A DNA stretch of 64,000 nucleotides from Candidatus Levybacteria bacterium RIFCSPLOWO2_02_FULL_37_18 (lineage in GTDB: Bacteria; Patescibacteriota; Microgenomatia; Levybacterales; UBA12049), in NCBI GenBank assembly GCA_001784115.1, contig MFPD01000019.1, forward strand, positions 30,244-94,243. The letters are read 5' to 3'. Of the stretch, positions 1-64,000 are shown piece by piece. The position numbers and the translations under genes are program-made. Numbering within the stretch: the first letter of the stretch is position 1; the number at the start of each line of letters is the position of its first letter. The notes under the pieces were generated by a model, which did no database searches, was not told the origin of the DNA, and was given only the letters and a program-made list of their open reading frames with translations.

Positions 1-874
1 GGATAAGCAATGCAGGTTTTTTTGTATATATAAACTCAGATATACTATTCATCCCCGCTCTTGATATAACCAGATCAGCTAATTTTAAAATATATCCGGT
101 TTGGTTAGGGCTAATAAAACGGACGGGAATATACCTATGGCTCTTTCTTTTTTCAAGCCTTTCAAAATCGGCAAACTTCTGGGCATCTCCTGTTTGATGA
201 ATAATTCGATACTTTTTTAAAAGCTTTGACAAGCATGCTTCAACTGCAAGATTTATTCCATGCGACCCAAGACTCCCTCCTGTAATATACACTACCGGGT
301 CTGAAAGACTGAGAAATTCTTTCGTAATATAGTCAGGAACAGACAAGGAGGGACTCATAATTTCCTGTCGTATCGGGTTTCCCGTTAGTACGGTTTTTTC
401 CTTAGGATAGCATGCTTCTGACTCCTTAAAAGATATACATATAGCTTTTGCCACATAAGAAATAATTTTGTTTGAAAGCCCAATTCCCAGCGTTTGCTCA
501 TGAATAACAATAGGAATTCTTAGAAAGAAAGCAGCAATACACACCGGAACCGTAACATATCCTCCTGTTGCAAATACTACATCTGGCTGAAAAGTTGAAA
601 GCATATAAAATGATTGAACAAGCCCAATTGGAATTTTAAGAAGAGAGGCGAAAGTATAACGAGTAAAAGTCCTCTGAAGCCTTCCAGCGATAAGGGGTTT
701 AAATTTTATACCATATTCCTTGGCTGTTTTATATTCTAAGGAAAGTGTTTTCATTCCCTCCAAAGAATATTTTCTCCCGATTATCAAAATATCAGTATCC
801 TTGGAAAGCTGTTGATAAACTGATAAGGCTGGTGCAAAATGTCCTCCGCCTCCGGCTGTAATAATAAGTTTCAT
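1..874 (-). CDS. murG: MurG, UDP-GlcNAc:lipid I N-acetylglucosaminyltransferase (one end lies beyond the window start)
   Basis: Own translation of the minus strand from the ATG at 872-874: MKLIITAGGGGHFAPALSVYQQL..., with the Gly-rich loop typical of MurG. The ATG overlaps the ftsW stop (ATGA). The dcw-cluster position after ftsW fits. Confidence 0.75.
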   Translation of the reverse strand, partial: MKLIITAGGGGHFAPALSVYQQLSKDTDILIIGRKYSLEGMKTLSLEYKTAKEYGIKFKPLIAGRLQRTFTRYTFASLLKIPIGLVQSFYMLSTFQPDVVFATGGYVTVPVCIAAFFLRIPIVIHEQTLGIGLSNKIISYVAKAICISFKESEACYPKEKTVLTGNPIRQEIMSPSLSVPDYITKEFLSLSDPVVYITGGSLGSHGINLAVEACLSKLLKKYRIIHQTGDAQKFADFERLEKRKSHRYIPVRFISPNQTGYILKLADLVISRAGMNSISEFIYTKKPALLI

Positions 875-1941
875 AGTTTAGACTGTCTTGATATATTTAA
901 TAATATTCCAACCGAACAAAGATCAACAACAAGAGCAGATCCCCCATAAGAGATAAAAGGAAGCGGAACACCAGTAAAGGGAATAAGTGCAGTTTGCGCT
1001 CCTAAATTAATGAGCATTTGAATTGCTAAAAAAGATGTAATTCCTCCGGCAAGAAGTTTTCCAAATTTGTCGCTCGTTTTTGCAGCAATGGCAAATCCTC
1101 TCCAAATAAAAAGAATAAACGAGAAGATAAGTACCAACGAGCCAATCAGCCCTATTTCTTCGGCTATTATAGCAAATATTGAATCCGTTGTGTTTTCGGG
1201 AAGGTATGCATATTTTTGCAGGGAATTTCCTAAACCTACACCCGTTATCCCACCCACTCCCAAAGCAATAAGGATTTGTTTTACATGATAAGATGAATTC
1301 TCCAAAGACTCACCAACATTCATAAACGCTGTAAGTCTAGCCAAGCGATATGGTTCGAACTTGATAAGTAAAAAGCCCACTATTGCCACAATAGGAACAA
1401 CGAAAGCAAAATGCATAATACTTCCCCCGGAAAGGAAATAGATTAATACTGCTTCAAATAATATTATACCTGCTGTTCCCATATCCGGTTCGAGCATAAC
1501 CAGTATGAGAACAAATCCCAATAATAACAAAAAAGCTAAAAACCTTCCTTTTTCTTTGTGAGAAAACCAAGCCGATAAATAAATCGTCAGTGCTAATTTT
1601 ACAAATTCCGCAGGCTGAATGAGGAAAAAACCAGTATTAATCCATCTCCGTGCCCCTAAGAGTAAAACGCCAATTCCAGGAAAAAAAACGAGAATAAGAA
1701 GGATAATTGCTGCGATAAGTAAAGGGAGAGAAAGGTTATAAAGTTTTTTATAGTTATAGTACGAAAAAAAGCTCATCCCGACAAAACCGATAACGCTCCA
1801 CAAAGACTGATCTCTTATATAATGGTATTTATCACCAAAATCCCTAAAAGAAATAACAGAAGAAGCTTCAAAAATCATGAGTAACCCAAAAAGCGTAAGA
1901 AATATAACAATAAGAAGTAAAAAAATGTCTACTTTTTTCAT
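871..1941 (-). CDS. ftsW: SEDS-family lipid II flippase/peptidoglycan polymerase FtsW
   Basis: 356-aa polytopic membrane protein with the SEDS C-terminal signature (PFTGVPLPFISYGGSA). It lies between mraY and murG, as in dcw clusters. Confidence 0.8.
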   Translation of the reverse strand: MKKVDIFLLLIVIFLTLFGLLMIFEASSVISFRDFGDKYHYIRDQSLWSVIGFVGMSFFSYYNYKKLYNLSLPLLIAAIILLILVFFPGIGVLLLGARRWINTGFFLIQPAEFVKLALTIYLSAWFSHKEKGRFLAFLLLLGFVLILVMLEPDMGTAGIILFEAVLIYFLSGGSIMHFAFVVPIVAIVGFLLIKFEPYRLARLTAFMNVGESLENSSYHVKQILIALGVGGITGVGLGNSLQKYAYLPENTTDSIFAIIAEEIGLIGSLVLIFSFILFIWRGFAIAAKTSDKFGKLLAGGITSFLAIQMLINLGAQTALIPFTGVPLPFISYGGSALVVDLCSVGILLNISRQSKL

Positions 1942-1974
1942 GAAGACACTATTATTATTAATAGTAAGGCAGAC

Positions 1975-2985
1975 TTACTTGATGAAAGCCACATAGAGTC
2001 CCAAAACAGCGAAGAAAAATCCCAAAAGCCATGCCCGCATTACAATTTTTGGCTCTTCCCATCCTCTGTTTTGTAAATAAAGATGAAGCGGCGCAACTGT
2101 TAAAATTTTTCGTTTTAAGAACCTTTTTCCAATAAGTTGTACAAGAGATGAACCAACTTCAAGAATAAATACACCCCCAATAACAGCCAATGCTATTGTT
2201 TTTCCGGTTAAAAGCCCTGTAACTGCTAAAATTGCTCCCAAAGCCAAAGATCCTACATCTCCCAACCAAATCCTCGCTCTATAAATATTAAAATATAAAA
2301 ATGCTGCAACGCTCCCTACGATAACTGCAATAAAAATACCCAAAAAATTATCAAGCTGAGAAGAAGAAATTGACAAGAAGGCAAGCATGCAAATTAAAAA
2401 AAGACCGCTTGATAATCCGTCTAACCCGTCGGCAATATTAAATGCGTTAACAAAAGAAACAATTACGAATGCAGCAAAAGGAATAAACAATATCCCTATA
2501 TTTGCCAGTCCAAATCCGTGAATATAAATGAAATTAAAACCCAGTTTATAATAAAAAATAGCACCGATAATAAATGCTAATATCCACTGCAGAGCAAATT
2601 TATACCTAAACCGCATGCCAAAAAAAGCTAGTCTTTTACTCCCTGTTAATTTTTTAAGATCATCATGTAATCCTAAAATTCCAAAACTTATAAAGGAAAA
2701 TAAGAGTACAAAAAGTTCCCATAATTTTATTTCTGTCCCCAAAATCCCGTACGCCCATAATGTTAAAATAGAAACCACCACAATGATTAATATTCCGCCA
2801 CCGAACGGAGTTCCAACTTTCCATTGATTATGCGTGTCAAATATGGGAGTTCGTTTATTAAACGGATCTTTTGTTATCTGTTTTTTTCTTCTAATTTTTA
2901 GCTTATAGAGAAAATCTATAAATGGAATGAGTAAAATACCGCTTATAAAAAAAGAAAGGATTGTCAAACCCAAGAGTTGTGCCAT
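1975..2985 (-). CDS. mraY: Phospho-N-acetylmuramoyl-pentapeptide transferase MraY
   Basis: 336-aa membrane protein with the NADGLDGL motif. It is adjacent to ftsW. Confidence 0.9.
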   Translation of the reverse strand: MAQLLGLTILSFFISGILLIPFIDFLYKLKIRRKKQITKDPFNKRTPIFDTHNQWKVGTPFGGGILIIVVVSILTLWAYGILGTEIKLWELFVLLFSFISFGILGLHDDLKKLTGSKRLAFFGMRFRYKFALQWILAFIIGAIFYYKLGFNFIYIHGFGLANIGILFIPFAAFVIVSFVNAFNIADGLDGLSSGLFLICMLAFLSISSSQLDNFLGIFIAVIVGSVAAFLYFNIYRARIWLGDVGSLALGAILAVTGLLTGKTIALAVIGGVFILEVGSSLVQLIGKRFLKRKILTVAPLHLYLQNRGWEEPKIVMRAWLLGFFFAVLGLYVAFIK

Positions 2986-3035
2986 AGAAACGTATTATAT
3001 CCTGAATTATCAAAATATACAATTTAATATCCTTA

Positions 3036-4049
3036 TTAATATCCTTTCTTTATTTTCCTAAGATATTCTATCGTGTATGTTTTCCAGTATAAAAAACTCA
3101 GTGGTAAATCTTTTGCGTGGACAAATTCTTTTTTATATCCTCCAAATCCTGTTTTAAAAAGTGTCAACCCTTGCCATGGATGATTCGTCTTTTCTTCTGG
3201 AGCAATACCCCAAAAATTGTATAAAGGAATTTCTCTTTTTTTAGCCTCTAAAATCGCGTGCCATTGAATCAAATAAGAAGCTGGGATATTACTGTATTTT
3301 TCCGAAGAAGTGGAATGGTGATAAATCGCCATTTTAGGGGTATAAAGAATAACCGAAGAAGATATAATTTCTCCCGCGAATTCAGCACTTATTAAAACAG
3401 CTTGGTTATCTTGACTAAATATTTCGAATTCTTCCCGTATTCCTTTATGAGGAGTAAAATGTTTTCTGTGTGAAAAACTATTGTAAAATTTAATAAATCT
3501 ATCGATATCGGATACAGTAGTTGTCTGAGTAATTTTTATGTCCATAGCCTGAGCTTTTCGAATCAAATATCTATGCGTCTTCCTCATGCTTTTAAGGAGT
3601 TCTTCTTCAGATTTTGTAATATCAAGCACCCAGCAGACTTCTGCGTCCTGATTATGAATTGGCGCATTGATTAACTTTTTTTGTGAAAATATTAAACTTT
3701 TAGCTGGGTTCTTTTCGATAAATGGACTAACTCGAATAAACCTTATACCCTTTTGTTTTCCTTTACTGCTCAAATAATCAAGAAGAAAATTAACGTTATC
3801 TTGGGTATATTCCAAAAACACCGGACCGTGTCTAAGGTGAAAAAATCTCCCCCTCCGCGCCGCAACATCTACAAGCAAACATATCCCTATAAGTTTATCT
3901 GAATCAAAAATCCCAATTCTTTCAATCTTAAATCCCAATTTTTTTTGCACCTCTCCCCAATTCCACGATTGGAATAACGGATAAAATTCAATCTTGTTTA
4001 AAAAATCCTCCCAGGCTTTTTTATTTTCAATTTCTTTAATTTTCAACAT
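3036..4049 (-). CDS. FemAB-family peptidyltransferase (peptidoglycan interpeptide-bridge formation, FemX-like)
   Basis: 337 aa. The N-terminus (YPLFQSWNWGEVQKK) is typical of the FemAB/FemX family. It sits inside the cell-wall cluster. Confidence 0.65.
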   Translation of the reverse strand: MLKIKEIENKKAWEDFLNKIEFYPLFQSWNWGEVQKKLGFKIERIGIFDSDKLIGICLLVDVAARRGRFFHLRHGPVFLEYTQDNVNFLLDYLSSKGKQKGIRFIRVSPFIEKNPAKSLIFSQKKLINAPIHNQDAEVCWVLDITKSEEELLKSMRKTHRYLIRKAQAMDIKITQTTTVSDIDRFIKFYNSFSHRKHFTPHKGIREEFEIFSQDNQAVLISAEFAGEIISSSVILYTPKMAIYHHSTSSEKYSNIPASYLIQWHAILEAKKREIPLYNFWGIAPEEKTNHPWQGLTLFKTGFGGYKKEFVHAKDLPLSFLYWKTYTIEYLRKIKKGY

Positions 4050-5268
4050 ACTGATGTAATAATGATATAATCCTTTTTGCGTCAGAGATGTTGGTGGTAG
4101 GATTTGTCGGCAAGTTTATAACTTTTGTTGCGATTGATTCTGCCAGAGGACATGATCCGGGAGTATAAAAAATCTTTTTGAAATCTACTCCTTTCGGGTC
4201 AATTACAGATGAATACCAATTTCCAAGATATACATTATTACTTCTAAACAGGTTTAATAGTTGCTCTTTTCTCTCAGAGAGAATAGGAAATCTTAGAAAA
4301 GGAATTATTTTTTCAACAGGTAACGTAACGCTTGTATTTTTGAGTTCTTTGACATAAAAGGAGGATATTTTTTGTCTTTTTGAATTAAACTCTTTCATTC
4401 TTTTTAATTGAAAAAGCGCTAAAACAGCTAAGGCATTTGGGAGTTTTTTAAAAATATCAAAACGCACTCCTCCTACTTTTTCTTCCCATGAGACAGGAAA
4501 TGAAAGAAAATGCAGTTTTTGAAATAAAACGAGAATAAGTTTCCCCAAACCGCTTGTATAAACTGGTAATATAAAAGAGAATGCAACCGGATGAAGCAAT
4601 TGTTGTATTACCCACCATCTGGATGGGTACGATAATGTTTGTTGATAATCCCGAATTTTTCTGCCTAAGTCTTTAGCACTCGTTATTACCATTCCTCCAA
4701 ATACACTCGAAAATGCCTTATCTCTGCCAAAACTAAAAAAACTCGCATCAGCATATGTTCCCAATTTTTTATTTTGATAGGTTCCTCCAATCGTATGTGC
4801 ACAATCTTCAATGACATATATATTAAGTTTTTTTGCAATTTTTTGGATAGAAGACATGTCTGTTGGAATTCCAAACGTATGCTGCACAATAATTGCTTTT
4901 GTTTTTTTAGTAATTTTTTTTTCTAGATTTTTTATATCAATGGTCAAAGAAGAATCAATGTCTACATAAACAGGCGTTGCTCCTGCCCAAATAACCGAAT
5001 TAGGAACAGCTACACAGGTAAACGCTTGAAGCAATACTTCATCTCCAGTGCCTATATCCAAAGACTTAAGTATCGCAAACAAAGCAGTTCTCCCGCTTGC
5101 AAACGAAACAGCCTGAGTTACTCCGAAATAATCACAAAACCATCTCTCAAGCTTATGTATTGATTCTCCTTTTATTTGCTTGCCGGGTGAAAAAATTAAA
5201 CTCACTGCACAAAACACGTCTTGTAAAGAAGTATTGGGAGATAGTGAAATTGCAATTAAGTGCTTCAT
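4036..5268 (-). CDS. DegT/DnrJ/EryC1/StrS-family PLP-dependent sugar aminotransferase
   Basis: 410 aa with a FSFGRDKAFSSVFGGMV block, which matches the PLP-lysine region of DegT-family enzymes. Confidence 0.7.
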   Translation of the reverse strand: MKHLIAISLSPNTSLQDVFCAVSLIFSPGKQIKGESIHKLERWFCDYFGVTQAVSFASGRTALFAILKSLDIGTGDEVLLQAFTCVAVPNSVIWAGATPVYVDIDSSLTIDIKNLEKKITKKTKAIIVQHTFGIPTDMSSIQKIAKKLNIYVIEDCAHTIGGTYQNKKLGTYADASFFSFGRDKAFSSVFGGMVITSAKDLGRKIRDYQQTLSYPSRWWVIQQLLHPVAFSFILPVYTSGLGKLILVLFQKLHFLSFPVSWEEKVGGVRFDIFKKLPNALAVLALFQLKRMKEFNSKRQKISSFYVKELKNTSVTLPVEKIIPFLRFPILSERKEQLLNLFRSNNVYLGNWYSSVIDPKGVDFKKIFYTPGSCPLAESIATKVINLPTNPTTNISDAKRIISLLHQYVEN

Positions 5269-5285
5269 AGTAAATTCTTGAGTAA

Positions 5286-6953
5286 TTATTTCCTTACCAA
5301 TTTTTTAAATGCATTTGAGGATTCTCTCCCTTCGAATACCACGATATCTTCTTTTTCCAAATTTTTATCTATAAACTCTATAATTTCAGAAGGATCTCCC
5401 ACAGCAACAATGCATTTTCCACCGCTGTCTTCAACTCCTCGAACTATGGAATTATAATAATTTTCATTGGTTAAAAATAACATATCACATACTCTGCCTA
5501 TTTCTTGCGCTATCCTATAATGATCTTCAGAAGCGTTTTTACCTAGTTCTATCATAGGTTGCAATACAAATATTTTTTTCTGGGTTTTATAATACGAGTC
5601 GGATTTATAATGTTTAACATATTTTAAAATAGCCAAAATTCCTTCCGGATTGGAATTGTGTGTATCATCAATACATATAATTCCACGTACATCTCTTGTG
5701 ATAGTCATTTTTGATGATAACCCTACAAGTGAAAATACTGCGTCTCGTATTTCGCTTGAAGGCAATCCTAAATAATCCGCAATAAAAATTCCTGGAAGAA
5801 TATTTTCTATATTATGTCTCCCTATAACGTTTGCTCTCAGATTCGTAATTCGCTTTTTATAACCTCGCTCAACTGAATAAATCTGTACATCAAATACTAC
5901 AAACGTCTTTCCATGGGAAACATTATAGGCGACAATACTTGAAGAATCTTTTTGAAATAAACTAGCAGAATCCTCGGTGCGATAAAATACTTTCATTTTT
6001 TTTGACTCAGGTGTGACTCGATGCAATAATTTTCGTACATATTCATTGTTTGCATTAAAAAACCCCAAACCATTTTTTGGTAAAGAATCAATAAGTTCGT
6101 ATTTTGTATCCATTGTATTAATAAGATTACCAAAAAGAGATAAATGCTGATTATTAATCCCGGTTAATACCCCGATTTTGGGACGCACAATGTCGCAGAT
6201 CTGTGATATCTCCCCTTTTTTATATGCTCCCATTTCAACTATAAAAATCTCTATATTTTTATCAAGACCTTTATGAATTGTATTGGCAATACCAATTGGC
6301 GTATTATCAGTTTTTTGGGTGTACAGAATTTTAAATTTCTTTTTCAAAATTTGCGCAATAAACTCCTTTGTCGAACTTTTTCCATAACTTCCAGTAACGC
6401 CAATAACCAAAAGCTTTTTATGCGCTTGCAACTTTAAAACTGCTCTTTTTATTCTAAAATCTCGATAGAGCTCAGACGGAAAAGAAAAGAAAAAAATAAA
6501 AAAAGCAACAATGGCAAAAGTAATTTTATCTATAAATAAAAGCCATAAAAACTTATCGGAAAGAGGAACAAAAAGTAATAATACTATTACTGAAAAGGAA
6601 AGAATTACCAACACAAATGATTTAAGTGTAACAACAGGTCTTTTTAGTGCTCTTCCAAATAATTCTTGCAGCACTTTTATTGAGTGAAATAAGTAAATTA
6701 GGAAAACAAAATACTCCAATAAGCTCGCAAGATATACTCTGTGAATTGTCAAAAAATAGAGTGCTATTGCCAACCATTTCAATATCGAACCAATCGATGT
6801 AAACAAATATCTTCCCTGAATTGTTTCTTTCAAGAAGACAATCAGGCGGTCGAGTCGATACTCTTTTATTTGCCACAAAGATACCCAAAAAAGAATATTT
6901 CTTACTATCCAAACAAAATAAACAATAGTCAAAAGATTAAATAATGTATTCAT
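5286..6953 (-). CDS. murF: MurF-like UDP-MurNAc-tripeptide--D-Ala-D-Ala ligase carrying a ~170-aa hydrophobic N-terminal extension
   Basis: Mur-ligase P-loop GVTGSYGKSSTKE and a DDTHNSNPEG motif resembling the MurF DD(S/T)YNANP signature. The N-terminal ~170 residues are strongly hydrophobic, with several predicted TM helices. Confidence 0.75.
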   Translation of the reverse strand: MNTLFNLLTIVYFVWIVRNILFWVSLWQIKEYRLDRLIVFLKETIQGRYLFTSIGSILKWLAIALYFLTIHRVYLASLLEYFVFLIYLFHSIKVLQELFGRALKRPVVTLKSFVLVILSFSVIVLLLFVPLSDKFLWLLFIDKITFAIVAFFIFFFSFPSELYRDFRIKRAVLKLQAHKKLLVIGVTGSYGKSSTKEFIAQILKKKFKILYTQKTDNTPIGIANTIHKGLDKNIEIFIVEMGAYKKGEISQICDIVRPKIGVLTGINNQHLSLFGNLINTMDTKYELIDSLPKNGLGFFNANNEYVRKLLHRVTPESKKMKVFYRTEDSASLFQKDSSSIVAYNVSHGKTFVVFDVQIYSVERGYKKRITNLRANVIGRHNIENILPGIFIADYLGLPSSEIRDAVFSLVGLSSKMTITRDVRGIICIDDTHNSNPEGILAILKYVKHYKSDSYYKTQKKIFVLQPMIELGKNASEDHYRIAQEIGRVCDMLFLTNENYYNSIVRGVEDSGGKCIVAVGDPSEIIEFIDKNLEKEDIVVFEGRESSNAFKKLVRK

Positions 6954-7678
6954 AAAAATGATTCAATCGCTTGCATAAATTTTTGAGGATTTTCATACGG
7001 AAGACGATGTCCTTCATTTTTAACGACAACTAATTTTGCACGGGGAATGAGTAGCTCCATTTCCTTAGCATCTATAAGCGGGATAGTTTTATCTTCTTCT
7101 CCCCAGACTAGCAATGTTCGTACCTTTATTTTTGGTAAATCGTGTAGAATACTGACCTGGTATACGTTTTTGAACGTTTTTGAAAGATTTCCCGCTTTGT
7201 AATAATCCATTTCATCAATAGAATAATACACAAGTTTTCGAAAGAATCGGAAAAAGAAAGATATCGGTGAAATAAGAAATAATGGTCGCAGTATCTTGAC
7301 CGTTACAAATACTATCTTTTTTTTAAGAGACGAAAGCGGCCTCGGAATGCCGGAAGCGCCTGTCAAAATGAGTAAGTCAACCTTATCGGCAAACTCGGTG
7401 GCAAACCTGATGGCAACCCTGCCCCCAAATGAATGGCCAAGCAAAACGACCTTTTTGAGTTTATTTTTGGTTATAAATTCATTCACAAACGAAACGTAGT
7501 CCTCAAACTCAAACGATGTTTTACCCAATTGAGAAGCACCAAAACCTGGAAAATCTGGGGTGTAAACCGTATATCCTTTTTTTCCAAGTAACTGTTTGAT
7601 CGCGTCGTATTTTCCTCCGCTTAGTTCTCGTCCCCACCCATGCAAGATTACAATAGGAGATTTTGTAGATGTTTTCAT
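6950..7678 (-). CDS. alpha/beta-fold hydrolase
   Basis: 242 aa with VILHGWG ... GHSFGG nucleophile-elbow motifs. Confidence 0.65.
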   Translation of the reverse strand: MKTSTKSPIVILHGWGRELSGGKYDAIKQLLGKKGYTVYTPDFPGFGASQLGKTSFEFEDYVSFVNEFITKNKLKKVVLLGHSFGGRVAIRFATEFADKVDLLILTGASGIPRPLSSLKKKIVFVTVKILRPLFLISPISFFFRFFRKLVYYSIDEMDYYKAGNLSKTFKNVYQVSILHDLPKIKVRTLLVWGEEDKTIPLIDAKEMELLIPRAKLVVVKNEGHRLPYENPQKFMQAIESFL

Positions 7679-9474
7679 TTAACTGTCACACTCTTTGCTA
7701 AATTTCTCGGCTTGTCGGGATCAGATATTCCACGAGAAAGTGCCAAGTTATATGCCAAAACCTGGGCAATAACAACTTGAGGGATAAATGTGGCATCTCG
7801 ACAGTCTTCTGTTGGTAAAAACGCATCAAATACGCTATTATTTTTTGGACCAATTCCAATAATAAATCCTCCACGCGCGGCAATTTCGGCAGCATTAGAA
7901 ATGATATCGTCATATGTTTCATCCAGAGGGGCAATAACTATACATGGCGTGCCTTTTTCAATGAGGGCAATTACTCCATGCTTTAATTCTCCTCCTGCAA
8001 ATCCTTCCGCGTGCATATAACTTGTTTCTTTAATTTTTAGAGATGTTTCTAAAGCAGCTGCATACGATAAACCTCTTCCGATTATATAGATATGCTCTTT
8101 TTTCTTAATTTTTTCTACCACTTTTTTTATTTCTTTTATGTAATTTTCTTTTAATATATCTCTAATGTTTTTTGAGGCTTGATGTAATAGTTTTTTTCCT
8201 TCATTTTGTTTTTTTGCCAATGAAAATGCAGAAAGTAAAAGAATTGCCACCATTGCTGTAAAACTTTTTGTCCCTACTACTGCTTTTTCTGGTCCTGCGT
8301 AAAGAAGAATTTTTTCATCCGCTTGTCTATAAATTGTTGATCCACGTACATTTACAACCGCGGCAATTTTGCTGCTTTTCTCTTTTGCGTGCTCAATAGA
8401 CGAAACAACATCAATTGTCTCTCCGCTTTGCGAAATAGGAATTACCAAGCTTTCTGGAGTTAAATAATCGATCAAATAGGTAAATTCAGATCCAATAGAA
8501 AAGTTAACATGTTTTTTTGCAATTCTAGAAAATAAATACGTGCCGGCAAGCGCTGCATACGAAGCAGTCCCGCATCCAAGCATAAATGTTCCAAATGCTT
8601 TATCGATAAGATTGGCTAATTTGTTTGAATCAGCAAGAGAATTTAATGCAATATATTCAATCACATTTAGCTGTTCATGGATTTCTTTAATAAGAAAATG
8701 TTTATATGCCCCTTTTTCTTCGTCTTCTATCTTCCAATTGATTGTTTCGTACCTTGGCGTAATTTTTTGCCCTCCCGAAAGAGATACTAATTGAATATTT
8801 TTTCCCAAGATAACCATTTCATTGTCTTTTAAAAAGATAACTTTTTTTGTGTGTTTTATTATTCCCGAAGCATCCGAGGCAATATAAAATCCATCTGTTG
8901 CATGCCCCATAACCAAGGGTGAACCGGTTTTGGCAGCTATAATTTCCGAAGAAGGCGCGTAAGCAACCACAATTGCATTGAGTCCTTTTAATCTATTGAA
9001 GGCATCTTTTACCGATGAGGCAAATCCTTCTTTTTTTAAGTATTCTTCAATAAGATGCGGAATAACTTCTGTATCTGTTTGGGAAGTAAACACGTGCCTC
9101 TTTTTCACCAACTCATGTTTAATTTCCTGAAAATTTTCAACAATTCCATTATGAATAACCGCAATTTCTTTTTTGCAATCTAAATGGGGATGTGCATTTT
9201 CGACAGTCACACCTCCATGAGTTGCCCACCTCGTGTGCCCCAAAGCAAGCTGCGAACTATTAGCTGAAAGCTCGGAGCTAAGCTCTGCATTTCCAATTTT
9301 GCCAACATGCTTTTCAAGTGTGAATTTTGAATTTTGAATTTTGAATTTTGAATTTTGAATTCTTGACGCTATTCCCCATGAATCATATCCTCTGTATTCT
9401 AAAAGTTTTAACCCCTCCAAAACCTTCTGAGAAGCTTTATTGTCAGAACCGACATATGCAAATATTCCGCACAT
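7675..9474 (-). CDS. glmS: Glutamine--fructose-6-phosphate aminotransferase GlmS
   Basis: 599 aa beginning MCGIFAYVG (N-terminal Cys nucleophile), followed by SIS domains. It contains an in-frame heptamer-repeat insertion encoding IQNSKFKIQNSKF. Confidence 0.9.
   Translation of the reverse strand: MCGIFAYVGSDNKASQKVLEGLKLLEYRGYDSWGIASRIQNSKFKIQNSKFTLEKHVGKIGNAELSSELSANSSQLALGHTRWATHGGVTVENAHPHLDCKKEIAVIHNGIVENFQEIKHELVKKRHVFTSQTDTEVIPHLIEEYLKKEGFASSVKDAFNRLKGLNAIVVAYAPSSEIIAAKTGSPLVMGHATDGFYIASDASGIIKHTKKVIFLKDNEMVILGKNIQLVSLSGGQKITPRYETINWKIEDEEKGAYKHFLIKEIHEQLNVIEYIALNSLADSNKLANLIDKAFGTFMLGCGTASYAALAGTYLFSRIAKKHVNFSIGSEFTYLIDYLTPESLVIPISQSGETIDVVSSIEHAKEKSSKIAAVVNVRGSTIYRQADEKILLYAGPEKAVVGTKSFTAMVAILLLSAFSLAKKQNEGKKLLHQASKNIRDILKENYIKEIKKVVEKIKKKEHIYIIGRGLSYAAALETSLKIKETSYMHAEGFAGGELKHGVIALIEKGTPCIVIAPLDETYDDIISNAAEIAARGGFIIGIGPKNNSVFDAFLPTEDCRDATFIPQVVIAQVLAYNLALSRGISDPDKPRNLAKSVTVK
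9322..9362. repeat. Tandem heptamer repeat (GAATTTT)x~6 in frame inside glmS
   Basis: Plus strand reads gaattttgaattttgaattttgaattttgaattttgaattc. On the coding strand it encodes IQNSKFKIQNSKF. Confidence 0.9.
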
Positions 9475-9480
9475 AGTTTT

Positions 9481-10137
9481 TTAAGTATTTTTTACTACTT
9501 CTATTGCTTGATCAAAATTATATACAGTTGCCGCTGGACGAAACCAGGGAATTTCCTTTTGATTGTCCGCGAGTCTTCCCCACTTCATCCATATTGTTAT
9601 TACGTTCTTATTCTGAAGAAACGCATGATATAGCATTTCAAGCGTATCATCGACAAAATACATTTTATAGTCTTTATTACTAAATATTGTTTTCATAATG
9701 TTTTTTTTATCTTTGGCGATAAAAATAAAATCCGGATGTAAAAAATGTTCAAAACTTGAAAGTTTGGCCCTTTGATAGGCATCTTCACCCTGAGAAAGAA
9801 TACCTATTTTACCCAATTTTTCTAATTCTTTCAAGCTAGGTATAACATCTGAATATAAATGATCTTCCATTAATACTTTGTTTATCAAAAACTCTCTTAT
9901 AATACTAGCCATTTCTTCTCTTCCAATATGCTTTATAAATTGTTTTATAAACTCCTCCGTATCAAAATAACCACGTTTGGAAATAATGTCCGAACAAACT
10001 TTTTCTGCTAATTTTGATGTATCTTCTACGTGTTCTGCATCAACTAATACTGATGCTATTTTTCCAAAAAGTGCATTTCTGTATAATTGAGTATCAAACA
10101 ATGTATGATCAATATCTAAAAGTACCAGTTTCTTCAT
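9481..10137 (-). CDS. HAD-superfamily hydrolase
   Basis: 218 aa with the motif I sequence LLDIDHTLFDT (DxDxT) and a C-terminal FVDD. Confidence 0.55.
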   Translation of the reverse strand: MKKLVLLDIDHTLFDTQLYRNALFGKIASVLVDAEHVEDTSKLAEKVCSDIISKRGYFDTEEFIKQFIKHIGREEMASIIREFLINKVLMEDHLYSDVIPSLKELEKLGKIGILSQGEDAYQRAKLSSFEHFLHPDFIFIAKDKKNIMKTIFSNKDYKMYFVDDTLEMLYHAFLQNKNVITIWMKWGRLADNQKEIPWFRPAATVYNFDQAIEVVKNT

Positions 10138-10775
10138 TTAATAATTGAGTTTTGCTCGTAAACCCCACGGACAGAAGTTAAAGGATATAATAGACAACCT
10201 TTTCCAAGAATCGTACCCGGATTAAGTACAGCATTAACGCCAATCTGTGAAGAATCTCCTATAATTGCGCCAAATTTTGTCAAACCGGTTTCTATTATTT
10301 TTTCTTTGTGTTTTATGGAAATCGGTTTTTGGTCGAATCTGAAATTAGCAAGTATAGCTCCACCTGCAATGTTTACTTTATTTCCGATAATGCTGTCTCC
10401 TATATAATTTAGGTGGGCAGCACACGAACCGTTAAACATGAGAGAATTTTTTACCTCTACTCCATGTCCAATGTGTACGGAATCTCCAATTACACAATTT
10501 TCCCGAAGAAACGCTGAGTGTCCAATAATACTATTTTTCCCAATAATGCAAGGCCCTGTAACAAATGCTCCGTCAAAAATTTCTGTTCCCTCTCCAATAT
10601 ATACATGTTTTTTGCCCTGATAGTTTTCTTGTACAACTCCATTTTCAAATAGAGAAATGATATACTCTTGTAAACGGCCGAGTACTTCCCAGGCCTTTTT
10701 ATCCTTGACAAAAAGGTCAGCAAAAGGAAAATCCGAAGTATCAAAAAAATCTTCTGTAAAAAATGTAGTATCCAT
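10134..10775 (-). CDS. Left-handed beta-helix (hexapeptide-repeat) acyltransferase; candidate stand-alone GlmU C-terminal-like domain
   Basis: 213 aa with recurring [LIV]G-x4 hexapeptide repeats (IGKNSIIGHSAFL, IGDSVHIGHG, IGNKVNIAGG). It lies immediately downstream of a nucleotidyltransferase gene. Confidence 0.55.
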   Translation of the reverse strand: MDTTFFTEDFFDTSDFPFADLFVKDKKAWEVLGRLQEYIISLFENGVVQENYQGKKHVYIGEGTEIFDGAFVTGPCIIGKNSIIGHSAFLRENCVIGDSVHIGHGVEVKNSLMFNGSCAAHLNYIGDSIIGNKVNIAGGAILANFRFDQKPISIKHKEKIIETGLTKFGAIIGDSSQIGVNAVLNPGTILGKGCLLYPLTSVRGVYEQNSIIK

Positions 10776-10802
10776 ATGTAAATTATTTATTATTTACCCG
10801 AT

Positions 10803-11552
10803 TTAATCAACGCCGAATTGCTCTCTGTTTTTTAAATGTTGAACTCTTTTTAGATCCTGAGGAGAGTTAACTGCAGTCCATGGAATTTCTCCCCATTCAA
10901 TGGTTTCTATGATTTCATGATTTTTGTTTGCTACGTCAATAATATCAGTTAGATAATATTCACCACTAAAAGAACTTTTAACAATGAGAGGCAAATATTT
11001 TTTAAAGAAACTAACTTTGCCAATATAACATCCAGCATTTACTTCTTTTATTAAGCGAATTGCTTCTGTAGCATCTTTTTCTTCTATAATTGAGCTAACG
11101 TTGCCATTTTTTCTCACAATTCTTCCAATTCCTGTCGGATTATCAAGATGTATTGTGGCAAAAAGCAAAGAAGGGTCTTTTCCAAAATATGTATTAATTA
11201 CTTTTTCAAGGAGAATTGAAGAATACAATGTATCTCCATTGATAATCAGTACATATTCTGAATTTGCTGGAAGAATATCAATTCCACAAGAAACAGCGAC
11301 AGCTGTTCCCAACAAATCTTTTTGTTCCGCAAACATTACTTCGTTTGAGAATAATGACATTACTGTTTGTTTTGCAAATCCGACAACAATAACAATTGGG
11401 CTAATACCTATCTGTTTTAAATGCTCAACGTTTTGGACAATCATTGGTTTTCCAAAAACAGAAAGAGTAACTTTATTAATATTTGTTACATTCATCCGTT
11501 TTCCTTTTCCAGCAGCAAGAATTATTCCCGCAATTTTTTTATTCATTCTCAT
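10803..11552 (-). CDS. Sugar-1-phosphate nucleotidyltransferase (GlmU N-terminal-like)
   Basis: 249 aa beginning KIAGIILAAGKGKRM (the G-x-G-x-R nucleotidyltransferase motif). Confidence 0.7.
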   Translation of the reverse strand: MRMNKKIAGIILAAGKGKRMNVTNINKVTLSVFGKPMIVQNVEHLKQIGISPIVIVVGFAKQTVMSLFSNEVMFAEQKDLLGTAVAVSCGIDILPANSEYVLIINGDTLYSSILLEKVINTYFGKDPSLLFATIHLDNPTGIGRIVRKNGNVSSIIEEKDATEAIRLIKEVNAGCYIGKVSFFKKYLPLIVKSSFSGEYYLTDIIDVANKNHEIIETIEWGEIPWTAVNSPQDLKRVQHLKNREQFGVD

Positions 11553-12888
11553 CCTTAACTCTTTTTATATCTGCGCCTAAATCCTGCAATCTTTTTTCAA
11601 AACGCTCATATCCTCTATCTAAATGTTCTATGCCAAATATCACACTTTCTCCTTTCGCAGCTAGCGCAGCGAGCACGAGTGTTGCACCGGCTCTTAAATC
11701 AGAGATAAACGTAACTGCGTTATGAAGTCTAGCGGGACCATGTATTTTTATGGCGTGGTACAAATCTTTTCTGTCATCGGAAATATTAAAATTATAAAAA
11801 GACTGCGGATCAGCAACATCAGGATTAAAAAAATCTATTTTTGCGCCCATCTTTTGCAACTCCTTGGCATATCCAAACCTACTCTCATAGACAGTTTCGT
11901 GAATTACTGCCTGACCCTTTGCTTTTGTCATCAAAACCGCCCAGGGTGCCTGCCAATCAGTCATAAATCCTGGATACGACCCAGTAGTGATATTTACAGC
12001 CACAAGGTTTCCTTTTGAGTAAAAACGAATTCCCTCGTCAGTTTCCTCGTAACCTCCTCCTGCCTTAACAAAATTTTCTAAAAATTCTTTAATACTCTCT
12101 TTTCTTGCATCAAAAACAAATATATCGCCATTTGTAACCACAGCGGCAATAGCAAACGTTACGACTTCGTTTCTATCCGGCTTAATTCTAAATCGGCAAC
12201 CATGGAGCTTGTCTACCCCATTAATTTCAATTATTTTTTCTTTTATTCGTTTTATCTTTGCTCCCATTGTATTCAATAAGTCAATTAATTCATCCACTTC
12301 CGGCTCCTGGGCAGCATTTTTTAAAACGGTCTTCCCTTTTGCCAGAGAAGCTGCAATAATAAGCGTTTCTGTACCTGTGTGGGTGTTTTTTTCAAACGAA
12401 TACTCTGTCCCTTGTAAAAAATGCTTTTGAGGAGTTAAGGTTTTTGCATAAAAATAACCATCAGTACTTTTGTATTTAATTTCTGCGCCCAATTTTTTCA
12501 ACCCTTCAATAATCCTATCTATTGGCCGAGCCCCAATTCTGCAACCACCAGGATTTGGAACCTCAGCTTTTCCAAACCGAGCCAAAAGAGGAGCTAAAAG
12601 CATAAGTGAAGAACGAATTTCGGCGGATTTTTCAAAGGAAATTTTTGTTTTTTGAATATTTGACGCCCTAACAAATACCGTATGGTCTTCAATCCTAACT
12701 GTTCCTCCCATTTCCCGTATCAAGTCAACCATAACAAAAAAATCAGAAATGAAAGGAACATTTTCAATAATAATTTCATCTTCTGTTAAACATGCCGCAA
12801 CCAAAGCTTTTAAAGCAACATTTTTTGCGCCCGAAACCTGCATAGACCCGGTAAGCTTTTTCCCTCCGTTTATAATAAATTTTTCCAT
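11539..12888 (-). CDS. murA: UDP-N-acetylglucosamine 1-carboxyvinyltransferase MurA
   Basis: 449 aa beginning MEKFIINGGKKLTGSMQVSGAKNVALKALVAACLT, with an EPT fold. Confidence 0.9.
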   Translation of the reverse strand: MEKFIINGGKKLTGSMQVSGAKNVALKALVAACLTEDEIIIENVPFISDFFVMVDLIREMGGTVRIEDHTVFVRASNIQKTKISFEKSAEIRSSLMLLAPLLARFGKAEVPNPGGCRIGARPIDRIIEGLKKLGAEIKYKSTDGYFYAKTLTPQKHFLQGTEYSFEKNTHTGTETLIIAASLAKGKTVLKNAAQEPEVDELIDLLNTMGAKIKRIKEKIIEINGVDKLHGCRFRIKPDRNEVVTFAIAAVVTNGDIFVFDARKESIKEFLENFVKAGGGYEETDEGIRFYSKGNLVAVNITTGSYPGFMTDWQAPWAVLMTKAKGQAVIHETVYESRFGYAKELQKMGAKIDFFNPDVADPQSFYNFNISDDRKDLYHAIKIHGPARLHNAVTFISDLRAGATLVLAALAAKGESVIFGIEHLDRGYERFEKRLQDLGADIKRVKDENE

Positions 12889-12890
12889 AA

Positions 12891-13802
12891 TCAGTTTCCT
12901 ATAATACGTATTTCATACACGAAATCAACTCCGAATTTTTCTCGTATCTCTTGTTTTATGAGTTTTGTTAACGTAACCACATCTTTAGTATAAACTCCTC
13001 CTAGATTTATTATAAAACGTTCATCTGTATGAGCGATCATAGCCATTCCTACTCTTTTTCCTTTTAAACCAGCTTTATCAATAATATTTTGTGGGAGCGA
13101 AATATTTCTGTATGTGCATCCTATATATCCTCCTTTTTGTTGAGAATTTGTCCGAGACGCCAGCACAAAAGCACCTATTTTTCTTAATACCTCTTTATCT
13201 CCTGGTGTAAGACTAAAAACAACTGACAAAATAATTTCTCCTGTATCCCAAAGCTTTGATCTGCCGTTTTCAAACCGAACATACGATGCGTCAACCTCCC
13301 GTATTGTTCCGTCTTTTAATATAAGTTTTGCGCTTTGTAACCCGTCTGAAACATGCGCATGTTTTTCAGGAAAACTTGAGTTCATATAAATTCCACCCCC
13401 AACTGTTCCGGGAAGGCCTAAGTTATATTCAAATCCCAACAGTCCATTTTCTATAGCTGCTTTTACTAATTGATTCATAATTACTCCTGACTGCGCTTCA
13501 ACAGTATTACCTTTTATTTCAAACTTTCTGCAATTATTTTTTATAACAAGTCCTTTTACTCCTTTTTCGGAAACTATGACATTTGATCCTCCGCCTAAAA
13601 CAAAAACAGGCAGACCATTCTTAATTGCAACATGTATAACAGAAACAAATTCTTCTATTGTTTGTACATCTGCGTAAAACTCTGCCGGGCCTCCGGTTCT
13701 AAACGTCGTATGTAAAGAAAGCGGTTCCATAACTTTTACCCTGTTTTTTCCTAAAATTTCTTCTAATTCTAAACGAGCATTATTCATGTTTAACCGTAAC
13801 AA
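12891..13802 (-). CDS. murB: UDP-N-acetylenolpyruvoylglucosamine reductase MurB
   Basis: 303 aa with an FRTGGPAEFY FAD-binding N-terminus. Confidence 0.85.
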   Translation of the reverse strand: MLRLNMNNARLELEEILGKNRVKVMEPLSLHTTFRTGGPAEFYADVQTIEEFVSVIHVAIKNGLPVFVLGGGSNVIVSEKGVKGLVIKNNCRKFEIKGNTVEAQSGVIMNQLVKAAIENGLLGFEYNLGLPGTVGGGIYMNSSFPEKHAHVSDGLQSAKLILKDGTIREVDASYVRFENGRSKLWDTGEIILSVVFSLTPGDKEVLRKIGAFVLASRTNSQQKGGYIGCTYRNISLPQNIIDKAGLKGKRVGMAMIAHTDERFIINLGGVYTKDVVTLTKLIKQEIREKFGVDFVYEIRIIGN

Positions 13803-15204
13803 CTTCTTTACCTATCGTATACACATCCCCGGCACCCATGGTAAGCAGTATCCAGTCAGAATCATAGTATTTTTGACCTATATATTTTACCACATCCGAC
13901 AGCTCAGGCAAAAACATAATTTGAGCATGAAATTTACTCAATGCCTCAGCTAATGAACGTGAATCTACGGAAGAATCTGGCTTCTCTCTTTGGGAAGCAT
14001 AAATATTGGTTATAATCACTTCATCTGCATCAGAAAAAGAGTGAATAAATTGATCGAATAATATTTTTGTTCGAGAATAAGTGTGCGGTTGAAAAATACA
14101 AACTATTTTGCTTTTGGAAAATCGTTTTCTAAACCCTAATAAAGTCTTTTTTACCTCAGTAGGATGATGACCGTAATCGTCAAATACTAAAGCTCCTTTG
14201 TCTGTTTTACCAATAAATTCTGCTCTTCGTTTTAAGCCTGCAAATGTACGTATACTTCGCCTAATATTTTCGACTCCGATTCCCATCTGCAACGAACATA
14301 TTATTGAAGCTAAAGCATTAAGAGCATTATGTTCACCAGTTACTCCAATAGCAAACTCTCCCAATGATGTACTCTTAGTTTCGACCCAAAAAAACATGTG
14401 ATCGTCTCTTACAGAAACATTTTTTAAAAAAAAATCATTTCGCGAAGAAAATCCGTATCTGATTACCTCTCCTTTGTACCTCTTAAACAATGTATCAACA
14501 TTTTTATCATCTCCATAAGCTATTAATAAACCATTATGTTCAAAAGACTTCACAAATTGAAAAAAAGCCTCTACAACTGCTTCCTCTGAATTATAAATAT
14601 CCGGATGATCAAGCTCAATATTGGTAATAATTGCAATCTTTGGCTTCTGCCACAAAAATTTAGGAGTTTTGTCATACGTAGGCTCTGTTGCGTATTCATC
14701 AGCTTCGACAATAAAATGTCTTCCTTTACCAAAGTGTCCTGGTGTAGGTAAAGTAGGAATATGTGAAGTACCTATTACGTACGAAGGATCAAGGTTATTT
14801 TGAAAAAAAATAGTTGCAATTATCGAAGTTGTAGTGGTTTTGCCGTGTGAACCTGTAATGGAAATGCCTTCAATATCACTCCGTGCCACCAAACTCCCAT
14901 TCATAAACGCTCCTACTGCCTGACCTTGTGTAAGTACTTTTACGCCAAGCGCCTTTGCAGTTTTTACTTCTTCGTTGTCAAATCCACCATGCGCACTCGT
15001 TGTTATAACAAGATCAATATTTTTAACATGTCCTTTTGAAAAACCTATCAAAGGTTGTATGCCGCTTTTATCCAATGCTTCGTCCGTTATAAAGGTTTTA
15101 TCAATATCACAACCGCTTACTTCAAATCCAGCTTCTTTTGCCAGTATTGCCAAAGGCGTCATCCCAACTCCTTTAATGCCGACAAAATGTATTTTTTTAC
15201 TCAT
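13780..15204 (-). CDS. murC: UDP-N-acetylmuramate--L-alanine ligase MurC
   Basis: 474 aa with an HFVGIKGVGMTPLA N-terminal Rossmann domain and a GSHGKTTTT P-loop. Confidence 0.9.
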   Translation of the reverse strand: MSKKIHFVGIKGVGMTPLAILAKEAGFEVSGCDIDKTFITDEALDKSGIQPLIGFSKGHVKNIDLVITTSAHGGFDNEEVKTAKALGVKVLTQGQAVGAFMNGSLVARSDIEGISITGSHGKTTTTSIIATIFFQNNLDPSYVIGTSHIPTLPTPGHFGKGRHFIVEADEYATEPTYDKTPKFLWQKPKIAIITNIELDHPDIYNSEEAVVEAFFQFVKSFEHNGLLIAYGDDKNVDTLFKRYKGEVIRYGFSSRNDFFLKNVSVRDDHMFFWVETKSTSLGEFAIGVTGEHNALNALASIICSLQMGIGVENIRRSIRTFAGLKRRAEFIGKTDKGALVFDDYGHHPTEVKKTLLGFRKRFSKSKIVCIFQPHTYSRTKILFDQFIHSFSDADEVIITNIYASQREKPDSSVDSRSLAEALSKFHAQIMFLPELSDVVKYIGQKYYDSDWILLTMGAGDVYTIGKEVVTVKHE

Positions 15205-15911
15205 ATCATTCCAATAAAGGTTGCAAATTCACCAAATGTTTTATTTGAGTCTTTTCTGTACGAAAAAAATTGTTCGTTATTACAAGATGTACACAAATTT
15301 ACTCGTTCTATATTTTTATTTTGAACTTTAAATTGTTTTAAGATTTGAAGAACAATAGACTGCAAATCTAAAAAATACAAAGCATGTTTTTTTTGAAAAA
15401 AATTTTTAAAGCCAGGGTACCTTTGTTTAAACTGTTCAATCCTGTCTTTACTTACATCATAACAACAAACACCAATCGACGGTCCGATTCCTATCTTAAT
15501 ATTTGATAACTCACTCCCAAGTTTTATGAATTTTTTTATCATGTTTTCTACTATTCCCAAAAGAATTCCTTTGTACCCAGCGTGAACAACTCCGATAATC
15601 TTTTTAACAGAATCGTACATCACTATTGGTACACAATCCGCAGTAACCGCAAGGAGCACTTTATTTTTTTCTTGAGTAATGAGTCCGTCCGTATTGAAAA
15701 TTTCTGAAGCTGAATCCTTTTTAACTATTTCAATGTTGGTGGTGTGTTTTTGAACCATATACGTTATTTGTTTGGAACTCCCAATCACATGCGAAAGTTG
15801 TTCTATAAATCTCCTATCGAACTTATTGCCATGCTTAACACTCCCCACTGCCCTCGTTGAAAAACCAGCCAGCGCAAAAGGAAAATAATACACTCCGTTT
15901 GATTTTTTCAT
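15201..15911 (-). CDS. pgeF: YfiH/PgeF-family (DUF152) purine nucleoside phosphorylase / peptidoglycan editing factor
   Basis: 236 aa with a VHAGYKG motif resembling the HAGWRG signature. Confidence 0.7.
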   Translation of the reverse strand: MKKSNGVYYFPFALAGFSTRAVGSVKHGNKFDRRFIEQLSHVIGSSKQITYMVQKHTTNIEIVKKDSASEIFNTDGLITQEKNKVLLAVTADCVPIVMYDSVKKIIGVVHAGYKGILLGIVENMIKKFIKLGSELSNIKIGIGPSIGVCCYDVSKDRIEQFKQRYPGFKNFFQKKHALYFLDLQSIVLQILKQFKVQNKNIERVNLCTSCNNEQFFSYRKDSNKTFGEFATFIGMI

Positions 15912-17170
15912 TCTAATGCTTTCAAAACTGTTTTGTGCTCGCTCCAGGGTATTTCTTTTCCATGGTAACTCATGGAAGTCTCATGTCCTTTTCCGCACAA
16001 AAGAATAATGTCTCCTTTTTTTGCCAATTTCTTGATTATAAACTCAATTGCCTCTTTTCTATTTGGAATTTTAAAAAATACGTGTTCTCCATTCTGAATT
16101 CTTAATTCTAAACTCTGAACTAATCTTGCTCCTGCTTCTTCACAACCTTCTGCTATTTCAGCAATAATCTTGTCTGAATCCTCAAATCGCGGGTCTTCAT
16201 CGGTAAGCACGGTAATATCTGCAAGCCTGCCGCTTATTCTTCCCATCATGGGCCGTTTTAAAACATCCCTTTCACTTGCGCACCCGTACATGACAATAAT
16301 TCTTCCTTTTTCCTTTATATCAAAAGCAGTATTAAGCAGCGCCTCTAAAGCATCCGGCTTATGAGCAAAATCTATGATGATTGTAAAGCCTTTTGTATTG
16401 GGAATTTCTTCAAACCTTCCGGGAATTCCACTAAATCTCTCTAGACTTCCTTTAATTATTTGATTCGGAACATTAAGTATCAAACCAACAGCTGCGGCTG
16501 CTAATGCGTTTTTGATATTAAATTCTCCCGGCATTTTTAATTTAAATTTCCATTTTTCTTCTGCTTCATCTCCTTTTTTTAAACCAAATGTAACTGCTTT
16601 GTTGAGTATCTTATTGAAACTAACAGTAGAACAAACACTCCCTGGGATTCCGTCATAAGGAACAACTGTATGTTTTGCGTTAAGCAATAGTTTGAACTTG
16701 GCTTTAGCATAATTTTTAAAAGTTTTATGATAATCTAGATGTTCATGTGCAAGTGTGGTCAAAACGCCAATGAAAAAATTAATACATGCAACTCTGTTTT
16801 GATCTAATGCATGCGAAGAAACTTCTATAACAAAATACGTATCTCCGGCTTGTTTTGCCATTTTTAAATATTTTGGTAAATTCTCTGGATCAGGAGTAGT
16901 TACATGAAACCCTGTATCATAGCTCTTTCCGCCAATTTCAGCGTGAATACTTGATATCATCGAAACCCTAAATCCATTACTTTTGAGCATTTCATAAATC
17001 ATGTGTGTCGTTGTTGTCTTTCCGCTTGTGCCCGTAACTCCGATTACTCTTAATCCTTCTGAAGGAAATCCATAATATATATTCGCCAAAAAAGCCACAC
17101 CGAGATGATACAAGTTTTTAACCACTTGCCACATATGTGTATTATACCTGTTGGGCAAGAACCAGCACAA
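15908..17170 (-). CDS. Mur-ligase family protein, probably MurE (UDP-MurNAc-L-Ala-D-Glu:diamino-acid ligase) with a short N-terminal domain
   Basis: 420 aa with a GVTGTSGKTTTT P-loop. A DFAHKPDALEAL block matches the MurE DYAHTPDAL motif. A C-terminal EDPR lies where MurE has DNPR. Confidence 0.6.
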   Translation of the reverse strand: MCWFLPNRYNTHMWQVVKNLYHLGVAFLANIYYGFPSEGLRVIGVTGTSGKTTTTHMIYEMLKSNGFRVSMISSIHAEIGGKSYDTGFHVTTPDPENLPKYLKMAKQAGDTYFVIEVSSHALDQNRVACINFFIGVLTTLAHEHLDYHKTFKNYAKAKFKLLLNAKHTVVPYDGIPGSVCSTVSFNKILNKAVTFGLKKGDEAEEKWKFKLKMPGEFNIKNALAAAAVGLILNVPNQIIKGSLERFSGIPGRFEEIPNTKGFTIIIDFAHKPDALEALLNTAFDIKEKGRIIVMYGCASERDVLKRPMMGRISGRLADITVLTDEDPRFEDSDKIIAEIAEGCEEAGARLVQSLELRIQNGEHVFFKIPNRKEAIEFIIKKLAKKGDIILLCGKGHETSMSYHGKEIPWSEHKTVLKALE

Positions 17171-17181
17171 ATGGAGTTTTG

Positions 17182-17841
17182 CTATTTTAAGAGAATATGG
17201 ATTCGGGACTGGGTGAGATTTGTCAGATATTTCAGTTGTGTTTTCATTTCGACTTGATATGTTTTAGACCCGGTATCATATAGTAATGGAGGAGAAATAA
17301 GATACTCAGAAGCTCCTCCGCTCATGGTGACTTCGGAATTCCAAACCGGATGTTTGTCAGTTGTGTTAAACAATCTTACTGTTACACTTTGGTTTGCAGT
17401 TGGGACATTTACAGAAGCTTCGAATCGAATTTCTTTTATGTTTTGATAGTTGTCAAAATCAACTTTTGCCAAAGCACCAGGCACATCTGCAAACTCACTT
17501 GTTTGATTTGTCCCAGATCCCAAAGGAATAAAATAATCTTTCACCAACGAGTTAGATTGAATATTTGTTTGAAATACTGATGTTGGAATAAGAGTAGGTG
17601 GAACTTGAGTTGGGATAACCGTGATAACTACAGGAACTGAAGTAACGGTCACAACTGTCAAACTACTGGGAGTCAAAGAACCATTCTGAAATTGTTTGTT
17701 AAAAAATGTGTAATTTAAGTACAAAATATTTAACAGCAGAACGAAAATCAAAACTCCAACTGTGGCAAAAGCAAATCTTACTTCTTTTTCATCCCGCATC
17801 AAACGGACCTGTATCAATCTATCCTTTATACCTTTTATCAT
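17182..17841 (-). CDS. Hypothetical membrane-anchored protein (N-terminal TM helix, Thr/Val/Pro-rich linker, C-terminal globular domain)
   Basis: 219-aa ORF with a single predicted TM segment and no recognisable catalytic motif. Confidence 0.4.
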   Translation of the reverse strand: MIKGIKDRLIQVRLMRDEKEVRFAFATVGVLIFVLLLNILYLNYTFFNKQFQNGSLTPSSLTVVTVTSVPVVITVIPTQVPPTLIPTSVFQTNIQSNSLVKDYFIPLGSGTNQTSEFADVPGALAKVDFDNYQNIKEIRFEASVNVPTANQSVTVRLFNTTDKHPVWNSEVTMSGGASEYLISPPLLYDTGSKTYQVEMKTQLKYLTNLTQSRIHILLK

Positions 17842-17929
17842 TCCATTTTTAGTCTATAGAAATGATGGGAAAAAGTAAAGGAAAAATAGTGTAACAAACA
17901 CATCATTCATGATGATACTATCAGAAGGC

Positions 17930-18046
17930 TTATTTCGCATCTTTTATTTCGAGAGTTTTGTGGTTTGCAGTAACTTCAACCTTTTGCCCTCTTCTTCTCC
18001 AACCCAATTTTCTAAGAAGAGTCTTGGGAATCGCCACCACACCCAA
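17930..18046 (-). CDS. Short ORF resembling the AbrB/MazE/SpoVT swapped-hairpin DNA-binding domain (possibly an N-terminally degraded antitoxin-like remnant)
   Basis: Own translation (TTG start): LGVVAIPKTLLRKLGWRRRGQKVEVTANHKTLEIKDAK, ending in TAA. The frame is open back to ~18083 but contains no ATG. The ORF is not in the provided track. Confidence 0.25.
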   Translation of the reverse strand: MGVVAIPKTLLRKLGWRRRGQKVEVTANHKTLEIKDAK

Positions 18047-18182
18047 ATATTTCCCTAATGCAATAATTTTCGAATCATACTTTTAGTCTAATTAGTCTAT
18101 ACAGACATTCTACGGGCATAATCTTATTATAACAGATACTGACTATTGTAAGAATACTTTAAAAGATATATTATTCAATTAA

Positions 18183-18839
18183 TTGTTAGTTTATAAACTG
18201 CGTAGGATGAATAAATTGTTTTTTGATATCGAAACACTTCCGGCCGCAAAAGAAGTACATGTTGTTCTTCAAGAAATTTACGATAAAAGAAAAAATGATG
18301 GGAAAAAAGTAAAAGAATTTATTGAATTTGTGGAAGACACGTCTTTTGATGGTGCTTTTGGAAGAATTTGCTGTATTTCTTATGGTATAAATGACGATAC
18401 TCTAAAAACTATATGCGGAGAAGAAAAAGAAATGCTTATCGAGTTTTGGAAAATTGCAAAAAATATTGATCTTTTTGTTGGCTTTAATATTATTGATTTT
18501 GACATGCGCTTTATTTTACAGCGCTCTGTTATTTGGGGAGTAAAACCTACAAAAGAACTGAGTTTTGCCAGATACAGAAGCTTTCCCATGTTTGATCTTA
18601 TGTATGAATGGTCTAAGTGGAACACACAGGATAAAATTTCTTTGGATACGTTAGCAAAAGCTCTGGGTTTGCCAAGTTCTAAAGGAGGAACAATCGAAGG
18701 AAAAGACGTTGCAAAAGCTTATGAAGAAGGCCGCATAAAAGAAATATGCTATTATTGCGAAAAAGATGTGGAGTTGACGAGGAAAATATATAAGAAAGTT
18801 GCTTTTGAAGATTCCCCGGAAGAAGATATACCATTTTAA
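18183..18839 (+). CDS. PolB-exonuclease-like 3'-5' exonuclease (RNase H-like fold, YprB/COG3298-like)
   Basis: Exo I FFDIET, Exo II FNIIDFDMRFI and Exo III YYCEKDVELT motifs. The likely true start is the internal MNKLFFDIE (~18207). Confidence 0.7.
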   Translation: MLVYKLRRMNKLFFDIETLPAAKEVHVVLQEIYDKRKNDGKKVKEFIEFVEDTSFDGAFGRICCISYGINDDTLKTICGEEKEMLIEFWKIAKNIDLFVGFNIIDFDMRFILQRSVIWGVKPTKELSFARYRSFPMFDLMYEWSKWNTQDKISLDTLAKALGLPSSKGGTIEGKDVAKAYEEGRIKEICYYCEKDVELTRKIYKKVAFEDSPEEDIPF

Positions 18840-18879
18840 GCCTACAAATAATTTTTCTTTCCTGTTATACTAATATTGT

Positions 18880-19449
18880 ATGGAAGATTCTTCGGAGAAG
18901 AATACGAAAGAACAAACCACGGAAGTGTGTCCGAAGTGTGGGAGTACGCTTGAACCAACAACAGAAACGAGAACCGGACGAAAATTGCAGAGATGTTCTA
19001 CTGGTTCGTGGGATTCTGAGAAACGAGAAAACATCGGGTGTGACTTCATAAAATGGTTTGATGTAGAACCGCAAACATTAGATGAAAAATGTCCAAAATG
19101 CGGATCTCCTCTTATTTTGACAACAACTCGTTTTGGCAAGAAAATGAAAAAATGCTCAACGAATGTTTGGGATAAAGACGCAAAAAAAGCAGTTGGATGC
19201 GATTATATTGAATGGATAAACGGGATAACTGAACTTCTCGATGAAGAATGTCCGCAGTGCCAATCAAAGCTTGTTCTTTTTACTACAAATACCGGTAAAA
19301 AAATGAAGAAATGTTCTACTGCCGGATGGGACAGAGAAGCACGAAAACCAACCGGGTGCACCTATATAGTTTGGCTCAAAGCAAGCGATTATCCTAAACC
19401 TAATAACAGTAGAGGAGAGGAATTCCTACCACCCCAACCTCAAGAATAA
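18880..19449 (+). CDS. Triple C4 zinc-ribbon protein of the Topoisomerase-I C-terminal (YrdD-like) type
   Basis: Three ~43-aa tandem repeats of the form CP(K/Q)CGS-x15-17-CST-x11-GC(D/T)(F/Y)I-W. They are consistent with the topoisomerase-type C4 zinc-ribbon consensus (CPxCG ... GRFG ... CS ... C) as I recall it. Confidence 0.65.
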   Translation: MEDSSEKNTKEQTTEVCPKCGSTLEPTTETRTGRKLQRCSTGSWDSEKRENIGCDFIKWFDVEPQTLDEKCPKCGSPLILTTTRFGKKMKKCSTNVWDKDAKKAVGCDYIEWINGITELLDEECPQCQSKLVLFTTNTGKKMKKCSTAGWDREARKPTGCTYIVWLKASDYPKPNNSRGEEFLPPQPQE

Positions 19450-19452
19450 AAG

Positions 19453-19707
19453 ATGTCTATGATTACCATTTACAAAATCGAGCATTGCCCTTACTGCAAA
19501 CGAGTAGAGGACTGGGTCAAAGAAAATATACCCAGTGTACCGATTAAGTGGGTTCTCGAACCATCCATGCACGACCAAAGAAAACAAACAATCGCAGTCT
19601 CCGGCCAAAGCTTTGTCCCGACCATGAAAGATGACGAGACTAAAACTGTTATTGCAGATGATGACGAAGAAATAATCCAATACTTAAAGAAAAAGTTCAA
19701 TAAATAA
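19453..19707 (+). CDS. Glutaredoxin / NrdH-like small redoxin
   Basis: 84 aa with a CPYC active site near the N-terminus. Confidence 0.7.
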   Translation: MSMITIYKIEHCPYCKRVEDWVKENIPSVPIKWVLEPSMHDQRKQTIAVSGQSFVPTMKDDETKTVIADDDEEIIQYLKKKFNK

Positions 19708-19708
19708 A

Positions 19709-21385
19709 CTATTCCGTTGGAGAAATTCCGTAATACAATAGTATATTTTTGGCAATATCAAAAAATATCGGCGCTGCTGTTTCTGCTCCATAAATTGAAG
19801 TAGTCGGTTGGTTAATCACTACAAGCATGGAAAATTTTGGATTATCAGCCGGAGCAAATCCTATAAACGAAGCGATTGTTTTATGCGGGTCATACTTTCC
19901 AGCGATGGGAATTTGGGCTGTTCCTGTTTTACCCGCAATTCGATATCCCTTAGGTTTAAAATATTTCGCTTCTCCATTACTTACCGCGTTTACTAAAATT
20001 TCTGTCATGATTTTTGCTGTTTCAGGCGTTATTGGCGAATTTACTTTTTTTGGATAAATAGGAATTTCTTCGCCTTCCGAGGTAACGATTTTAGAAACAA
20101 CATGCGGCTCCATTCGTACTCCCTTATTTGCGATTGCAGAAAATGCTGTGAGTAATTGAATACCTGTTATAGAAATTCCCTGGCCAAAACTTGCGGTTGC
20201 CAAGTCTATGGGAGTCCACTCGTCATCCGGCCGAATGAGAGCCGGAACTTCTCCTTCTAAGTCAATACCGGTTAGACTACCTACGCCAAAATTTCTTAGA
20301 TAAGAAAGCATTTTTTCTATTCCTAATTTCTGGGAAACATATACCATGCCGGTATTATCCGAGTGCTGAATTACTTCTATCATGGTAGTATCTTTGTAAT
20401 ATTTGTTATTCCATGTACGTATTTCGTAATCCGCAATCGGGACGGGTCCAAAACAAATTGGACATTTGGTATCCGGTCTTACTACTTTGCTGTCAATTCC
20501 AGCAGGCATAACTAAGGATTTAAGCGTCGAACCAGGCTCGTAAGTATTTGAAATAAATGGATTTTTATATAAATAGTTTTCGTATGTACTAAAGTTTCTG
20601 TTGTCAAAACTTGGAAGGGAAGACAAAGCTAAAATATTTCCCGTTTTCGGATCCATGACTCCAATCATGCCTCCGGCAGCTTGATATTTTTCTACTCCTT
20701 CTTTTAATTTTTGCTCGATTAAAAACTGAATGACTCTGTCGATATTTAAAATCAACGTCCGGCCTTTGCTTTCGATTTTCCTCTCATCTGCTTTTGCTAA
20801 AATTGGCCTGCCAAATGCGTCACGAATTTGGATTGCCTGTCTTTCTTTTCCTCTAAGTTGTCTGTCGTAATATCCTTCCAAACCAAAATATCCTTTATCA
20901 TCTCCGCTGTCGTTTTCTCCTACAAACCCGACCAAATGTGCAGCAAGGGACGCTTCCGGATAAAAACGGGTAAATTGTTTTTCAAATCCAACACCGGGAA
21001 TCTTTAGTTTTTGCACTTCTTCTTTTTTTTCTAATGTTATTCCATTTGTTATGGGAACCCAAAACCTGTTAAGCGATAAGCTCGCAGAAACAGATGCTTT
21101 ATCTATTTCCAGTGTTTGAGAAAGTAAGTCAATAGTTTTATTTTTGTCAGATATTTCTTTCGGATTGGCAAAAACCAAAAATGAAGGTCTATTAGTGACA
21201 ATAGGATATCCATCCGATGTTTTAATCTCTCCCCGTTCCGACAATAATTTTACCACTCGTCCGTACTGTGATTGTCCAAGAAGCAACAACTCCTCAGCTC
21301 TAACAACTTGCCAATAAAAAAGCCTTACACCAACTAAAAAAAATGCCAAAACTAAAGAAAGCAATGTGAAGTAGTAGCGCCACAT
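19709..21385 (-). CDS. ftsI: Penicillin-binding protein (FtsI/PBP2-type transpeptidase)
   Basis: 558 aa with an N-terminal TM segment, a dimerisation domain and a transpeptidase domain containing STLK, SDN and KTGT motifs. Confidence 0.9.
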   Translation of the reverse strand: MWRYYFTLLSLVLAFFLVGVRLFYWQVVRAEELLLLGQSQYGRVVKLLSERGEIKTSDGYPIVTNRPSFLVFANPKEISDKNKTIDLLSQTLEIDKASVSASLSLNRFWVPITNGITLEKKEEVQKLKIPGVGFEKQFTRFYPEASLAAHLVGFVGENDSGDDKGYFGLEGYYDRQLRGKERQAIQIRDAFGRPILAKADERKIESKGRTLILNIDRVIQFLIEQKLKEGVEKYQAAGGMIGVMDPKTGNILALSSLPSFDNRNFSTYENYLYKNPFISNTYEPGSTLKSLVMPAGIDSKVVRPDTKCPICFGPVPIADYEIRTWNNKYYKDTTMIEVIQHSDNTGMVYVSQKLGIEKMLSYLRNFGVGSLTGIDLEGEVPALIRPDDEWTPIDLATASFGQGISITGIQLLTAFSAIANKGVRMEPHVVSKIVTSEGEEIPIYPKKVNSPITPETAKIMTEILVNAVSNGEAKYFKPKGYRIAGKTGTAQIPIAGKYDPHKTIASFIGFAPADNPKFSMLVVINQPTTSIYGAETAAPIFFDIAKNILLYYGISPTE

Positions 21386-21397
21386 TTACTTAGTATA

Positions 21398-21673
21398 TCA
21401 CCTGTTAAGAGCCAAAGGCACGGAGCCCGTGAGATAGATTTGAGATTTTCTCTCTATGTATCCCAAACTCGAAGCCCTTGAGGCAATGGACGTCAATGAA
21501 GATGAAAGCAGCACATCTTCCCTTAAGGTAAAATTTTTATCCTTGAGAGTTTTTACTTGGTCTTCTAATTTTCCCAATATAATCCCAGTGGTAGAAAGTT
21601 GATTTGATACAACAATTTGAACCAAGGAAAGAATAATAATCACCAGTATTGATAACTTTACAAATATATTCAT
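21398..21673 (-). CDS. Small bitopic membrane protein, FtsL-like
   Basis: 91 aa with one TM segment. It lies between rsmH and ftsI, as ftsL does in dcw clusters. Confidence 0.5.
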   Translation of the reverse strand: MNIFVKLSILVIIILSLVQIVVSNQLSTTGIILGKLEDQVKTLKDKNFTLREDVLLSSSLTSIASRASSLGYIERKSQIYLTGSVPLALNR

Positions 21674-21675
21674 AA

Positions 21676-22581
21676 TTACATGAGCTTTTCAAACGCTCTT
21701 AACTTTGCGCTCCTACTTCTGATGTTGCTTCGAACTTCTTCCGGTGTTGGCTCAACAGGCTTTTTTATAATTATTGTCCCTGATCCTTTTTCTTCAAATT
21801 CCTTAAAATTTTGTTTTACGATTCCGTCTTCTAAAGAGTGAAATGTAATTACAACCAATCTTCCCTTATTGCCTAATAATCCTATCGAACTTGAAAGTGC
21901 TTCTCTTAGATTATTCAACTCGTCGTTAACTGCAATTCTTAGTGCCTGAAAAACTCGTGTTGCCGGATGTGTCTTTGTTATTCCCTTCAAACTTCGCTTA
22001 ACAATCTCTGCCAACTGACCCGTTGTTTCTATTTTTTCTAGTCTACGGGCGCTAATAATACTCTCAGAAATGACCCGAGCACGATACTCTTGACCCAATT
22101 TAGAAAATAATTCATAGAGCTCTCCTTTCCTTAACGCGTTAACAAGGTCTTTTGCTGTAACGCTTAGATTTTTATCCATCCGCATATCAAGCGGACCATT
22201 TTTACCAAAACTAAACCCCCGTCGGGGAGTATCCAGCTGGTGACTGGATACTCCCAAGTCAAATAAAATCCCATCAACATTTTCAAATCCGTTTTCTTTT
22301 GCGATCGCTTTTACATCTTTAAAATTCCCCTTTACAACTCTTAATTGTCCTTCTGTTTTGAGATTTGAACTTTGAGTTTTGAGTTTTTCCCGAACAAAAT
22401 CTAAAGCTTCTTCATCTACATCAATTCCCAGTATACTTCCCCCTCTTCTCAAAATCTCAAAACTATGTCCTCCTCCACCAAGTGTTGCGTCAATGTACTT
22501 TTTATTATCTTGAACGTTCAAAAATCTAATTACTTCCTCAACCAAAACCGGTGTATGAAAATTCTTATTCACCGCTTTCAT
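21676..22581 (-). CDS. rsmH: 16S rRNA (cytosine1402-N4)-methyltransferase RsmH (MraW)
   Basis: 301 aa with a GGGGHS SAM-binding motif. It contains an in-frame heptamer-repeat insertion encoding LKTQSSNLKT. Confidence 0.9.
   Translation of the reverse strand: MKAVNKNFHTPVLVEEVIRFLNVQDNKKYIDATLGGGGHSFEILRRGGSILGIDVDEEALDFVREKLKTQSSNLKTEGQLRVVKGNFKDVKAIAKENGFENVDGILFDLGVSSHQLDTPRRGFSFGKNGPLDMRMDKNLSVTAKDLVNALRKGELYELFSKLGQEYRARVISESIISARRLEKIETTGQLAEIVKRSLKGITKTHPATRVFQALRIAVNDELNNLREALSSSIGLLGNKGRLVVITFHSLEDGIVKQNFKEFEEKGSGTIIIKKPVEPTPEEVRSNIRSRSAKLRAFEKLM
22357..22388. repeat. Tandem heptamer repeat (TTTTGAG/ATTTGAA/CTTTGAG)x4 in frame inside rsmH
   Basis: ttttgagatttgaactttgagttttgagttttt, encoding LKTQSSNLKT. 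Confidence 0.8.
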
Positions 22582-23005
22582 CTCCCGTTACTAATTTCGC
22601 CGAAATTTCGCTTATATTCTTTTCAACACTACTTCTATATTCTTCCCAAATACCTTTATCCCACATTTCAACGTAACGATACAAACCTATGAATATAATT
22701 TCATTTTTAATCTTTGCAAAGTCTCGTAAATAAGTAGGCAATACAAACCTTCCCTTGCTATCGAGCCTAATAAAACTTGCTCCTCCGAGTAAGAGTCTTT
22801 GAACGTGTCTGGTTTCTTGCTGAACAAATGGTTTTCCTTCTGTTCCTTCAAGAAGTGACCGCCAGTTTTTTTCCGATACAACGATAAGCGAGTTTTCGTA
22901 GCCATAAGTGATTATTAAATTGTCTCCCAATTCTTCTCGAAATTTTTTGGGAAACGCGATTCTATTTTTTTCTCCCACTTTTCCTTCATATTGTCCTATT
23001 AACAT
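22565..23005 (-). CDS. mraZ: Transcriptional regulator MraZ
   Basis: 146 aa with a duplicated MraZ fold. It is the first gene of the dcw cluster. Confidence 0.85.
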   Translation of the reverse strand: MLIGQYEGKVGEKNRIAFPKKFREELGDNLIITYGYENSLIVVSEKNWRSLLEGTEGKPFVQQETRHVQRLLLGGASFIRLDSKGRFVLPTYLRDFAKIKNEIIFIGLYRYVEMWDKGIWEEYRSSVEKNISEISAKLVTGDESGE

Positions 23006-23032
23006 ATCCTGCCTTTCCTAAAGTGATTAGGG

Positions 23033-23095
23033 TTCCACTCCGTCCCACTTTTTCCCACGTTATTCCATTCTGAGTCACTTTCTAGCAGCTGTCAA
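23033..23095 (-). promoter_or_regulatory. Putative mraZ promoter (TTGACA-N17-CAGAAT) followed by three 10-bp-spaced GTGG(G) direct repeats (MraZ operator-like)
   Basis: Minus strand reads TTGACAgctgctagaaagtgactCAGAATggaataacGTGGGaaaaaGTGGGacggaGTGGaa, 30 bp upstream of the mraZ ATG. Confidence 0.45.
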
Positions 23096-23171
23096 GGGGG
23101 CAAATGACCATTTTAGTGTATGTTAACGGCGAGAAACGCTAAGCGTAGATAATTGGTGTAGAATGAAAAAA

Positions 23172-23636
23172 TTAATCCGAGGTGAGGTCAAGGGTTTTTT
23201 CTACGGAATAAATGCTATTGTCTTTTTTTGTAACCTTAAGAAGTAATTTCACCGAAACTACTCCTTCGTCGTATTTACACTTGCCGGACGAACATGTACC
23301 TAAGTCAATATAATTAGTTTCTATTTTTGTATCTCCGGCTTCTGGGTCCGCATGTCCAATCGCTCCCCTAGGAATATCTCCTTTTGCCAAATAACTAATT
23401 TCATAATCAACATTTGAAATATCATCGATTTTTTCAATCATAAATTTTACTGCTTTTTTATCATTTCGAGCAGTAAAGGCAAGACCAATATCTTCGGGAT
23501 TTAGCTTTTTTACTGTCTCTTCTTGGGAAAGAGCTGGAGCTGTAACCGGTTTATTTTTGTTTGAGTTAAACACAAACACGCCACCGCCAAGGACTAACAG
23601 AAGTATCCCTGCTAAGAGTAAATATTTTGCATTCAT
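23172..23636 (-). CDS. Hypothetical secreted or membrane-anchored protein
   Basis: 154-aa ORF with an N-terminal signal/anchor. Confidence 0.4.
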   Translation of the reverse strand: MNAKYLLLAGILLLVLGGGVFVFNSNKNKPVTAPALSQEETVKKLNPEDIGLAFTARNDKKAVKFMIEKIDDISNVDYEISYLAKGDIPRGAIGHADPEAGDTKIETNYIDLGTCSSGKCKYDEGVVSVKLLLKVTKKDNSIYSVEKTLDLTSD

Positions 23637-23637
23637 A

Positions 23638-25065
23638 CTAGTCGTCTTCTTTACTAATTGCGCCTTTTATTGAAATCGGATACTTACCGGTAAAGCACGC
23701 TCCGCAAAAATTATTTTCTGAGAAAACTTCGGGACTGTCGATTTTTATTTTATTTCCCAAAACAACCTCAATTAATTCAGAATATCGTAAATGATATAAG
23801 CTGTCAAGACCAAGATATTTTTTTCTTTCTTCTAGATCTGGCATTTTATGAGCCAGCAATTCCGCATCTCCAAAATCAACACCCATATAACACGCGTGCG
23901 TCAAAGACGGTGAAGCAATTAATGCGTGAACCTCTGTTGCTCCTGCTTTTCTCACTTTCTCAACGACTAATCGTAATGAACCACGCACTATAGAATCATC
24001 AATAAGACATATTTTTTTACCTTTTAATATTTGCTCATTCGCGCTATATTTTTCTGTTGCTGCTTTATCCCTTCCCGAAGGCCTGATAAAGGTTCTTGCT
24101 CCATCAACAGAAGCTCTGTAAGGATTGGTATACAGTCCGTCCATATAGACTATTCCCTTCTTTTTTGCTAACTCCGAACCCGCAATTCCAATGGCTGCGG
24201 AAATTCCAGAACGAGGCACAGGAACAATAAAATCTACATCCGGAATATGCCGAGCAAGAATTTCGCCTTGCTTAAGTCTGAATTGCATCACCGGAATACC
24301 AAATACGGTACTGTCGGGTCTGGCAATATATATAAGCTCAAAAATACACTGCGCTAATTTTTTAAAACTCATCATTGTTAACGTATTAACTCCATTTTCA
24401 TCTATCTTTATGACTTCTCCAGGCAAAACATCTCTTAAAAATTCTGCTCCCATTGACTTAAACGCAGAATTTTCCGATGCGACCACATATCCATGCCTTT
24501 GTAGTTTTCCAATCGACATTGGCCGAAATCCCAATGAATCCCGAACCACAATTAAAGAGTTTTTTAAAATAAATATGAAACTAAACGCTCCTTCCAATTC
24601 TTTCACACCGGCTAAAATTCTTTCCTGTGCATCTCCTTTCATTTTATTTATAATAGCCAAAGCTACCCGTGTGTCACTTTTAGCTGCCTCCATAGAATCG
24701 GCAATGGTGTATTTTTCCTTTAAGAATTTGACGTTGGTTAAATTTCCATTGTGGGCGATTCCAATTCCATTTTCTAAAAACGGCTGCACTTCAGACAAAG
24801 ATCCTGATGTAGAATATCTATTATGCCCAATTCCAACAAATGCATTGTCTAAATCTGGCAAAGAATGTTTGATGGAAAACACAATTCCGGCAAGACCTGA
24901 GTCTTTTAACATTTTAAATTCCTTGCCATTTGCTAAAATCATTCCGCTTCCTTCCTGTCCCCTGTGATTTAGCTCAACAAGCCCGTTTAAAAGTATCTGA
25001 GGAATATCAGCTGTTTTTGAATAAACTCCAGCAATTGCACAATTATCCCGAATATTTTTCATCAA
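23638..25065 (-). CDS. purF: Amidophosphoribosyltransferase PurF-like (class II glutamine amidotransferase + PRTase)
   Basis: 475 aa with a propeptide followed by a Cys nucleophile (DNCAIAGVY). It has a PRPP-binding ICLIDDSIVRGSL motif and C-terminal Cys ligands (FCGACFTG). Confidence 0.75.
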   Translation of the reverse strand: MMKNIRDNCAIAGVYSKTADIPQILLNGLVELNHRGQEGSGMILANGKEFKMLKDSGLAGIVFSIKHSLPDLDNAFVGIGHNRYSTSGSLSEVQPFLENGIGIAHNGNLTNVKFLKEKYTIADSMEAAKSDTRVALAIINKMKGDAQERILAGVKELEGAFSFIFILKNSLIVVRDSLGFRPMSIGKLQRHGYVVASENSAFKSMGAEFLRDVLPGEVIKIDENGVNTLTMMSFKKLAQCIFELIYIARPDSTVFGIPVMQFRLKQGEILARHIPDVDFIVPVPRSGISAAIGIAGSELAKKKGIVYMDGLYTNPYRASVDGARTFIRPSGRDKAATEKYSANEQILKGKKICLIDDSIVRGSLRLVVEKVRKAGATEVHALIASPSLTHACYMGVDFGDAELLAHKMPDLEERKKYLGLDSLYHLRYSELIEVVLGNKIKIDSPEVFSENNFCGACFTGKYPISIKGAISKEDD

Positions 25066-26432
25066 ACTAAGGCTTTATGCAAATAATCTTTTATTTCGCT
25101 TATATTAATTCTTTTTTGCTCTCCCGTATCTCGAAAACGAACAGTTACTGAATTATTTTCAAGCGTCTGGTAGTCTATGGTAATACAAAATGGTGTTCCG
25201 ATTTCGTCTTGGGAGGCATATCTTTTTCCAATATTTCCTCTATCATCCCAGGCAATCATAAAATGAACTTTTAACTCGTCATATACTGATTTTGCTTTAT
25301 CAACCAAATCTTCTTTATTTGCAACCAATGGAAATACTGCTGCTTTAAAAGGAGCAAGCTTTGGAGTAATACGAAGATATATCCTATTATTTTCCTCCGT
25401 ATACCCATCACATAAAATCATTAAAAGTATTCTATTTATTCCAACCGCAGGCTCTATAACATGAGGAATTATTTTTTCATTTGTAATAGGATCTGTAATG
25501 TGTAAATCTTTTCCTGAATATTGGATATGCTGTCTTAAATCATAATCAGTCCGGTACGCAAGTCCCCACAATTCTTTAAATCCAAATGGAAAGTTATATT
25601 CTAGGTCTTCAGTTCGTTTACTATAAAAAGACCGCTCCTTGTCACCATGTGTCCGCCACCGTAAGTTCTGTTGGTTAATCTCTAACTTGCCAACAACAAA
25701 TTCCCACATGGCTTTTTTCCATTGCTCAAAAAGCACCTCCCAATTTTGATTTTGAGGATTAAAGAAATATTCTATTTCTCCTTGCTCAAATTCAACAGTT
25801 CGAAAAACGGATTTTCCGGGAGTTATCTCATTTCGAAAACTTTTCCCAAGTTGAGCCATTCCAAAAGGTAATCGAACACGCGTGGAATCAACAACATTTT
25901 TAAAATTAATAAAAATTCCTTGAGCTGTTTCTCCTCGTAAATATCCGTATCCTTGTTCTCCTTCAACAATTCCTAATTGAACAGGAAACAGCAAATTAAA
26001 TTTTCTTACTTTTGTCCACTCATGTTTTTTACAATTAGGACACAACATTTTGTTATCTTGAATTATTTTGTCCAGTTCTTCAACAGTTGTTCCTTCTACA
26101 TTTTTCTCTAAAACATCTTCAATAAGGTGATCTGCTCTAACTCGCAATTTACAATTTTTGCAATCAACCATTGCATCAGCAAAACTAGCAACATGACCGG
26201 ATGCAACCCATATTTTATGATGAGAAATTAAACTTGCGTCAAGTCCAACTATATCTCCCCGTTTTTGGATAAACTCAGTCCACCACAAATCTCTGATGTT
26301 TCGCAAAAGCTCTGCTCCCATTGGTCCATAATCGTATGTATTTGCCAACCCGCCATATAAATCAGACCCCGGGTACATAAACCCTCGTCTTTTAACCAAA
26401 GCGCTAATTTTTTCCATGAGGTCATTATTCAT
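25062..26432 (-). CDS. glyQS: Glycine--tRNA ligase (alpha2 homodimeric GlyQS type)
   Basis: 456 aa beginning MNNDLMEKISALVKRRGFMYPGSDLYGGLANTYDYGP. Confidence 0.9.
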   Translation of the reverse strand: MNNDLMEKISALVKRRGFMYPGSDLYGGLANTYDYGPMGAELLRNIRDLWWTEFIQKRGDIVGLDASLISHHKIWVASGHVASFADAMVDCKNCKLRVRADHLIEDVLEKNVEGTTVEELDKIIQDNKMLCPNCKKHEWTKVRKFNLLFPVQLGIVEGEQGYGYLRGETAQGIFINFKNVVDSTRVRLPFGMAQLGKSFRNEITPGKSVFRTVEFEQGEIEYFFNPQNQNWEVLFEQWKKAMWEFVVGKLEINQQNLRWRTHGDKERSFYSKRTEDLEYNFPFGFKELWGLAYRTDYDLRQHIQYSGKDLHITDPITNEKIIPHVIEPAVGINRILLMILCDGYTEENNRIYLRITPKLAPFKAAVFPLVANKEDLVDKAKSVYDELKVHFMIAWDDRGNIGKRYASQDEIGTPFCITIDYQTLENNSVTVRFRDTGEQKRINISEIKDYLHKALV

Positions 26433-26440
26433 AATTAACC

Positions 26441-26508
26441 GTCATTGCGAGAAACGTAGTAACGAAGCAATCTCTTAATATGAGATTCATTGCTACGCTC
26501 GCAGTGAG
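26441..26508. repeat. Palindromic intergenic element, copy A (GTCATTGCGAG ... GCAATCTC-loop-GAGATTC ... CTCGCAGTGAG)
   Basis: Near-perfect hairpin between the glyQS start and the recO stop. Confidence 0.7.
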
Positions 26509-26561
26509 AAAATGTATATTGTTATAATAACAAAAAAGAAGAGGAGAATAAAGAAGCCATT

Positions 26562-27104
26562 TTACGAAAACTGGGGAATAATTTTTATTGCCTTAAGTCT
26601 CTTTTCTAAGATATCTTCTATAAACAAAGATGAGTCGAAATGTTGAGCAGCAAACTGAGGGGAATAAAACCCCAAAGCAGTCAAAAGTTCTATCTCGAAT
26701 TTCTTAACTAACAAACTAACATATTCTTCCTTTGAAAGCTTATCAAGCATGTCAAGCAACAGTGCATACACGTATTCATTCTCCTGATTTTCCGGACACA
26801 AACTATCTACTAATTCACACAGGTGATATGCATATCCAATACGTGATAACGAACGTTTTATGTCCGAATACGTATTGAGTGATTGAGCCTCTGTTAACAC
26901 CGGCATTCCATTATTTTTATAAACTGTTAAAAGCGTATGATTGAGAAGCTCTATGTGAGCAGATCTTCTACTGGTGATTTTTCGCACCCCCGAAGCTTTA
27001 ATGCTTAGTTTGCCATGTTTTTTGGCAAACACAGTCAAAATCCGATCTGCCTCATTATAATTTTTCCGTTTGATAACAATAGCTTCTGTTGTAAATGTTT
27101 TCAT
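26562..27104 (-). CDS. recO: DNA repair protein RecO (short form)
   Basis: 180 aa with an N-terminal OB-fold block. Confidence 0.65.
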   Translation of the reverse strand: MKTFTTEAIVIKRKNYNEADRILTVFAKKHGKLSIKASGVRKITSRRSAHIELLNHTLLTVYKNNGMPVLTEAQSLNTYSDIKRSLSRIGYAYHLCELVDSLCPENQENEYVYALLLDMLDKLSKEEYVSLLVKKFEIELLTALGFYSPQFAAQHFDSSLFIEDILEKRLKAIKIIPQFS

Positions 27105-27116
27105 TTTATTTTTCCT

Positions 27117-27214
27117 GTCATTGCGAGGAACTTTAGTTCCGAAGCAATCTTTCTATTGTCATGCTGAACTTGATTCAGCATCTCGTGAGATTGCTTCACT
27201 TCGTTCGCAATGAC
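27117..27214. repeat. Palindromic intergenic element, copy B (GTCATTGCGAGG ... TCGCAATGAC with an inner GCTGAActtgatTCAGC hairpin)
   Basis: Terminal inverted repeats and an internal hairpin. Confidence 0.7.
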
Positions 27215-27230
27215 ATTAGTAACATATTTA

Positions 27231-29174
27231 TTATAGGTTTAGTGTAAGAGTTTTGTCGGTTAATAACCCAAATTTTTCTTTTTGCGTTCCGTTGACTTTA
27301 ATTATGTATTCGTTTTTATCTGTACCTGGTTGTTTTTGAATTAACAATGGTAAGATATTGTTTTTAGCTTTAAAGGGAAGCGTATACTTAATGTTATACA
27401 CTGCGGTACCCAAAGGTCTGACTGTTAAAAATCCTTCAAAGACTGTTTTTCCTAAATCTTCGGCAGTTGTTACTTTTACTTCTGATCCTTGACTACTAAC
27501 CAATGTACTTCCTTTTGGTACGTAAATTCGTATCCAATCCCTAAACGTTGCGTTAATGCAAAGTCCTCCTCTTTCTAAATTACAATCAGACGGAGGATGA
27601 GGATTTTTGTAATTAATGGTAATTGTTTTAGTAATTGTCCCGCTATTATCTGTTTCTATATTTTGGGTCACTGCTTCTTGGGTAAAAAGATTTGATTTTG
27701 CTCCTCCCATATTCGCTTCGTTAATATGGAGGTAATCTCCATCAAATGCTTTAATTCTACCGGCGGCATTCAAGGCTTCAATTCCGCTTTGGGCGTCTTT
27801 GTCATAGAGATAAAACAATATATGTTTTTGGCTTACTTCATCAAGCAACTGTTGGAATAAAGGCCCCCAATATAATTTAGGAGAAGACTTAAGCGCTTTT
27901 TCCATAATTGAATAAAGCAATGCTCCCAAGATATCTTTTCTTCCTTCTTTTTCGTATCCAACCGGACGGGTAATATTATCCTCAAGTTCATAAATTACCT
28001 GTGGACAATCACATCTTTTATCTTGTTTTGTCGTAAACGCAATACCGGCTGCATCTACTCTATCGTCTAATTTATTTATAATAGAAACTAATACATGAGT
28101 ATCTAGAGCAATTATTCCATCAACATCTGTTTTTGAGCGTGCGAATTTATATAAAGAATTAAATGTATTCATAGACTCTACAAAATCAGGAGAAAGATTC
28201 GTATCTCTAATATTAAAATTAGGTACATTTGGTAAGTATTTTAAAATAGGATCCGGAGCTGGAAATGTTTTTGTCAGACTGTTGTCTAAATTATAAATAT
28301 CTTCAGACCTGTCTACATGAATTACTCCTTTTTCGATTCGAAATACAGCGTATGCTGTCATAAATCCGCCTGTAGGGCGAAGTTCTTTATCGTTTTGAAA
28401 CAAAATCAAGTATTTTCTGTCTTTTGACTCACCTAAAAGCGAAGGCAATACTTTTACCAACGGTCTTGCCTCGCTTACAAATGTAACTCCTTCATCTGCG
28501 AATGTTCTTACTGTTATCAGTTGTTTTCTGATCTTTTCTCCACCAAAAAACGGCGGGTAATGATTTGGGTTTACTTGGTCAATTTCTTCTTGCGCCGAAA
28601 GGAGCAACGATGATACGTCATCAATGCGAGGAGTGATTTTTGCCATTGTCAAAACCGCAGTTTTAATCCTATCTTCCGCACTTCCCATAACAAAACTTCC
28701 TCCCTGTCCCTTAAGACCTAAAACATCGGCATAGGGCTTTAAAGAATCAACTAAAATAGACGCTGCGTCAAGACCATAACCGCCTGCTTTTACCAAATGG
28801 TCTGCGTCTCCATAATAAAAATTTAAGACCGGAATAAAACGAAGTATGGAAAGCGTTGATAAATCTTGCTGTAATTGTTTTAAATCTTCTTTTGTTTTAA
28901 TTAGTTCTGTTGAGGCAAGCTCGACATTTTGTTTTTTAATCGCTTCCCAGGCTTTTTTTGCTTGCCTCTGAGTCCGCATAGATGCGGAGTATATTTTTCC
29001 AACCGGATATACAAGTAAAAGTCCCAACAAAATAATACCGATTACCATGCAAAACCCAACGCCGAATTTCTTTTGTGGGAGTTTAAATGTTTTCAGAGGA
29101 GATGTGAACACACGCTGGTTATCAGGTTCAGATTCATCTAGCTTACCAAGATCAATCTTCTTAAATTCAGACAT
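27231..29174 (-). CDS. Hypothetical large membrane-anchored protein (N-terminal TM, coiled-coil, extracytoplasmic domain)
   Basis: 647-aa ORF with no recognisable catalytic motif. Confidence 0.4.
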   Translation of the reverse strand: MSEFKKIDLGKLDESEPDNQRVFTSPLKTFKLPQKKFGVGFCMVIGIILLGLLLVYPVGKIYSASMRTQRQAKKAWEAIKKQNVELASTELIKTKEDLKQLQQDLSTLSILRFIPVLNFYYGDADHLVKAGGYGLDAASILVDSLKPYADVLGLKGQGGSFVMGSAEDRIKTAVLTMAKITPRIDDVSSLLLSAQEEIDQVNPNHYPPFFGGEKIRKQLITVRTFADEGVTFVSEARPLVKVLPSLLGESKDRKYLILFQNDKELRPTGGFMTAYAVFRIEKGVIHVDRSEDIYNLDNSLTKTFPAPDPILKYLPNVPNFNIRDTNLSPDFVESMNTFNSLYKFARSKTDVDGIIALDTHVLVSIINKLDDRVDAAGIAFTTKQDKRCDCPQVIYELEDNITRPVGYEKEGRKDILGALLYSIMEKALKSSPKLYWGPLFQQLLDEVSQKHILFYLYDKDAQSGIEALNAAGRIKAFDGDYLHINEANMGGAKSNLFTQEAVTQNIETDNSGTITKTITINYKNPHPPSDCNLERGGLCINATFRDWIRIYVPKGSTLVSSQGSEVKVTTAEDLGKTVFEGFLTVRPLGTAVYNIKYTLPFKAKNNILPLLIQKQPGTDKNEYIIKVNGTQKEKFGLLTDKTLTLNL

Positions 29175-29226
29175 AGTACTAATCTACCCAATACTCTCTT
29201 CCATGTCAAGCTTCCCCTGGCTCTAC

Positions 29227-29305
29227 GTCATTCTGAACTTGTTTCACCGCGTCTGACGCGGGGTTTCAGAATCTAAAAATAGAGATGCTGAACCAAATTC
29301 AGCAT
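29227..29305. repeat. Palindromic intergenic element, copy C (GTCATTCTGAAC ... CGCGTCTGACGCG ... TTCAGAATC, plus GATGCTGAAccaaaTTCAGCAT)
   Basis: Nested hairpins between the 647-aa gene start and the tyrA-pheA stop. Confidence 0.7.
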
Positions 29306-29313
29306 TACAATAA

Positions 29314-30639
29314 TTAACGGCTTACAAGTAAAAAACTCGTCACATTATGTTCCAAATCCTGTAAATCAGAGTCAATGATTTCAAAATCATACATATCGCT
29401 TAACGTCCGAGGACCTAAAATTGCCGTAGTTTTTGACAGTTTACCTTCTGCTAAAAACTGTGCAGCCCTTGCGGTATCAATTAAATCTCCACTTCCGCTT
29501 TCTTGTTTTAGATTGGGATATTTTTGGGCTAAAGAACCTCTGCATTGTTTTAAATTCTGAGAATGAGCATGGATTGAAGTAATATCGCTTAGTAAAACAT
29601 CTTTTCGTTTCATTAAAAAATGTCTTATTACAATTTCCTGTTCTTCTATTATTTTAAATGTATACTTTGCCATGGCAATAACTGATTCAGTAACAATTCC
29701 TCCAACAGCATTGTGTGTTGCAAATAATCCAAAATCAATTGTCCCTTCGTGAAGATTTCTTAATACCTTTTCTGAAGTATACAAGAATTTTATCTTGTAT
29801 TTTTTAATAGCATGTTTTTGAATATAACGTTGTATTGCTTCATCGTTAAAACTCCCTTTTCCGCCCTGAATACCAAACGTGACAAATTTCGGATGCGCTT
29901 GTTTTGGCAATAGTCTGTTATACAATTTGTCGTAAGCTTGCCCTAGTTTTAATCGCATCTGTTTGGTAAAAGGATTATATTGCTGCAAATCAGAGAATAA
30001 CTGCCATGTGTCATTACACGTCTGATCCTTTACTTCATACAGTTTTTTTGCGCCCAGCGAATCAATTAAAGTCGGAGAAAAATTAACCTCCTCAAGAAGT
30101 CTTCCTATAAAATGAGTAAGACCTTGCGAGTTCGCTGCAATTCTATCATGCTCTAAAGCTGACATTTCTATAACATTTAGTTTTTTGCTCTCAAAATATT
30201 TCTTCCAAAAAGAGTATGTATCCGCTGAAGTCATGAACCTGTCAAGAATCATGGGTAGACCTTCAAATCCATTTTTTGCACTATCTGGTCCAAACATTGG
30301 ATGAGCAAGAAGTACCTGAGTTTTTGTATTTTTTAGATATTTATTGAGCACAAATAAAGGAAACATTTTTACAGACAAAACATCTATTAAAACATGATTG
30401 TGTTTAAAATATTTTTTGTGTGTCTTAATTACACTTTCGAAAGAAGAAATTGGCACACAGTAAAAAATTATTTCGCTTTCATAAATTTTGGAAATTGTTT
30501 TGGCAATTGTAATATTTCTATCGACCGAACTTAAATCTAGTGAACTTCTATTATAGATAGTAATAGAAAAATCATCTTTTAGGAGTCTATATAACGTTTT
30601 TCCAAATCTTCCAAATCCTATAATACTGACCTTCTTCAT
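29314..30639 (-). CDS. Fused prephenate dehydrogenase (TyrA) - prephenate dehydratase (PDT) protein
   Basis: 441 aa. The N-terminal half has a GFGRFG Rossmann motif and HPMFGP, typical of prephenate/arogenate dehydrogenase. The C-terminal half has GGKGSFNDEA ... NVTSFLLVSR, typical of the PDT domain. Confidence 0.65.
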   Translation of the reverse strand: MKKVSIIGFGRFGKTLYRLLKDDFSITIYNRSSLDLSSVDRNITIAKTISKIYESEIIFYCVPISSFESVIKTHKKYFKHNHVLIDVLSVKMFPLFVLNKYLKNTKTQVLLAHPMFGPDSAKNGFEGLPMILDRFMTSADTYSFWKKYFESKKLNVIEMSALEHDRIAANSQGLTHFIGRLLEEVNFSPTLIDSLGAKKLYEVKDQTCNDTWQLFSDLQQYNPFTKQMRLKLGQAYDKLYNRLLPKQAHPKFVTFGIQGGKGSFNDEAIQRYIQKHAIKKYKIKFLYTSEKVLRNLHEGTIDFGLFATHNAVGGIVTESVIAMAKYTFKIIEEQEIVIRHFLMKRKDVLLSDITSIHAHSQNLKQCRGSLAQKYPNLKQESGSGDLIDTARAAQFLAEGKLSKTTAILGPRTLSDMYDFEIIDSDLQDLEHNVTSFLLVSR

Positions 30640-30650
30640 ACATCTATAAT

Positions 30651-30730
30651 GTCATTGCGAGGAGACACGTCTGACGTGTTCGACGTGGCAATCCCCTGAA
30701 TAGAGATTGCTTCGCTTCGCTCGCAATGAC
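30651..30730. repeat. Palindromic intergenic element, copy D
   Basis: GTCATTGCGAGGagacacgtctgacgtgtt ... GCAATC ... GAGATTGCttcgcttcgcTCGCAATGAC. It exactly fills the tyrA / chorismate mutase spacer. Confidence 0.7.
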
Positions 30731-30733
30731 AAT

Positions 30734-31003
30734 TTAACTCTTCCTTTCAATATCTAAAGACAAATTATGAATAACACCAAACAGTTTTTTAACAAATTCT
30801 GAAGGAAGATTCACTAATGTTCCTCTTAGTATTCGAGACGAAATAATCTCCTCCCATCTTTTTATATCTAAAGGATTTTCTCCCGATAATTTTTTTAGTC
30901 TGCCGATTTTTTTAACTGCCTCAAATCTTCTTGCCAAAATCTTAATGAGTTCCTCATCGATTTCATCTATTTCTTTTCGTATATCTTCTAAATCTTCATT
31001 CAT
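30734..31003 (-). CDS. Chorismate mutase (AroQ class)
   Basis: 89-aa all-helical protein (IRKEIDEIDEELIKILARRFE). Confidence 0.7.
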   Translation of the reverse strand: MNEDLEDIRKEIDEIDEELIKILARRFEAVKKIGRLKKLSGENPLDIKRWEEIISSRILRGTLVNLPSEFVKKLFGVIHNLSLDIERKS

Positions 31004-31011
31004 ACAGAGTC

Positions 31012-31074
31012 GTCATTGCGAGGAACTTGTGACGAAGCAATCTCACCAAGAGATTCCTTCGCTATCGCTCGCAG
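31012..31074. repeat. Palindromic intergenic element, copy E
   Basis: GTCATTGCGAGGaacttgtgacgaaGCAATCTCaccaaGAGATTccttcgctatcgCTCGCAG. It is flush between the aroC stop and the chorismate mutase start. Confidence 0.7.
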
Positions 31075-32187
31075 TTACAGGTAATCATAATTTTGGGCTT
31101 TGTGGCGTAAAAAATGATCCATAATTACCAATGCTGCCATTGCGTCAACAATCGGGACAGCCCGTGGCAAAACACAGGGATCATGTCTACCTGCTGCTTC
31201 AAGTTTTACTTCCTTTTTGTCTTTAGAAACAGTCAACTGCTCTTTTTTAATAGTTGAAACCGGCTTAAAAGCAACCCGAAAGTAAATTGTTTCTCCATTA
31301 GAAATCCCGCCCAAAACTCCTCCTGCATTATTGGTTTTTGTTCGTATCATAGAGTTTTCAAGATGGAATGGATCATTATGATTACTTCCTCGAAGCTTTG
31401 TCCCTTCAAAGCCTAAACCGATATCAAATCCTTTTACAGCGTTTATGGAAAGCATAGCTTTTCCTAAATCCGCATTAAGCTTATCAAACACGGGCTCACC
31501 TAAACCTACGGGTACATTTTTAATAACTCCCCTTACTACTCCGCCAATAGAATCTCCTTCTGATTTGACCTCCTCAATGAGCTTAATCATTTCCTCTGCA
31601 ACTTTGTGGTCAGGACACCTGACAATGTTTGATTCGATTTCTTCCATCGTAACCAAATTAAAATAAATATCAGTCTTAATCTGCCCAACTTGTTCCACAA
31701 AACTAAAAATTTCTACCCCAAGTTTTTCTTTTAAATATTTTTTTGCAATAGCCCCAGCAGCAACTCTGGCTAACGTTTCCCGTGCGGAAGCCCTACCGGA
31801 ACCATGCCAATCTCTAAAACCGTACTTTTTGGTATAGGTAAAATCTGCATGCCCAGGTCTAAATACATCTTTGATTTCCTGATACTCTTCAGGCCGAACG
31901 TCTTTGTTATAAGCCAAAAGTAAAATTGGCGTGCCAGTTGTTTTACCCTCAAAAACTCCTGACATTATTTTTATTTCATCTTCTTCTTTTCGGGGAGTTG
32001 TAATAGAAGATTGTCCCGGTTTTCTTCTGTCTAACTCTTTTTGAATTTCTTCTTCAGAAATTTTAATTCCAGGAGGGCAGCCGTCAACCACGCAACCAAC
32101 CACCCCGCCGTGGGATTCGCCAAACGTTGTAATCCTAAATAAATGTCCAAATGTATTTCCGGCCATAAGATTTCTCTTTTCTGTCAT
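31075..32187 (-). CDS. aroC: Chorismate synthase AroC
   Basis: 370 aa. The canonical N-terminus [21 protein letters not shown] suggests the true start is ~32166. The track start at 32187 lies inside palindromic element copy F. Confidence 0.9.
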
Positions 32188-32236
32188 CCCGGGCTTGACC
32201 CGGGATCAATAGATTCTGAATCAAGTTCAGAATGAC
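32183..32236. repeat. Palindromic intergenic element, copy F (GTCATCCCGGGcttgaCCCGGGATcaatagATTCTGAAtcaagTTCAGAATGAC)
   Basis: Lies between the aroD stop and the probable aroC start. Confidence 0.7.
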
Positions 32237-32237
32237 A

Positions 32238-32909
32238 TTATAATAACTCAAATATTTTCTCCAATTGTTTTTTTGTGAGCTGACCTTCTGCCGACTCTTC
32301 TGATTTTGTAATCGGCGCAAAAATCATTTCATTACCCCATATCGAACCGAAAATTCTCGTTACCATTCCAAAATTTCCCATTCCCAAAATAATGCACTTT
32401 ACATGTTTTTCTTTCATTGCCAAAAGCAACTCCAAAAGTCTTAATGCATCTTTTTGACTATTACACTTTGTTGCGATTTTAAAAATCGCAGGGGTGTATT
32501 GCTTCATTGTATCAAGAATTGCATAAAGCTTCTCATCTTCCGGAGTTTGGTCATAGTTATGATAAGAAATAATAGTTTTAATTTTAAGATCATTAGCTCT
32601 AATATACTCAAGCTCTTCTTTCTGATTAAATATATCTAAATCGAGTAGTGCTAAACTGTTGTTTAACAGAGAAATAATCTCTTGTCTTTTTTTTGAATTT
32701 AATTGAACTGCTTCCAGATTTTTTCTCCGGAAAACTAAAATAAGTTTTTCTCCCATTTGATCCGCTAGTTGTTTTACAAGCTCAACGTCAAGGTCTTTTA
32801 TATAATCCAACCACAGTTCAAAATAAGAATAATCTTGATTATTTTTAATAATCGCCACAATCTTCTCTTTTTTGTTTTTTACAATTGGCAGACAATAACG
32901 TATGTTCAT
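32238..32909 (-). CDS. aroD: 3-dehydroquinate dehydratase type I AroD
   Basis: 223-aa TIM-barrel-type sequence containing ISYHNY. Confidence 0.7.
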   Translation of the reverse strand: MNIRYCLPIVKNKKEKIVAIIKNNQDYSYFELWLDYIKDLDVELVKQLADQMGEKLILVFRRKNLEAVQLNSKKRQEIISLLNNSLALLDLDIFNQKEELEYIRANDLKIKTIISYHNYDQTPEDEKLYAILDTMKQYTPAIFKIATKCNSQKDALRLLELLLAMKEKHVKCIILGMGNFGMVTRIFGSIWGNEMIFAPITKSEESAEGQLTKKQLEKIFELL

Positions 32910-33721
32910 ACGTTTTTAAGAATAGCTTTTCTCATTGCTTCAACTGGCGCGTCAAAGCCTGTATATAATCTAAACTGTTGAGCACCCTGGTATAAAAGCA
33001 TTTCATATCCTAAGATTACTTGTGCGCCTTTTTCTTTGGCGTCTTTGATTAATCTTGTTTCTTTTGGGGTGTAAATAATATCAAACACAATGTGATCCTT
33101 ATTTAAGAACTTTTTATCAATTGGACTTTTATCTTCGTTCATACCAACAGAAGTAGCATTAATGAGTATATCCATATCTAAAACTTGTTCTAAAGAATCT
33201 AAGCCGCAGGCTCCACATGCAAATTCTTCAGCTAATGTATTTGCGTTTTTTAAAGATCTATTAAATAGAGTAATTATCGAACCTTTTTTCTTTAATCCAT
33301 AAATAATTGCCCGTGCAGCACCGCCTGCGCCCAAGAGTCCAACTCGTTTATTTTTTAGCTCTGTTTTTTTTTCTAGCGGAATCAGAGCACCTAACCAATC
33401 TGTGTTATATCCTTTTAATGCTCCGTTATCGTTTACAACAGTATTTACAGCGCCTATTTTCCTTGCAGTTTCATCAACCGTATCCATATATTTCATAATT
33501 TCAATTTTATGAGGAAGTGTTGCGCTTACTCCGGCTATCCCCATTGCTCTAACTCCCTTTATAAAATCGCTCATGTCTCTTATTTTTACATCGCAAGCAA
33601 CAAACACAAGCTCACTATCAATTCCCAAAGTTTTCAGTCCCGCATTGTGCATCTGAGGAGACAGCGAATGACCTATGGGATCACCAATTACCATACATAT
33701 TTTTGTTTTTGCAGTAATCAT
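32906..33721 (-). CDS. aroE: Shikimate dehydrogenase AroE
   Basis: 271 aa with a GLLGAGGAARA NADP-binding motif and an N-terminal substrate-binding domain. Confidence 0.85.
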   Translation of the reverse strand: MITAKTKICMVIGDPIGHSLSPQMHNAGLKTLGIDSELVFVACDVKIRDMSDFIKGVRAMGIAGVSATLPHKIEIMKYMDTVDETARKIGAVNTVVNDNGALKGYNTDWLGALIPLEKKTELKNKRVGLLGAGGAARAIIYGLKKKGSIITLFNRSLKNANTLAEEFACGACGLDSLEQVLDMDILINATSVGMNEDKSPIDKKFLNKDHIVFDIIYTPKETRLIKDAKEKGAQVILGYEMLLYQGAQQFRLYTGFDAPVEAMRKAILKNV

Positions 33722-35607
33722 AGTTTTAACAAAATCTCTTCAACAACTTCCTTAGGGCTTAATGTATCTGTTGCTATTATTTCATCTGCTGCCTGTCCAT
33801 ACAAGGTTTTTCGCTGTTTAAGAACCTCTCTTATTTCTTCTTTTCTGTTTTTTTTATTGGTTAAAAAGGGCCTATTTTTGGTATTGCCGGTTCTTTTTAC
33901 TAATGTTTCAACAGAAGCATCAAGCAAAACTAATGTGCCGCTTTTTTTAAGTGTGCTTACACTTTCTGTGTTAATAACAACTCCACCGCCCGTTGAAATA
34001 ATTGTATCAGAATATACGGCAACTTCTTTAACAACATCTGATTCTACTTTTCTAAAATAAGCCCATCCGTATTTTTCAACTATTAGAGCTATTGGCATAC
34101 CGACTTTTTTTGCCAACATCTCATCGAGTTCTATATGATTTTTTTGTAGTTTTTCCGCTAGCAGCTTTGCCACAGTTGTTTTACCGCTTCCCCGCATACC
34201 GATTAAAACAATATTTCTCCTCTTGTCGTTGCGATCCCGCTCAGCGGGAAAAGCAATCTCTGCGAGCTTCATCCAAAAATCAGGAAATGTTTTATTAACT
34301 ACCAAAGGGTTTTGTATTTCCATTCCCGAAAGCCTTGCACCGGCAACGGCAAAAGCCATTGCCATTCTATGATCTCCGTATGTTTCAATAGAAGCAGACT
34401 TTGGATTTCCTCCGTAAATTGTTAGAGTTGAATTGCTAGAGTCAGTTTTAATTCCCATTTTTTTTAATTCGTTTTTAATTGCCAAAAGCCGGTCTGTTTC
34501 TTTGATTTTAAGACTTTTAACACCGTGTATAATTGTAGTTCCATTTGCAAATGCGGCCAAAACCGAAAGGGTCATAACTTGATCCGGACAATTTTCCATA
34601 TTAACGTTTATAGGTCTTATTTTCCCCGAGCCTTTAACTGTCACTGCATTTTTTTTATACAATATTTTATTTCCCATTTTCTCTAAAATCTGCAAAAACT
34701 CTCTGTCAGCTTGCAAAGAATATGGATTAAGATTTTGGATTGTGATTGTTGAACCGGTCAAAGCAGCAATTGCAAAAAAATAAGAAGCGCTGGAAAAATC
34801 TCCTTCAACAGAATATTCTTTCCCGTTATATTTTTGTTTAAACATTTTATAACTTTTGTAGTTATTGTTAATTACGTTTGCTCCAAACTGTTTCATGGTA
34901 TCAATAGTCATATCAATATACTGCTTTGAAATTTGATCCCCCAAAACTTCAATCTCAACACTCCCTACTTTCGGAGCAATCATAAGCAAACTTGAAATAA
35001 ATTGACTACTAACTGATCCTTTTATTTTTACTGTTCCTTCGTTTAGTTTTGAACTTAAAATTTTAACCGGCGGATATCCTTTTTTACCAAGATATTCTAT
35101 TTTTGCACCCATTTGAATTAGGGCATCAACCAAATCTCCAATTGGACGATTGTTAAGTCCTTCTTCTCCAGATACTGTTTTAACTCCGGGAATAATGCAT
35201 GCAAGGGCTAAGATAAACCTCATGGTTGTTCCCGAAAGTCTAGCACTCAAAGAGTACGATTGATTATTCGCCTTGTTGTCATCCCGAACTCGCTTCAGCC
35301 GCGTTTGACGCGGTTTCGGCATCTCTTGTTTCAGCATTTTAGATCCTGAAATACCTTGCCTGCCGGCAGGCAGGAATTCAGGATAACCGGGAAAGATCTC
35401 TATGTAGTTATTTCCTACATGAACATTTACTCCCAGCGCTCTCAAACATCTTATCATCGCCTCCGTGTCTTCACTTACCAAAGGATTGATAATCGTAACC
35501 TTCTTTTCCGTCAAAGCAGCCAAAAATAAAGCTCTATTGGTGTAGCTTTTTGAGCCCGGTATGTCTATGGTTTTTGCAACTGGTTGTTGTAATGGAATAA
35601 TTTTCAT
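33718..35607 (-). CDS. aroA: Bifunctional EPSP synthase (AroA) - shikimate kinase (AroK) fusion; the AroA N-domain carries a ~45-aa palindromic-element-derived insertion
   Basis: 629 aa. The AroA core (IPGSKSYTNRALFLAAL ...) is followed by a C-terminal shikimate kinase P-loop (GMRGSGKTTVAKLLAEKL). The insertion FLPAGRQGISGSKMLKQEMPKPRQTRLKRVRDDNKANNQSYS is encoded by repeat copy G. Confidence 0.85.
   Translation of the reverse strand: MKIIPLQQPVAKTIDIPGSKSYTNRALFLAALTEKKVTIINPLVSEDTEAMIRCLRALGVNVHVGNNYIEIFPGYPEFLPAGRQGISGSKMLKQEMPKPRQTRLKRVRDDNKANNQSYSLSARLSGTTMRFILALACIIPGVKTVSGEEGLNNRPIGDLVDALIQMGAKIEYLGKKGYPPVKILSSKLNEGTVKIKGSVSSQFISSLLMIAPKVGSVEIEVLGDQISKQYIDMTIDTMKQFGANVINNNYKSYKMFKQKYNGKEYSVEGDFSSASYFFAIAALTGSTITIQNLNPYSLQADREFLQILEKMGNKILYKKNAVTVKGSGKIRPINVNMENCPDQVMTLSVLAAFANGTTIIHGVKSLKIKETDRLLAIKNELKKMGIKTDSSNSTLTIYGGNPKSASIETYGDHRMAMAFAVAGARLSGMEIQNPLVVNKTFPDFWMKLAEIAFPAERDRNDKRRNIVLIGMRGSGKTTVAKLLAEKLQKNHIELDEMLAKKVGMPIALIVEKYGWAYFRKVESDVVKEVAVYSDTIISTGGGVVINTESVSTLKKSGTLVLLDASVETLVKRTGNTKNRPFLTNKKNRKEEIREVLKQRKTLYGQAADEIIATDTLSPKEVVEEILLKL
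35278..35375. repeat. Palindromic element, copy G, inside the aroA coding sequence and in frame
   Basis: GTCATCCCGAACtcgcTTCAGcCGCGTTTGACGCGg ... cttGCCTGCCGGCAGGCagg. It shares the CGCGTYTGACGCG and CCTGCCGGCAGG modules with other copies. Confidence 0.65.
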
Positions 35608-35613
35608 ATTGTT

Positions 35614-36690
35614 TCAGGAAGCAACAAATTCCAAAGCTTTTTTTATGTTTTGATCAGATACTTCCTGCCCGGTCTGACACGTTCCAATACCAGAAAGAAG
35701 GGTAAAATACACAATTCCTCTTTCACTTTTTTTATCCGATTTAATTTTTTCCATTACTTTTTTATGATCAATATTCTGTGCTTTTGTCGGCAATCCTGCA
35801 TGCTCTAAAGCCTTTGTTATAGTTTCTAAATCCTCCTGTTTTAATATATTTTTCAGAACTGAAATCTTTCCTTCTGCAATCATACCAATACTTACAGCTT
35901 CCCCATGAAGCAACGGACTTCCTGACTCTAAACTCAAACTTTCCAAAGCATGACCAATGGTATGGCCAAAGTTAACGAGCCTTCGCCTATCTTTTTCTGT
36001 TACATCTTCTTCAACAATACATTTTTTTATTTCGATTGAACCACTAACGACTTTACTTAATTCTTTTTGACTAAACTCCTTTGGTTTTTTTGAAGTTACA
36101 AAATTAAAATAACTCCTATCTGCAATTGCACCGTGTTTGATAACCTCACCAAATCCTTCCGTAAGTATTCGGTCGGAAAGGGATTCTAGAACAGAAACAT
36201 CACACATAACCCCAATTGGCTGTCTAAAAACACCAATAAGATTTTTAACTCCCAAAAAATTAATTCCTGTTTTTCCGCCTATTGATGAGTCAACTTGAGC
36301 AAGCAAAGTAGTTGGAATTTGTAAGAAATCCAGTCCCCTCATGAATGTACTGGCCGCAAATCCACCCATATCTCCAATTACCCCTCCGCCAATATTAATA
36401 ACCAAAGATTTTCTGTCGCAACCAATTTCGAGCAACTGCCTCCATATTTCCAAAATGCACGTAATACTCTTTGCCCTTTCACCGCAAGGGATAATAATTG
36501 TTGAGATGTTTTGGGGAAAATACGGCACGATCTTTTTAAGAAATAAATTCTCAATGTGCGTATCTGTAATTACCACAATTTTAGAATAGGAATACAAATC
36601 AAACTTAGTAATTGCATCAAGAATTCCGCTTCCAACAAAAATTGGATATGATTTCTTATCTGATGCAATATTTATTTGTATCTTTCTCAT
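35614..36690 (-). CDS. aroB: 3-dehydroquinate synthase AroB
   Basis: 358 aa with a GGGVIGDMGGFAAS NAD-binding motif. Confidence 0.85.
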   Translation of the reverse strand: MRKIQINIASDKKSYPIFVGSGILDAITKFDLYSYSKIVVITDTHIENLFLKKIVPYFPQNISTIIIPCGERAKSITCILEIWRQLLEIGCDRKSLVINIGGGVIGDMGGFAASTFMRGLDFLQIPTTLLAQVDSSIGGKTGINFLGVKNLIGVFRQPIGVMCDVSVLESLSDRILTEGFGEVIKHGAIADRSYFNFVTSKKPKEFSQKELSKVVSGSIEIKKCIVEEDVTEKDRRRLVNFGHTIGHALESLSLESGSPLLHGEAVSIGMIAEGKISVLKNILKQEDLETITKALEHAGLPTKAQNIDHKKVMEKIKSDKKSERGIVYFTLLSGIGTCQTGQEVSDQNIKKALEFVAS

Positions 36691-37520
36691 GTTTTAAAAG
36701 GCAAATGCATTGTAGCTCCCCCAAAACCATGAACCAGTTTTGCCCGTTTTACTCTTTTTTTATACAGGCTTTTTAAAAGTCTTCTAAATTGCGACCAGGC
36801 AAGTTGTTGGATCGCGTCAGATAGAGCTTTTTTTGGATTTGGATGGACTTCGACTAGAAACCCATCAAACTCATGCTCATTTGCTTCATGTGTAATTTTT
36901 ATGACTTTTTCGATACTTCCACCTGTGTGGGAAGGGTCAAAAATCATGGCAAGTCCGGTTTTTTCCTTCATTCGCATTGCCATATTATAGTCCGGAACAT
37001 TTCTGTATCCTTGCGGATTATCACCAATTGGCGCAAATCCTCTGTGACAGAGAATAAGATGTGACTTTTTTATTCCACCGGATAAACAGTGTTCTACGAT
37101 TCCTTCCCAATGCTTTTCATTGTGCCATATCTGGTTTTTTACCATAAGAACAGTGCGCGGATTTCTTGCTGCAATCCTGGAAACTTCCCTTTGAATGTAG
37201 TGGTTTTGGTTTCTGGCTCCTATCCAAAGCATACATTTTCCGTTTTTTGTAGCAGTCATCACTGCGTCCATGGCTAGTTTTGCATGCTCAGGAATCATAG
37301 GCTCAACTGCTGGATTCACACCCATCTTGGCTGCCTCAACTAAAAGCTTTATTCCTTCTTCTCCAATTCCCTCAAATCCTGGCTTTGTCCGTGGTTTCCA
37401 TAGGCTGAGCCGAACGTACTCTACTCCAATTTTTTTTGCCTGTTTAACGGTTTCTAAAACCTGATCGCGCGACTCAACTGCGCATGGGCCTACGATGAGC
37501 ATTTTTTTAGGTATCTTCAT
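36687..37520 (-). CDS. 3-deoxy-D-arabino-heptulosonate 7-phosphate synthase (DAHP synthase, class I-beta, KDO8PS-like)
   Basis: 277 aa beginning LIVGPCAVESRDQ, a motif I associate with class I-beta DAHP synthases and KDO8P synthases. Confidence 0.75.
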   Translation of the reverse strand: MKIPKKMLIVGPCAVESRDQVLETVKQAKKIGVEYVRLSLWKPRTKPGFEGIGEEGIKLLVEAAKMGVNPAVEPMIPEHAKLAMDAVMTATKNGKCMLWIGARNQNHYIQREVSRIAARNPRTVLMVKNQIWHNEKHWEGIVEHCLSGGIKKSHLILCHRGFAPIGDNPQGYRNVPDYNMAMRMKEKTGLAMIFDPSHTGGSIEKVIKITHEANEHEFDGFLVEVHPNPKKALSDAIQQLAWSQFRRLLKSLYKKRVKRAKLVHGFGGATMHLPFKT

Positions 37521-37525
37521 ATGTA

Positions 37526-37556
37526 TAAAAAAACAAAAACTCCCTTCAGGGAGCTA
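37526..37556 (-). terminator. Intrinsic-terminator-like hairpin plus U-tract abutting the DAHP synthase start codon (candidate attenuator)
   Basis: Minus strand reads AGCTCCCTGAAGGGAGTTTTTGTTTTTTT and ends ~6 nt before the ATG. A second small hairpin, CTCCGAAGGGAG, lies ~50 nt upstream. Confidence 0.45.
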
Positions 37557-37738
37557 GCTTGGTCTATTCGTAATTGGTTTTACGACGTCAACAAGCCCTC
37601 CCTTCGGAGTTTATAAAATAAAACCAAAAATAAGCTTCGCGACTTATAATCACACTATAGGTATAGTATACAAAACTCTTTACTCTAAAGTCAAATTAGT
37701 ATTTTCATAAATAACTGTTCACAGTTCTAATACAGACT

Positions 37739-37833
37739 GTCATGCTGGAGTGTAAACGATAGCATCTAATTTTGGGAGGTGGTTCTTCGACCTGCCTGCC
37801 GGCAGGCAGGTCGGCCTTAAGCCTCAAGAATGA
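37739..37833. repeat. Palindromic element, copy M, in the aro-operon leader; includes a perfect 26-bp palindrome CGACCTGCCTGCCGGCAGGCAGGTCG (37788-37813)
   Basis: The ends GTCATGCTGGAG ... CTCAAGAATGAC form imperfect inverted repeats. The GC-rich palindrome is shared with copy G. Confidence 0.6.
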
Positions 37834-37917
37834 CAAGTTTATGTCAAAGGAGTAAACAGTTACCTTTATCTTTGACACCCTTGGGGTGGAAACGAAGCTG
37901 CACCCGCGGATTTTATG

Positions 37918-38709
37918 TTATTTTGAATCTAAATTCTTCATAAATTGTACAACGTTTTTTGAGATTTCAGATGGTTTTGAGAAGTTGATAATGTTAATAA
38001 TTGCGCTGCCTATTACAGCGATATCTGCATGTTTTTTAAGCGCTTTAACATGTTCTTTTTTGGAGATTCCAAAACCCACTGCAAGTGGAATAGAAAAATG
38101 TGAACGTACTTTTTTGAGGTATGAACTTAATTCTGGGTTCAATTCTTCTTTCACTCCTGTTATTCCCTGTCTGGCTGTACAATACACAAATCCTTTGGCG
38201 ATTTTTGCATTTTTTCGCAAACGTTGCTCTGTGGAAGCCGGAGAAATCACTTGAATGTTGTATAGATTAAACGTTTTACTATAAGCATAGAACTTTTCAT
38301 TTCCCTCTTCATCAATTGACATATCCGGAACAATAAGTCCAGAAATTCCTGCAGCTTTTGAATCTTTTATAAACTGTTTAATTCCGTACTTAAACACAGT
38401 ATTATAATACGCCATAAATAAAAGCGAAATAGAAACTTGAGAACTTAAATCTTTGGCAATCTTGAAGCAGTCTCTAACTTTTGTTCCATTATTCAAAGAT
38501 TTCTCGCATGCTTTCATAATTGTTGGCCCATCAGCCAAAGGATCGGAAAAAGGAATTTGAAGCTCGACAAAATCAGCTCCGCATTCTGCCATGGTTTTTA
38601 CTATTTGGACAGTTTTTTCAAGCGTCGGATATCCAACCACAACATGAGTCATGATTCCTAGCTTCTTATTTTTCTTGATTTCTGACAGTTTTTGATCAAT
38701 AGAGTTCAT
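37918..38709 (-). CDS. trpA: Tryptophan synthase alpha subunit TrpA
   Basis: 263 aa with ELQIPFSDPLADGPTI. Confidence 0.9.
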   Translation of the reverse strand: MNSIDQKLSEIKKNKKLGIMTHVVVGYPTLEKTVQIVKTMAECGADFVELQIPFSDPLADGPTIMKACEKSLNNGTKVRDCFKIAKDLSSQVSISLLFMAYYNTVFKYGIKQFIKDSKAAGISGLIVPDMSIDEEGNEKFYAYSKTFNLYNIQVISPASTEQRLRKNAKIAKGFVYCTARQGITGVKEELNPELSSYLKKVRSHFSIPLAVGFGISKKEHVKALKKHADIAVIGSAIINIINFSKPSEISKNVVQFMKNLDSK

Positions 38710-38780
38710 ATTTTATTGAATCATGTTGTATTGCTGCATTGCTAAATTGTTAACAATGAAGCAATCGAACAATTTAACAA

Positions 38781-40004
38781 TCATTGTGTGTACTCTTTCA
38801 AAAATTTCATAAATTTTTTATCGTTGAATGCTTTTGCCAAAATAAACAAATCCTTATCGCCTCTTCCGGAAAGATTGACAACAATTATTTTGTGTTTGGA
38901 AAGTTTTGGTGCAAGTTTTACAGCATGTGCTACTGCATGCGCAGATTCAAGCGCAGGAATAATTCCTTCTGTCCTTGCCAAAAGTCTTACTGCTTCTAAC
39001 GCTTCTCTGTCTTTTGAGCTTACAAATTCTACTCGATTTAAATCATGAAGGTTTGCAAGCTCTGGCCCAATACCCGGATAATCAAGCCCTGCAGAAATGC
39101 TGTAAGTTTTTTGCAGTTGGCCGTCTTTGTTTTGCAAAAAGTATGATTTATATCCCTCTACAATGCCGACCGAACCGCCTTTGAATCGTAACGCATGCTC
39201 ACCTACTTTTTCTCCTTTTCCTCCTGCTTCAACACCTATTAACGTTACTGTTGAGCTTTTTATAAACTCATAAAAAATTCCCATGGCATTGCTTCCTCCA
39301 CCAACACATGCGATAATATAATCGGGTAGTTTCCCTTCTCTTTTTTTCATTTGAACTTTTACTTCTCGTCCAACAATCGACTGAAAATCTCTATTCATTG
39401 TCGGAAACGGATGCGGACCCACAACCGACCCTAATACATAATGCGTATCTTTAACATTTTCTATCCAGTCTTTAATTGCAGCATTCACTGCATCTTTTAA
39501 CGTTTTACTGCCAAAAGCAACCGGAACTACAGTTGCACCTAACTGTTCCATTAAAAAAACATTCTGCCGCTGTCTTTGTATATCTACTTCTCCCATATAT
39601 ACTGTGCAGGAAAACCCGAGTTTTGCTGCAACTGTTGCAGTCGCAACGCCATGCTGTCCTGCTCCGGTTTCTGCAATAAGTCTTTTTTTGCCAATTTTTT
39701 TTGCAACCAAAGCTTGTCCTATACAATGAGTAATTTTATGAGCGCCGGTTAGGTTTGCTCCTTCATTTTTTAAATATATTTTTGCGCCACCTAATCTTTT
39801 TGTGAGGTTTTCAGCAAATACCAATGGAGTCGGCCTCCCTGCAAAATTATTGAGTAAATCGGTAAATTCTTTTTGAAAAGAATCATCTTTTTTTGCAACC
39901 GTGTATGCTTTTTCCAATTCTTCAAGAGCCGGAATTAACATCTCCGGGACATATCTCCCGCCGTATAGTCCGAAGTGACCATTATTTTGATGTTTATTTT
40001 TCAT
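38781..40004 (-). CDS. trpB: Tryptophan synthase beta subunit TrpB
   Basis: 407 aa with [13 protein letters not shown] and [11 protein letters not shown] motifs. Confidence 0.95.
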
Positions 40005-40054
40005 GATTATAAATTTTAAACATTAAAAATTGAATAAAAATTAAAAATTTCAAA

Positions 40055-40681
40055 TTAAAAATTCTTTTTCGCTTCTCTTATAAATTTTCTAATCTTTTCA
40101 ATATCTTGTTTTCCGTCTGTCTCGACCCCAGATGCGACATCTACAATCTGTGGTTTTACTTTCTTTATAACGTCTGCGACATTCTCTGGATTTAAACCTC
40201 CTGCAAAGATTAAAGGAAATTCTTTTGCTAAAACACTAGCTTTTTCTAAATTAATCATTTGCCCCTCGCTTTGTTCTATTCTGTCTAAAAGATAAACATC
40301 TACCTTAAACTGCTTCATTTGTTTTCTCGCATCTTCAATGTCAAAATCTCCTGGAAATCTAAATGCTTTTATTGTTTTTATTTTTATTTGTTTTATATAC
40401 TCCTGTGGTTCGTCACCATGAAACTGAGCGTAATCTAAATTACACGTCTCAATTATTTTCTGTACTTGATTAAGTGGCATATTTTGAAAAACGCCAACTA
40501 AATTAATTTTGCCTTTCAACTGTTTGCTAATTTCTTTTACAACCTCACTATCTACAGTATGAGTTTTAATACGTGGTGTAAATACAAACCCTAAAAAATC
40601 AGCACCACCTTCAAAAGCAACTTCTGCTGCTTCCAAACTTCTTGTCGCGCAAATTTTAACTTTTACTTTCATAGTTTTCAA
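40055..40681 (-). CDS. trpF: Phosphoribosylanthranilate isomerase TrpF
   Basis: 208 aa. The track start is a TTG; an ATG at 40670-40672 (MKVKVKICATRS) is a likelier start. Confidence 0.8.
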   Translation of the reverse strand: MKTMKVKVKICATRSLEAAEVAFEGGADFLGFVFTPRIKTHTVDSEVVKEISKQLKGKINLVGVFQNMPLNQVQKIIETCNLDYAQFHGDEPQEYIKQIKIKTIKAFRFPGDFDIEDARKQMKQFKVDVYLLDRIEQSEGQMINLEKASVLAKEFPLIFAGGLNPENVADVIKKVKPQIVDVASGVETDGKQDIEKIRKFIREAKKNF

Positions 40682-40684
40682 TCT

Positions 40685-40770
40685 GTCATTACGAGGAGGT
40701 CGCTTGATGCGACCGACGCGGCAATCTCCTAATCGTAAAACTACGATTGCTTCACTTCGTTCGCAATGAC
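40685..40770. repeat. Palindromic element, copy H; its distal inverted repeat encodes the last codons and stop of trpC
   Basis: GTCATTACGAGGaggtcgcttgatgcgaccgacgcgGCAATCTCctaatcgtaaaactacGATTGCttcacttcgtTCGCAATGAC. The coding strand of trpC ends ...ttg tca ttg cga acg aag tga (LSLRTK*). Confidence 0.7.
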
Positions 40771-41549
40771 AATATAAAATCTTTTATATTTTTCGCTTTC
40801 ATTAAACTCGTTCCCACAAGCACTCCTTTTGCTCCTGCTTCCCTATATTTTTGAACTTCTTGCGAACTTTTGATTCCTGAGAATCCCAGTTTTATAAATT
40901 TGTCTGGAACTTGTTTTAGAATTTCAGATGCTCTATCAACATCCACCTCAAAAGTATCCAAATCTCTTGCGTTAACTGCAATTATATATGGTTTTGAGTC
41001 GATCGCTCTTTCTATATGTTCTAAACTATCAATTTCAACAACTGGTTCAATACCTAAACCTATGGCATATTGAACTAATTCAGAAAGTTTTTTGTTACCA
41101 ACAATTCTTGCAATTAAAAGCACCGCATCAGCGCCTGATTTTATACCTTCGGCAATTTGATATGTATCAATAATAAAATCTTTCATAAGAATGGGAAGAT
41201 TGGTATTTTTCTTAATTTGATCAATTAGTTTAATATCTCCATTAAAAAAATGTTTTTCAACAACTAAAGAAATTGCATCAGCGTCTGCTTTTTCATATGC
41301 TTTTACCCGCTTTAGAATAGTTTTTTTTGAACCAAGATCTCCTTCACTTGGAGACGCTAACTTAATCTCCGCAATCAGAGTAATATCTTTTTTTGGATTG
41401 AGAATCGAATTCCTGAAATTACTCAAATTATAAACCGTTCCTTTTCGAGATTCTGGATGCGCCTTCGGCTTACCAGAATGACGTTTTTTTCTTTTTTTCA
41501 AATCTCTTTTTGTTTGCTCAACTATTTTTTGAAGTATTTTATTTTTCAT
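40752..41549 (-). CDS. trpC: Indole-3-glycerol phosphate synthase TrpC
   Basis: 265-aa TIM barrel. The C-terminus LSLRTK is contributed by repeat copy H. Confidence 0.85.
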   Translation of the reverse strand: MKNKILQKIVEQTKRDLKKRKKRHSGKPKAHPESRKGTVYNLSNFRNSILNPKKDITLIAEIKLASPSEGDLGSKKTILKRVKAYEKADADAISLVVEKHFFNGDIKLIDQIKKNTNLPILMKDFIIDTYQIAEGIKSGADAVLLIARIVGNKKLSELVQYAIGLGIEPVVEIDSLEHIERAIDSKPYIIAVNARDLDTFEVDVDRASEILKQVPDKFIKLGFSGIKSSQEVQKYREAGAKGVLVGTSLMKAKNIKDFILSLRTK

Positions 41550-42576
41550 ATTTTTGCGTTTCTTTTATTAATTGCTCTAATACTTGTTTTGCTTTTCCGC
41601 TATCAATTGCCTCTTGAGCCTTTTCAATTCCCTGCTCAATTGAGCTTGCTTTTCCAGCGACATATAATCCCAAAGCGCTGTTTAAAATAACAATATCACG
41701 ACATTGTCCTTTTTTACCATCTAAAACATTTAAAATAATCTCTGCATTCGTTTTCGAATCTGCTCCTTTTATTTTGTTTTGCGAAGCTTTTTTTACTCCA
41801 AAATCAGCAGGACTCACTATTCTTGATTTTATTTTTTTGCCTTGCACTTCGAGTACATGAGTTTTTGCAGAAATACTTACCTCATCCATTCCATCTTCAC
41901 TTGTTACCAATAACAAATGTTTATACCCAAATTCTTTACCAACACGTGCTAATTTTTTGGCTATAGAAAGATTTGGAACACCAATAATCTGCCTTTTTAC
42001 AGAAGCCGGATTTAAAAACGGACCAAGCAAATTAAAAATTGTTGGAATACCTAATTCTTTTCTAACAGAAGCTATAAATTTCATTGTCGGATGAAATAAT
42101 TGCGCGAATAAAAATACCATGCCTACTTTTTCTAAAACCAAACTTGCTTGAGAAGTGTTTAAATTAATATTCACTCCCAAACTTTCCAACACATCCGCGC
42201 TTCCACATTTACTGCTTGCTGCTCTATTACCATGCTTAGCTACCCTTACACCAGCTCCTGCAACTACAAATGCTGTTGCCGTAGAAATATTAAACGTCTG
42301 TTTTCCGTCTCCACCGGTACCACATACATCTATTGAATTTTTAACTTTTAACTTTGAACTTTGAACTTTTATCATATACTTCCTCATTCCTTCTATAAAC
42401 CCTACAATCTCCTCAGCTGTTTCTCCTTTTGACTTTAAAAGAATAAGAATTGCTGCCATTTGAGTAGGGCCAATCTTCCCCTCTGCCATTTGGCAAACAA
42501 GAAAAAAAGCCTCTTTCTGAGTAAGATTTTCTTTTGCTATTAATTTTATAAACAACTGTTTTGTATCCATATTCAT
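41539..42576 (-). CDS. trpD: Anthranilate phosphoribosyltransferase TrpD
   Basis: 345 aa with a DVCGTGGDGKQTFNISTA motif. It has an in-frame heptamer-repeat insertion encoding KVQSSKLKVKN. Confidence 0.9.
   Translation of the reverse strand: MNMDTKQLFIKLIAKENLTQKEAFFLVCQMAEGKIGPTQMAAILILLKSKGETAEEIVGFIEGMRKYMIKVQSSKLKVKNSIDVCGTGGDGKQTFNISTATAFVVAGAGVRVAKHGNRAASSKCGSADVLESLGVNINLNTSQASLVLEKVGMVFLFAQLFHPTMKFIASVRKELGIPTIFNLLGPFLNPASVKRQIIGVPNLSIAKKLARVGKEFGYKHLLLVTSEDGMDEVSISAKTHVLEVQGKKIKSRIVSPADFGVKKASQNKIKGADSKTNAEIILNVLDGKKGQCRDIVILNSALGLYVAGKASSIEQGIEKAQEAIDSGKAKQVLEQLIKETQKYEK
42333..42370. repeat. Tandem heptamer repeat (TTGAATT/TTTAACT/TTGAACT)x~5 in frame inside trpD
   Basis: ttgaatttttaacttttaactttgaactttgaactttt, encoding KVQSSKLKVKN. 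Confidence 0.8.
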
Positions 42577-42583
42577 CTACTTG

Positions 42584-42625
42584 TCATTGATTCCTTAATT
42601 GTCATTCTAAACTTGATTCAGAATC
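42584..42625. repeat. Palindromic element, copy I (GTCATTCTAAACttgaTTCAGAATC); one arm supplies the trpG RF* terminus
   Basis: The coding strand of trpG ends ...aga ttc tga within the TTCAGAATC arm. Confidence 0.6.
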
Positions 42626-43217
42626 TAAACAAAAAATTTTCAAGCATAATTTTTCCTGCTTCTGTTGCAAATGATTCCGGATGAAACTGAACTCCCTCAA
42701 TTGGATATTCCTTGTGTCTTAATCCCATAATCTCACCATCATCTTGTACTGTTGCTGTTATTTCCAAACAGTTGGGCAATGAACTTTTCTCCGCAATCAA
42801 AGAATGATATCGCATTACTTCTAAATTTTGCGGTAATCCAAAAAATACCCCCTTTCCATCGTGTTTAATAGTACTTGTTTTTCCATGCATTGGTTTTTTT
42901 GCTCTAACAACTTTTCCGCCGAAGTAATGCGCCATTCCCTGCATTCCAAGACATACACCAAGTATTGGAATGTGTTTTTCTAACTCTGTTAGAACTTCAG
43001 CGCAAGCTCCAAAGTATGCTTTATCAGCAGGATTACCTGGGCCAGGAGAGATAATAATTCTATCGTATTTTTTCTCTTGAATTTCGGAAAGCGTTATATC
43101 GTCATTACGAAAAACATCTACGGCAAATGGTTTTTCCCTTTGCTCTAAAATTTCTCCTACATACTGATATAAATTAAAAGTAAACGAATCGTAATTGTCT
43201 AGTATAAGTATTTTCAT
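42618..43217 (-). CDS. trpG: Anthranilate synthase component II (glutamine amidotransferase) TrpG
   Basis: 199 aa with a GVCLGMQ nucleophile elbow and an HPES motif. Confidence 0.9.
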   Translation of the reverse strand: MKILILDNYDSFTFNLYQYVGEILEQREKPFAVDVFRNDDITLSEIQEKKYDRIIISPGPGNPADKAYFGACAEVLTELEKHIPILGVCLGMQGMAHYFGGKVVRAKKPMHGKTSTIKHDGKGVFFGLPQNLEVMRYHSLIAEKSSLPNCLEITATVQDDGEIMGLRHKEYPIEGVQFHPESFATEAGKIMLENFLFRF

Positions 43218-44563
43218 AATTTTTTTAAAACTTCCATTATTGCTTTTAATTTTCTTTCAATTTCTTCATATTCCTTTTCTGGTTTTGAATCACAAACAAT
43301 TCCACCGCTTGTTTGGGTATAACCAAATTCACCTAAAAAAAATAAGGATCTGATTGCAATAGCAAATGTACAGTCACCATTAAAACCAAATTGTCCAACA
43401 GCCCCACCATATACACCCCGCGCCTCTTTTTCCAAGCTTTCAATTATTTTTATCGACTCTATTTTAGGAGCACCGGTTAAAGTACCTGCCGGAAAATTAC
43501 TTGCAAGCGCAGAAAACATTGTCTGCCCATTTTTCATAATTCCTACAATTTCGCTTGAAATATGCTGGACATGGGAAAATTTTTTTACATTCATAAAATC
43601 CCGTACTTTTACCGTCCCAAACTTTGCAACTCTTCCAATATCATTTCTATGCAAATCCACCAGCATATTATGTTCTGCTACTTCTTTTGAATCTGACAAT
43701 AAATCGCGGGCTAGCTTCTTATCTTCCTTAAGATTTTTCCCTCTTTTAATTGTTCCTGCTAAAGGTCTTGTTACCATTTCTCCATCCCGAAGAGAAAATA
43801 ATAACTCTGGTGAAGCACCAATTATCCTTTTTTTATTAAACTTTAAATAGTACATAAAAGGAGAAGGATTAATTTTACGAAGCCTTTCGTACATTAAAAG
43901 ACTATCTCCTTGTATTTTAAATTTTGTTTTAAATCCTACTTCGCATTGAAACGTATTTCCCAAGAGAATATGTTTTTGTACATTCCTGACTTGTTTTTCG
44001 TGTTCTGCTTTAGAAGAAGTATTTCCTAAAAATTTCGCTTTTAGCATTAGTTTTTTAGTAGGTTTTTTTAATAAATCTTTAAGTATTTCTATCCTGTTTT
44101 CGTCATAATAAAAATAAAACAATTCGTTGGTAACTTTGTCAAAAATTACGCCATCCGTATATACCCCAAACATAAATTGATCAAAATCGTGATTAACTTT
44201 AACCGACAAACTACTTTCAAAATAGTTAATTGCATCATAGGCAAGATAACCAACTAACCCCCCTGCATAATTTTTAGAAATTGTATAAGAAGGCATAATA
44301 TTTTCAAGAGCAAAATAGGGATTTTTAACCGGATATGCTATTCCGTCAAAAAATAGTAAATTTTCTCGTGCAGAAATTACGTGTTTTGGAGCAAGTCCAA
44401 TAATTGAATATCTGGAGAATTTTCCTTCCTCTCCCAATGATTCAAAAATAAAACACGTATCAAACTCTTGCTCTATTTTTTTAAACAGACCATGGAAATC
44501 AATATCTTGAGCAAAAGAGACATACGTTGGTTTCTTTTGTAATGTTATTTTTGGTAATTTCAT
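43214..44563 (-). CDS. trpE: Anthranilate synthase component I TrpE
   Basis: 449-aa chorismate-binding fold (GAVGQFGFNGDCTFAIAIRS). Confidence 0.9.
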   Translation of the reverse strand: MKLPKITLQKKPTYVSFAQDIDFHGLFKKIEQEFDTCFIFESLGEEGKFSRYSIIGLAPKHVISARENLLFFDGIAYPVKNPYFALENIMPSYTISKNYAGGLVGYLAYDAINYFESSLSVKVNHDFDQFMFGVYTDGVIFDKVTNELFYFYYDENRIEILKDLLKKPTKKLMLKAKFLGNTSSKAEHEKQVRNVQKHILLGNTFQCEVGFKTKFKIQGDSLLMYERLRKINPSPFMYYLKFNKKRIIGASPELLFSLRDGEMVTRPLAGTIKRGKNLKEDKKLARDLLSDSKEVAEHNMLVDLHRNDIGRVAKFGTVKVRDFMNVKKFSHVQHISSEIVGIMKNGQTMFSALASNFPAGTLTGAPKIESIKIIESLEKEARGVYGGAVGQFGFNGDCTFAIAIRSLFFLGEFGYTQTSGGIVCDSKPEKEYEEIERKLKAIMEVLKKL

Positions 44564-44569
44564 ATTTTT

Positions 44570-44830
44570 ATAAACAAAAACCCTTGTAAATTTCCAAACG
44601 TTTTCTGTTTGACTATTTACAAGGGCCTCTTAATGAGACGGTGCCACCTTGTTTATTTACTTATTCATGCTCTTCTTTTCTTAGTCCAGCCAAGCGGATA
44701 AAAAACAAAGAGTGCTGTCTTCTTAGGGTTTCGCCTCCCCCGCATTACGTCAGTCGCGTTTGACGCGATGAATTTTGCGAAAGCTTCCTGGATCCAAACT
44801 TCCAGATCACAGCTTTTAAAACTACATTAC
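44570..44830 (-). ncRNA. Candidate T-box riboswitch leader (tRNA-Trp sensing) with terminator and antiterminator, controlling trpEGDCFBA
   Basis: The minus strand has a T-box core AGGUGGCACCGUCUC, 9/10 match to GGUGGUACCG. Terminator: GGCCCTTGTAAAT ... ATTTACAAGGG + TTTTTGTTT ending 8 nt before the trpE ATG. The alternative antiterminator pairs ACAAGG with CCTTGT, leaving a UGGCACC bulge. A UGGA sits in an upstream hairpin loop (CTGGAaguuUGGAuCCAG). Confidence 0.55.
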
Positions 44831-44856
44831 ATGTAATATACCATATTGTTTCAGAT

Positions 44857-45522
44857 TTATAAAGCACCTTTACCCGATACCATTGCCCAAGGAGTTTTAA
44901 GGATTATGTACAAATCATAAAGAATCGAACGCTTATGCACATAATCCGCATCCATTTGAATTCGCTTGTCAAAATTAATCTCACTTCTTCCGGAAACCTG
45001 CCAAAATCCTGTGAGCCCCGGCTTTACCGACAACACAACTTTTGCCAGATCTCGAGTTTCAGGGTAACTTTTCTGCTGCTCCCTAAGCTCATCCGGATAA
45101 TATGCACGGGGTCCTACCAAACTCATTTCTCCTTTTAAAATATTCACCAGCTGAGGAATTTCATCCAGAGAATATTTTCGAATAAACCTTCCAACCAGTG
45201 TAATACGCGGATCGTCTTTTAATTTATAACTGCCTTTTTTATATATATTAAAAAGATCTGCATACTGGGGATTTTCACGTAAAATTTCATGCGCATTTTG
45301 CACCATAGACCTAAATTTATACATTTTAAAAAGTCTTCCACTTTTTCCTACTCTTTCAGGCGTATCCGCTAATATCGGCCCGATTGAATCAAGCACAATA
45401 GCCAGAACAATCAAAAGGATAATTGGGGAAAATAGTATTAAAAGAAAAAGAGAGAAAACAATATCAATCAATCGTTTTATAAACTCATAATATACACTTT
45501 TTTTTACTTGTACGTATACCAT
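44857..45522 (-). CDS. Bacterial sugar transferase (polyprenyl-phosphate hexose-1-phosphate transferase, WbaP/WcaJ C-terminal type)
   Basis: 221 aa with an N-terminal TM segment and a bacterial sugar transferase core (FKMYKFRSM ... VGPRA). Confidence 0.8.
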   Translation of the reverse strand: MVYVQVKKSVYYEFIKRLIDIVFSLFLLILFSPIILLIVLAIVLDSIGPILADTPERVGKSGRLFKMYKFRSMVQNAHEILRENPQYADLFNIYKKGSYKLKDDPRITLVGRFIRKYSLDEIPQLVNILKGEMSLVGPRAYYPDELREQQKSYPETRDLAKVVLSVKPGLTGFWQVSGRSEINFDKRIQMDADYVHKRSILYDLYIILKTPWAMVSGKGAL

Positions 45523-45525
45523 ACG

Positions 45526-46608
45526 TTATGCTAAATGCTCATGCTGTGTACTTGTTAATCCTTCAACTAATTTTTTTATTTTTGGAATAGAGCTCTTCTT
45601 GCATACTAACACAACGTCTGATGTGTTAATGATAATCATTTCCTCCAAATCAATACCGACGGTTAGCTGATTGGTGTAATTAAATAGCAAAACGTCTCTG
45701 CTGTCTTCGAGCATGACATTTCCTCGGGTTACATTTTCATGATCCCTCGTAGAAAGTGCTTCCTTTAGCGCTTCCCATGCACCTACATCACTCCATCCCA
45801 AATCTGCTTTAATTACCAATCCGTCTCCAGGATTCATTTTTTCCAATAGTAAGTTATCAAATGATATTTTTTCAAGCTTGGGATAAATCTCTTTAAGCAC
45901 AGAATCAAAATTATCAGTTTGAAAAGACTCTTGAATTTTTACCAGTTCACCATACATTTTTGGAGCATACTTTTTATACAACGAAAACAAAAATACTGGA
46001 GTTGTCGCAAAATACCCGGGATTCCAAACGTGACTTTCTGACTTATGAAATGTTTCTGCCAAAGCTTGTGATGGCCGGTAATGCCAATTTTTAAACGAAA
46101 ACACAGGCAAACCATTCTTATGCATTACTTTCTTACCCAACTCTATCCATCCGAGATTTTGACTTGCAAATCTGGATCGTTGCCCTATAAATACAATTTT
46201 TTCCGGATCGGTTTTTAATATTGTTTCCGCGGTCTGAAGCACTTCTCTAAATAATTCTTCATTTTTTACCAAATGGTCACTCCATAAAATTATAAATGGC
46301 TCATTTTTTTCAATCTTCTCAAACAATGCTGTTACCAGCCCTACTGCCGGGCCTAGATCTCGCATTTCAGGTTCAAGGATAAAATTTTCTTTTGGAATCT
46401 GCTGTAACTGACTATATAAAATGTCTTTATACATAGTTCCCGAGGAGATAAAAATATCCTTGGAATCAGCTATTGGCAATATACGATTAACAGCCAACTG
46501 TAAAGTAGAGTGTTCGCCGAAGATTTTTTCAAATTGCTTTGGGGTATTCTTTCTGGAAAGGGGCCATAATCTTGTCCCAACTCCACCTGCAAATATTACT
46601 ATCTTCAT
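45526..46608 (-). CDS. Mannose-1-phosphate guanylyltransferase-like nucleotidyltransferase
   Basis: 360 aa beginning MKIVIFAGGVGTRLWPLSRKNTPKQF. Confidence 0.7.
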   Translation of the reverse strand: MKIVIFAGGVGTRLWPLSRKNTPKQFEKIFGEHSTLQLAVNRILPIADSKDIFISSGTMYKDILYSQLQQIPKENFILEPEMRDLGPAVGLVTALFEKIEKNEPFIILWSDHLVKNEELFREVLQTAETILKTDPEKIVFIGQRSRFASQNLGWIELGKKVMHKNGLPVFSFKNWHYRPSQALAETFHKSESHVWNPGYFATTPVFLFSLYKKYAPKMYGELVKIQESFQTDNFDSVLKEIYPKLEKISFDNLLLEKMNPGDGLVIKADLGWSDVGAWEALKEALSTRDHENVTRGNVMLEDSRDVLLFNYTNQLTVGIDLEEMIIINTSDVVLVCKKSSIPKIKKLVEGLTSTQHEHLA

Positions 46609-46612
46609 ACAT

Positions 46613-47689
46613 TTATTTTACGTATTGCCGAACAAGACTCAAAAACTGCTCTTTAAATCTTTTTTCTGAAAACCTTTGTGCGTTGATGTGGATACTTCTA
46701 GTATTAAATTTCATCTTTTCAAATTTTTTTAAGGCTTGAATAAGTGATTTTGATGTTTGAGATTTAAATAAAACACCTGTTTTCCCATCAATAACTATCT
46801 CTTTTGCTCCTCCCTTATTAAAAGCAATAACCGGTTTTCCAAAACTTTGTGCTTCTACAATTGCCAACCCAAAGTCTTCAACGCCTGAAAAAATAAGAGC
46901 CTTGCAGTTCTTATAATAACCCGAAAGCTCATCATCAGTCAAGTTTCCCGGAAAAAAAATTGATCGCCCTGACATCTTTTTAAGTCTCTTTTCCTCCATT
47001 CCCTTCCCGATTATCAAAAGAGGGACATTAAGCTTATTACATGCCGAAATTGCAAGATCTATTCTTTTATATGGAACCAACCGGGAAACAATCAGAAAAT
47101 ATCCAGAAAGAGTGTTTAATGCTCTCCCCCTTTTTTTTGAAAAACCAGCAGAAGGATATACAACAACAGAATCTCTTGAATAATATTTTTTAATACGCTT
47201 TTTTATTTCAAGGGAAATTGCAATATAATACTTTGGGGTTTTTGCGATTTTTTTGTCCCATATACGAAGTAGAAAAATAATAGGTATTGTAAAAGATCTA
47301 AAAAAATTATTTTTAAAATATTCATTATATCCGCTCCATAAATATCTCGTCGGAGTCAGACAATAACAAATATGGGTTGTATTCTTGTCAACTCTAACCG
47401 CCTTTGCATACTCAGAAGTGACAGAAATAACCACATCAAATTTTTTAAAAGAAAAACTCATAAAAGCTAAAGGCATAAAAGGCGCAAATAATTCATGGAA
47501 CATAGATGCAAAGGGAATATATTGTAAAAAAGAAGCTTTCACACGAAAAACCCGAGCCCACGGCGCAGTCTTGGGATTATATACAGATGTGTAAAGAGGG
47601 GCTTTTGGAAATAATTCATGCAGGGCAAGGAGAACTCTTTCGGCGCCACCCCACTTATTAACCCGATCGTAGACGATGGCAACTTTCAT
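46613..47689 (-). CDS. Glycosyltransferase family 1 (GT4-type)
   Basis: 358-aa GT-B fold with a C-terminal E-x7-E-like motif region (FGLAIVEAQSFGKPVIA). Confidence 0.7.
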   Translation of the reverse strand: MKVAIVYDRVNKWGGAERVLLALHELFPKAPLYTSVYNPKTAPWARVFRVKASFLQYIPFASMFHELFAPFMPLAFMSFSFKKFDVVISVTSEYAKAVRVDKNTTHICYCLTPTRYLWSGYNEYFKNNFFRSFTIPIIFLLRIWDKKIAKTPKYYIAISLEIKKRIKKYYSRDSVVVYPSAGFSKKRGRALNTLSGYFLIVSRLVPYKRIDLAISACNKLNVPLLIIGKGMEEKRLKKMSGRSIFFPGNLTDDELSGYYKNCKALIFSGVEDFGLAIVEAQSFGKPVIAFNKGGAKEIVIDGKTGVLFKSQTSKSLIQALKKFEKMKFNTRSIHINAQRFSEKRFKEQFLSLVRQYVK

Positions 47690-48809
47690 AAACTTCCAAT
47701 GTCTTATACGTTAAATCTCTCCAGGAAAATTTTTTCACCAATAGTAAACCTTTCTTTTTTTGCGACTCTATTCTATCATCTTTTTTTAATACCCGCATGA
47801 AAACTCCACCAATGCTTGAAACATTTTTTGGATCAAAGTAAAAAGCTGCATCGCCAACTATTTCTCTATGAACCACGATATCTGATAACATCACCAAACA
47901 ATTATTACTCATTGCTTCTATGACTGGCAGGTCAAATCCCTCCATACGTGCTGGACTCACAAGCGCTTTTGCATTTTTATAAAGCTCTGCAAGCTCTCTG
48001 TCTGTAACATATCCATAAAAAATTAATGAGTGATCTATTCCATTTGAAATAACATATTTCTTTAATTTCCTATAAAAATAATCCTCTTTCCCAACCAAGA
48101 CAAGTTTGAGATCTTTATGAACTTTATGAACAAAATCTTGAACAAGTAACTGTTTAAACGCATCAATTAATCTAACTAAGTTCTTGTGTGGATACGCATT
48201 CCCAACGTAAAGAAAGTATGAACCTTTAGGTAATTGGTATTTATTTGAAATTTGAAATTTGAAATTTGAAATTTTTTTGTCTATTCCTTCATACGTCACA
48301 ACTATTTTTTCCGGATCAACTTTATAGTGATCAATTATCTCTTTTTTTGTTGCTTGCGATACGGTAATTATTTTTTGCGCTCTATTAATTGCATGGCTTA
48401 TCACATGCTTATATCCTAATCGTTTTAACTGATAAATCCCCAACGGAAGAGTCGATGCCTCTCCTGTATCAAAATGATTAATAATCAAATCATGAATGGT
48501 AACTACAAAACTCCCCTTGTAAAAAATAGGCACAGAAAAATAAGGAAAATGAACAAGATCAAGTGTTTCTTTGTTTAGAATTTTTGGAAATTGTATTTGT
48601 TCTTCAATCGTATGCCACCGAATGTTCGTTCGAACAACCTTGAACTTGTCATCCTGAACTTGATTCAGTATCTCTTGTTCATCCTTTTCCAAACAAAACA
48701 ATACATACTCATTCTTCTGACCAAGTTTATGCAGTTGACCAACAAGATTTCGAATATATCTTCCAACTCCGCTCTCATTCCACAATCTTACATCGATACC
48801 AATCCTCAT
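47658..48809 (-). CDS. Glycosyltransferase family 1 (GT4-type) with two in-frame repeat insertions
   Basis: 383-aa GT-B fold. It carries a heptamer-repeat peptide KKISNFKFQISNKYQ in the interdomain linker and a palindromic-element copy K encoding EQEILNQVQDDK near the N-terminus. Confidence 0.7.
   Translation of the reverse strand: MRIGIDVRLWNESGVGRYIRNLVGQLHKLGQKNEYVLFCLEKDEQEILNQVQDDKFKVVRTNIRWHTIEEQIQFPKILNKETLDLVHFPYFSVPIFYKGSFVVTIHDLIINHFDTGEASTLPLGIYQLKRLGYKHVISHAINRAQKIITVSQATKKEIIDHYKVDPEKIVVTYEGIDKKISNFKFQISNKYQLPKGSYFLYVGNAYPHKNLVRLIDAFKQLLVQDFVHKVHKDLKLVLVGKEDYFYRKLKKYVISNGIDHSLIFYGYVTDRELAELYKNAKALVSPARMEGFDLPVIEAMSNNCLVMLSDIVVHREIVGDAAFYFDPKNVSSIGGVFMRVLKKDDRIESQKKKGLLLVKKFSWRDLTYKTLEVYESCHRLRSG
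48244..48275. repeat. Tandem heptamer repeat (TTTGAAA)x4 in frame inside the GT4 gene 47658..48809
   Basis: tttgaaatttgaaatttgaaatttgaaattttttt, encoding ISNFKFQISN. Confidence 0.9.
48648..48672. repeat. Palindromic element, copy K (GTCATCCTGAACttgaTTCAGTATC), inside the GT4 coding sequence and in frame
   Basis: It is the same hairpin module as copies C, I and L. Confidence 0.6.
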
Positions 48810-49681
48810 AGTTTCTCCTTAATATCAATACCTTTGTGTACTAACCAACTAACAAATCTTGGATATTTTTTTTCATAGTGTTTTTTGTAAAAAATTCTCA
48901 TGGCATCAAATCGCGCTTTGGAAGCTCTATTTCTTGTTTCTTTATTTGCAGTTGTCCGATCTTTTGAAATATCTTTAATACCGCTTGATACACCTTTGTA
49001 GTGGAGTATTGATACATTGCTATAATAAAAAATCTTCCATCCTTTTTGTTTGAGTCTATAGCAAAAATCTAGGTCTTCTCCGTAAAAAAAATAATCCTCA
49101 TCCCACCACTTCACATCATCTCCTGCTTTTCTTCTAACGAGCATCACTGCCCCTCCACACGCGTCTATCTCATGGATAGTGGACAAGTCTTTCCATCCCA
49201 TTGTGTACCCACTGAATAATTTTGAATGTGGAAATAATTTTGTCAGACCCGAAAAATAACAAAATGAATTCCACGGCGTAGGAAAGCCTCTGTGGGACGC
49301 ATCATCTATTTCTCCATTTGGTAATTCAACTTTACAAGCAACTGCACCTACTTGAGTATGTTCATCAAGAAACCCAAGAAGCGTTTCTATTGATTTTTCT
49401 CTAACTAAAGTATCCGGATTTAGAAAAAGGATATAATTTCCCTTGGATTTCTTAATACCTATATTATTAGCTTTTGAAAACCCAAGGTTTTCTTTATTTT
49501 CTACTAAAATAACATCTTTAAATGAATTTCGTATCGTTTCCGCAGAACCATCACCTGACGCATTATCAACAACAATAATTTCTTTTTTTATTTTGTTCAA
49601 AATATTCTTTTCGATTGAATCGATACATTCTCTCAAAAAAATTTTGCTGTTATAGGAAACAATTAGTATTGAAATGTCCAT
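48806..49681 (-). CDS. Glycosyltransferase family 2
   Basis: 291 aa with ILIVSYNS ... VVDNASGDGS ... and the DxD region of a GT-A fold. Confidence 0.8.
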   Translation of the reverse strand: MDISILIVSYNSKIFLRECIDSIEKNILNKIKKEIIVVDNASGDGSAETIRNSFKDVILVENKENLGFSKANNIGIKKSKGNYILFLNPDTLVREKSIETLLGFLDEHTQVGAVACKVELPNGEIDDASHRGFPTPWNSFCYFSGLTKLFPHSKLFSGYTMGWKDLSTIHEIDACGGAVMLVRRKAGDDVKWWDEDYFFYGEDLDFCYRLKQKGWKIFYYSNVSILHYKGVSSGIKDISKDRTTANKETRNRASKARFDAMRIFYKKHYEKKYPRFVSWLVHKGIDIKEKL

Positions 49682-49682
49682 A

Positions 49683-50876
49683 TTAGCTAACTACAGAGTT
49701 ATATACTTCTTCTAATTTTTTAACGATAATTTTCCAATCATAATTCTCGGAAACTAACATTCTTGCTTTTTTTACCATTGTATTTTTTAACTCACTATTT
49801 TCTAAAACAGTTTTCATGTCCATTGCGAATGATTCGGGATCATCCGCAACCAGTACTTCTTTTCCGTTTTTTAATGTAATTCCCTCTATGCCAAGAGTCG
49901 TTGACACTACCGGAGTTCCGCTTGCCATTGCCTCCAATATTTTGTATCTCGAACCTCCACCAACACGAATCGGTGCAACGAGAAGTGAAGCTTTTTTGTA
50001 AATTTCTTCTGTTTTCTCGGAAGCATCTTCATCATAGAAAACACTTTCCGATGTGTTCAATTTTTTAATTGAGTTGGGAATATTTTTTCCAACAACCCAC
50101 AGTTTAGGTAAGGATTTATTTTCATAAACTTTGATAAATAACGGCCAAATTTCTTCTAGTAACCAGCTTACCGCGTCTTTATTTTGTACCCATTTAAAAT
50201 CTCCAATAAATAAAATCCTTATTTCTTCTGCTTGGGATTTCGATCCAGATGGCGATTTAATTTTGAATTTTTCAATATCAACTCCATTTGGCACAACGCT
50301 TACCTTGCTATTGTCCATAAATTTTTTTTCTTCCTCTGAAACCGCAACAAGATGACTTGCTCTTTTCCAGAAACGCTTTTCCCAAAATCTTAATTTTAGA
50401 ATATCCATATACAAAATTGGTTTTAAAAAAAACGGGGAACCGTTTGCATATTTTTTATAAACCAAATATTCAATATTATGCTCAACTAAAACAATAGGAA
50501 CCGTTGTTTGAGGTATATTTTGAAATACGTATGAAGTCTCCACATGTATAATATCAAACGTGCTATTTGCCAGTTGTTTTTTTATTGTTTTTTTCAAATC
50601 TTTGTTTGTGTGTCCTACCAGTAAAAATGGATACAATGAAAATCCTGATTTTAAAATATTCATAATACTCCATTGAGGAATTCTATCAACAGTAATAAGC
50701 TCAGAACACACCTTTTTAACTTCGTCTTCATCTTTTTTAGATTGATAATTTCTTTTCTCGCACACAAGAGTTATTGAGTGTTTTTTTGATAAAAGTTTTA
50801 GAAGATTATACAAACGAATGTGTCCACCTGAATAAAGCGGATACGGCAAATAAGATGATATCAGAAGTATATTCAT
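49683..50876 (-). CDS. Glycosyltransferase family 1 (GT4-type)
   Basis: 397-aa GT-B fold (GGSRYKILEAMASGTPVVST). Confidence 0.7.
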   Translation of the reverse strand: MNILLISSYLPYPLYSGGHIRLYNLLKLLSKKHSITLVCEKRNYQSKKDEDEVKKVCSELITVDRIPQWSIMNILKSGFSLYPFLLVGHTNKDLKKTIKKQLANSTFDIIHVETSYVFQNIPQTTVPIVLVEHNIEYLVYKKYANGSPFFLKPILYMDILKLRFWEKRFWKRASHLVAVSEEEKKFMDNSKVSVVPNGVDIEKFKIKSPSGSKSQAEEIRILFIGDFKWVQNKDAVSWLLEEIWPLFIKVYENKSLPKLWVVGKNIPNSIKKLNTSESVFYDEDASEKTEEIYKKASLLVAPIRVGGGSRYKILEAMASGTPVVSTTLGIEGITLKNGKEVLVADDPESFAMDMKTVLENSELKNTMVKKARMLVSENYDWKIIVKKLEEVYNSVVS

Positions 50877-50879
50877 AGC

Positions 50880-52304
50880 TTATCTTAATTTAAACAAAAT
50901 AAATTCTTTTGTTTTTGATACTATTTTGTATTGATTACCTAATTCTTCGTCTTTTTTTGTCGGATTTAAAAACACTAAATAATCTGCTCCCATTTTTATC
51001 ATATCAGGCAATGGTTTTTCAAAACTTGCCCATCCCCGCCTTTCTGTTTGATATAAAAAAGACGTATCGCCGTCATACGGCGCAATAATTTTAGCATCTT
51101 TTGGAATAAGCCTGTTTATAGCTCTACCTGCTATAACAATAGAGCGATTATTAATGTTAAAATAATCCTTAACCATTCTCCAACTTAAAAAAAATGAAAG
51201 AAAAATACAAACTCCAACAACTAGAACCACTGCAACTTTATGTATACATCGTTGTAAAAAAGAATATATAAAAACTGTTCCGATTCCCATATATATTGAA
51301 ACAGTAGGCATAATTAATATCTGATAATAATCATGTTGTACATTTCCTGTAGCAAAAATAAATATATACAACAGTGATGATAGGAGAAAAGAATAAAAAA
51401 ATATTCCTTTTTGCGGTTCCTTCTTATATGATATTCCGGCAAACAATATGATCATTCCAAGATACCCGCTTATAAGTTTTGTAATACGCTCAAAAAAAAT
51501 CCATCGAAAAAATGCAGGACGGAATCGAATTCCATTTCCATTTAATAGCCATTCATTTACGGGAATACCCTCAGGATATTGCATCATCCATTTTCTCCAA
51601 AATATAAGTGGCAGAACAGATAGAGTAAAAAATATCCACAATTGCCATTTCTTAAAAACTGCAAATCCAAACCGTTCATATGCAATGTAAATCATTGGCA
51701 GAACAAAAAAAACAGCATAAGGCTTTAACAATAAAGAAGCAGACGTAAACAAGAATGCAAGAATAAAATAACGCATCATTCCAAACGAAGAAATCCATAT
51801 ATCAAAAAAATATGTTCCGCCCAATATTGCTGTAACCATTGTAGAATCCGGCAGTATTGTTCGACCATAATAAATGTTATACGGAAGGTATGCAAAAAAA
51901 AATGCGCTTATAAAAGCAGTCTTAATATTTAATCTTCGTTTAACAATTAAAAAAATAAATAATGTTGATAAGAGGGATGAAAAAATAGTAACCAGTCTTC
52001 CCCACTGTTCAAGAGTAAAAAAATCAAACAGAGAAAAAAAACCTGCTTGAAAAAGATTATACAAAGGGAATTCTACAAACCGATATCCATGTGGATTATC
52101 AATACCGGAGGCAACATTTGAAAGATCGTCAAATTTTGGATGCAAAATGTCAAATCCATGCAAAACAAAATTTCTTGAAACAGCAGAAGTATCTGTTTGT
52201 CTCCAACTATGCCAGTCGGCAATCGGATTATCAAATCTATATAATCTAACAAAAAAAGCGCCAAGAAGAATAATGCTCAAAAGAATTTTTTCTTTGCTCG
52301 TCAT
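50880..52304 (-). CDS. Polytopic membrane glycosyltransferase of the GT-C fold (ArnT/PMT_2-like)
   Basis: 474 aa with ~11 predicted TM helices. The first loop carries NPIADWHSWRQTDTSAVSRNF. Confidence 0.55.
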   Translation of the reverse strand: MTSKEKILLSIILLGAFFVRLYRFDNPIADWHSWRQTDTSAVSRNFVLHGFDILHPKFDDLSNVASGIDNPHGYRFVEFPLYNLFQAGFFSLFDFFTLEQWGRLVTIFSSLLSTLFIFLIVKRRLNIKTAFISAFFFAYLPYNIYYGRTILPDSTMVTAILGGTYFFDIWISSFGMMRYFILAFLFTSASLLLKPYAVFFVLPMIYIAYERFGFAVFKKWQLWIFFTLSVLPLIFWRKWMMQYPEGIPVNEWLLNGNGIRFRPAFFRWIFFERITKLISGYLGMIILFAGISYKKEPQKGIFFYSFLLSSLLYIFIFATGNVQHDYYQILIMPTVSIYMGIGTVFIYSFLQRCIHKVAVVLVVGVCIFLSFFLSWRMVKDYFNINNRSIVIAGRAINRLIPKDAKIIAPYDGDTSFLYQTERRGWASFEKPLPDMIKMGADYLVFLNPTKKDEELGNQYKIVSKTKEFILFKLR

Positions 52305-55300
52305 TTAACTTTGAAGATTTTCTTCCTTTCTATAACCCTTCCTTCGCTATCAAACACAAATACCTTATCGTTTAGCGGGTTTACTACCCTATCAAATGCC
52401 TGATCGAGTGAAGAAGTTTGAAAAACATTGATGTGTGAATTTCTAAATGAAAACCATACAGCGTCTTTTAACCCAACTGGAAAAATCCATGCCTGTCGAT
52501 AACGAATCGGTACATTTACAAAATATAGATTTATTGGTTCTGTTGCCCAATAATTTGAATAAGCTGAGTCAATTGTGACAAGAAAATTTTTTACTTTGTC
52601 ACCTGCTTCAGACCAATCTGTATGTATTTGCTGAAGTTGCATAATATGTAAAACAGCAAACATGGAAATAAATACCGTTAAACCTAAATATGCTATATCT
52701 TTTCCGCTATTTTTTAATAACCCAAATAAACTTTTAAATGCATGCACTAAAACTAATACTTCTCCCATCGATGCCAAATAGCTGTATCTATAACTAATAT
52801 TTCCAAGACCTAAAAATGGAAGTAATGCAATAATAAAAAAACCAAATCCAAAACAGACAATTTTTCTATCGTCTTGATTAATTTTATTCATTACAAATCG
52901 AAAACTTAAGAATAAGAAATATCCCGTAATCAAAATAATTATTGCTGAAATAAAAAAATGATTCTTAGAAATAGCTCGGAAACTTTGAAACACAGGCAAA
53001 GATAGCGATCCAAGTATGTTTAATAAAAAATAACTTATTGAGTTTGCGACAAAGTTGAAAGGAAGTTTAAAAACGTTATAACTATAATCTCCATTAAACC
53101 AATGACTATCTGCTACAAAACGTATCAATAGGTAAAATGGAATTATTGCAGATAAAATTTTTAAACTTTTTTCTCTTACCGTATCTTTTAAGCTGTAATT
53201 TTTTTCAAAAATCAATATATATAATCCAATAAGGATTGGTGTTATAATACCTAGTTCATGAAACAAAAGACCCAATACCAAAGATACTATCGATAAAACA
53301 AATAACGAATTTTTATGATTTTCTCTCCAGGTAATAAAAATAAGTAAGCTAGAAATTGAAAATAACGAAGTAAACAAAAATCCGGTTGCTGAAATCCAAA
53401 AAACAGTTTCAGAATATCCGCTTAAAATTAAAAACAAAATAGATGAAAACATTGCAATTTTGTAGTCCTTCAACAATTTTTTAACAAGAAAAAAGAATAC
53501 AACGGAAACAAGACAATGAAGAATAAGAGAAACAATATGATACATTGTTTGATTTAGCCAAAACATTTGATACATTGCTAGAAAATATAATTTTGCACCT
53601 GGTCTGTAGAAAAATCCGTCTGAAGAAATGAAATAACGAAATAGATTACTATCATTAGAAACCCATTTTAACCAGGTAAAATCATCACCAATAAAGTAAT
53701 TATTAATCATTTTTGAATAAAGCGTTACACAGATAACCACCAAGTACAAAACACTACTAAAGGAAGATGTTAAAAATTGTTTGATTTCTTGGTATAAATT
53801 TATTTCCCTTTCTTGAAATAAGTGAAGTATTCCAACTGTTATACCCATAAGCAACCATAACATAAAAGCAACTTTTGAAGCTTCAAAAACATCGATGAGC
53901 GTTGCGTTTAAAGCCAATCCAATAACCCCAGACAAAAAACCTAAAACAAAACTTTTTGCAACAGGAGAAGTAATACTTGGTAAAAGTTTTTTAAGGTAAA
54001 TCCCAAAGATTAAAAATATCCCAAAAAAGGAAATAAATCCAAGTATTCCTGTTTCACCTAAAATTCGAAGATAATTATTGTCTACTGCAAGGCTTACCGA
54101 AGAATATCCGCTGCCCAAAAAAATATTTCTTTGAAATGCGGAAATTGCCTCCGGCCATTGTCCCTGGAAACGAGTTGTAAAAGAAAGATCGTATGCTGTT
54201 GCTTTTTTTATCAAAAAATCTCCATGAAACATAAAAGTATCTGCTGTTAGATTTTTTTGTTGGACAGGTCTGTCATAAAAAAACTCTCCTACGTGACTGG
54301 CTACCGGAGAAAGAAGGAGATTTATGTATCCGGTTCCGTGTGGAAGATTTTCTCCCGTCGAAGTATTCGGAGGAGAAAGCAAATTAACTGTAGGAGAAAG
54401 AACAGAAATTGGAACAATAGCAGAGGCTGGCGGAAACACTTTAGAATCTTCTTTCTTTCCTTCAACAAGCTGGGATTTGTCTGAGTAAAATCTTCTTTGA
54501 ATAATCTTATTTTCAAAATAAGTAGAGGGAACTTCATGTATTTCGCCAATTTCCTGACCGGTTTTTGCATCTACTAAGACGGTAATTTCTTTTAACGTAC
54601 TGTTAAATCGCTCAAGCAGCCTAGACGAAAAACTCATCATAAATATTCCAACGATTACCACAACCGGAATAAGGAAAATAAGCATTTTTTTCTTTTGAAA
54701 CAAAACAACTAAAAATAACGATAACAATAAAACGAAAAAAGACACCCGCGATATAGTCATATAAAGCGCAATAAAACCAAAAAAAACCGACAGCACAATA
54801 ATGAGTTTTCCAATCCGGTTTTTAAGTCCAAACAGTAAGCTGACAAGAATCGGGATTACCAATACTAAATACGCTGCAAAATCATAATGCCCTCCGAATG
54901 TTGATGGAACGCGAGATAATCGTGAAAGGTGTATCGGTATCCCTTTGGCAAATTCTTCATTCATGGTTAAAAATGCCGGAAACCCAATATATTTTTGCCC
55001 AATACCATATAAAGAAACCGTCAAAAGCGTTATTGACAAAACGCCAATAACAAACGGCAGCATGGATTTTTGCCTAAAAGAAGCGAATGCGAGAAAAAAT
55101 AAGCTAAGATATTCAATGTGCCTTAGAAAACTCAAAAAAGCTATGTTTGGAAATACCTTGGAAATAAATGGAAAAACAAAAAGCATCGCATGAATTGTAG
55201 TTACCGCACCTACAATCCAAAACGCAAAGATTGGTATCGTTAACGGTGTTTTTAAAGAAATCTTTCGTTTAAAAAGAAGTAAAAACCAAACCGAAAGCAC

Positions 55301-55450
55301 ACACACGACAAGAAAATCTTCTATTCTCACATATACCCATGTGTTTTTAATATCAATCAAAGGAAGTTTCGGATACAAAGGAATAAATGCCAATAAAAAA
55401 AGGGTAAAAACAAAAAGGATATTTTCTAAAATCCACTTAAATGGTTTCAT
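52301..55450 (-). CDS. Very large polytopic membrane protein (two polytopic domains; O-antigen-ligase/Wzy-like N-part plus a GT-C-like C-part)
   Basis: 1049-aa ORF with >20 predicted TM segments. The central GSGYSSVSLAVDNNYLRILGETGILGF is compatible with the Wzy_C region. The call is uncertain. Confidence 0.4.
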   Translation of the reverse strand: MKPFKWILENILFVFTLFLLAFIPLYPKLPLIDIKNTWVYVRIEDFLVVCVLSVWFLLLFKRKISLKTPLTIPIFAFWIVGAVTTIHAMLFVFPFISKVFPNIAFLSFLRHIEYLSLFFLAFASFRQKSMLPFVIGVLSITLLTVSLYGIGQKYIGFPAFLTMNEEFAKGIPIHLSRLSRVPSTFGGHYDFAAYLVLVIPILVSLLFGLKNRIGKLIIVLSVFFGFIALYMTISRVSFFVLLLSLFLVVLFQKKKMLIFLIPVVVIVGIFMMSFSSRLLERFNSTLKEITVLVDAKTGQEIGEIHEVPSTYFENKIIQRRFYSDKSQLVEGKKEDSKVFPPASAIVPISVLSPTVNLLSPPNTSTGENLPHGTGYINLLLSPVASHVGEFFYDRPVQQKNLTADTFMFHGDFLIKKATAYDLSFTTRFQGQWPEAISAFQRNIFLGSGYSSVSLAVDNNYLRILGETGILGFISFFGIFLIFGIYLKKLLPSITSPVAKSFVLGFLSGVIGLALNATLIDVFEASKVAFMLWLLMGITVGILHLFQEREINLYQEIKQFLTSSFSSVLYLVVICVTLYSKMINNYFIGDDFTWLKWVSNDSNLFRYFISSDGFFYRPGAKLYFLAMYQMFWLNQTMYHIVSLILHCLVSVVFFFLVKKLLKDYKIAMFSSILFLILSGYSETVFWISATGFLFTSLFSISSLLIFITWRENHKNSLFVLSIVSLVLGLLFHELGIITPILIGLYILIFEKNYSLKDTVREKSLKILSAIIPFYLLIRFVADSHWFNGDYSYNVFKLPFNFVANSISYFLLNILGSLSLPVFQSFRAISKNHFFISAIIILITGYFLFLSFRFVMNKINQDDRKIVCFGFGFFIIALLPFLGLGNISYRYSYLASMGEVLVLVHAFKSLFGLLKNSGKDIAYLGLTVFISMFAVLHIMQLQQIHTDWSEAGDKVKNFLVTIDSAYSNYWATEPINLYFVNVPIRYRQAWIFPVGLKDAVWFSFRNSHINVFQTSSLDQAFDRVVNPLNDKVFVFDSEGRVIERKKIFKVK

Positions 55451-56265
55451 AGAGTCGAAAGAAATGCCTGTTTATATGTTTTTAGTAAATAGTTATTCCC
55501 CGTTATGGCCCCAATTATAATTGCCGCAAGTGCCTTTAGCATAAGTAATAACCTCAACACAGTATATTCTACGCTGCTTTTGTGCTTTTTGTAAAAATAT
55601 TGTATTCCTTTATATATTTGAATAATCGCAAATGACCTGCTTGAACTTCCCTGACCAAGATGAATCACTTGACTTTCTGGTAAAAAAAATATTTTATACC
55701 CTAATTTTTTTATTCTAAAACAAAGTTCCATATCTTCAGCATACATAAAAAAATGTTCGTCAAATCCATTAATTTCCTTAAAAAGATCGCCTCTTGTAAG
55801 AAAAAAAGATCCTTCTACCCAATCAACTTCTTGTTTAATTTTCGGAACAAAATGATTTTCCAAAAAAACATGCAGTAAAGAGTAAAAATGTCCGGCCGAT
55901 TTTCCGCCGACTACTCCTACATCATTTCTATTATTCAAAAAATTCACCATTATATGAATTGTTGAGCTATCGTTAATAACAGCATCTGAATTTAAAAAAA
56001 GTAAAAACTCTCCATTTGCTTTTTTTGATCCAATATTATTTCCTTTACCAAAACCAACATTTTCACTGTTTTCTATAACCAATATTTTCTTGTATATTTT
56101 TTTAAAAAACCCAACCGTAGCATCGGAAGAATTATTGTCAACGACTATAACCTCAAACTTATTATCTTCTATTTCTTTTTTGTAATATTTAAAAAGTGAA
56201 TCAAGACATTGTATTGTTAAATCTTTCGTGTTAAAAGTAACGATTATAATAGAAAGCGTGATCAT
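55447..56265 (-). CDS. Glycosyltransferase family 2
   Basis: 272 aa with IIIVTFNT ... VVDNNSSD ... YAEDMELCFR. Confidence 0.8.
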   Translation of the reverse strand: MITLSIIIVTFNTKDLTIQCLDSLFKYYKKEIEDNKFEVIVVDNNSSDATVGFFKKIYKKILVIENSENVGFGKGNNIGSKKANGEFLLFLNSDAVINDSSTIHIMVNFLNNRNDVGVVGGKSAGHFYSLLHVFLENHFVPKIKQEVDWVEGSFFLTRGDLFKEINGFDEHFFMYAEDMELCFRIKKLGYKIFFLPESQVIHLGQGSSSRSFAIIQIYKGIQYFYKKHKSSVEYTVLRLLLMLKALAAIIIGAITGNNYLLKTYKQAFLSTL

Positions 56266-56271
56266 GAAAAA

Positions 56272-56841
56272 TTATCGAAACCATGCGGCCCTGCCTAATG
56301 TATATGACAAGTCAGAAACAGTCCTTTTTTCAATTACTTTTGCCGGAACTCCTCCAACTATATCCATTGATTCAACATTTTTGGTAACTATTGCCCCTGC
56401 TGCAACTATACAACCTCTTCCGAGTGTTACTCCAGGAAGAATGATGCTTCGTGGACCAATGAATACGTAATCCTCCACAACAACTGGTGCGTGTATTGGA
56501 GTAAAATTAGGATTTTGTATATCATGTTCGGAATTATAAATCATTGCCTCGGTTGCAATGGCAACATGACTTCCAATTGAAAGCCTGTCTCGTCCGTCTA
56601 AAGCAGTCCCTTCGCCTACAATCGTGTCATTCCCAATTACAATGTTATGAGAATTATAAAATCGTACACCCATGTGAATGGTAGTACCTTTGCCAATTTT
56701 TACGCCACTTAATCTATAAAAAAATCTTCTGATAAAATGAGATGGAATATTTCCCACAAAACTGTTGAGAAAAAACATTTCTAATTCCAAAAATATTGTC
56801 CATATTCTTCTTTTTACTTTATTTAAAATTGAATCATTCAT
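56272..56841 (-). CDS. Hexapeptide-repeat (LbH) O-acetyltransferase (WbbJ / maltose acetyltransferase-like)
   Basis: 189 aa with hexapeptide repeats (IGNDTIVGEGTALDG ... IGPRSIILPGVTLGRGCIVAAGAIV). Confidence 0.75.
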   Translation of the reverse strand: MNDSILNKVKRRIWTIFLELEMFFLNSFVGNIPSHFIRRFFYRLSGVKIGKGTTIHMGVRFYNSHNIVIGNDTIVGEGTALDGRDRLSIGSHVAIATEAMIYNSEHDIQNPNFTPIHAPVVVEDYVFIGPRSIILPGVTLGRGCIVAAGAIVTKNVESMDIVGGVPAKVIEKRTVSDLSYTLGRAAWFR

Positions 56842-56842
56842 A

Positions 56843-57985
56843 TTATTTTTCTTCTACAATCTGCTCCAAAACAGTAAGTGTAAGACGTGCGGTTTTTTCC
56901 CAACTAAATTTTTCTACTTGAATTTTTCCTTTTTCTATTAGCTCTGATCTAAGTTTTACATTGTTAAGCAACAATGCCATTTTTTCTTTTATATCCTGAG
57001 TATCTAATGGATTAACATACAAGGCTGCGTTTCCTCCTGCTTCCGGAAGACTGCTAACATTGCTGGTTATGACCGGACAACTATATTTCATCGCTTCCAA
57101 AACAGGTAAACCAAAACCTTCATACAAACTGGGAAGAACAAAAAATAATGCGTTTTTATAAAGTTGGGCTAATTCTTTATCCGTTGCAAAATCCAAAAAC
57201 TTAACACTTTGTTCTACGTTAAATTTTCTAGGAGCATCCAAAATTTCTTCATATAACCATCCCTTTTTACCAACAATCACAAGATCAATATCTTTTTTAT
57301 CCAAGAGAGAAAACGCCTCGATGAGTCTAACAATATTTTTCCTCGGCTGAAGCGTCCCCACGAATAAAATGTAGTTTTTTTTTATATTAAATCTCTCCTG
57401 TAAAACTTTTGACTTTTGCATTGTAATTTTGAATTTTGAATTTTGAATTTTGAATTTAATTCCCGGGTATGTTACCACTACTTTATCTTCTAAAACCCCG
57501 TACTGTTTGATTATATCACCTTTACTTGCGTTGCTTATAGTAAAGATCTTTTTAGCCTTTTTCACCGAATAACGAGTCCAATTTTTAAGCTGAAATAAGT
57601 CAGATTGTTTAAAAAGCTCCGGAAAATGCAGAAAAGACAAGTCCATCACAGATATTGCACAAGGAACAGGGGAAAATCTGGGAGCATAATGTGTGGGTGT
57701 AAAAAAAACATCAGAACGTGGAGAGTGAAGAAACAAATCAATTGGCAATCCAATCTGCGTCCACAATTTCTTAGGTCCAACGATTCGATACTTCCATCCT
57801 GGCCTTTCCTTTGGTAAATCATTAATTGGTTTGTTCTTTACATATATTATGAATTGGAAATTGGAAATTGGAAATTGGAAATTTTCGAATTGTTTTATCA
57901 ATTCGAATGCGTATTCTCCAATTCCTACTCTTTGACTTTCATTTGCTTCATTTCCATCGATACCTATTATCATAGTGAGTGTCAT
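56843..57985 (-). CDS. Glycosyltransferase family 1 (GT4-type) with two in-frame heptamer-repeat insertions
   Basis: 380-aa GT-B fold. It carries NFQFPISNFQF in the N-terminal domain and KFKIQNSKFKI after YPGI in the interdomain linker. The track ATG lies inside palindromic element L, so an internal start at ~57973 (MIIGIDG) is possible. Confidence 0.7.
   Translation of the reverse strand: MTLTMIIGIDGNEANESQRVGIGEYAFELIKQFENFQFPISNFQFIIYVKNKPINDLPKERPGWKYRIVGPKKLWTQIGLPIDLFLHSPRSDVFFTPTHYAPRFSPVPCAISVMDLSFLHFPELFKQSDLFQLKNWTRYSVKKAKKIFTISNASKGDIIKQYGVLEDKVVVTYPGIKFKIQNSKFKITMQKSKVLQERFNIKKNYILFVGTLQPRKNIVRLIEAFSLLDKKDIDLVIVGKKGWLYEEILDAPRKFNVEQSVKFLDFATDKELAQLYKNALFFVLPSLYEGFGLPVLEAMKYSCPVITSNVSSLPEAGGNAALYVNPLDTQDIKEKMALLLNNVKLRSELIEKGKIQVEKFSWEKTARLTLTVLEQIVEEK
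57424..57458. repeat. Tandem heptamer repeat (GAATTTT)x~5 in frame inside the GT4 gene 56843..57985 (linker)
   Basis: taattttgaattttgaattttgaattttgaattta, encoding KFKIQNSKFKI. Confidence 0.9.
57851..57885. repeat. Tandem heptamer repeat (GAATTGG/AAATTGG)x5 in frame inside the GT4 gene 56843..57985 (N-domain)
   Basis: gaattggaaattggaaattggaaattggaaatttt, encoding NFQFPISNFQF. Confidence 0.9.
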
Positions 57986-58005
57986 TCTGAACTCGTTTCA
58001 GAATC
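57981..58005. repeat. Palindromic element, copy L (GTCATTCTGAACtcgTTTCAGAATC)
   Basis: It sits exactly at the junction between the truncated GT4 paralog and the full GT4 gene. Confidence 0.6.
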
Positions 58006-58632
58006 TCAAATTCCCGGATATAACACTTTTAATCTGTTTTCTTCAATACCTAAAATTTCCATTGCGTCCTTTTTTGTTGCTTCTGAAATACAGAAAATCA
58101 TATCTGATTCTTTTTTTACCCATTGTAATTTTCTTTTTTGAACATCAACGATTTTCTTATCTGTTTCGTTGGGAAATTTATAAACAATAGTGTCATATAA
58201 AATAGTAGCTTTTTTTGCTTTTAAAACAGGCGGTTCTGTCCAGTCGGAAGAAATAAACAAATCTACATCTCCAATAAGCCACTCGATCGGAAAAATATGA
58301 AATTTGTTCCAAAGTATATCAAGAAAAGAAGGGGGTATCTTGAATTTTTTTATTTGAACATTATGATTTGATTGAAAATTGAAAATTGAAAATTGAAAAT
58401 TTCTTCTCATGCTTGAAAAAAATAATACGTATTCATTTTTTGTATCCAACTCAATTACGTTTTGAACCAAATTACGAAGATACTCCGAAACTCCTGTTTC
58501 TTCATAGGCTATTTGCGAAACATCAATTCCTATTTTCATTTTTTTCGATAAAAGAATAGTTGTTGGATGATTGACAAGAGAAAAAAAGCTGCCGCGTACC
58601 AAACAAGACGTTCTGCGGTAAAAAATATCCAT
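58006..58632 (-). pseudogene. Truncated GT4 paralog (N-terminal Rossmann half only); tandem partial duplicate of the downstream GT4 gene
   Basis: The 208-aa ORF ends ...LKVLYPGI*, at the position equivalent to VVVTYPGI in the 56843..57985 gene. It has the same heptamer-derived NFQFSIFNFQ peptide. The likely start is MKIGIDVSQ (~58539). Confidence 0.5.
58366..58401. repeat. Tandem heptamer repeat (ATTGAAA)x4 in frame inside the truncated GT4 paralog
   Basis: atttgattgaaaattgaaaattgaaaattgaaaatt, encoding NFQFSIFNFQ. Confidence 0.9.
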
Positions 58633-58763
58633 GAATAAAAAAGCGGCATTGAAAAAAATAAGGATAAAAGACCTAAAACCGTTACTAGTTCTACGTCTCT
58701 TTTTATTATCAATAATAAAAAAACAGCGAGAAATACTATATCCTGAGGCTTCATCTTATTCAC
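58536..58763 (-). CDS. Small hydrophobic protein (2-3 TM)
   Basis: 75-aa ORF. Its stop overlaps the probable start of the truncated GT4 (ATGA). Confidence 0.3.
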   Translation of the reverse strand: MNKMKPQDIVFLAVFLLLIIKRDVELVTVLGLLSLFFSMPLFYSWIFFTAERLVWYAAAFFLLSIIQQLFFYRKK

Positions 58764-59739
58764 TGAAATATTTGAGATCGAATTTTTTTTCTTTTCTGCT
58801 TAAGAGATTAATCAGCAAATCTGCCAAAAATCCGGTGAAAAGAACTTGTAATCCGGTCAATACCAAAAGCATTCCCAAGAATAAGATTGGCCTGTTTCCT
58901 ATTCCCTGCCCTCCCAGCTTAATCATCGCAAGATATAAAAGAATTACCGAACCTACAAAAAATAAAAACCCTCCTATAACTCCAAAAAAGTGCAATGGTC
59001 TATCCCCATAATGAGACAAAAACAACATAGTAAATATATCCGGCAAATCTTTCCATAATTTTGAAAAACCGTATTTTGATTTCCCGAATTGTCGCTTGGA
59101 ATGCAAAACAGGTTCTTCAGTAACACGATAGGCTTGTTGATGAAGAAGCAACGGAATAAATCTATGCAATCCCCCATACAGGTTAAGTGATTTTGCCGCT
59201 TCTGATCTGTATACTTTTAAACCGCAATTATAGTCATGAAGACGCAACCCCCAAAATATCCTGGCTGATGCATTAAAAATTTTTGAAGAAATTACTTTTT
59301 TTACGGGATCTTTTCTATTTTTTCTCCATCCACAGACAACATCCCAACCTTTTTCTAACTTCTCCAGTAATTTTGGGATATCCTGCGGCTGATCTTGTAA
59401 GTCTGCGTCTAACGTTGCAATATATTCGCCTTTAGCTTTCTGAAAACCTAACGTAAGTGCTTCGGATTTGCCTAAGTTTCTTCGGAAGGAAAACACAATA
59501 ACATTTGTATCTTTTGAAGCTAACTCCTGAAGTTTTTTTAACGAAGAATCAGTCGATCCATCATCTGCAAAGATAATTTCATAATCTTGCAGATTTTTAA
59601 GAACGGAAATAAGCTCTTGATAGAGCTTTAAAATGCTTTCTTCCTCATTTAAGATTGGAATAACTACGCTAAGCACATTCATTATATATTGTAACATTTC
59701 ATACTTAAGAAGCCAAATTGAAGAGCTAGCGAACCTCAA
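58756..59739 (-). CDS. GT2 polyprenyl-phosphate glycosyltransferase (DPM1/GtrB-like)
   Basis: A GT-A domain (VVIPILNEEESI ... IFADDGSTD ... TLDADLQD) plus two C-terminal TM helices. The likely start is MNVLSVVIP (~59682). Confidence 0.75.
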   Translation of the reverse strand: MRFASSSIWLLKYEMLQYIMNVLSVVIPILNEEESILKLYQELISVLKNLQDYEIIFADDGSTDSSLKKLQELASKDTNVIVFSFRRNLGKSEALTLGFQKAKGEYIATLDADLQDQPQDIPKLLEKLEKGWDVVCGWRKNRKDPVKKVISSKIFNASARIFWGLRLHDYNCGLKVYRSEAAKSLNLYGGLHRFIPLLLHQQAYRVTEEPVLHSKRQFGKSKYGFSKLWKDLPDIFTMLFLSHYGDRPLHFFGVIGGFLFFVGSVILLYLAMIKLGGQGIGNRPILFLGMLLVLTGLQVLFTGFLADLLINLLSRKEKKFDLKYFSE

Positions 59740-61300
59740 ACACTGCTATCTTGCCGAATCGACGTGTTTGGTTAAGCCATGAAAGAGAGTCAAGCAAGTC
59801 TATGCTCTTTTGATATTTCATTTCGTCATATTTCCTGTCAGTAATAAATAGTTCCTTTTGTGAATCAAGGGGAACAATTACAAATATAATGTTGTTGTCA
59901 TTCATTATCTCTCTGCCTTTTCCCGAATTAAGCGAAAACAGTATCTTATCAAGATCATTCGTTTTAAATATATTTTCCGCTGAAATTGCTTCTATCTTTT
60001 TTGAGGAAAAGCCGTATCTCTGTCTTGCCGGAACCCATAATGTCTTAAATGAATCAGGTTGCGAAATAAGATAGTCTTTAAGCTCTACATATTCTTTCGG
60101 AACTGTATGCGTTACAAATGTTCCTCCGAGTCGATGGAAAACCGCTTGACGGATTGTAAAAATCCAAAAAATAATAAACAACAATGGCAATAACTGAATT
60201 TTTTGAATTTTAAGCTGTAATTTTGAATTCAACCAAGTTTGTATGGAATTAACCGTATAGGGAATTAAAATACTATAAGAAAGAACAGTTAATACGTACC
60301 ATTTAGTGGCATCGCGAAATAAGCTCATCCCGGGAATAGATGTAAACGCAAACGTGTTGATAAAAGAAAACGGCTCGGATGCCCCTTTTGCTAAAAACGC
60401 ACCCAGAATACCAAGTATTGAAACATATAACAGCATAATCTTTTTCTCTCGTTGTTCTTTATCAAGAAACAAAAGAGATGCGAAGGCAACAATAGGTATT
60501 ACGATAAACTCGGGTTGCAAAAAATATGCTTTCCCGAAAAGATTCTCCGGCCAGTTTGGATGCAGTAAGGCTATCGTATGAGAAAAGTCCGTAAAACTAT
60601 AAAATCGAAATCCTTCTAGGCTATCAAAGTTCTTAAGCGGAATGGTCGCCTTTCCAGTCAAAAAAGGAAATATCCAAAAACTGTTTATAGCTATCGAAGT
60701 TAAAATGCTAAAAAGAAGGGAAATAAGTTTTGTAATTTTTTTTAATACAAAAATGTAAGCCAAAATTGCCACCACAAGAATATAGGCAATTCTGGGATCA
60801 AACATTGTTAAAATTCCAAATGATATAGCAAAGGGAACTATTTCCCTACCATCCAGAAATAGTTTTAATACTAACGGTGCCAAAGCATACGCCAGAGCAA
60901 CCCCCATTTGTCCTCCACCGACTACCATTAATATATATGTGTTAGTTACATAGATTAAAACTCCAATCCACGAGCGTGTAAGACAGTAAGAAGAAACTAT
61001 TGAGACGAGTAAAAATGGCCAGAACCACAAGAGTCTTTCGGCAAACTCCCAGGGTATACCAAAGTATTGAACAAGGATTTTTGTCGGAATTTGATAATAT
61101 AATCCAAGCCATAAATTATGAACATCCGGGATAAAAGAAAATTCTTTAATATTTTCTAAAAATAAATAGGGAAAATCTCCGCTTGAAAGGGCAGAAAATG
61201 GTAAAAACCATGAAGAAAATATAAATCCGATATACGCAATAATTACAAGAATTCCATATCGCATACTATTGACTTTCCCGAAGCGAGAATACCTTAACAA
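59726..61300 (-). CDS. Polytopic integral membrane protein (candidate GT-C-type or polymerase-like partner of the GtrB-like enzyme)
   Basis: 524-aa ORF with ~12 predicted TM helices. Confidence 0.45.
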   Translation of the reverse strand: MLRYSRFGKVNSMRYGILVIIAYIGFIFSSWFLPFSALSSGDFPYLFLENIKEFSFIPDVHNLWLGLYYQIPTKILVQYFGIPWEFAERLLWFWPFLLVSIVSSYCLTRSWIGVLIYVTNTYILMVVGGGQMGVALAYALAPLVLKLFLDGREIVPFAISFGILTMFDPRIAYILVVAILAYIFVLKKITKLISLLFSILTSIAINSFWIFPFLTGKATIPLKNFDSLEGFRFYSFTDFSHTIALLHPNWPENLFGKAYFLQPEFIVIPIVAFASLLFLDKEQREKKIMLLYVSILGILGAFLAKGASEPFSFINTFAFTSIPGMSLFRDATKWYVLTVLSYSILIPYTVNSIQTWLNSKLQLKIQKIQLLPLLFIIFWIFTIRQAVFHRLGGTFVTHTVPKEYVELKDYLISQPDSFKTLWVPARQRYGFSSKKIEAISAENIFKTNDLDKILFSLNSGKGREIMNDNNIIFVIVPLDSQKELFITDRKYDEMKYQKSIDLLDSLSWLNQTRRFGKIAVFEVR

Positions 61301-61610
61301 TAACTGCCGCCCATAACAAAAAGTAAATTACAATTCCAAAAAATTCTGCAAGATTTATAAAATTCAATAAAGTTAAAATGAGGGAAAAGATCAAAAGAAA
61401 AATGGAAACGTAGAGAATAGTTCTGCCTTTTTTTGGCGGAAATAAAAACAGAAATAAAAATATATAAACTAACCATATTTTGTTGGCGACTAAAATATTT
61501 AAATAGGGGGTTTCGCGAAAAAATAGTGATATGAGTAAAATAGATAAAATAAATACAGTTTTTGTGTTTGAAAGATGCATTAATTTTTCCCTCCTTTTCT
61601 TGTAAACCAA
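61266..61610 (-). CDS. Small 4-TM membrane protein (GtrA-like size and topology)
   Basis: 114-aa ORF. The alternative-frame ORF 61294..61620 looks spurious. Confidence 0.35.
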   Translation of the reverse strand: MVYKKRREKLMHLSNTKTVFILSILLISLFFRETPYLNILVANKIWLVYIFLFLFLFPPKKGRTILYVSIFLLIFSLILTLLNFINLAEFFGIVIYFLLWAAVIVKVFSLRESQ

Positions 61611-63985
61611 ATAAGTCCAATTATAGTTATTGCGCTAAAAAGCGTACCAAGCATGAAAACTTTTTGAGGTTTGTATTCCAAGCTTACAGAGTAAGATCCT
61701 TTTTTATTAATAAGCCATCCGTTTGCATACCCATTTATTCTAAGATGAGTATTATCAAATCCTGATAATTTCCACCCTTTGTCAAAACGTTCTGAAAATA
61801 TCACTACTGCAGCGTCAGAATAAGTGGCGAATGACACCCTGTATTTTGTTGGGTTAATTTTTTCAGCATGAATTTCTTTTACGATTTCCTGTTTTTTATT
61901 TTTCGTGTTAAGGGCAAAGGTCGGATATAAAATCTCATTAACTTTAAATTTCAATTTTCTATTTACCAAATCACCGGTAAGAACTTTAGAGCAAACCCCA
62001 ATTTCAATTCCTTTCGTTGCTGGCTGAGCCTTAATAAGTTCGCTAAACTCTTCATTGCTTAAGCCAGTCTTGAGTTTGACTATGTCAATAAGGTTTTTCT
62101 CCTTTTCTTTTATTTCCCAAGCGTAAAAATATAAATCTTCCGAAAAATCATTTGTGTAATTTATCAATACCCTATATGTTTTTTGCGACACTACACTTAT
62201 GAGTTTTCCGATAAAACATGTATTTTCAAGATTTATATTAAATTCAGTTTTACTTTCTTTCAGTTCCCCAAGATTATTAGGAAGTTGGGGGAAACTCAAC
62301 AGCAACTGATGCATACCACTAGATAGATGTAGTGTCCCAAATGAAAACCATTCGTTACCAATAATAGCCGGATTAATTTTTATTTCCTTTGTAGTTGTTC
62401 CGTCTATGTCTACAATAATTTTTTCATTTTCTTTTAAAACGGGCATTAGTTTATCTTTTTTTACCAACAGCTCAAAATCTTCTTCTTTCTTAATTGACAC
62501 CTGATACAAACGGTTGTTTGTAATATCAAGCTTAAAAAGATACCGGTCTATATTAGCAATTACGGATGCTATTCTCTGGAATGTCCTTCCAAAAATAGAT
62601 ATCGGCAGTCCGTTGGTTATATTTGTCCCAAGAATTGGAAGAATATAATTTTTTTGTGCTTCCATGTAGTAATTTATATCGTCTGCTACTTGAATTTTAT
62701 CTTCATATTTTTCAATACGATTAAAGTTGACTATAATATCTTTTAGCACTGCATCATACCGCGCAAATACCGCATCCGATTGCGATTTGTTATATTGCAA
62801 GGTATCTTTTAACTCACTAACTCTCTTTAATGAGATGCCTATACCGTTATAAACAGCAGTTTTTGGATCCATGGTTTTTATTTGTAAATTTTCTCTTAAA
62901 ACTACTAAGGGGTAAAATGGAGAATCTGGAAGAATGTTAAGCCTGGGAAACCTTACAACCGGTTTATTTTTATTTGGACAGTTAATGCATTTTGGAACAT
63001 AGAAATTACCAGACAGTTCGTTTGGGATTTCAATGGAATTTAAAATATTGCTATCACCGGCAATTAAAAAATTAGTATTATCAGAAAAATCATAATGATT
63101 AACAATATCCTTCACCGAACCGTCTAAAGAATCAATCTTTTCACTGACAAAAATTGGTCCCTTTAGATTTATGGTATTAATTTTGAATATATCCCACTGT
63201 CCTATCTGTTTTTCCAGGGGAAATTGAAACGTATCATGAAGTACTTTTCGATAAATCTGCTCGTCTGTAGAAATTGCCGAGTTTGAATCAGAATAAGAAT
63301 CATGCTGTAATACCAGATATTTTACTTGTAGGATTGATGAAAACTTTCGTAAAAGATGTTTATCTCCTGCCGCAATTGCCTTGTACAATTGAGTAATTAA
63401 TTCTCGTTCTTCGTCATTTATCCTATCGTTATTAACGATTACTGATTTGTTGCTTAGTAATGACGGTATAGATTGAAAGCTAAGATATCCCCATTTGTAC
63501 ATGCTTTGTTGGGATTCCGTGCTGTTGGGTGGCAACAGTAAAACCCTCCCATCATCTTGCTTTTCCTCATTAAGCCACTTCCCAAAATCAAATACATAAG
63601 AGGGTACATCCAAACGTGTAGAAAAATCCTTTCTCCAGGAGAAAAAATCTCCGGTAAAGAATGGAAAATGATAGAGTAACCCTACTATAATAAGGAGGAC
63701 AAATATAAACTTCTTAAGACTGCCCTTAAAAAAGTCGACAAAATATGCAATCAGAAAACTGCTTGCAAGAAATATTGTGGGCGCAAACTTAAAATATGGA
63801 CTTCGAAACGCAGCAGACCCCGGAATAATTCTCATAAATTGCTCGTATAAAAAACCCGTTGGCGGGTGAGTACCGGCGACAAAAAAAATGCCGATCAGGT
63901 AACATAAGAAGAAAAATAAAATTATCTGAAGTTTATCTCTTCTTTTATACAGAAGTACAACAATTCCAATAAGAATTGGCCACAA
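61580..63985 (-). CDS. Large membrane protein (N-terminal multi-TM region, large soluble region, C-terminal TM); the start may lie at or beyond 63985
   Basis: 801-aa ORF. The frame is still open at the window edge, and the first residue in the track corresponds to a TTG. Confidence 0.45.
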   Translation of the reverse strand: MWPILIGIVVLLYKRRDKLQIILFFFLCYLIGIFFVAGTHPPTGFLYEQFMRIIPGSAAFRSPYFKFAPTIFLASSFLIAYFVDFFKGSLKKFIFVLLIIVGLLYHFPFFTGDFFSWRKDFSTRLDVPSYVFDFGKWLNEEKQDDGRVLLLPPNSTESQQSMYKWGYLSFQSIPSLLSNKSVIVNNDRINDEERELITQLYKAIAAGDKHLLRKFSSILQVKYLVLQHDSYSDSNSAISTDEQIYRKVLHDTFQFPLEKQIGQWDIFKINTINLKGPIFVSEKIDSLDGSVKDIVNHYDFSDNTNFLIAGDSNILNSIEIPNELSGNFYVPKCINCPNKNKPVVRFPRLNILPDSPFYPLVVLRENLQIKTMDPKTAVYNGIGISLKRVSELKDTLQYNKSQSDAVFARYDAVLKDIIVNFNRIEKYEDKIQVADDINYYMEAQKNYILPILGTNITNGLPISIFGRTFQRIASVIANIDRYLFKLDITNNRLYQVSIKKEEDFELLVKKDKLMPVLKENEKIIVDIDGTTTKEIKINPAIIGNEWFSFGTLHLSSGMHQLLLSFPQLPNNLGELKESKTEFNINLENTCFIGKLISVVSQKTYRVLINYTNDFSEDLYFYAWEIKEKEKNLIDIVKLKTGLSNEEFSELIKAQPATKGIEIGVCSKVLTGDLVNRKLKFKVNEILYPTFALNTKNKKQEIVKEIHAEKINPTKYRVSFATYSDAAVVIFSERFDKGWKLSGFDNTHLRINGYANGWLINKKGSYSVSLEYKPQKVFMLGTLFSAITIIGLIWFTRKGGKN

Positions 63986-64000
63986 AAAACTAATGGCAAT

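What the first reader, a model, noticed from the sequence alone, without database searches (positions are those of the whole stretch)
40752..42626. Palindromic elements donate stop codons and terminal residues to flanking genes (trpC, trpG, aroC, GT4)
The distal inverted repeat of copy H encodes the last six codons and the stop of trpC: ttg tca ttg cga acg aag tga gives LSLRTK*. The TTCAGAATC arm of copy I encodes the RF* end of trpG (aga ttc tga). The ORF-track starts of aroC (32187) and of the GT4 gene (57985) use ATGs inside the GTCAT core of copies F and L, although canonical N-termini ([11 protein letters not shown]; MIIGIDG) begin just downstream.

So the elements have either replaced native gene ends or inserted so precisely that they now define translation boundaries. 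This is a hallmark of Correia/RPE-type elements, which can also carry promoter and RBS functions.
Basis: seen in the sequence. Interest (0 to 1): 0.55.

Follow-up and report, generated by a model that had tools for sequence, protein, structure and literature searches.

The report
Hairpin repeats rewrite operon gene ends
A family of small mobile hairpin repeats (CGTC-tagged REP / Neisseria NTS type) has inserted into the tight gene junctions of the tryptophan/aromatic amino-acid operon of an uncultured Microgenomates bacterium, replacing a few last residues and the stop codons of some enzymes; this behaviour is already known for such repeats elsewhere.

Summary
trpC ends (L)SLRTK* inside unit 40743-40770, and trpG ends (R)F* inside unit 42601-42627. 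The long-ORF ATGs of aroC and a GT4 gene lie in ATGAC, the reverse complement of the GTCAT head; the real starts are just downstream.

The repeats are real: 22 clear units of the form (T/C)GTC–AT-stem–loop–stem-AT–C, mostly paired tag-outward. Removing the 86-bp dimer at trpC leaves FILD*KL* plus the ATGA overlap with trpF, which matches element-free relatives codon for codon. So the element landed five codons before the native stop, and its TGA is carried by an identical copy elsewhere. The native trpG tail KLRNQ* was replaced in the same way. The aroC stop sits in a mutated head, and four genes carry in-frame copies.

The family is the CGTC-tagged REP superfamily (Di Nocera 2013; Rickettsia RPE-4/-6, Neisseria dRS3/NTS, the ssDNA targets of Ssn nucleases), not Correia. 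REP termini supplying stop codons and intragenic REPs are already described there. Promoter or RBS roles have no support here.

Newer points are the CPR host, a long-stem TTGCGA variant, and the same trpC codon being hit in many lineages. Verdict: new member of a known kind, of modest interest.

The parts
40685..40770 (.). Tag-outward (HH) dimer between trpC and trpF: unit 40685-40729 (+) and unit 40743-40770 (-). It contains the last five codons and the TGA of trpC (stop at 40752-40754).
   Evidence: The short unit is 26/26 identical to copy 27189-27214. The RNA fold of the junction is -36.9 kcal/mol, z = -4.2.
40670..40684 (-). Relic of the native trpC end (aGAT TGA AAA CTA TGA = D * K L *), with the ancestral ATGA overlap onto the trpF start (ATG at 40672-40670).
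   Evidence: After removing the dimer, the sequence aligns codon for codon with L017: F I N D L K I * + ATGAAAG.
42601..42627 (+). Single unit GTCATTCTAAACTTGATTCAGAATCTA between trpG and trpD. It supplies 2 nt of the Arg codon, the Phe codon and the TGA of trpG (42618-42620).
   Evidence: None of 28 relatives has a unit at this junction. Removing it gives NFLFKLRNQ*; L081 has NFLFK*.
41447..41482 (-). Single unit in frame inside trpC, encoding RHSGKPKAHPESR in the variable N-terminal loop.
   Evidence: Orthologue P0010/L087 has a whole dimer in frame in the same loop.
32183..32236 (.). HH dimer between aroD (stop 32238-32240) and aroC. The ATG of its ATGAC end (32187-32185) is the spurious long-ORF start of aroC; the real start is at 32166.
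31012..31078 (.). HH dimer between aroC and the chorismate mutase gene. Its degenerate head GTAAC (31074-31078) contains the aroC stop TAA (31075-31077).
   Evidence: Removing it gives ...NYDYLTLYE*, overlapping the chorismate mutase start.
30651..30730 (.). HH dimer between chorismate mutase (30734-31003) and the prephenate dehydrogenase/dehydratase gene. Unit 30703-30730 is the commonest variant, GTCATTGCGAGCGAAGCGAAGCAATC.
29227..29308 (.). HH dimer downstream of the PDH/PDT gene. Unit 29227-29275 carries a nested GC hairpin; unit 29282-29308 has a degenerate head (GTAAT).
27117..27214 (.). Three units (+,+,-) between the DUF4012 gene and recO, ending 12 nt before the recO ATG.
26441..26508 (.). 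HH dimer (second unit degenerate) between recO and a class II aminoacyl-tRNA synthetase gene, 8 nt before its ATG.
35278..35387 (.). HH dimer with nested hairpins, in frame inside the EPSP synthase domain of the aroA-aroK fusion. It is a 35-aa insertion (YPEFLPAGRQGISGSKMLKQEMPKPRQTRLKRVRDD).
   Evidence: and the alignment with L081.
34225..34260 (+). Single unit (head GTCGT) in frame in the EPSPS-shikimate kinase linker, encoding EIAFPAERDRND.
48648..48672 (+). Single unit in frame in a GT4 glycosyltransferase (47658-48809), encoding ILNQVQDD.
57981..58007 (+). Single unit between ORF 58006-58632 and the GT4 gene. The upstream stop TGA (58006-58008) overlaps the unit's tail, and the ATG of ATGAC (57985-57983) is the spurious GT4 ORF start.

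Best explanation
The window comes from a low-GC Microgenomates (CPR/Patescibacteria) genome. Its trp-aro supra-operon has been colonised by small non-autonomous hairpin repeats of the CGTC-tagged REP / NTS-SRM class.

**The unit.** Each unit has an unpaired (T/C)GTC tag, a hairpin whose stem begins with AT, and a C immediately after the stem. Units occur singly or as tag-outward (HH) dimers.

**What happened (shown).** Ancestrally the genes were translationally coupled through ATGA overlaps. Elements inserted between a T and an A, with no visible target duplication, a few nucleotides upstream of the next gene's ribosome-binding region. That position lies inside the last codons of the upstream gene. 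Translation then runs into the element until it meets a stop carried by the element:
- TGA in the GTGAAGC variant at trpC;
- TGA in the TTCTGAA stem at trpG;
- a stop created by mutation of the head (GTCAT to GTAAC) at aroC.

**Why only some insertions are seen (inferred).** Copies survive only where the coding change is harmless: C-terminal tails, surface loops and inter-domain linkers. The head read as x-SLR mimics the native F-I-x-x-L-[KR] end of TrpC.

**How they spread (inferred from the literature).** Spread probably goes through single-stranded DNA hairpins handled by a trans-acting enzyme. An Ssn-type GIY-YIG nuclease is the best candidate.

**Other effects (inferred).** The effects on expression of the neighbouring genes are by-products: lost translational coupling and a strong mRNA hairpin at the junction.
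For: **Repeat family and structure**
- Searches give 22 clear units. The tag base is T in 17, C in 4 and G in 1. There are 7 HH dimers plus one three-unit cluster that also has its tags outward, and no tag-inward dimer.

**Relatives identify the host and the ancestral state**
- Relatives are Levy-, Davies-, Roizman- and Gottesmanbacteria.
- Most of them have the trpC stop overlapping the trpF ATG.
- Junctions in the window that lack an element still have ATGA overlaps.

**Excision tests**
- Removing the element restores the frame, a native-type tail and the ATGA overlap in the window, L006 and L086.
- The same works for trpG and aroC when compared with L081.

**The stop at trpC came with the element**
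- The trpC-end unit is 26/26 identical to 27189-27214, including the TGA.

**In-frame copies**
- aroA carries a 35-aa insertion relative to L081.
- In-frame copies also lie in the aroA-aroK linker, the TrpC loop and a GT4 gene.
- Orthologue L087 has an in-frame dimer in the same TrpC loop.

**Literature**
- PMC3733652 defines CGTC REPs by tag, AT-initiated 8-9 bp stem, 4-5 nt loop, tail, HH dimers, intragenic copies and no transposase. It equates them with RPE-4/-6 and dRS3, and notes that REP termini often supply stop codons.
- PMC11893778 shows that the GTC upstream of the palindrome and the C just after it are the determinants of SsnA cleavage and binding. These are exactly the invariant columns in the window units.
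Against: - No nuclease or transposase gene was found in the window or in related loci.
- The published SRM search string gives 0 matches in the window, because the stems here are AT-rich and the tails differ.
- The TTGCGA-type units have a 5-bp outer stem with internal loops, outside the 8-9 bp / 4-5 nt definition.
- Some isolated AT-rich units are no more stable than shuffled sequence when folded as DNA.
- No near-identical strain with an empty site was available, so recent mobility is inferred rather than seen.
- Across 201 TTGCGA units in IMG/VR loci, stop codons of long ORFs are not enriched inside units: 7.5% against 8.9% for random segments. Stop donation is therefore incidental and not a property of the family.
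Confidence: 0.8

Rival explanations
1. The hairpins are native, selected intercistronic RNA elements (processing, stability or attenuation signals) of the trp/aro operon. On this view the gene ends simply overlap them and no insertion took place.
For: The units sit at operon junctions 7-16 nt before the next start codon. The dimer forms a strong RNA hairpin. REPs are known to act on mRNA (PMC3733652).
Against: The units are absent from the same junctions in most relatives. They also occur in frame inside coding sequence. The same units occur next to unrelated genes and in unrelated phyla and viral contigs. Relics of the native ends persist downstream.
Confidence: 0.07
2. Chance or convergence: the TrpC and TrpG C-termini are native, and the element arms merely resemble them.
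For: x-L-[KR] is a native C-terminal motif of TrpC. Some orthologues encode SLR with other codons, for example L024/L028 with tca ctc aga.
Against: The trpC-end unit is 26/26 identical to another copy, with a full partner unit beside it. The displaced native end is still recognisable downstream. Orthologue tails such as SLRATERSVAI are a translated whole unit.
Confidence: 0.02
3. The element at the trpC end is one ancient insertion inherited by many Microgenomates and precisely lost in others, rather than recurrent insertion at a favoured site.
For: It has the same codon and phase in seven DNA-verified lineages. The window clusters with P0003 and P0023, which also carry it.
Against: Carriers are scattered in at least 9 places of the TrpC tree, next to element-free sisters. 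Copies resemble other copies in their own genome (26/26 in the window), although the proteins are only about 50% identical. The lineages carry monomers, dimers and different unit types. The tree is a rough NJ tree, and the carriers were picked by their SLR signature, which biases the sample.
Confidence: 0.25
4. The elements are Correia-like or other transposase-driven MITEs that bring promoters or ribosome-binding sites to neighbouring genes.
For: ATGAC ends are followed by purine-rich stretches just before start codons. Correia elements are known to affect neighbouring gene expression (my own knowledge, not checked here).
Against: There is no TA duplication, no long terminal inverted repeats, and units are only 25-49 nt. 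The purine-rich stretches lie outside the element and correspond to native sequence. Promoter-like sites are not enriched.
Confidence: 0.03

Closest known systems
CGTC-tagged REPs (Di Nocera, De Gregorio & Rocco 2013, PMC3733652)
   Same: Both have an unpaired CGTC/TGTC tag, a stem beginning with AT, an 8-bp stem and 5-nt loop in the short units, a short tail beginning with C, and predominantly tag-outward (HH) dimers, often heterodimers. Both include intragenic in-frame copies and copies close to or overlapping the 3' ends of ORFs. No adjacent transposase is seen in either.
   Different: The host is a CPR/Microgenomates bacterium; the paper lists only Proteobacteria, Chlorobi, Bacteroidetes, Spirochaetes and Thermotogae. 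The tail is CTC/CTA rather than CCA. Half of the units are a TTGCGA type, with a 5-bp outer stem, G/A internal loops and a variable inner hairpin, which lies outside the four described families.
Neisseria NTS/dRS3 and Ssn-related motifs, targets of the SsnA GIY-YIG ssDNA nuclease (Chenal et al. 2025, PMC11893778)
   Same: Both have the (C/T)GTCAT-palindrome-ATC architecture. The GTC before the stem and the C after it are invariant here, and these are the experimentally critical bases. Both cluster around particular genes.
   Different: The published SRM search string finds nothing in the window. No ssn gene was seen in 64 kb. No biochemical link has been made for these AT-rich or long-stem variants.
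Rickettsia palindromic elements (RPE; RPE-4 and RPE-6 are CGTC REPs according to PMC3733652)
   Same: Both insert in frame into protein-coding genes at tolerated positions and add short peptides.
   Different: The classical RPE-1 is longer (about 100-150 bp, from my own knowledge). Sequence similarity to RPE-4/-6 was not tested.
GTAG REPs / REPINs mobilised by RAYT transposases
   Same: Both are tagged hairpins that form inverted doublets. GTAG REP termini often supply stop codons (PMC3733652).
   Different: The tag is GTAG rather than GTC, and those elements are associated with RAYT genes.
Neisseria Correia elements
   Same: Both are small intergenic inverted-repeat elements that can abut genes.
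   Different: Correia elements are about 100-156 bp, with 26-bp terminal inverted repeats and a TA target duplication (my own knowledge). None of these features is present here.

Membership tests
CGTC-tagged REP superfamily | Unpaired terminal tag CGTC (often TGTC) | tested here: met
   The base before GTC is T in 17, C in 4 and G in 1 of 22 units. G2 and T3 are invariant in alignment A2; the C of GTC is changed in one degenerate copy.
CGTC-tagged REP superfamily | Stem of 8-9 bp beginning with A-T, T-A; loop of 4-5 nt | tested here: inconclusive
   Met by the short class: 8-bp stem, CTYGW loop, 98.6% of cells paired, 4 of 8 pairs compensatory. Not met by the TTGCGA class, which has a 5-bp ATTGC/GCAAT outer stem with internal loops and an inner hairpin.
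CGTC-tagged REP superfamily | Three-base unpaired tail, consensus CCA | tested here: inconclusive
   The first tail base C is invariant. The tail reads CTC, CTA or CAA in the window, and CCA/CCAG in the deltaproteobacterial loci.
CGTC-tagged REP superfamily | Dimers mostly with tags outside (HH); TT dimers rare | tested here: met
   Seven HH dimers, one three-unit cluster with its tags outward, and no TT dimer in the window.
CGTC-tagged REP superfamily | Intragenic in-frame copies, and copies close to or overlapping ORF 3' ends | tested here: met
   In-frame copies lie in aroA (two sites), trpC and a GT4 gene. The stop codons of trpC, trpG and aroC lie inside units, and the stop of ORF 58006-58632 overlaps a unit tail.
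Ssn-related motif (SRM/NTS) | Match to the published degenerate search string HGTCWYN(0-2)YYVSBRHN(0-5)WNVSBRGN(0-2)RNCYNB | tested here: not met
   There are 0 matches in the window. The CCCGGG unit fails only in its tail; the AT-rich stems fail at the S positions.
Ssn-related motif (SRM/NTS) | GTC upstream of the palindrome and C immediately after it (determinants of SsnA cleavage and binding) | tested here: met
   The C after the stem is invariant and GTC is kept in all but one degenerate copy. This was compared with the mutagenesis results in PMC11893778.
Ssn-related motif (SRM/NTS) | A cd10448 GIY-YIG (ssn) gene in the genome, typically flanked by the motif | not testable with these tools
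   No such ORF was found in the window, in 87 loci or in 120 viral loci, using motif and phmmer searches with consensus sequences recalled from memory. The rest of the genome is not available.
Correia elements | About 100-156 bp, 26-bp terminal inverted repeats, TA target duplication | tested here: not met
   Units are 25-49 nt and dimers 54-110 bp. The flanks are T...A with no duplication. Excision alignments fit zero target duplication.
GTAG REP / REPIN-RAYT | GTAG/GTGG tag and an associated RAYT gene | tested here: not met
   The tag is GTC followed by AT. No Y1 transposase was noticed, although the window's ORFs were only partly scanned.
Rickettsia palindromic elements | In-frame insertion into protein-coding genes | tested here: met
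   Sequence relatedness to RPE-4/-6 was not tested.

The most novel reading that the evidence does not exclude
In Microgenomates these GTC-tagged hairpins would be an active ssDNA-based system, with an Ssn-like nuclease as partner, that targets a defined position: T^A just upstream of the ribosome-binding site of translationally coupled genes. On this reading the same trpC codon was hit independently in nine or more lineages because of targeting, not merely because selection tolerates insertions there. The head, read as SLR, would serve as a ready-made replacement for the C-terminal helix.
Probability: 0.15. Interest if true: 0.6.

Novelty: new member of a known kind. Interest (0 to 1): 0.36.

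Why it matters
**Annotation.** In CPR metagenome-assembled genomes these repeats shift called starts (aroC, GT4). They also create element-coded C-termini and internal peptides, and can fuse or truncate genes: TrpC-TrpF is fused through a unit in L085, and a GT4 fragment in the window ends at a unit.

**Biology.**
- It extends CGTC-REP/NTS-type hairpins to the Candidate Phyla Radiation.
- It gives clean before-and-after examples of how such repeats break translational coupling and rewrite gene ends.
- It suggests looking for Ssn-type nucleases in these reduced genomes.

It does not reveal a new kind of system.

Tried and rejected
- **Rfam** (evalue mode, whole window) has no family for the units. 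There are no tRNAs in the window.
- **Literature searches** by element sequence and by element-encoded peptides found nothing relevant. A search for CPR together with palindromic elements also found nothing.
- **The SRM regex** from Chenal et al. gives 0 hits.
- **GIY-YIG/Ssn ORF searches** found only two UPF0213-like genes in L019 and L025, not flanked by units, and nothing in the window or the viral loci. The searches used a motif regex and phmmer with consensus sequences I recalled from memory. I ran no further search on a recalled consensus.
- **The supplements** of both key papers held no usable sequences.
- **My first permissive hairpin scan** (stem of 5 or more) was no better than shuffles (20 against 19) and was replaced by strict criteria.
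- **The DNA of the closest non-identical orthologue**, P0003, could not be fetched.
- **The idea that units generally donate stop codons** was tested on 201 units from IMG/VR and rejected.
Full report
**1. What is at the locus**

The window is 35% GC and almost all genes lie on the minus strand. Positions 37.9-44.6 kb hold trpE, trpG, trpD, trpC, trpF, trpB and trpA. Downstream, at 29.3-37.5 kb, lie the genes for DAHP synthase, DHQ synthase, an EPSP synthase-shikimate kinase fusion, shikimate dehydrogenase, dehydroquinase, chorismate synthase, chorismate mutase and a prephenate dehydrogenase/dehydratase (the same order is seen in L081). The best TrpC relatives are Levy-, Davies-, Roizman- and Gottesmanbacteria, so the host is a Microgenomates (CPR) bacterium.

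**2.

- trpC ends ttG TCA TTG CGA ACG AAG TGA, and trpG ends aGA TTC TGA. Both stops lie inside repeat units.
- The mechanical ORF starts of aroC (32187) and of the GT4 gene (57985) are the ATG of ATGAC, the reverse complement of the GTCAT head. The canonical N-termini follow 7 and 4 codons later.
- The Daviesbacteria AroC starts MAGNTFGNLFR. The GT4 paralogue in the window starts MRIGID.

**3. The repeats are a real family**

Each unit reads (T/C)GTC, then a hairpin whose stem starts with AT, then a C. I catalogued 22 clear units plus a few decayed ones. Twenty of the 22 lie between 26.4 and 42.6 kb.

There are two classes:
- a short class with an 8-bp stem and a CTYGW loop (stems TTCTGAA, GCTGAA, CCCGGG);
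- a longer TTGCGA class, GTCATTGCGA...GCAATC, with a 5-bp outer stem, G/A internal loops and a variable inner hairpin.

Counts are far above chance. Exact GTCATTGCGA occurs 7 times against 0.06 expected, and strict short units occur 6 times against 0.05. On nine short units (six from the window, three from deltaproteobacterial loci), 98.6% of cells pair and 4 of 8 pairs show compensatory changes. In that alignment the G and T of the tag, the AT that opens and closes the stem, and the C after the stem are invariant; the C of GTC is changed in one degenerate copy.

Units pair with their tags outward: seven dimers plus one three-unit cluster, and none with tags inward. Usually the two partners are different unit types.

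**4. They are insertions that displaced native gene ends**

In most relatives the trpC stop overlaps the trpF start as ATGA. Junctions in the window that lack an element still have such overlaps: trpE/G, aroG/B, aroK/E and aroE/D.

- **trpC.** Removing exactly GTCAT...ATGAC (40685-40770, 86 bp) leaves TTT ATA TTA GAT TGA AAA CTA TGA AAG. This aligns codon for codon with L017 (TTT ATA AAT GAT TTA AAA ATA TGA AAG): F-I-x-D-L-K-x-stop, with the ATGA overlap. The only difference of note is one TTA to TGA change in the relic, which no longer codes. So the element entered five codons before the native stop, and FILDLKL* became FILSLRTK*.
- **The same test in relatives.** It restores SFILGIIL* plus ATGA in L006, and EFLIKIL* plus ATGA in L086.
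- **No target duplication.** In the four intact window dimers and in L006 and L086 the flanks are T...A, and the excision alignments fit zero duplication.
- **The stop came with the element.** The trpC-end unit is 26/26 identical to 27189-27214, TGA included.
- **trpG.** Removing the unit gives NFLFKLRNQ*. L081 has NFLFK*, and none of 28 relatives has a unit at this junction.
- **aroC.** The stop TAA lies in a mutated head (GTAAC). With a canonical head the frame would read on for 23 codons. Removing the element gives ...YDYLTLYE*, overlapping the chorismate mutase start.
- **ORF 58006-58632.** Its TGA overlaps the GAGAT tail of unit 57981-58007.

**5. Copies inside genes**

- An HH dimer with nested hairpins sits in frame in the EPSP synthase domain, a 35-aa insertion relative to L081.
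- A single unit sits in the EPSPS-shikimate kinase linker, encoding EIAFPAERDRND.
- A single unit sits in the variable N-terminal loop of TrpC, encoding RHSGKPKAHPESR.
- A single unit sits in a GT4 glycosyltransferase, encoding ILNQVQDD.
- Orthologue P0010 (L087) has a whole dimer in frame in the same TrpC loop.

All catalytic-core columns of TrpC remain conserved.

**6. A recurrent site**

Of the 120 best TrpC hits, 17 end in F-x-x-SLR followed by element-type peptides, for example SLRATERSVAI, which is a whole unit translated. DNA was checked in seven lineages: the window, L006, L081, L082, L084, L085 and L086. Six have GTCATTGCG at the same codon and phase; L082 has CTCATTGCGA there. They appear as a monomer, a dimer or a decayed copy, and in L085 the unit fuses TrpC to TrpF.

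Carriers are scattered over a rough NJ tree, next to element-free sisters. Native tails follow F-I-x-x-L-[KR]-x-x, and some encode SLR with other codons (L024/L028). The head read as SLR therefore mimics the native helix.

My reading is inference. Insertions must lie upstream of the next gene's ribosome-binding region but as late as possible in the upstream gene, and in a phase that gives a harmless tail. That leaves a very narrow tolerated window, so the same site recurs. Targeting, or a single ancient insertion, cannot be excluded. Because I chose the carriers by their SLR signature, the 'same phase' result is partly built in.

**7. What the family is**

Di Nocera et al. 2013 (PMC3733652) define CGTC-tagged REPs as follows:
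- a CGTC/TGTC tag;
- an 8-9 bp stem starting with AT;
- a 4-5 nt loop;
- a 3-nt tail;
- HH dimers predominant;
- intragenic copies;
- no dedicated transposase.

They equate these repeats with Neisseria dRS3 and with Rickettsia RPE-4 and RPE-6. They also note that GTAG REP termini often supply stop codons, that REPs overlap ORF ends, and that REPs at N-termini are often annotation artefacts.

Chenal et al. 2025 (PMC11893778) show that the Neisseria NTS (CGTCATTCCCGCG...GGGAATC) is bound and cut, as ssDNA only, by the 94-aa GIY-YIG nuclease SsnA. The GTC before the palindrome controls cleavage and the C after it controls binding. These are exactly the conserved positions in the window units.

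Several points are missing or do not fit:
- Their degenerate search string finds nothing in the window.
- I found no ssn-like ORF in the window or in any fetched locus.
- Similar short units occur in the Desulfobacterales loci fetched by chance.
- The TTGCGA type occurs in at least 120 IMG/VR contigs of widely varying GC content. The commonest variant there is identical to window copy 30703-30730.

The family is therefore widespread and not specific to CPR. Correia membership fails on size, terminal repeats and target duplication.

**8. Function**

The trpC/trpF dimer folds as RNA into one long composite hairpin of -36.9 kcal/mol (z = -4.2), with the stop codon inside it and the trpF start 12 nt beyond it. 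It must have abolished the ancestral stop-start coupling. Whether it also alters mRNA stability or translation is not shown.

Promoter-like and terminator-like sites are not enriched, and only one unit looks terminator-like. Across 201 units in IMG/VR loci, stops of long ORFs are not enriched inside units. Stop donation is therefore a by-product of insertion into very tight junctions.

**9. Verdict**

It is wrong about the family (not Correia) and unsupported on promoter or RBS roles.

This is a new member of a known kind: CGTC-REP/NTS-like repeats in a CPR genome. The long-stem variant and the recurrent trpC site are modest novelties. Its main practical value is for annotating CPR genomes.

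Noticed in passing
window 44618-44819 (-): Weak full-length T-box leader match (27 bits, E = 0.047, below the gathering score of 93) directly upstream of trpE. It may be a tRNA-Trp-sensing leader for the trp operon.
   Followed up: no
window 37521-37917 (-): The 397-nt spacer between trpA and the DAHP synthase gene contains three features: a promoter-like site (37694-37665); a perfect GC palindrome, CGACCTGCCTGCCGGCAGGCAGGTCG (37788-37813), flanked by decayed units; and a terminator-like hairpin with a T-run (37555-37538) about 10 nt before the DAHP synthase ATG. It looks like a leader or attenuator for the aro genes.
   Followed up: partly
window 35356-35373 and 37792-37809: The same GC palindrome core (CTGCCTGCCGGCAGGCA) occurs twice: once nested in the loop of the intragenic aroA unit and once in the trpA-aroG spacer. 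This is a second-level hairpin repeat that rides inside the first. Unit 29227-29275 carries another nested hairpin, CCGCGTCTGACGCGG.
   Followed up: partly
window 58006-58632 (-): This 208-aa ORF matches only the N-terminal Glyco_transf_4 domain and stops exactly at unit 57981-58007, directly before a complete GT4 gene. It may be a truncated gene, with the unit marking a deletion or recombination junction.
   Followed up: partly
window 38724-38779: The trpB-trpA spacer holds a 56-nt imperfect palindrome containing GATTGCTTCA...GCAATAC. It is probably a decayed TTGCGA-type unit or dimer.
   Followed up: no
window 29314-44563: A complete tryptophan plus shikimate/chorismate/prephenate supra-operon lies in a CPR genome, in the same order as in a Daviesbacteria genome (L081). 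This is unusual for a group generally described as lacking amino-acid biosynthesis.
   Followed up: partly
L085 3001-4155; L005, L007-L009, L019: TrpC and TrpF are fused in several relatives. In L085 the fusion runs through a decayed unit (FLMSLRETSQDGTLYKTLVKICG), which suggests that an element insertion can create a bifunctional gene.
   Followed up: partly
L019 about 1100-1700 (-): A small GIY-YIG ORF sits next to a tRNA gene and is bracketed by a direct repeat of the tRNA 5' end (aaatattgcgggatcgtct). It looks like a homing-type insertion unrelated to the GTC-tagged units.
   Followed up: no
window, whole: Nearly every gene lies on the minus strand, and GC skew on the plus strand is negative throughout. 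Four of the five single units have their GTCAT head on the plus strand; the numbers are too small to test for orientation bias.
   Followed up: no
P0002 versus window trpC: A 95%-identical TrpC in the protein database lacks 8 residues in the middle (TILKRVKAY region) but keeps the SLRTK tail. It is either a strain variant or an assembly problem.
   Followed up: no

What the first reader, a model, noticed from the sequence alone, without database searches (positions are those of the whole stretch)
44570..44830. Tryptophan T-box riboswitch leader ahead of trpEGDCFBA
The 293-nt spacer upstream of trpE, read on the minus strand, ends with a canonical intrinsic terminator. The stem GGCCCTTGTAAAT/ATTTACAAGGG with a 27-nt loop is followed by TTTTTGTTT, finishing 8 nt before the trpE ATG. 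Immediately 5' of it lies AAACAAGGUGGCACCGUCUC. This matches the conserved T-box core GGUGGNACCG.

The competing antiterminator can form by pairing ACAAGG with CCUUGU and UCUC with GAGG. That leaves the 7-nt UGGCACC bulge, whose UGGC would pair with the tRNA 3' GCCA (discriminator G). A UGGA tetranucleotide (Trp codon plus purine) sits in an upstream hairpin loop that could act as the specifier.

This places a Gram-positive-style tRNA-sensing attenuation mechanism on a complete trp operon.
Basis: partly seen in the sequence, partly recalled or inferred. Interest (0 to 1): 0.55.

Follow-up and report, generated by a model that had tools for sequence, protein, structure and literature searches.

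The report
Stripped-down tryptophan T-box in a CPR bacterium
The spacer before the tryptophan-synthesis genes is very probably a tRNA-sensing "T-box" RNA switch, but an unusually pared-down one that standard RNA databases miss, found in an ultra-small groundwater bacterium (Patescibacteria) where I found no published report of such switches.

Summary

**What is there**
- Window 44572-44816 (- strand) holds a K-turn-based Stem I with UGG+A in its apical loop.
- It also holds a textbook antiterminator (A1, 7-nt bulge UGGCACC, A2).
- A much stronger terminator plus U-run overlaps it and ends 8 nt before trpE.

**Family evidence**
- The same leader sits upstream of trpE in 15 other contigs, all from Patescibacteria-like MAGs or metagenomes.
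- Covariation is strong in Stem I, in a IIA-like hairpin, in a further hairpin, in A2 and in the terminator.
- UUGG+purine in the Stem I loop never varies.

**Host:** Candidatus Levybacteria (CPR).

**How it departs from canonical T-boxes**
- Rfam's T-box model scores only 27 bits against a gathering score of 93.
- Stem I lacks the entire tRNA-elbow-binding arm, like the Class III/IV ileS T-boxes of Actinobacteria, which mostly act on translation. Here the output is an intrinsic terminator.
- Stem III is absent in most members.
- The "sensor" G·U pair is always Watson-Crick.
- Three relatives are ~100-nt minimal versions with no Stem II domain.

tRNA-Trp G73 could not be checked. Verdict: a new variant of a known kind, of moderate interest.

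The parts
44835..44863 (-). Promoter-like site: TTTATA, 17-nt spacer, extended -10 (TGgTATATT). It overlaps the stop of the upstream sugar-transferase gene.
   Evidence: Relatives have clear TTGACA/TATAAT-type promoters 15-25 nt upstream of Stem I (read from the sequences). Inferred, not shown.
44780..44816 (-). Stem I, ultrashort. C-stem AAAGC/GCUUU; K-turn with 3-nt bulge UGU, 5' GA facing 3' AA; 5-pair upper stem UCUGG/CCAGG (a U·G pair, K-turn position 3b·3n, plus 4 Watson-Crick pairs); 10-nt apical loop AAGUUUGGAU.
   Evidence: 88-90% of cells pair versus 71-73% in shuffles (0 of 500 reach the observed value). 7 of 10 pairs change on both sides. The UGA, the 3' G.AG and the loop UUGG are invariant in 13 leaders.
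44794..44796 (-). Specifier codon UGG (Trp), followed by the purine A at 44793.
   Evidence: UUGG+R is present in all 14 leaders whose Stem I is available (L047 only). In L098 and L099 a hairpin is inserted 5' of it in the loop while UUUGGAA is kept. Function as specifier is inferred.
44741..44779 (-). Stem II-like hairpin: CGCA...UGCG closing an A-rich loop (AAA...GUAA) that in the window carries an extra CGCG/CGCG hairpin.
   Evidence: nearly invariant, so there is no covariation evidence either way. Relatives have loops AAAUACAUAA, AAAGUA or AAGUA, resembling the S-turn AGUA. Absent in L002, L050 and L106.
44725..44740 (-). Stem IIA-like hairpin GGGG/CCCU with conserved loop AGGCGAAA. An F-box-like CCCUAA follows at 44723-44728.
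   Evidence: 100% paired, 3 of 4 pairs change on both sides. The Rfam model aligns it to Stem IIA. IIB pseudoknot pairing not established.
44670..44712 (-). Extra hairpin ('X') in the linker: outer stem CUCUU/AAGAG, invariant internal loop UGU/AG, variable inner stem.
   Evidence: 98% paired, 7 of 8 pairs change on both sides. I know of no counterpart in canonical T-boxes. Absent in the minimal relatives.
44660..44668 (-). Conserved AUGAAUAAG ending in the RAG motif (AAG). It is followed by a 7-nt A/U linker (44653-44659) where Stem III would be.
   Evidence: Invariant GAAURAG in alignment A2, also kept in the minimal leaders. RAG sits just 5' of Stem III and contacts the tRNA 3' end in Mtb ileS (PMC11297988). 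Some relatives, e.g. L001, L005, L047, L097 and L107, have a hairpin at exactly this site.
44619..44652 (-). Antiterminator: A1 ACAAGG/CCUUGU, 7-nt T-box bulge UGGCACC (44640-44646), A2 GUCUC/GAGGC with loop AUUAA.
   Evidence: 97.9% paired. The first A2 pair is G-C in 7 and A-U in 4 of the 11 aligned leaders (7 and 5 of 12 counting L005), never G·U.
44572..44627 (-). Intrinsic terminator. The interrupted hairpin at 44581-44627 shares GGCCCUUGU with the antiterminator. The U-run UUUUUGUUU is at 44572-44580.
   Evidence: -24.6 kcal/mol, z = -6.3. All 12 relatives have a terminator of -24 to -40 kcal/mol plus 5-7 U, with unrelated upper-stem sequences.
37918..44563 (-). Regulated genes trpE, G, D, C, F, B, A. 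Shikimate and aromatic-pathway genes (29314-37520) follow on the same strand.
   Evidence: Pfam. Co-transcription beyond trpA is inferred only from strand and spacing.

Best explanation
The leader is a tryptophan-specific T-box riboswitch that controls transcription read-through into trpEGDCFBA in a Candidatus Levybacteria (CPR/Patescibacteria) genome.

**Proposed mechanism**
1. Transcription starts about 15-20 nt upstream of Stem I.
2. The anticodon CCA of tRNA-Trp pairs with UGG in the apical loop of a very short Stem I that is built on a K-turn.
3. The adjacent Stem II and IIA-like hairpins probably help clamp the codon-anticodon helix, as in Class III T-boxes.
4. If the tRNA is uncharged, its 3' GCCA pairs with UGGC of the 7-nt bulge and stabilises the weak antiterminator (-10.8 kcal/mol). 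RNA polymerase then reads through.
5. If the tRNA is charged or absent, the far stronger terminator (-24.6 kcal/mol plus U-run) forms and transcription stops 8 nt before trpE.

**Shown:** the sequence elements, their mutually exclusive folds, their conservation and their covariation.

**Inferred:** tRNA binding, charge sensing, and that the output is termination rather than translation.
For: - **Rfam:** the T-box model aligns over its full length, with E = 3e-4 for the region and the 3' half at the highest posterior probability. It is the only notable RNA hit in the window.
- **Folds:** antiterminator and terminator fold as predicted.
- **Recurrence:** the same architecture lies upstream of trpE in 15 other contigs with different upstream genes.
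- **Model R1:** a discriminator model finds L005, which it was not built from, at 57 bits. It also finds four new loci at 39-75 bits.
- **Covariation:**
  - Stem I: 88.5% of cells paired versus 71.5% in shuffles, score 0.545 versus 0.186, 0 of 500 shuffles as high.
  - IIA-like hairpin and hairpin X: 97.3% versus 70.1%.
  - A2 and the terminator upper stems differ in sequence but always pair.
- **Specifier:** UUGG+purine is invariant in the Stem I loop while the 5' half of the loop varies and tolerates a 13-nt insertion. The codon matches the regulated pathway.
- **Bulge:** UGGC in 11 of the 12 leaders examined, UGGU in 1. TBDB reports C or U opposite G73 for Trp T-boxes (PMC7778990).
- **RAG motif:** conserved.
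- **Rivals excluded:** no tandem-Trp leader peptide and no TRAP-type triplet repeats in any of the 14 class-A leaders scanned.
Against: - The Rfam score of 27 bits is far below the gathering score of 93. Four relatives give no T-box hit at E <= 0.1.
- Stem I lacks the distal elbow-binding module, which the review PMC7583486 calls essential for transcriptional T-boxes.
- Stem III, called indispensable for tRNA 3'-end binding, is absent in the window.
- The G·U pair described as the primary steric sensor of the aminoacyl group is G-C here, and never G·U in this family.
- tRNA-Trp of this organism was not available.
- There is no experimental or transcriptomic evidence.
Confidence: 0.85

Rival explanations
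1. It is a decayed T-box relic. The terminator and antiterminator remain, but tRNA is no longer sensed productively. Read-through is then constitutive and leaky, or set by another factor such as a protein that binds the K-turn or the conserved AUGAAURAG.
For: Several parts considered essential are missing: the distal Stem I, Stem III and the G·U sensor pair. Small palindromic hairpins are inserted at varying sites in relatives, which could indicate relaxed constraint.
Against: UUGG+purine, the K-turn, RAG and the 7-nt bulge are invariant across leaders whose TrpE proteins are only 62-81% identical. Stems covary, which indicates purifying selection on exactly the tRNA-contacting elements. In L002 versus L050 the linker has many substitutions while Stem I and the antiterminator have none (sequences).
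Confidence: 0.08
2. It is a T-box that acts mainly on translation, like other short-Stem-I (Class III/IV) T-boxes. The 'terminator' hairpin would act as a sequestrator of the ribosome-binding region.
For: [quoted passage not shown] In L100 and L039 the 3' arm of the hairpin (AAGG) lies close to the ATG. The window has no obvious Shine-Dalgarno sequence between the U-run and the ATG.
Against: Every member has a strong hairpin with a G+C-rich base, followed directly by 5-7 U. Several members have their own Shine-Dalgarno sequence downstream of the hairpin and outside it: L002 AAAGGA, L004 GGAG, L001 AAGGA, L099 AAGGAGG. In the window the hairpin ends 17 nt before the ATG.
Confidence: 0.05
3. It is a chance GGTGGCACC next to the ordinary terminator of the upstream sugar-transferase gene.
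For: GGTGGNACC alone is expected 0.44 times in the window. The Rfam score is sub-threshold.
Against: The whole architecture is conserved with covariation upstream of trpE in 15 other contigs. Their upstream genes differ: MurL (L104), GreA (L106) and an AbiEii-like gene (L099). A promoter-like site lies between the upstream gene and Stem I.
Confidence: 0.01

Closest known systems
Class III / Class IV T-boxes (ileS leaders of Actinobacteria: Nocardia farcinica, Mycobacterium tuberculosis; Actinomyces odontolyticus), as defined in PMC10482949
   Same: Short Stem I on a K-turn with no elbow-binding double T-loop (IDTM). The Specifier is in the apical loop (window and most relatives), or in a side bulge between two helices (L098, L099, and the second leader class in L006, L036, L044 and L045). 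Stem II and a IIA-type hairpin follow Stem I. The RAG motif and the 7-nt T-box bulge are present.
   Different: - The specifier is Trp on a biosynthetic operon, not Ile on ileS.
- The expression platform is an intrinsic terminator, not a Shine-Dalgarno sequestrator.
- The apical loop has 9-10 nt rather than 5-6 (6 nt is possible in L004 and L005).
- Stem II is a 3-4-bp mini-hairpin rather than a long stem with a mid-stem S-turn.
- There is an extra covarying hairpin in the linker.
- Stem III is usually absent.
- The A2 base pair is Watson-Crick.
- The host is CPR rather than Actinobacteria.
- Three relatives lack the Stem II domain altogether, although Class III is said to require it.
Class I Trp T-boxes on trp operons and trpS of Firmicutes (RF00230; TBDB 'Trp' family)
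   Same: Same logic and the same regulated pathway: UGG specifier plus purine, UGGC/UGGU bulge, antiterminator against terminator, location directly upstream of trpE.
   Different: [quoted passage not shown] It also has a full Stem II with S-turn, Stem III and G·U at the base of A2. The Rfam model built on these scores the window at only 27 bits.
Class II glyQS T-box (Bacillus subtilis, Geobacillus)
   Same: Transcriptional. The minimal relatives (L002, L050, L106) likewise replace the Stem II domain with a short single-stranded linker.
   Different: glyQS compensates with a long Stem I and the elbow contact, plus a strong GGC:GCC pairing. The minimal CPR leaders have neither the long Stem I nor Stem III.
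E. coli-type trp control (TrpR repressor plus trpL leader-peptide attenuation)
   Same: It senses Trp supply for the same operon. Sister CPR lineages with closely related TrpE use exactly this in place of the T-box.
   Different: It is mediated by a protein and the ribosome rather than by direct RNA-tRNA contact. It is not present in the window's leader.

Membership tests
T-box leader (Rfam RF00230) | Covariance-model score at or above the curated gathering score | tested here: not met
   27 bits versus 93. E = 3e-4 for 421 nt and 0.047 for the 64-kb window. The full model 1-219 is matched, but 74 Stem I positions are replaced by 8 nt.
T-box leader (general) | T-box sequence forming an antiterminator: helix A1, a 7-nt bulge UGGNACC, helix A2 | tested here: met
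   ACAAGG / UGGCACC / GUCUC-AUUAA-GAGGC / CCUUGU. This is the minimum-free-energy fold of the isolated segment. 97.9% of cells pair across 11 leaders.
T-box leader (general) | A mutually exclusive, more stable terminator (or sequestrator) sharing the 3' strand of the antiterminator | tested here: met
   -24.6 versus -10.8 kcal/mol, with the shared strand GGCCCUUGU and a U-run. The same holds in all 12 leaders examined.
T-box leader (general) | Stem I with a K-turn (GA motif) at its base | tested here: met
   A covarying C-stem, a 3-nt bulge, an invariant 5' GA facing a 3' GA (AA in the window, L097 and L050), then U·G or A·G.
T-box leader (general) | Specifier codon matching the regulated amino-acid pathway, followed by a purine | tested here: met
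   UGG+A/G is present in all 14 leaders whose Stem I is available, upstream of trpE. That it base-pairs with the anticodon is inferred.
T-box leader (general) | The variable base of UGGN pairs with the discriminator base of the cognate tRNA | not testable with these tools
   No tRNA gene is present in the window, in +/-10 kb of its contig, or in 32 related loci. C (11 of 12) or U (1 of 12) is compatible with the G73 that TBDB reports for tRNA-Trp.
T-box Class I/II (transcriptional) | Long Stem I with a distal AG bulge and distal loop (IDTM) that stacks on the tRNA elbow | tested here: not met
   Stem I is 37 nt in total: K-turn, 5-pair upper stem, apical loop. No member has a distal arm.
T-box Class I/III | Stem II with an S-turn, followed by a Stem IIA/B pseudoknot and F-box | tested here: inconclusive
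   The IIA-like hairpin covaries (100% paired), and an F-box-like NNNUAA follows it. Stem II is a near-invariant mini-hairpin with an A-rich or AAGUA-type loop. I could find no consistent IIB pairing by inspection of A2. The whole domain is absent in L002, L050 and L106.
T-box discriminator domain | RAG / purine string, then Stem III, then AA, immediately 5' of helix A1 | tested here: inconclusive
   RAG is invariant at the end of GAAURAG. Stem III is absent in the window, where a 7-nt UAAAUAA linker stands in its place, and in most relatives. It is present at that site in some, e.g. L001, L005, L047, L097 and L107.
T-box discriminator domain | A G·U wobble pair at the base of helix A2 (steric sensor of the aminoacyl group) | tested here: not met
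   G-C in 7 and A-U in 5 of the 12 leaders examined, never G·U. The second leader class keeps G·U.
T-box Class III (PMC10482949) | Short Stem I without IDTM, with the Specifier in a 5-6-nt apical loop | tested here: inconclusive
   The short Stem I and the apical-loop Specifier are met. The loop, however, has 9-10 nt. It is 8 nt if A-U closes it in the window, and 6 nt is possible in L004 and L005.
T-box Class III/IV (PMC10482949) | Regulates translation initiation ('mostly') | tested here: not met
   A terminator hairpin plus U-run is present in every member, and a separate Shine-Dalgarno sequence lies downstream in several. This rests on sequence inference only.

The most novel reading that the evidence does not exclude
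These leaders define a further architectural class of T-box. It would be a transcription-terminating switch that recognises tRNA-Trp with only a K-turn, a 5-pair upper stem and an apical specifier loop. It would have no tRNA-elbow contact, no Stem III and no G·U sensor pair. In its minimal ~100-nt form (L002, L050, L106) it would also lack any Stem II domain. If these minimal leaders truly sense tRNA charging, they are the smallest natural T-boxes. They would also show that several elements now regarded as essential are dispensable.
Probability: 0.4. Interest if true: 0.75.

Novelty: new variant of a known kind. Interest (0 to 1): 0.55.

Why it matters
**For T-box mechanism.** Current reviews hold three things:
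- Transcriptional T-boxes need the long Stem I and its elbow contact to capture tRNA fast enough.
- Truncated Stem I's need Stem II.
- Stem III and the A2 G·U pair are integral to charge sensing.

A conserved, covarying family that pairs an ultrashort Stem I with an intrinsic terminator, and drops these parts to different degrees, gives a natural deletion series to test those rules. It also gives a compact scaffold for engineering.

**For annotation.** RF00230 at its gathering score misses all of these leaders. TBDB's short-Stem-I model was run only on Actinobacteria. T-box regulation outside Firmicutes and Actinobacteria is therefore probably under-counted.

**For CPR biology.** It shows a Levybacteria genome with a complete trp-plus-shikimate gene block under amino-acid-responsive RNA control. 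Sister lineages have swapped in a TrpR and leader-peptide system on the same operon.

Tried and rejected
- **Rfam at gathering score on the whole window:** nothing. Rfam at E <= 0.1 on L001-L005: no T-box hit.
- **GGTGGNACC as a stand-alone signal:** at chance level, so not used as evidence.
- **tRNA-Trp search:** ARAGORN on the window, on 30 related loci and on +/-10 kb of the window's own contig found no tRNA at all.
- **Leader-peptide attenuation and TRAP-type (G/U)AG repeats in class-A leaders:** none found. The only longer ORF with a Trp codon in the window's leader (MRGRRNPKKTALFVFYPLGWTKKRRA) is not conserved.
- **Stem IIB pseudoknot:** I looked by eye in alignment A2 for a linker segment complementary to the AGRCGAAA loop. 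GUC pairs with GRC in only 3 of 10 leaders, so no pseudoknot is claimed.
- **Hairpin X as Stem III:** rejected, because the RAG motif lies 3' of it and a separate hairpin occupies the Stem III site in some relatives.
- **Other T-boxes in the window or in about 50 held loci:** the specifier-independent discriminator model R1 found none beyond the trpE leaders. The minus-strand hits are the palindromic terminators.
- **Literature:** no paper in the searchable library links T-boxes to Patescibacteria or CPR. Sherwood 2015 (PMC4313828) and Vitreschak 2008 (PMC2271356) are not held, so earlier reports of short-Stem-I terminator T-boxes cannot be excluded.
Full report
**1. The observation**

On the minus strand, the 293-nt spacer 44564-44856 lies between a Bac_transf sugar-transferase gene (44857-45522) and trpE (43214-44563). 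Pfam confirms trpE, G, D, C, F, B and A in that order.

- AAACAAGGUGGCACCGUCUC, with the bulge UGGCACC at 44640-44646.
- The pairings ACAAGG/CCUUGU and GUCUC/GAGGC.
- A hairpin at 44581-44627 followed by UUUUUGUUU, then 8 nt to the ATG.
- UGGA at 44793-44796 in the loop of an upstream hairpin.

Folded alone, the antiterminator segment adopts exactly the T-box shape: A1 of 6 bp, a 7-nt bulge, A2 of 5 bp and a 5-nt loop, at -10.8 kcal/mol. The terminator segment folds at -24.6 kcal/mol with z = -6.3.

One correction is needed.

**2. Database test**

Rfam at gathering score finds nothing in the 64-kb window. With permissive thresholds the T-box model RF00230 matches 44618-44819 (-) over its full length. 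The score is only 27 bits against a gathering score of 93, with E = 3e-4 for the region and 0.047 for the whole window.

The alignment shows why. The 3' half aligns at the highest posterior probability. In Stem I, 74 model positions are replaced by 8 nt. Stem I here is a 37-nt hairpin (44780-44816). The 9-mer GGTGGNACC alone is at chance level, so the case rests on the whole architecture and on comparison with relatives.

**3. Host**

The window's TrpE is 100% identical to a protein that NCBI names as from 'Candidatus Levybacteria bacterium RIFCSPHIGHO2_12_FULL'. The contig is MFNN01000017.1 of GCA_001783775.1. Levybacteria belong to the Microgenomates group of the Patescibacteria, also called CPR. 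Window G+C is 32-38%.

Downstream of trpA, on the same strand, lie these genes:
- DAHP synthase
- DHQ synthase
- an EPSP-synthase/shikimate-kinase fusion
- shikimate dehydrogenase
- DHQase I
- chorismate synthase
- a prephenate dehydrogenase/dehydratase fusion

**4. A family of leaders**

TrpE relatives at 57-81% identity were fetched from genomes, metagenomes and assemblies. Four kinds of upstream region appear.

- **Class A**, like the window: L001, L002, L004, L005, L039 (5'-truncated), L047, L050, L097, L098, L099, L100, L103 (5'-truncated), L104 (identical to L105), L106 and L107. With the window that makes 16 leaders.
- **Class B:** a second T-box type in L006 (= L043), L036 (= L049), L044 and L045. 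Rfam scores these at 33-45 bits.
- **Class C:** a TrpR-family gene with a palindromic operator, in L003 (= L041), L037, L046, L101 and L102, and in true gammaproteobacteria.
- **Class D:** no leader, with trpE following trpA- or trpB-like genes (L038, L040, L086).

Upstream genes differ among class-A loci, for example MurL, GreA and an AbiEii-like gene. The element therefore travels with trpE and not with the upstream gene.

**5. Stem I**

In an alignment of 13 leaders the structure reads as follows:
- a C-stem;
- a 3-nt bulge;
- a 5' GA facing a 3' GA, which is AA in the window, L097 and L050;
- a U·G or A·G pair;
- 4 Watson-Crick pairs;
- a 9-10-nt apical loop ANGKUUGGRN.

This is a K-turn directly supporting a short helix and the loop. 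88.5% of cells pair versus 71.5 +/- 2.3% in column shuffles. The covariation score is 0.545 versus 0.186, and 0 of 500 shuffles reach it. 7 of 10 pairs change on both sides. Sliding the partner columns drops pairing to 57% or less (an 11-sequence version is).

The K-turn UGA, the 3' G.AG and the loop UUGG are invariant. A purine always follows UGG. The 5' half of the loop varies. In L098 and L099 it accepts a 13-nt palindromic hairpin while UUUGGAA stays on the 3' side. That pattern is what a specifier codon would show.

**6. Middle modules**

Long members have the following, in order:
- a small Stem II hairpin (GCA...UGC) with an A-rich loop, which reads AAGUA or AAAGUA in L104 and L107;
- a hairpin NNN(N)-AGRCGAAA-NNN(N) followed by NNNUAA, which Rfam aligns to Stem IIA and the F-box;
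- a further hairpin 'X' with an invariant UGU/AG internal loop;
- an invariant (C)AUGAAURAG.

On 8 leaders the IIA-like hairpin is 100% paired, with 3 of 4 pairs changing on both sides. Hairpin X is 98% paired, with 7 of 8. Overall pairing is 97.3% versus 70.1% in shuffles, 0 of 500. Stem II hardly varies, so it is uninformative. I could not establish a IIB pseudoknot.

The trailing RAG corresponds to the conserved RAG just 5' of Stem III that contacts the tRNA 3' end in the M. tuberculosis ileS T-box (PMC11297988). A hairpin occupies the Stem III site in some relatives, for example L001, L005, L047, L097 and L107. In the window and most others that site is a 5-8-nt A/U linker.

**7. Discriminator and terminator**

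All 12 leaders examined share these features:
- A1 NNAAGG/CCUUGU.
- A 7-nt bulge: UGGCACC in ten, UGGUACC in L039 and UGGCACA in L001.
- An A2 helix of 3-6 bp whose sequence varies but always pairs.
- A terminator of -24 to -40 kcal/mol with 5-7 U, whose upper stem is unrelated in sequence between members.

On the alignment, 97.9% of antiterminator cells pair.

The A2 pair next to the bulge is G-C in 7 and A-U in 5 of those 12 leaders, never G·U. In canonical T-boxes this position is a conserved G·U, described as the primary steric sensor of the 3'-aminoacyl group (PMC7583486). Class B keeps G·U.

A discriminator model built from 11 class-A leaders (R1) gave these results:
- L005, which was not used to build it: 57 bits.
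- Four newly fetched loci: 39-75 bits.
- Class-B leaders: 20-31 bits.
- Elsewhere in the window and in about 50 loci: nothing.

**8. Minimal members**

L002, L050 and L106 go straight from Stem I through a 15-20-nt linker ending in RAG to the antiterminator. The whole leader is about 100 nt. It has no Stem II, no IIA-like hairpin, no hairpin X and no Stem III.

Between L002 and L050 the linker carries many substitutions, while Stem I and the antiterminator carry none. This argues for selection on those two parts.

**9. Mechanism**

The best explanation is a Trp-specific T-box acting on transcription termination.
- Uncharged tRNA-Trp would pair CCA with UGG in the Stem I loop, and GCCA with UGGC in the bulge.
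- That would stabilise the weak antiterminator against the strong terminator.

The choice of termination rather than Shine-Dalgarno sequestration rests on two points. A U-run follows the hairpin in every member. Several members also have their own Shine-Dalgarno sequence downstream of the hairpin.

No tandem-Trp leader peptide and no TRAP-type triplet repeats occur in class-A leaders.

tRNA binding and charge sensing are inferred. The tRNA-Trp gene could not be found in any sequence available here. TBDB reports C or U opposite G73 for Trp T-boxes (PMC7778990), which agrees with 11 C and 1 U among the 12 bulges.

**10. Comparison with known T-boxes**

PMC10482949 distinguishes four classes.

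| Class | Stem I | Specifier position | Stem II domain | Usual output |
|---|---|---|---|---|
| I | long, with IDTM | internal loop | present | transcription termination |
| II (glyQS) | long | as Class I | absent | transcription termination |
| III | short, no IDTM | 5-6-nt apical loop | required | mostly translation |
| IV | intermediate | side bulge | similar to III | mostly translation |

The window's family works like a T-box and has a Class III-like decoding end. L098, L099 and class B are Class IV-like. It differs from Classes III and IV as follows:
- it is joined to a terminator;
- it is specific for Trp;
- it has a larger apical loop;
- it has a mini Stem II and an extra hairpin;
- it has usually no Stem III and no G·U pair;
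- it is found in CPR.

TBDB ran its short-Stem-I model only on Actinobacteria. No paper in the searchable library links T-boxes with Patescibacteria or CPR. The two key older papers were not available, so earlier mention of similar leaders cannot be excluded.

**11. Verdict**

The element is best filed as a new variant of a known kind: a T-box with Class III/IV-like decoding and transcriptional output. Interest is moderate.

The most novel reading still open is that the ~100-nt minimal leaders are functional. If so, they would define a further T-box class and show several 'essential' parts to be dispensable.

Noticed in passing
L037 ~1020-1369; L046 ~250-591; L101 851-1200; L003 ~2880-3000; L102 ~1090-1200: Sister CPR trp operons without the T-box carry a TrpR-family gene (PF01371) behind an ATACTAGTA-type palindrome. 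They also carry tandem Trp codons just upstream of a hairpin plus U-run that abuts the trpE ATG. In L037, L046 and L101 the WW sits in the C-terminal tail of the TrpR-like ORF itself (...TSWW[RHQ]xLSxMRG*). In L003 and L102 it is a separate mini-ORF (MKNKTKNNWWDDKLC*, MYKSNKNIAAWWNLSKRG*). This looks like trpL-type leader-peptide attenuation, in some lineages fused to the repressor gene.
   Followed up: partly
L036 2740-2990; L044 ~170-410; L006/L043 2040-2340; L045 ~60-360: A second T-box type lies upstream of trpE in other Patescibacteria contigs. It has a canonical-looking 3' half: AGUGA S-turn, CCGUAA F-box, Stem III, and ACCGCG...CGUCC with G·U. Its Stem I is again short, with AAUGG/GUUGG as a 3'-side bulge between two helices (Class IV-like), and it also has a terminator. 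Rfam scores it at 33-45 bits, below the gathering score.
   Followed up: partly
L001, L005, L047, L100 (CTTCGTTAAAGCTACGAGG-like); L097, L098, L099 (CGCCAGYTGGCG): Small palindromic hairpins of two sequence types recur at different positions in different leaders: the Stem I loop, the Stem I base, the Stem II tip, the tip of hairpin X, the Stem III site and downstream of the terminator. They look like REP- or MITE-like insertions that the leader tolerates.
   Followed up: no
window 29314-44563 (- strand): A CPR genome carries a contiguous, same-strand block of trpEGDCFBA plus a full shikimate pathway and a prephenate dehydrogenase/dehydratase fusion. This is unusual for a group generally described as lacking many biosynthetic pathways.
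   Followed up: partly
L002, L003, L004 (record titles) versus L007-L012, L034: MAGs titled 'uncultured Gammaproteobacteria' with 34-38% G+C carry TrpE at 62-66% identity and leaders like the Levybacteria one, so the label is doubtful. Real gammaproteobacteria (Gilvimarinus, Reinekea, Pokkaliibacter; 50-53% G+C) have TrpE at 55-59% identity with a TrpR-like gene and a GTACTAGTAC operator. This suggests horizontal exchange of this trp operon between CPR and Gammaproteobacteria. Thaumarchaeota are next, at about 40%.
   Followed up: no
window 44564-44580: No recognisable Shine-Dalgarno sequence lies between the terminator U-run and the trpE ATG (UUUAUAAAAAUAUG), although several relatives have AAGGA or GGAG there.
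   Followed up: no
L108 15356-20976 (beyond window coordinate 1): Just outside the window's low end, after ftsA and ftsZ, lies a phage-type integrase. It is followed by small HTH and unannotated ORFs, a Schlafen/AlbA_2-domain gene and a trypsin-like protease gene. This may be an integrated element. ARAGORN finds no tRNA beside it.
   Followed up: no
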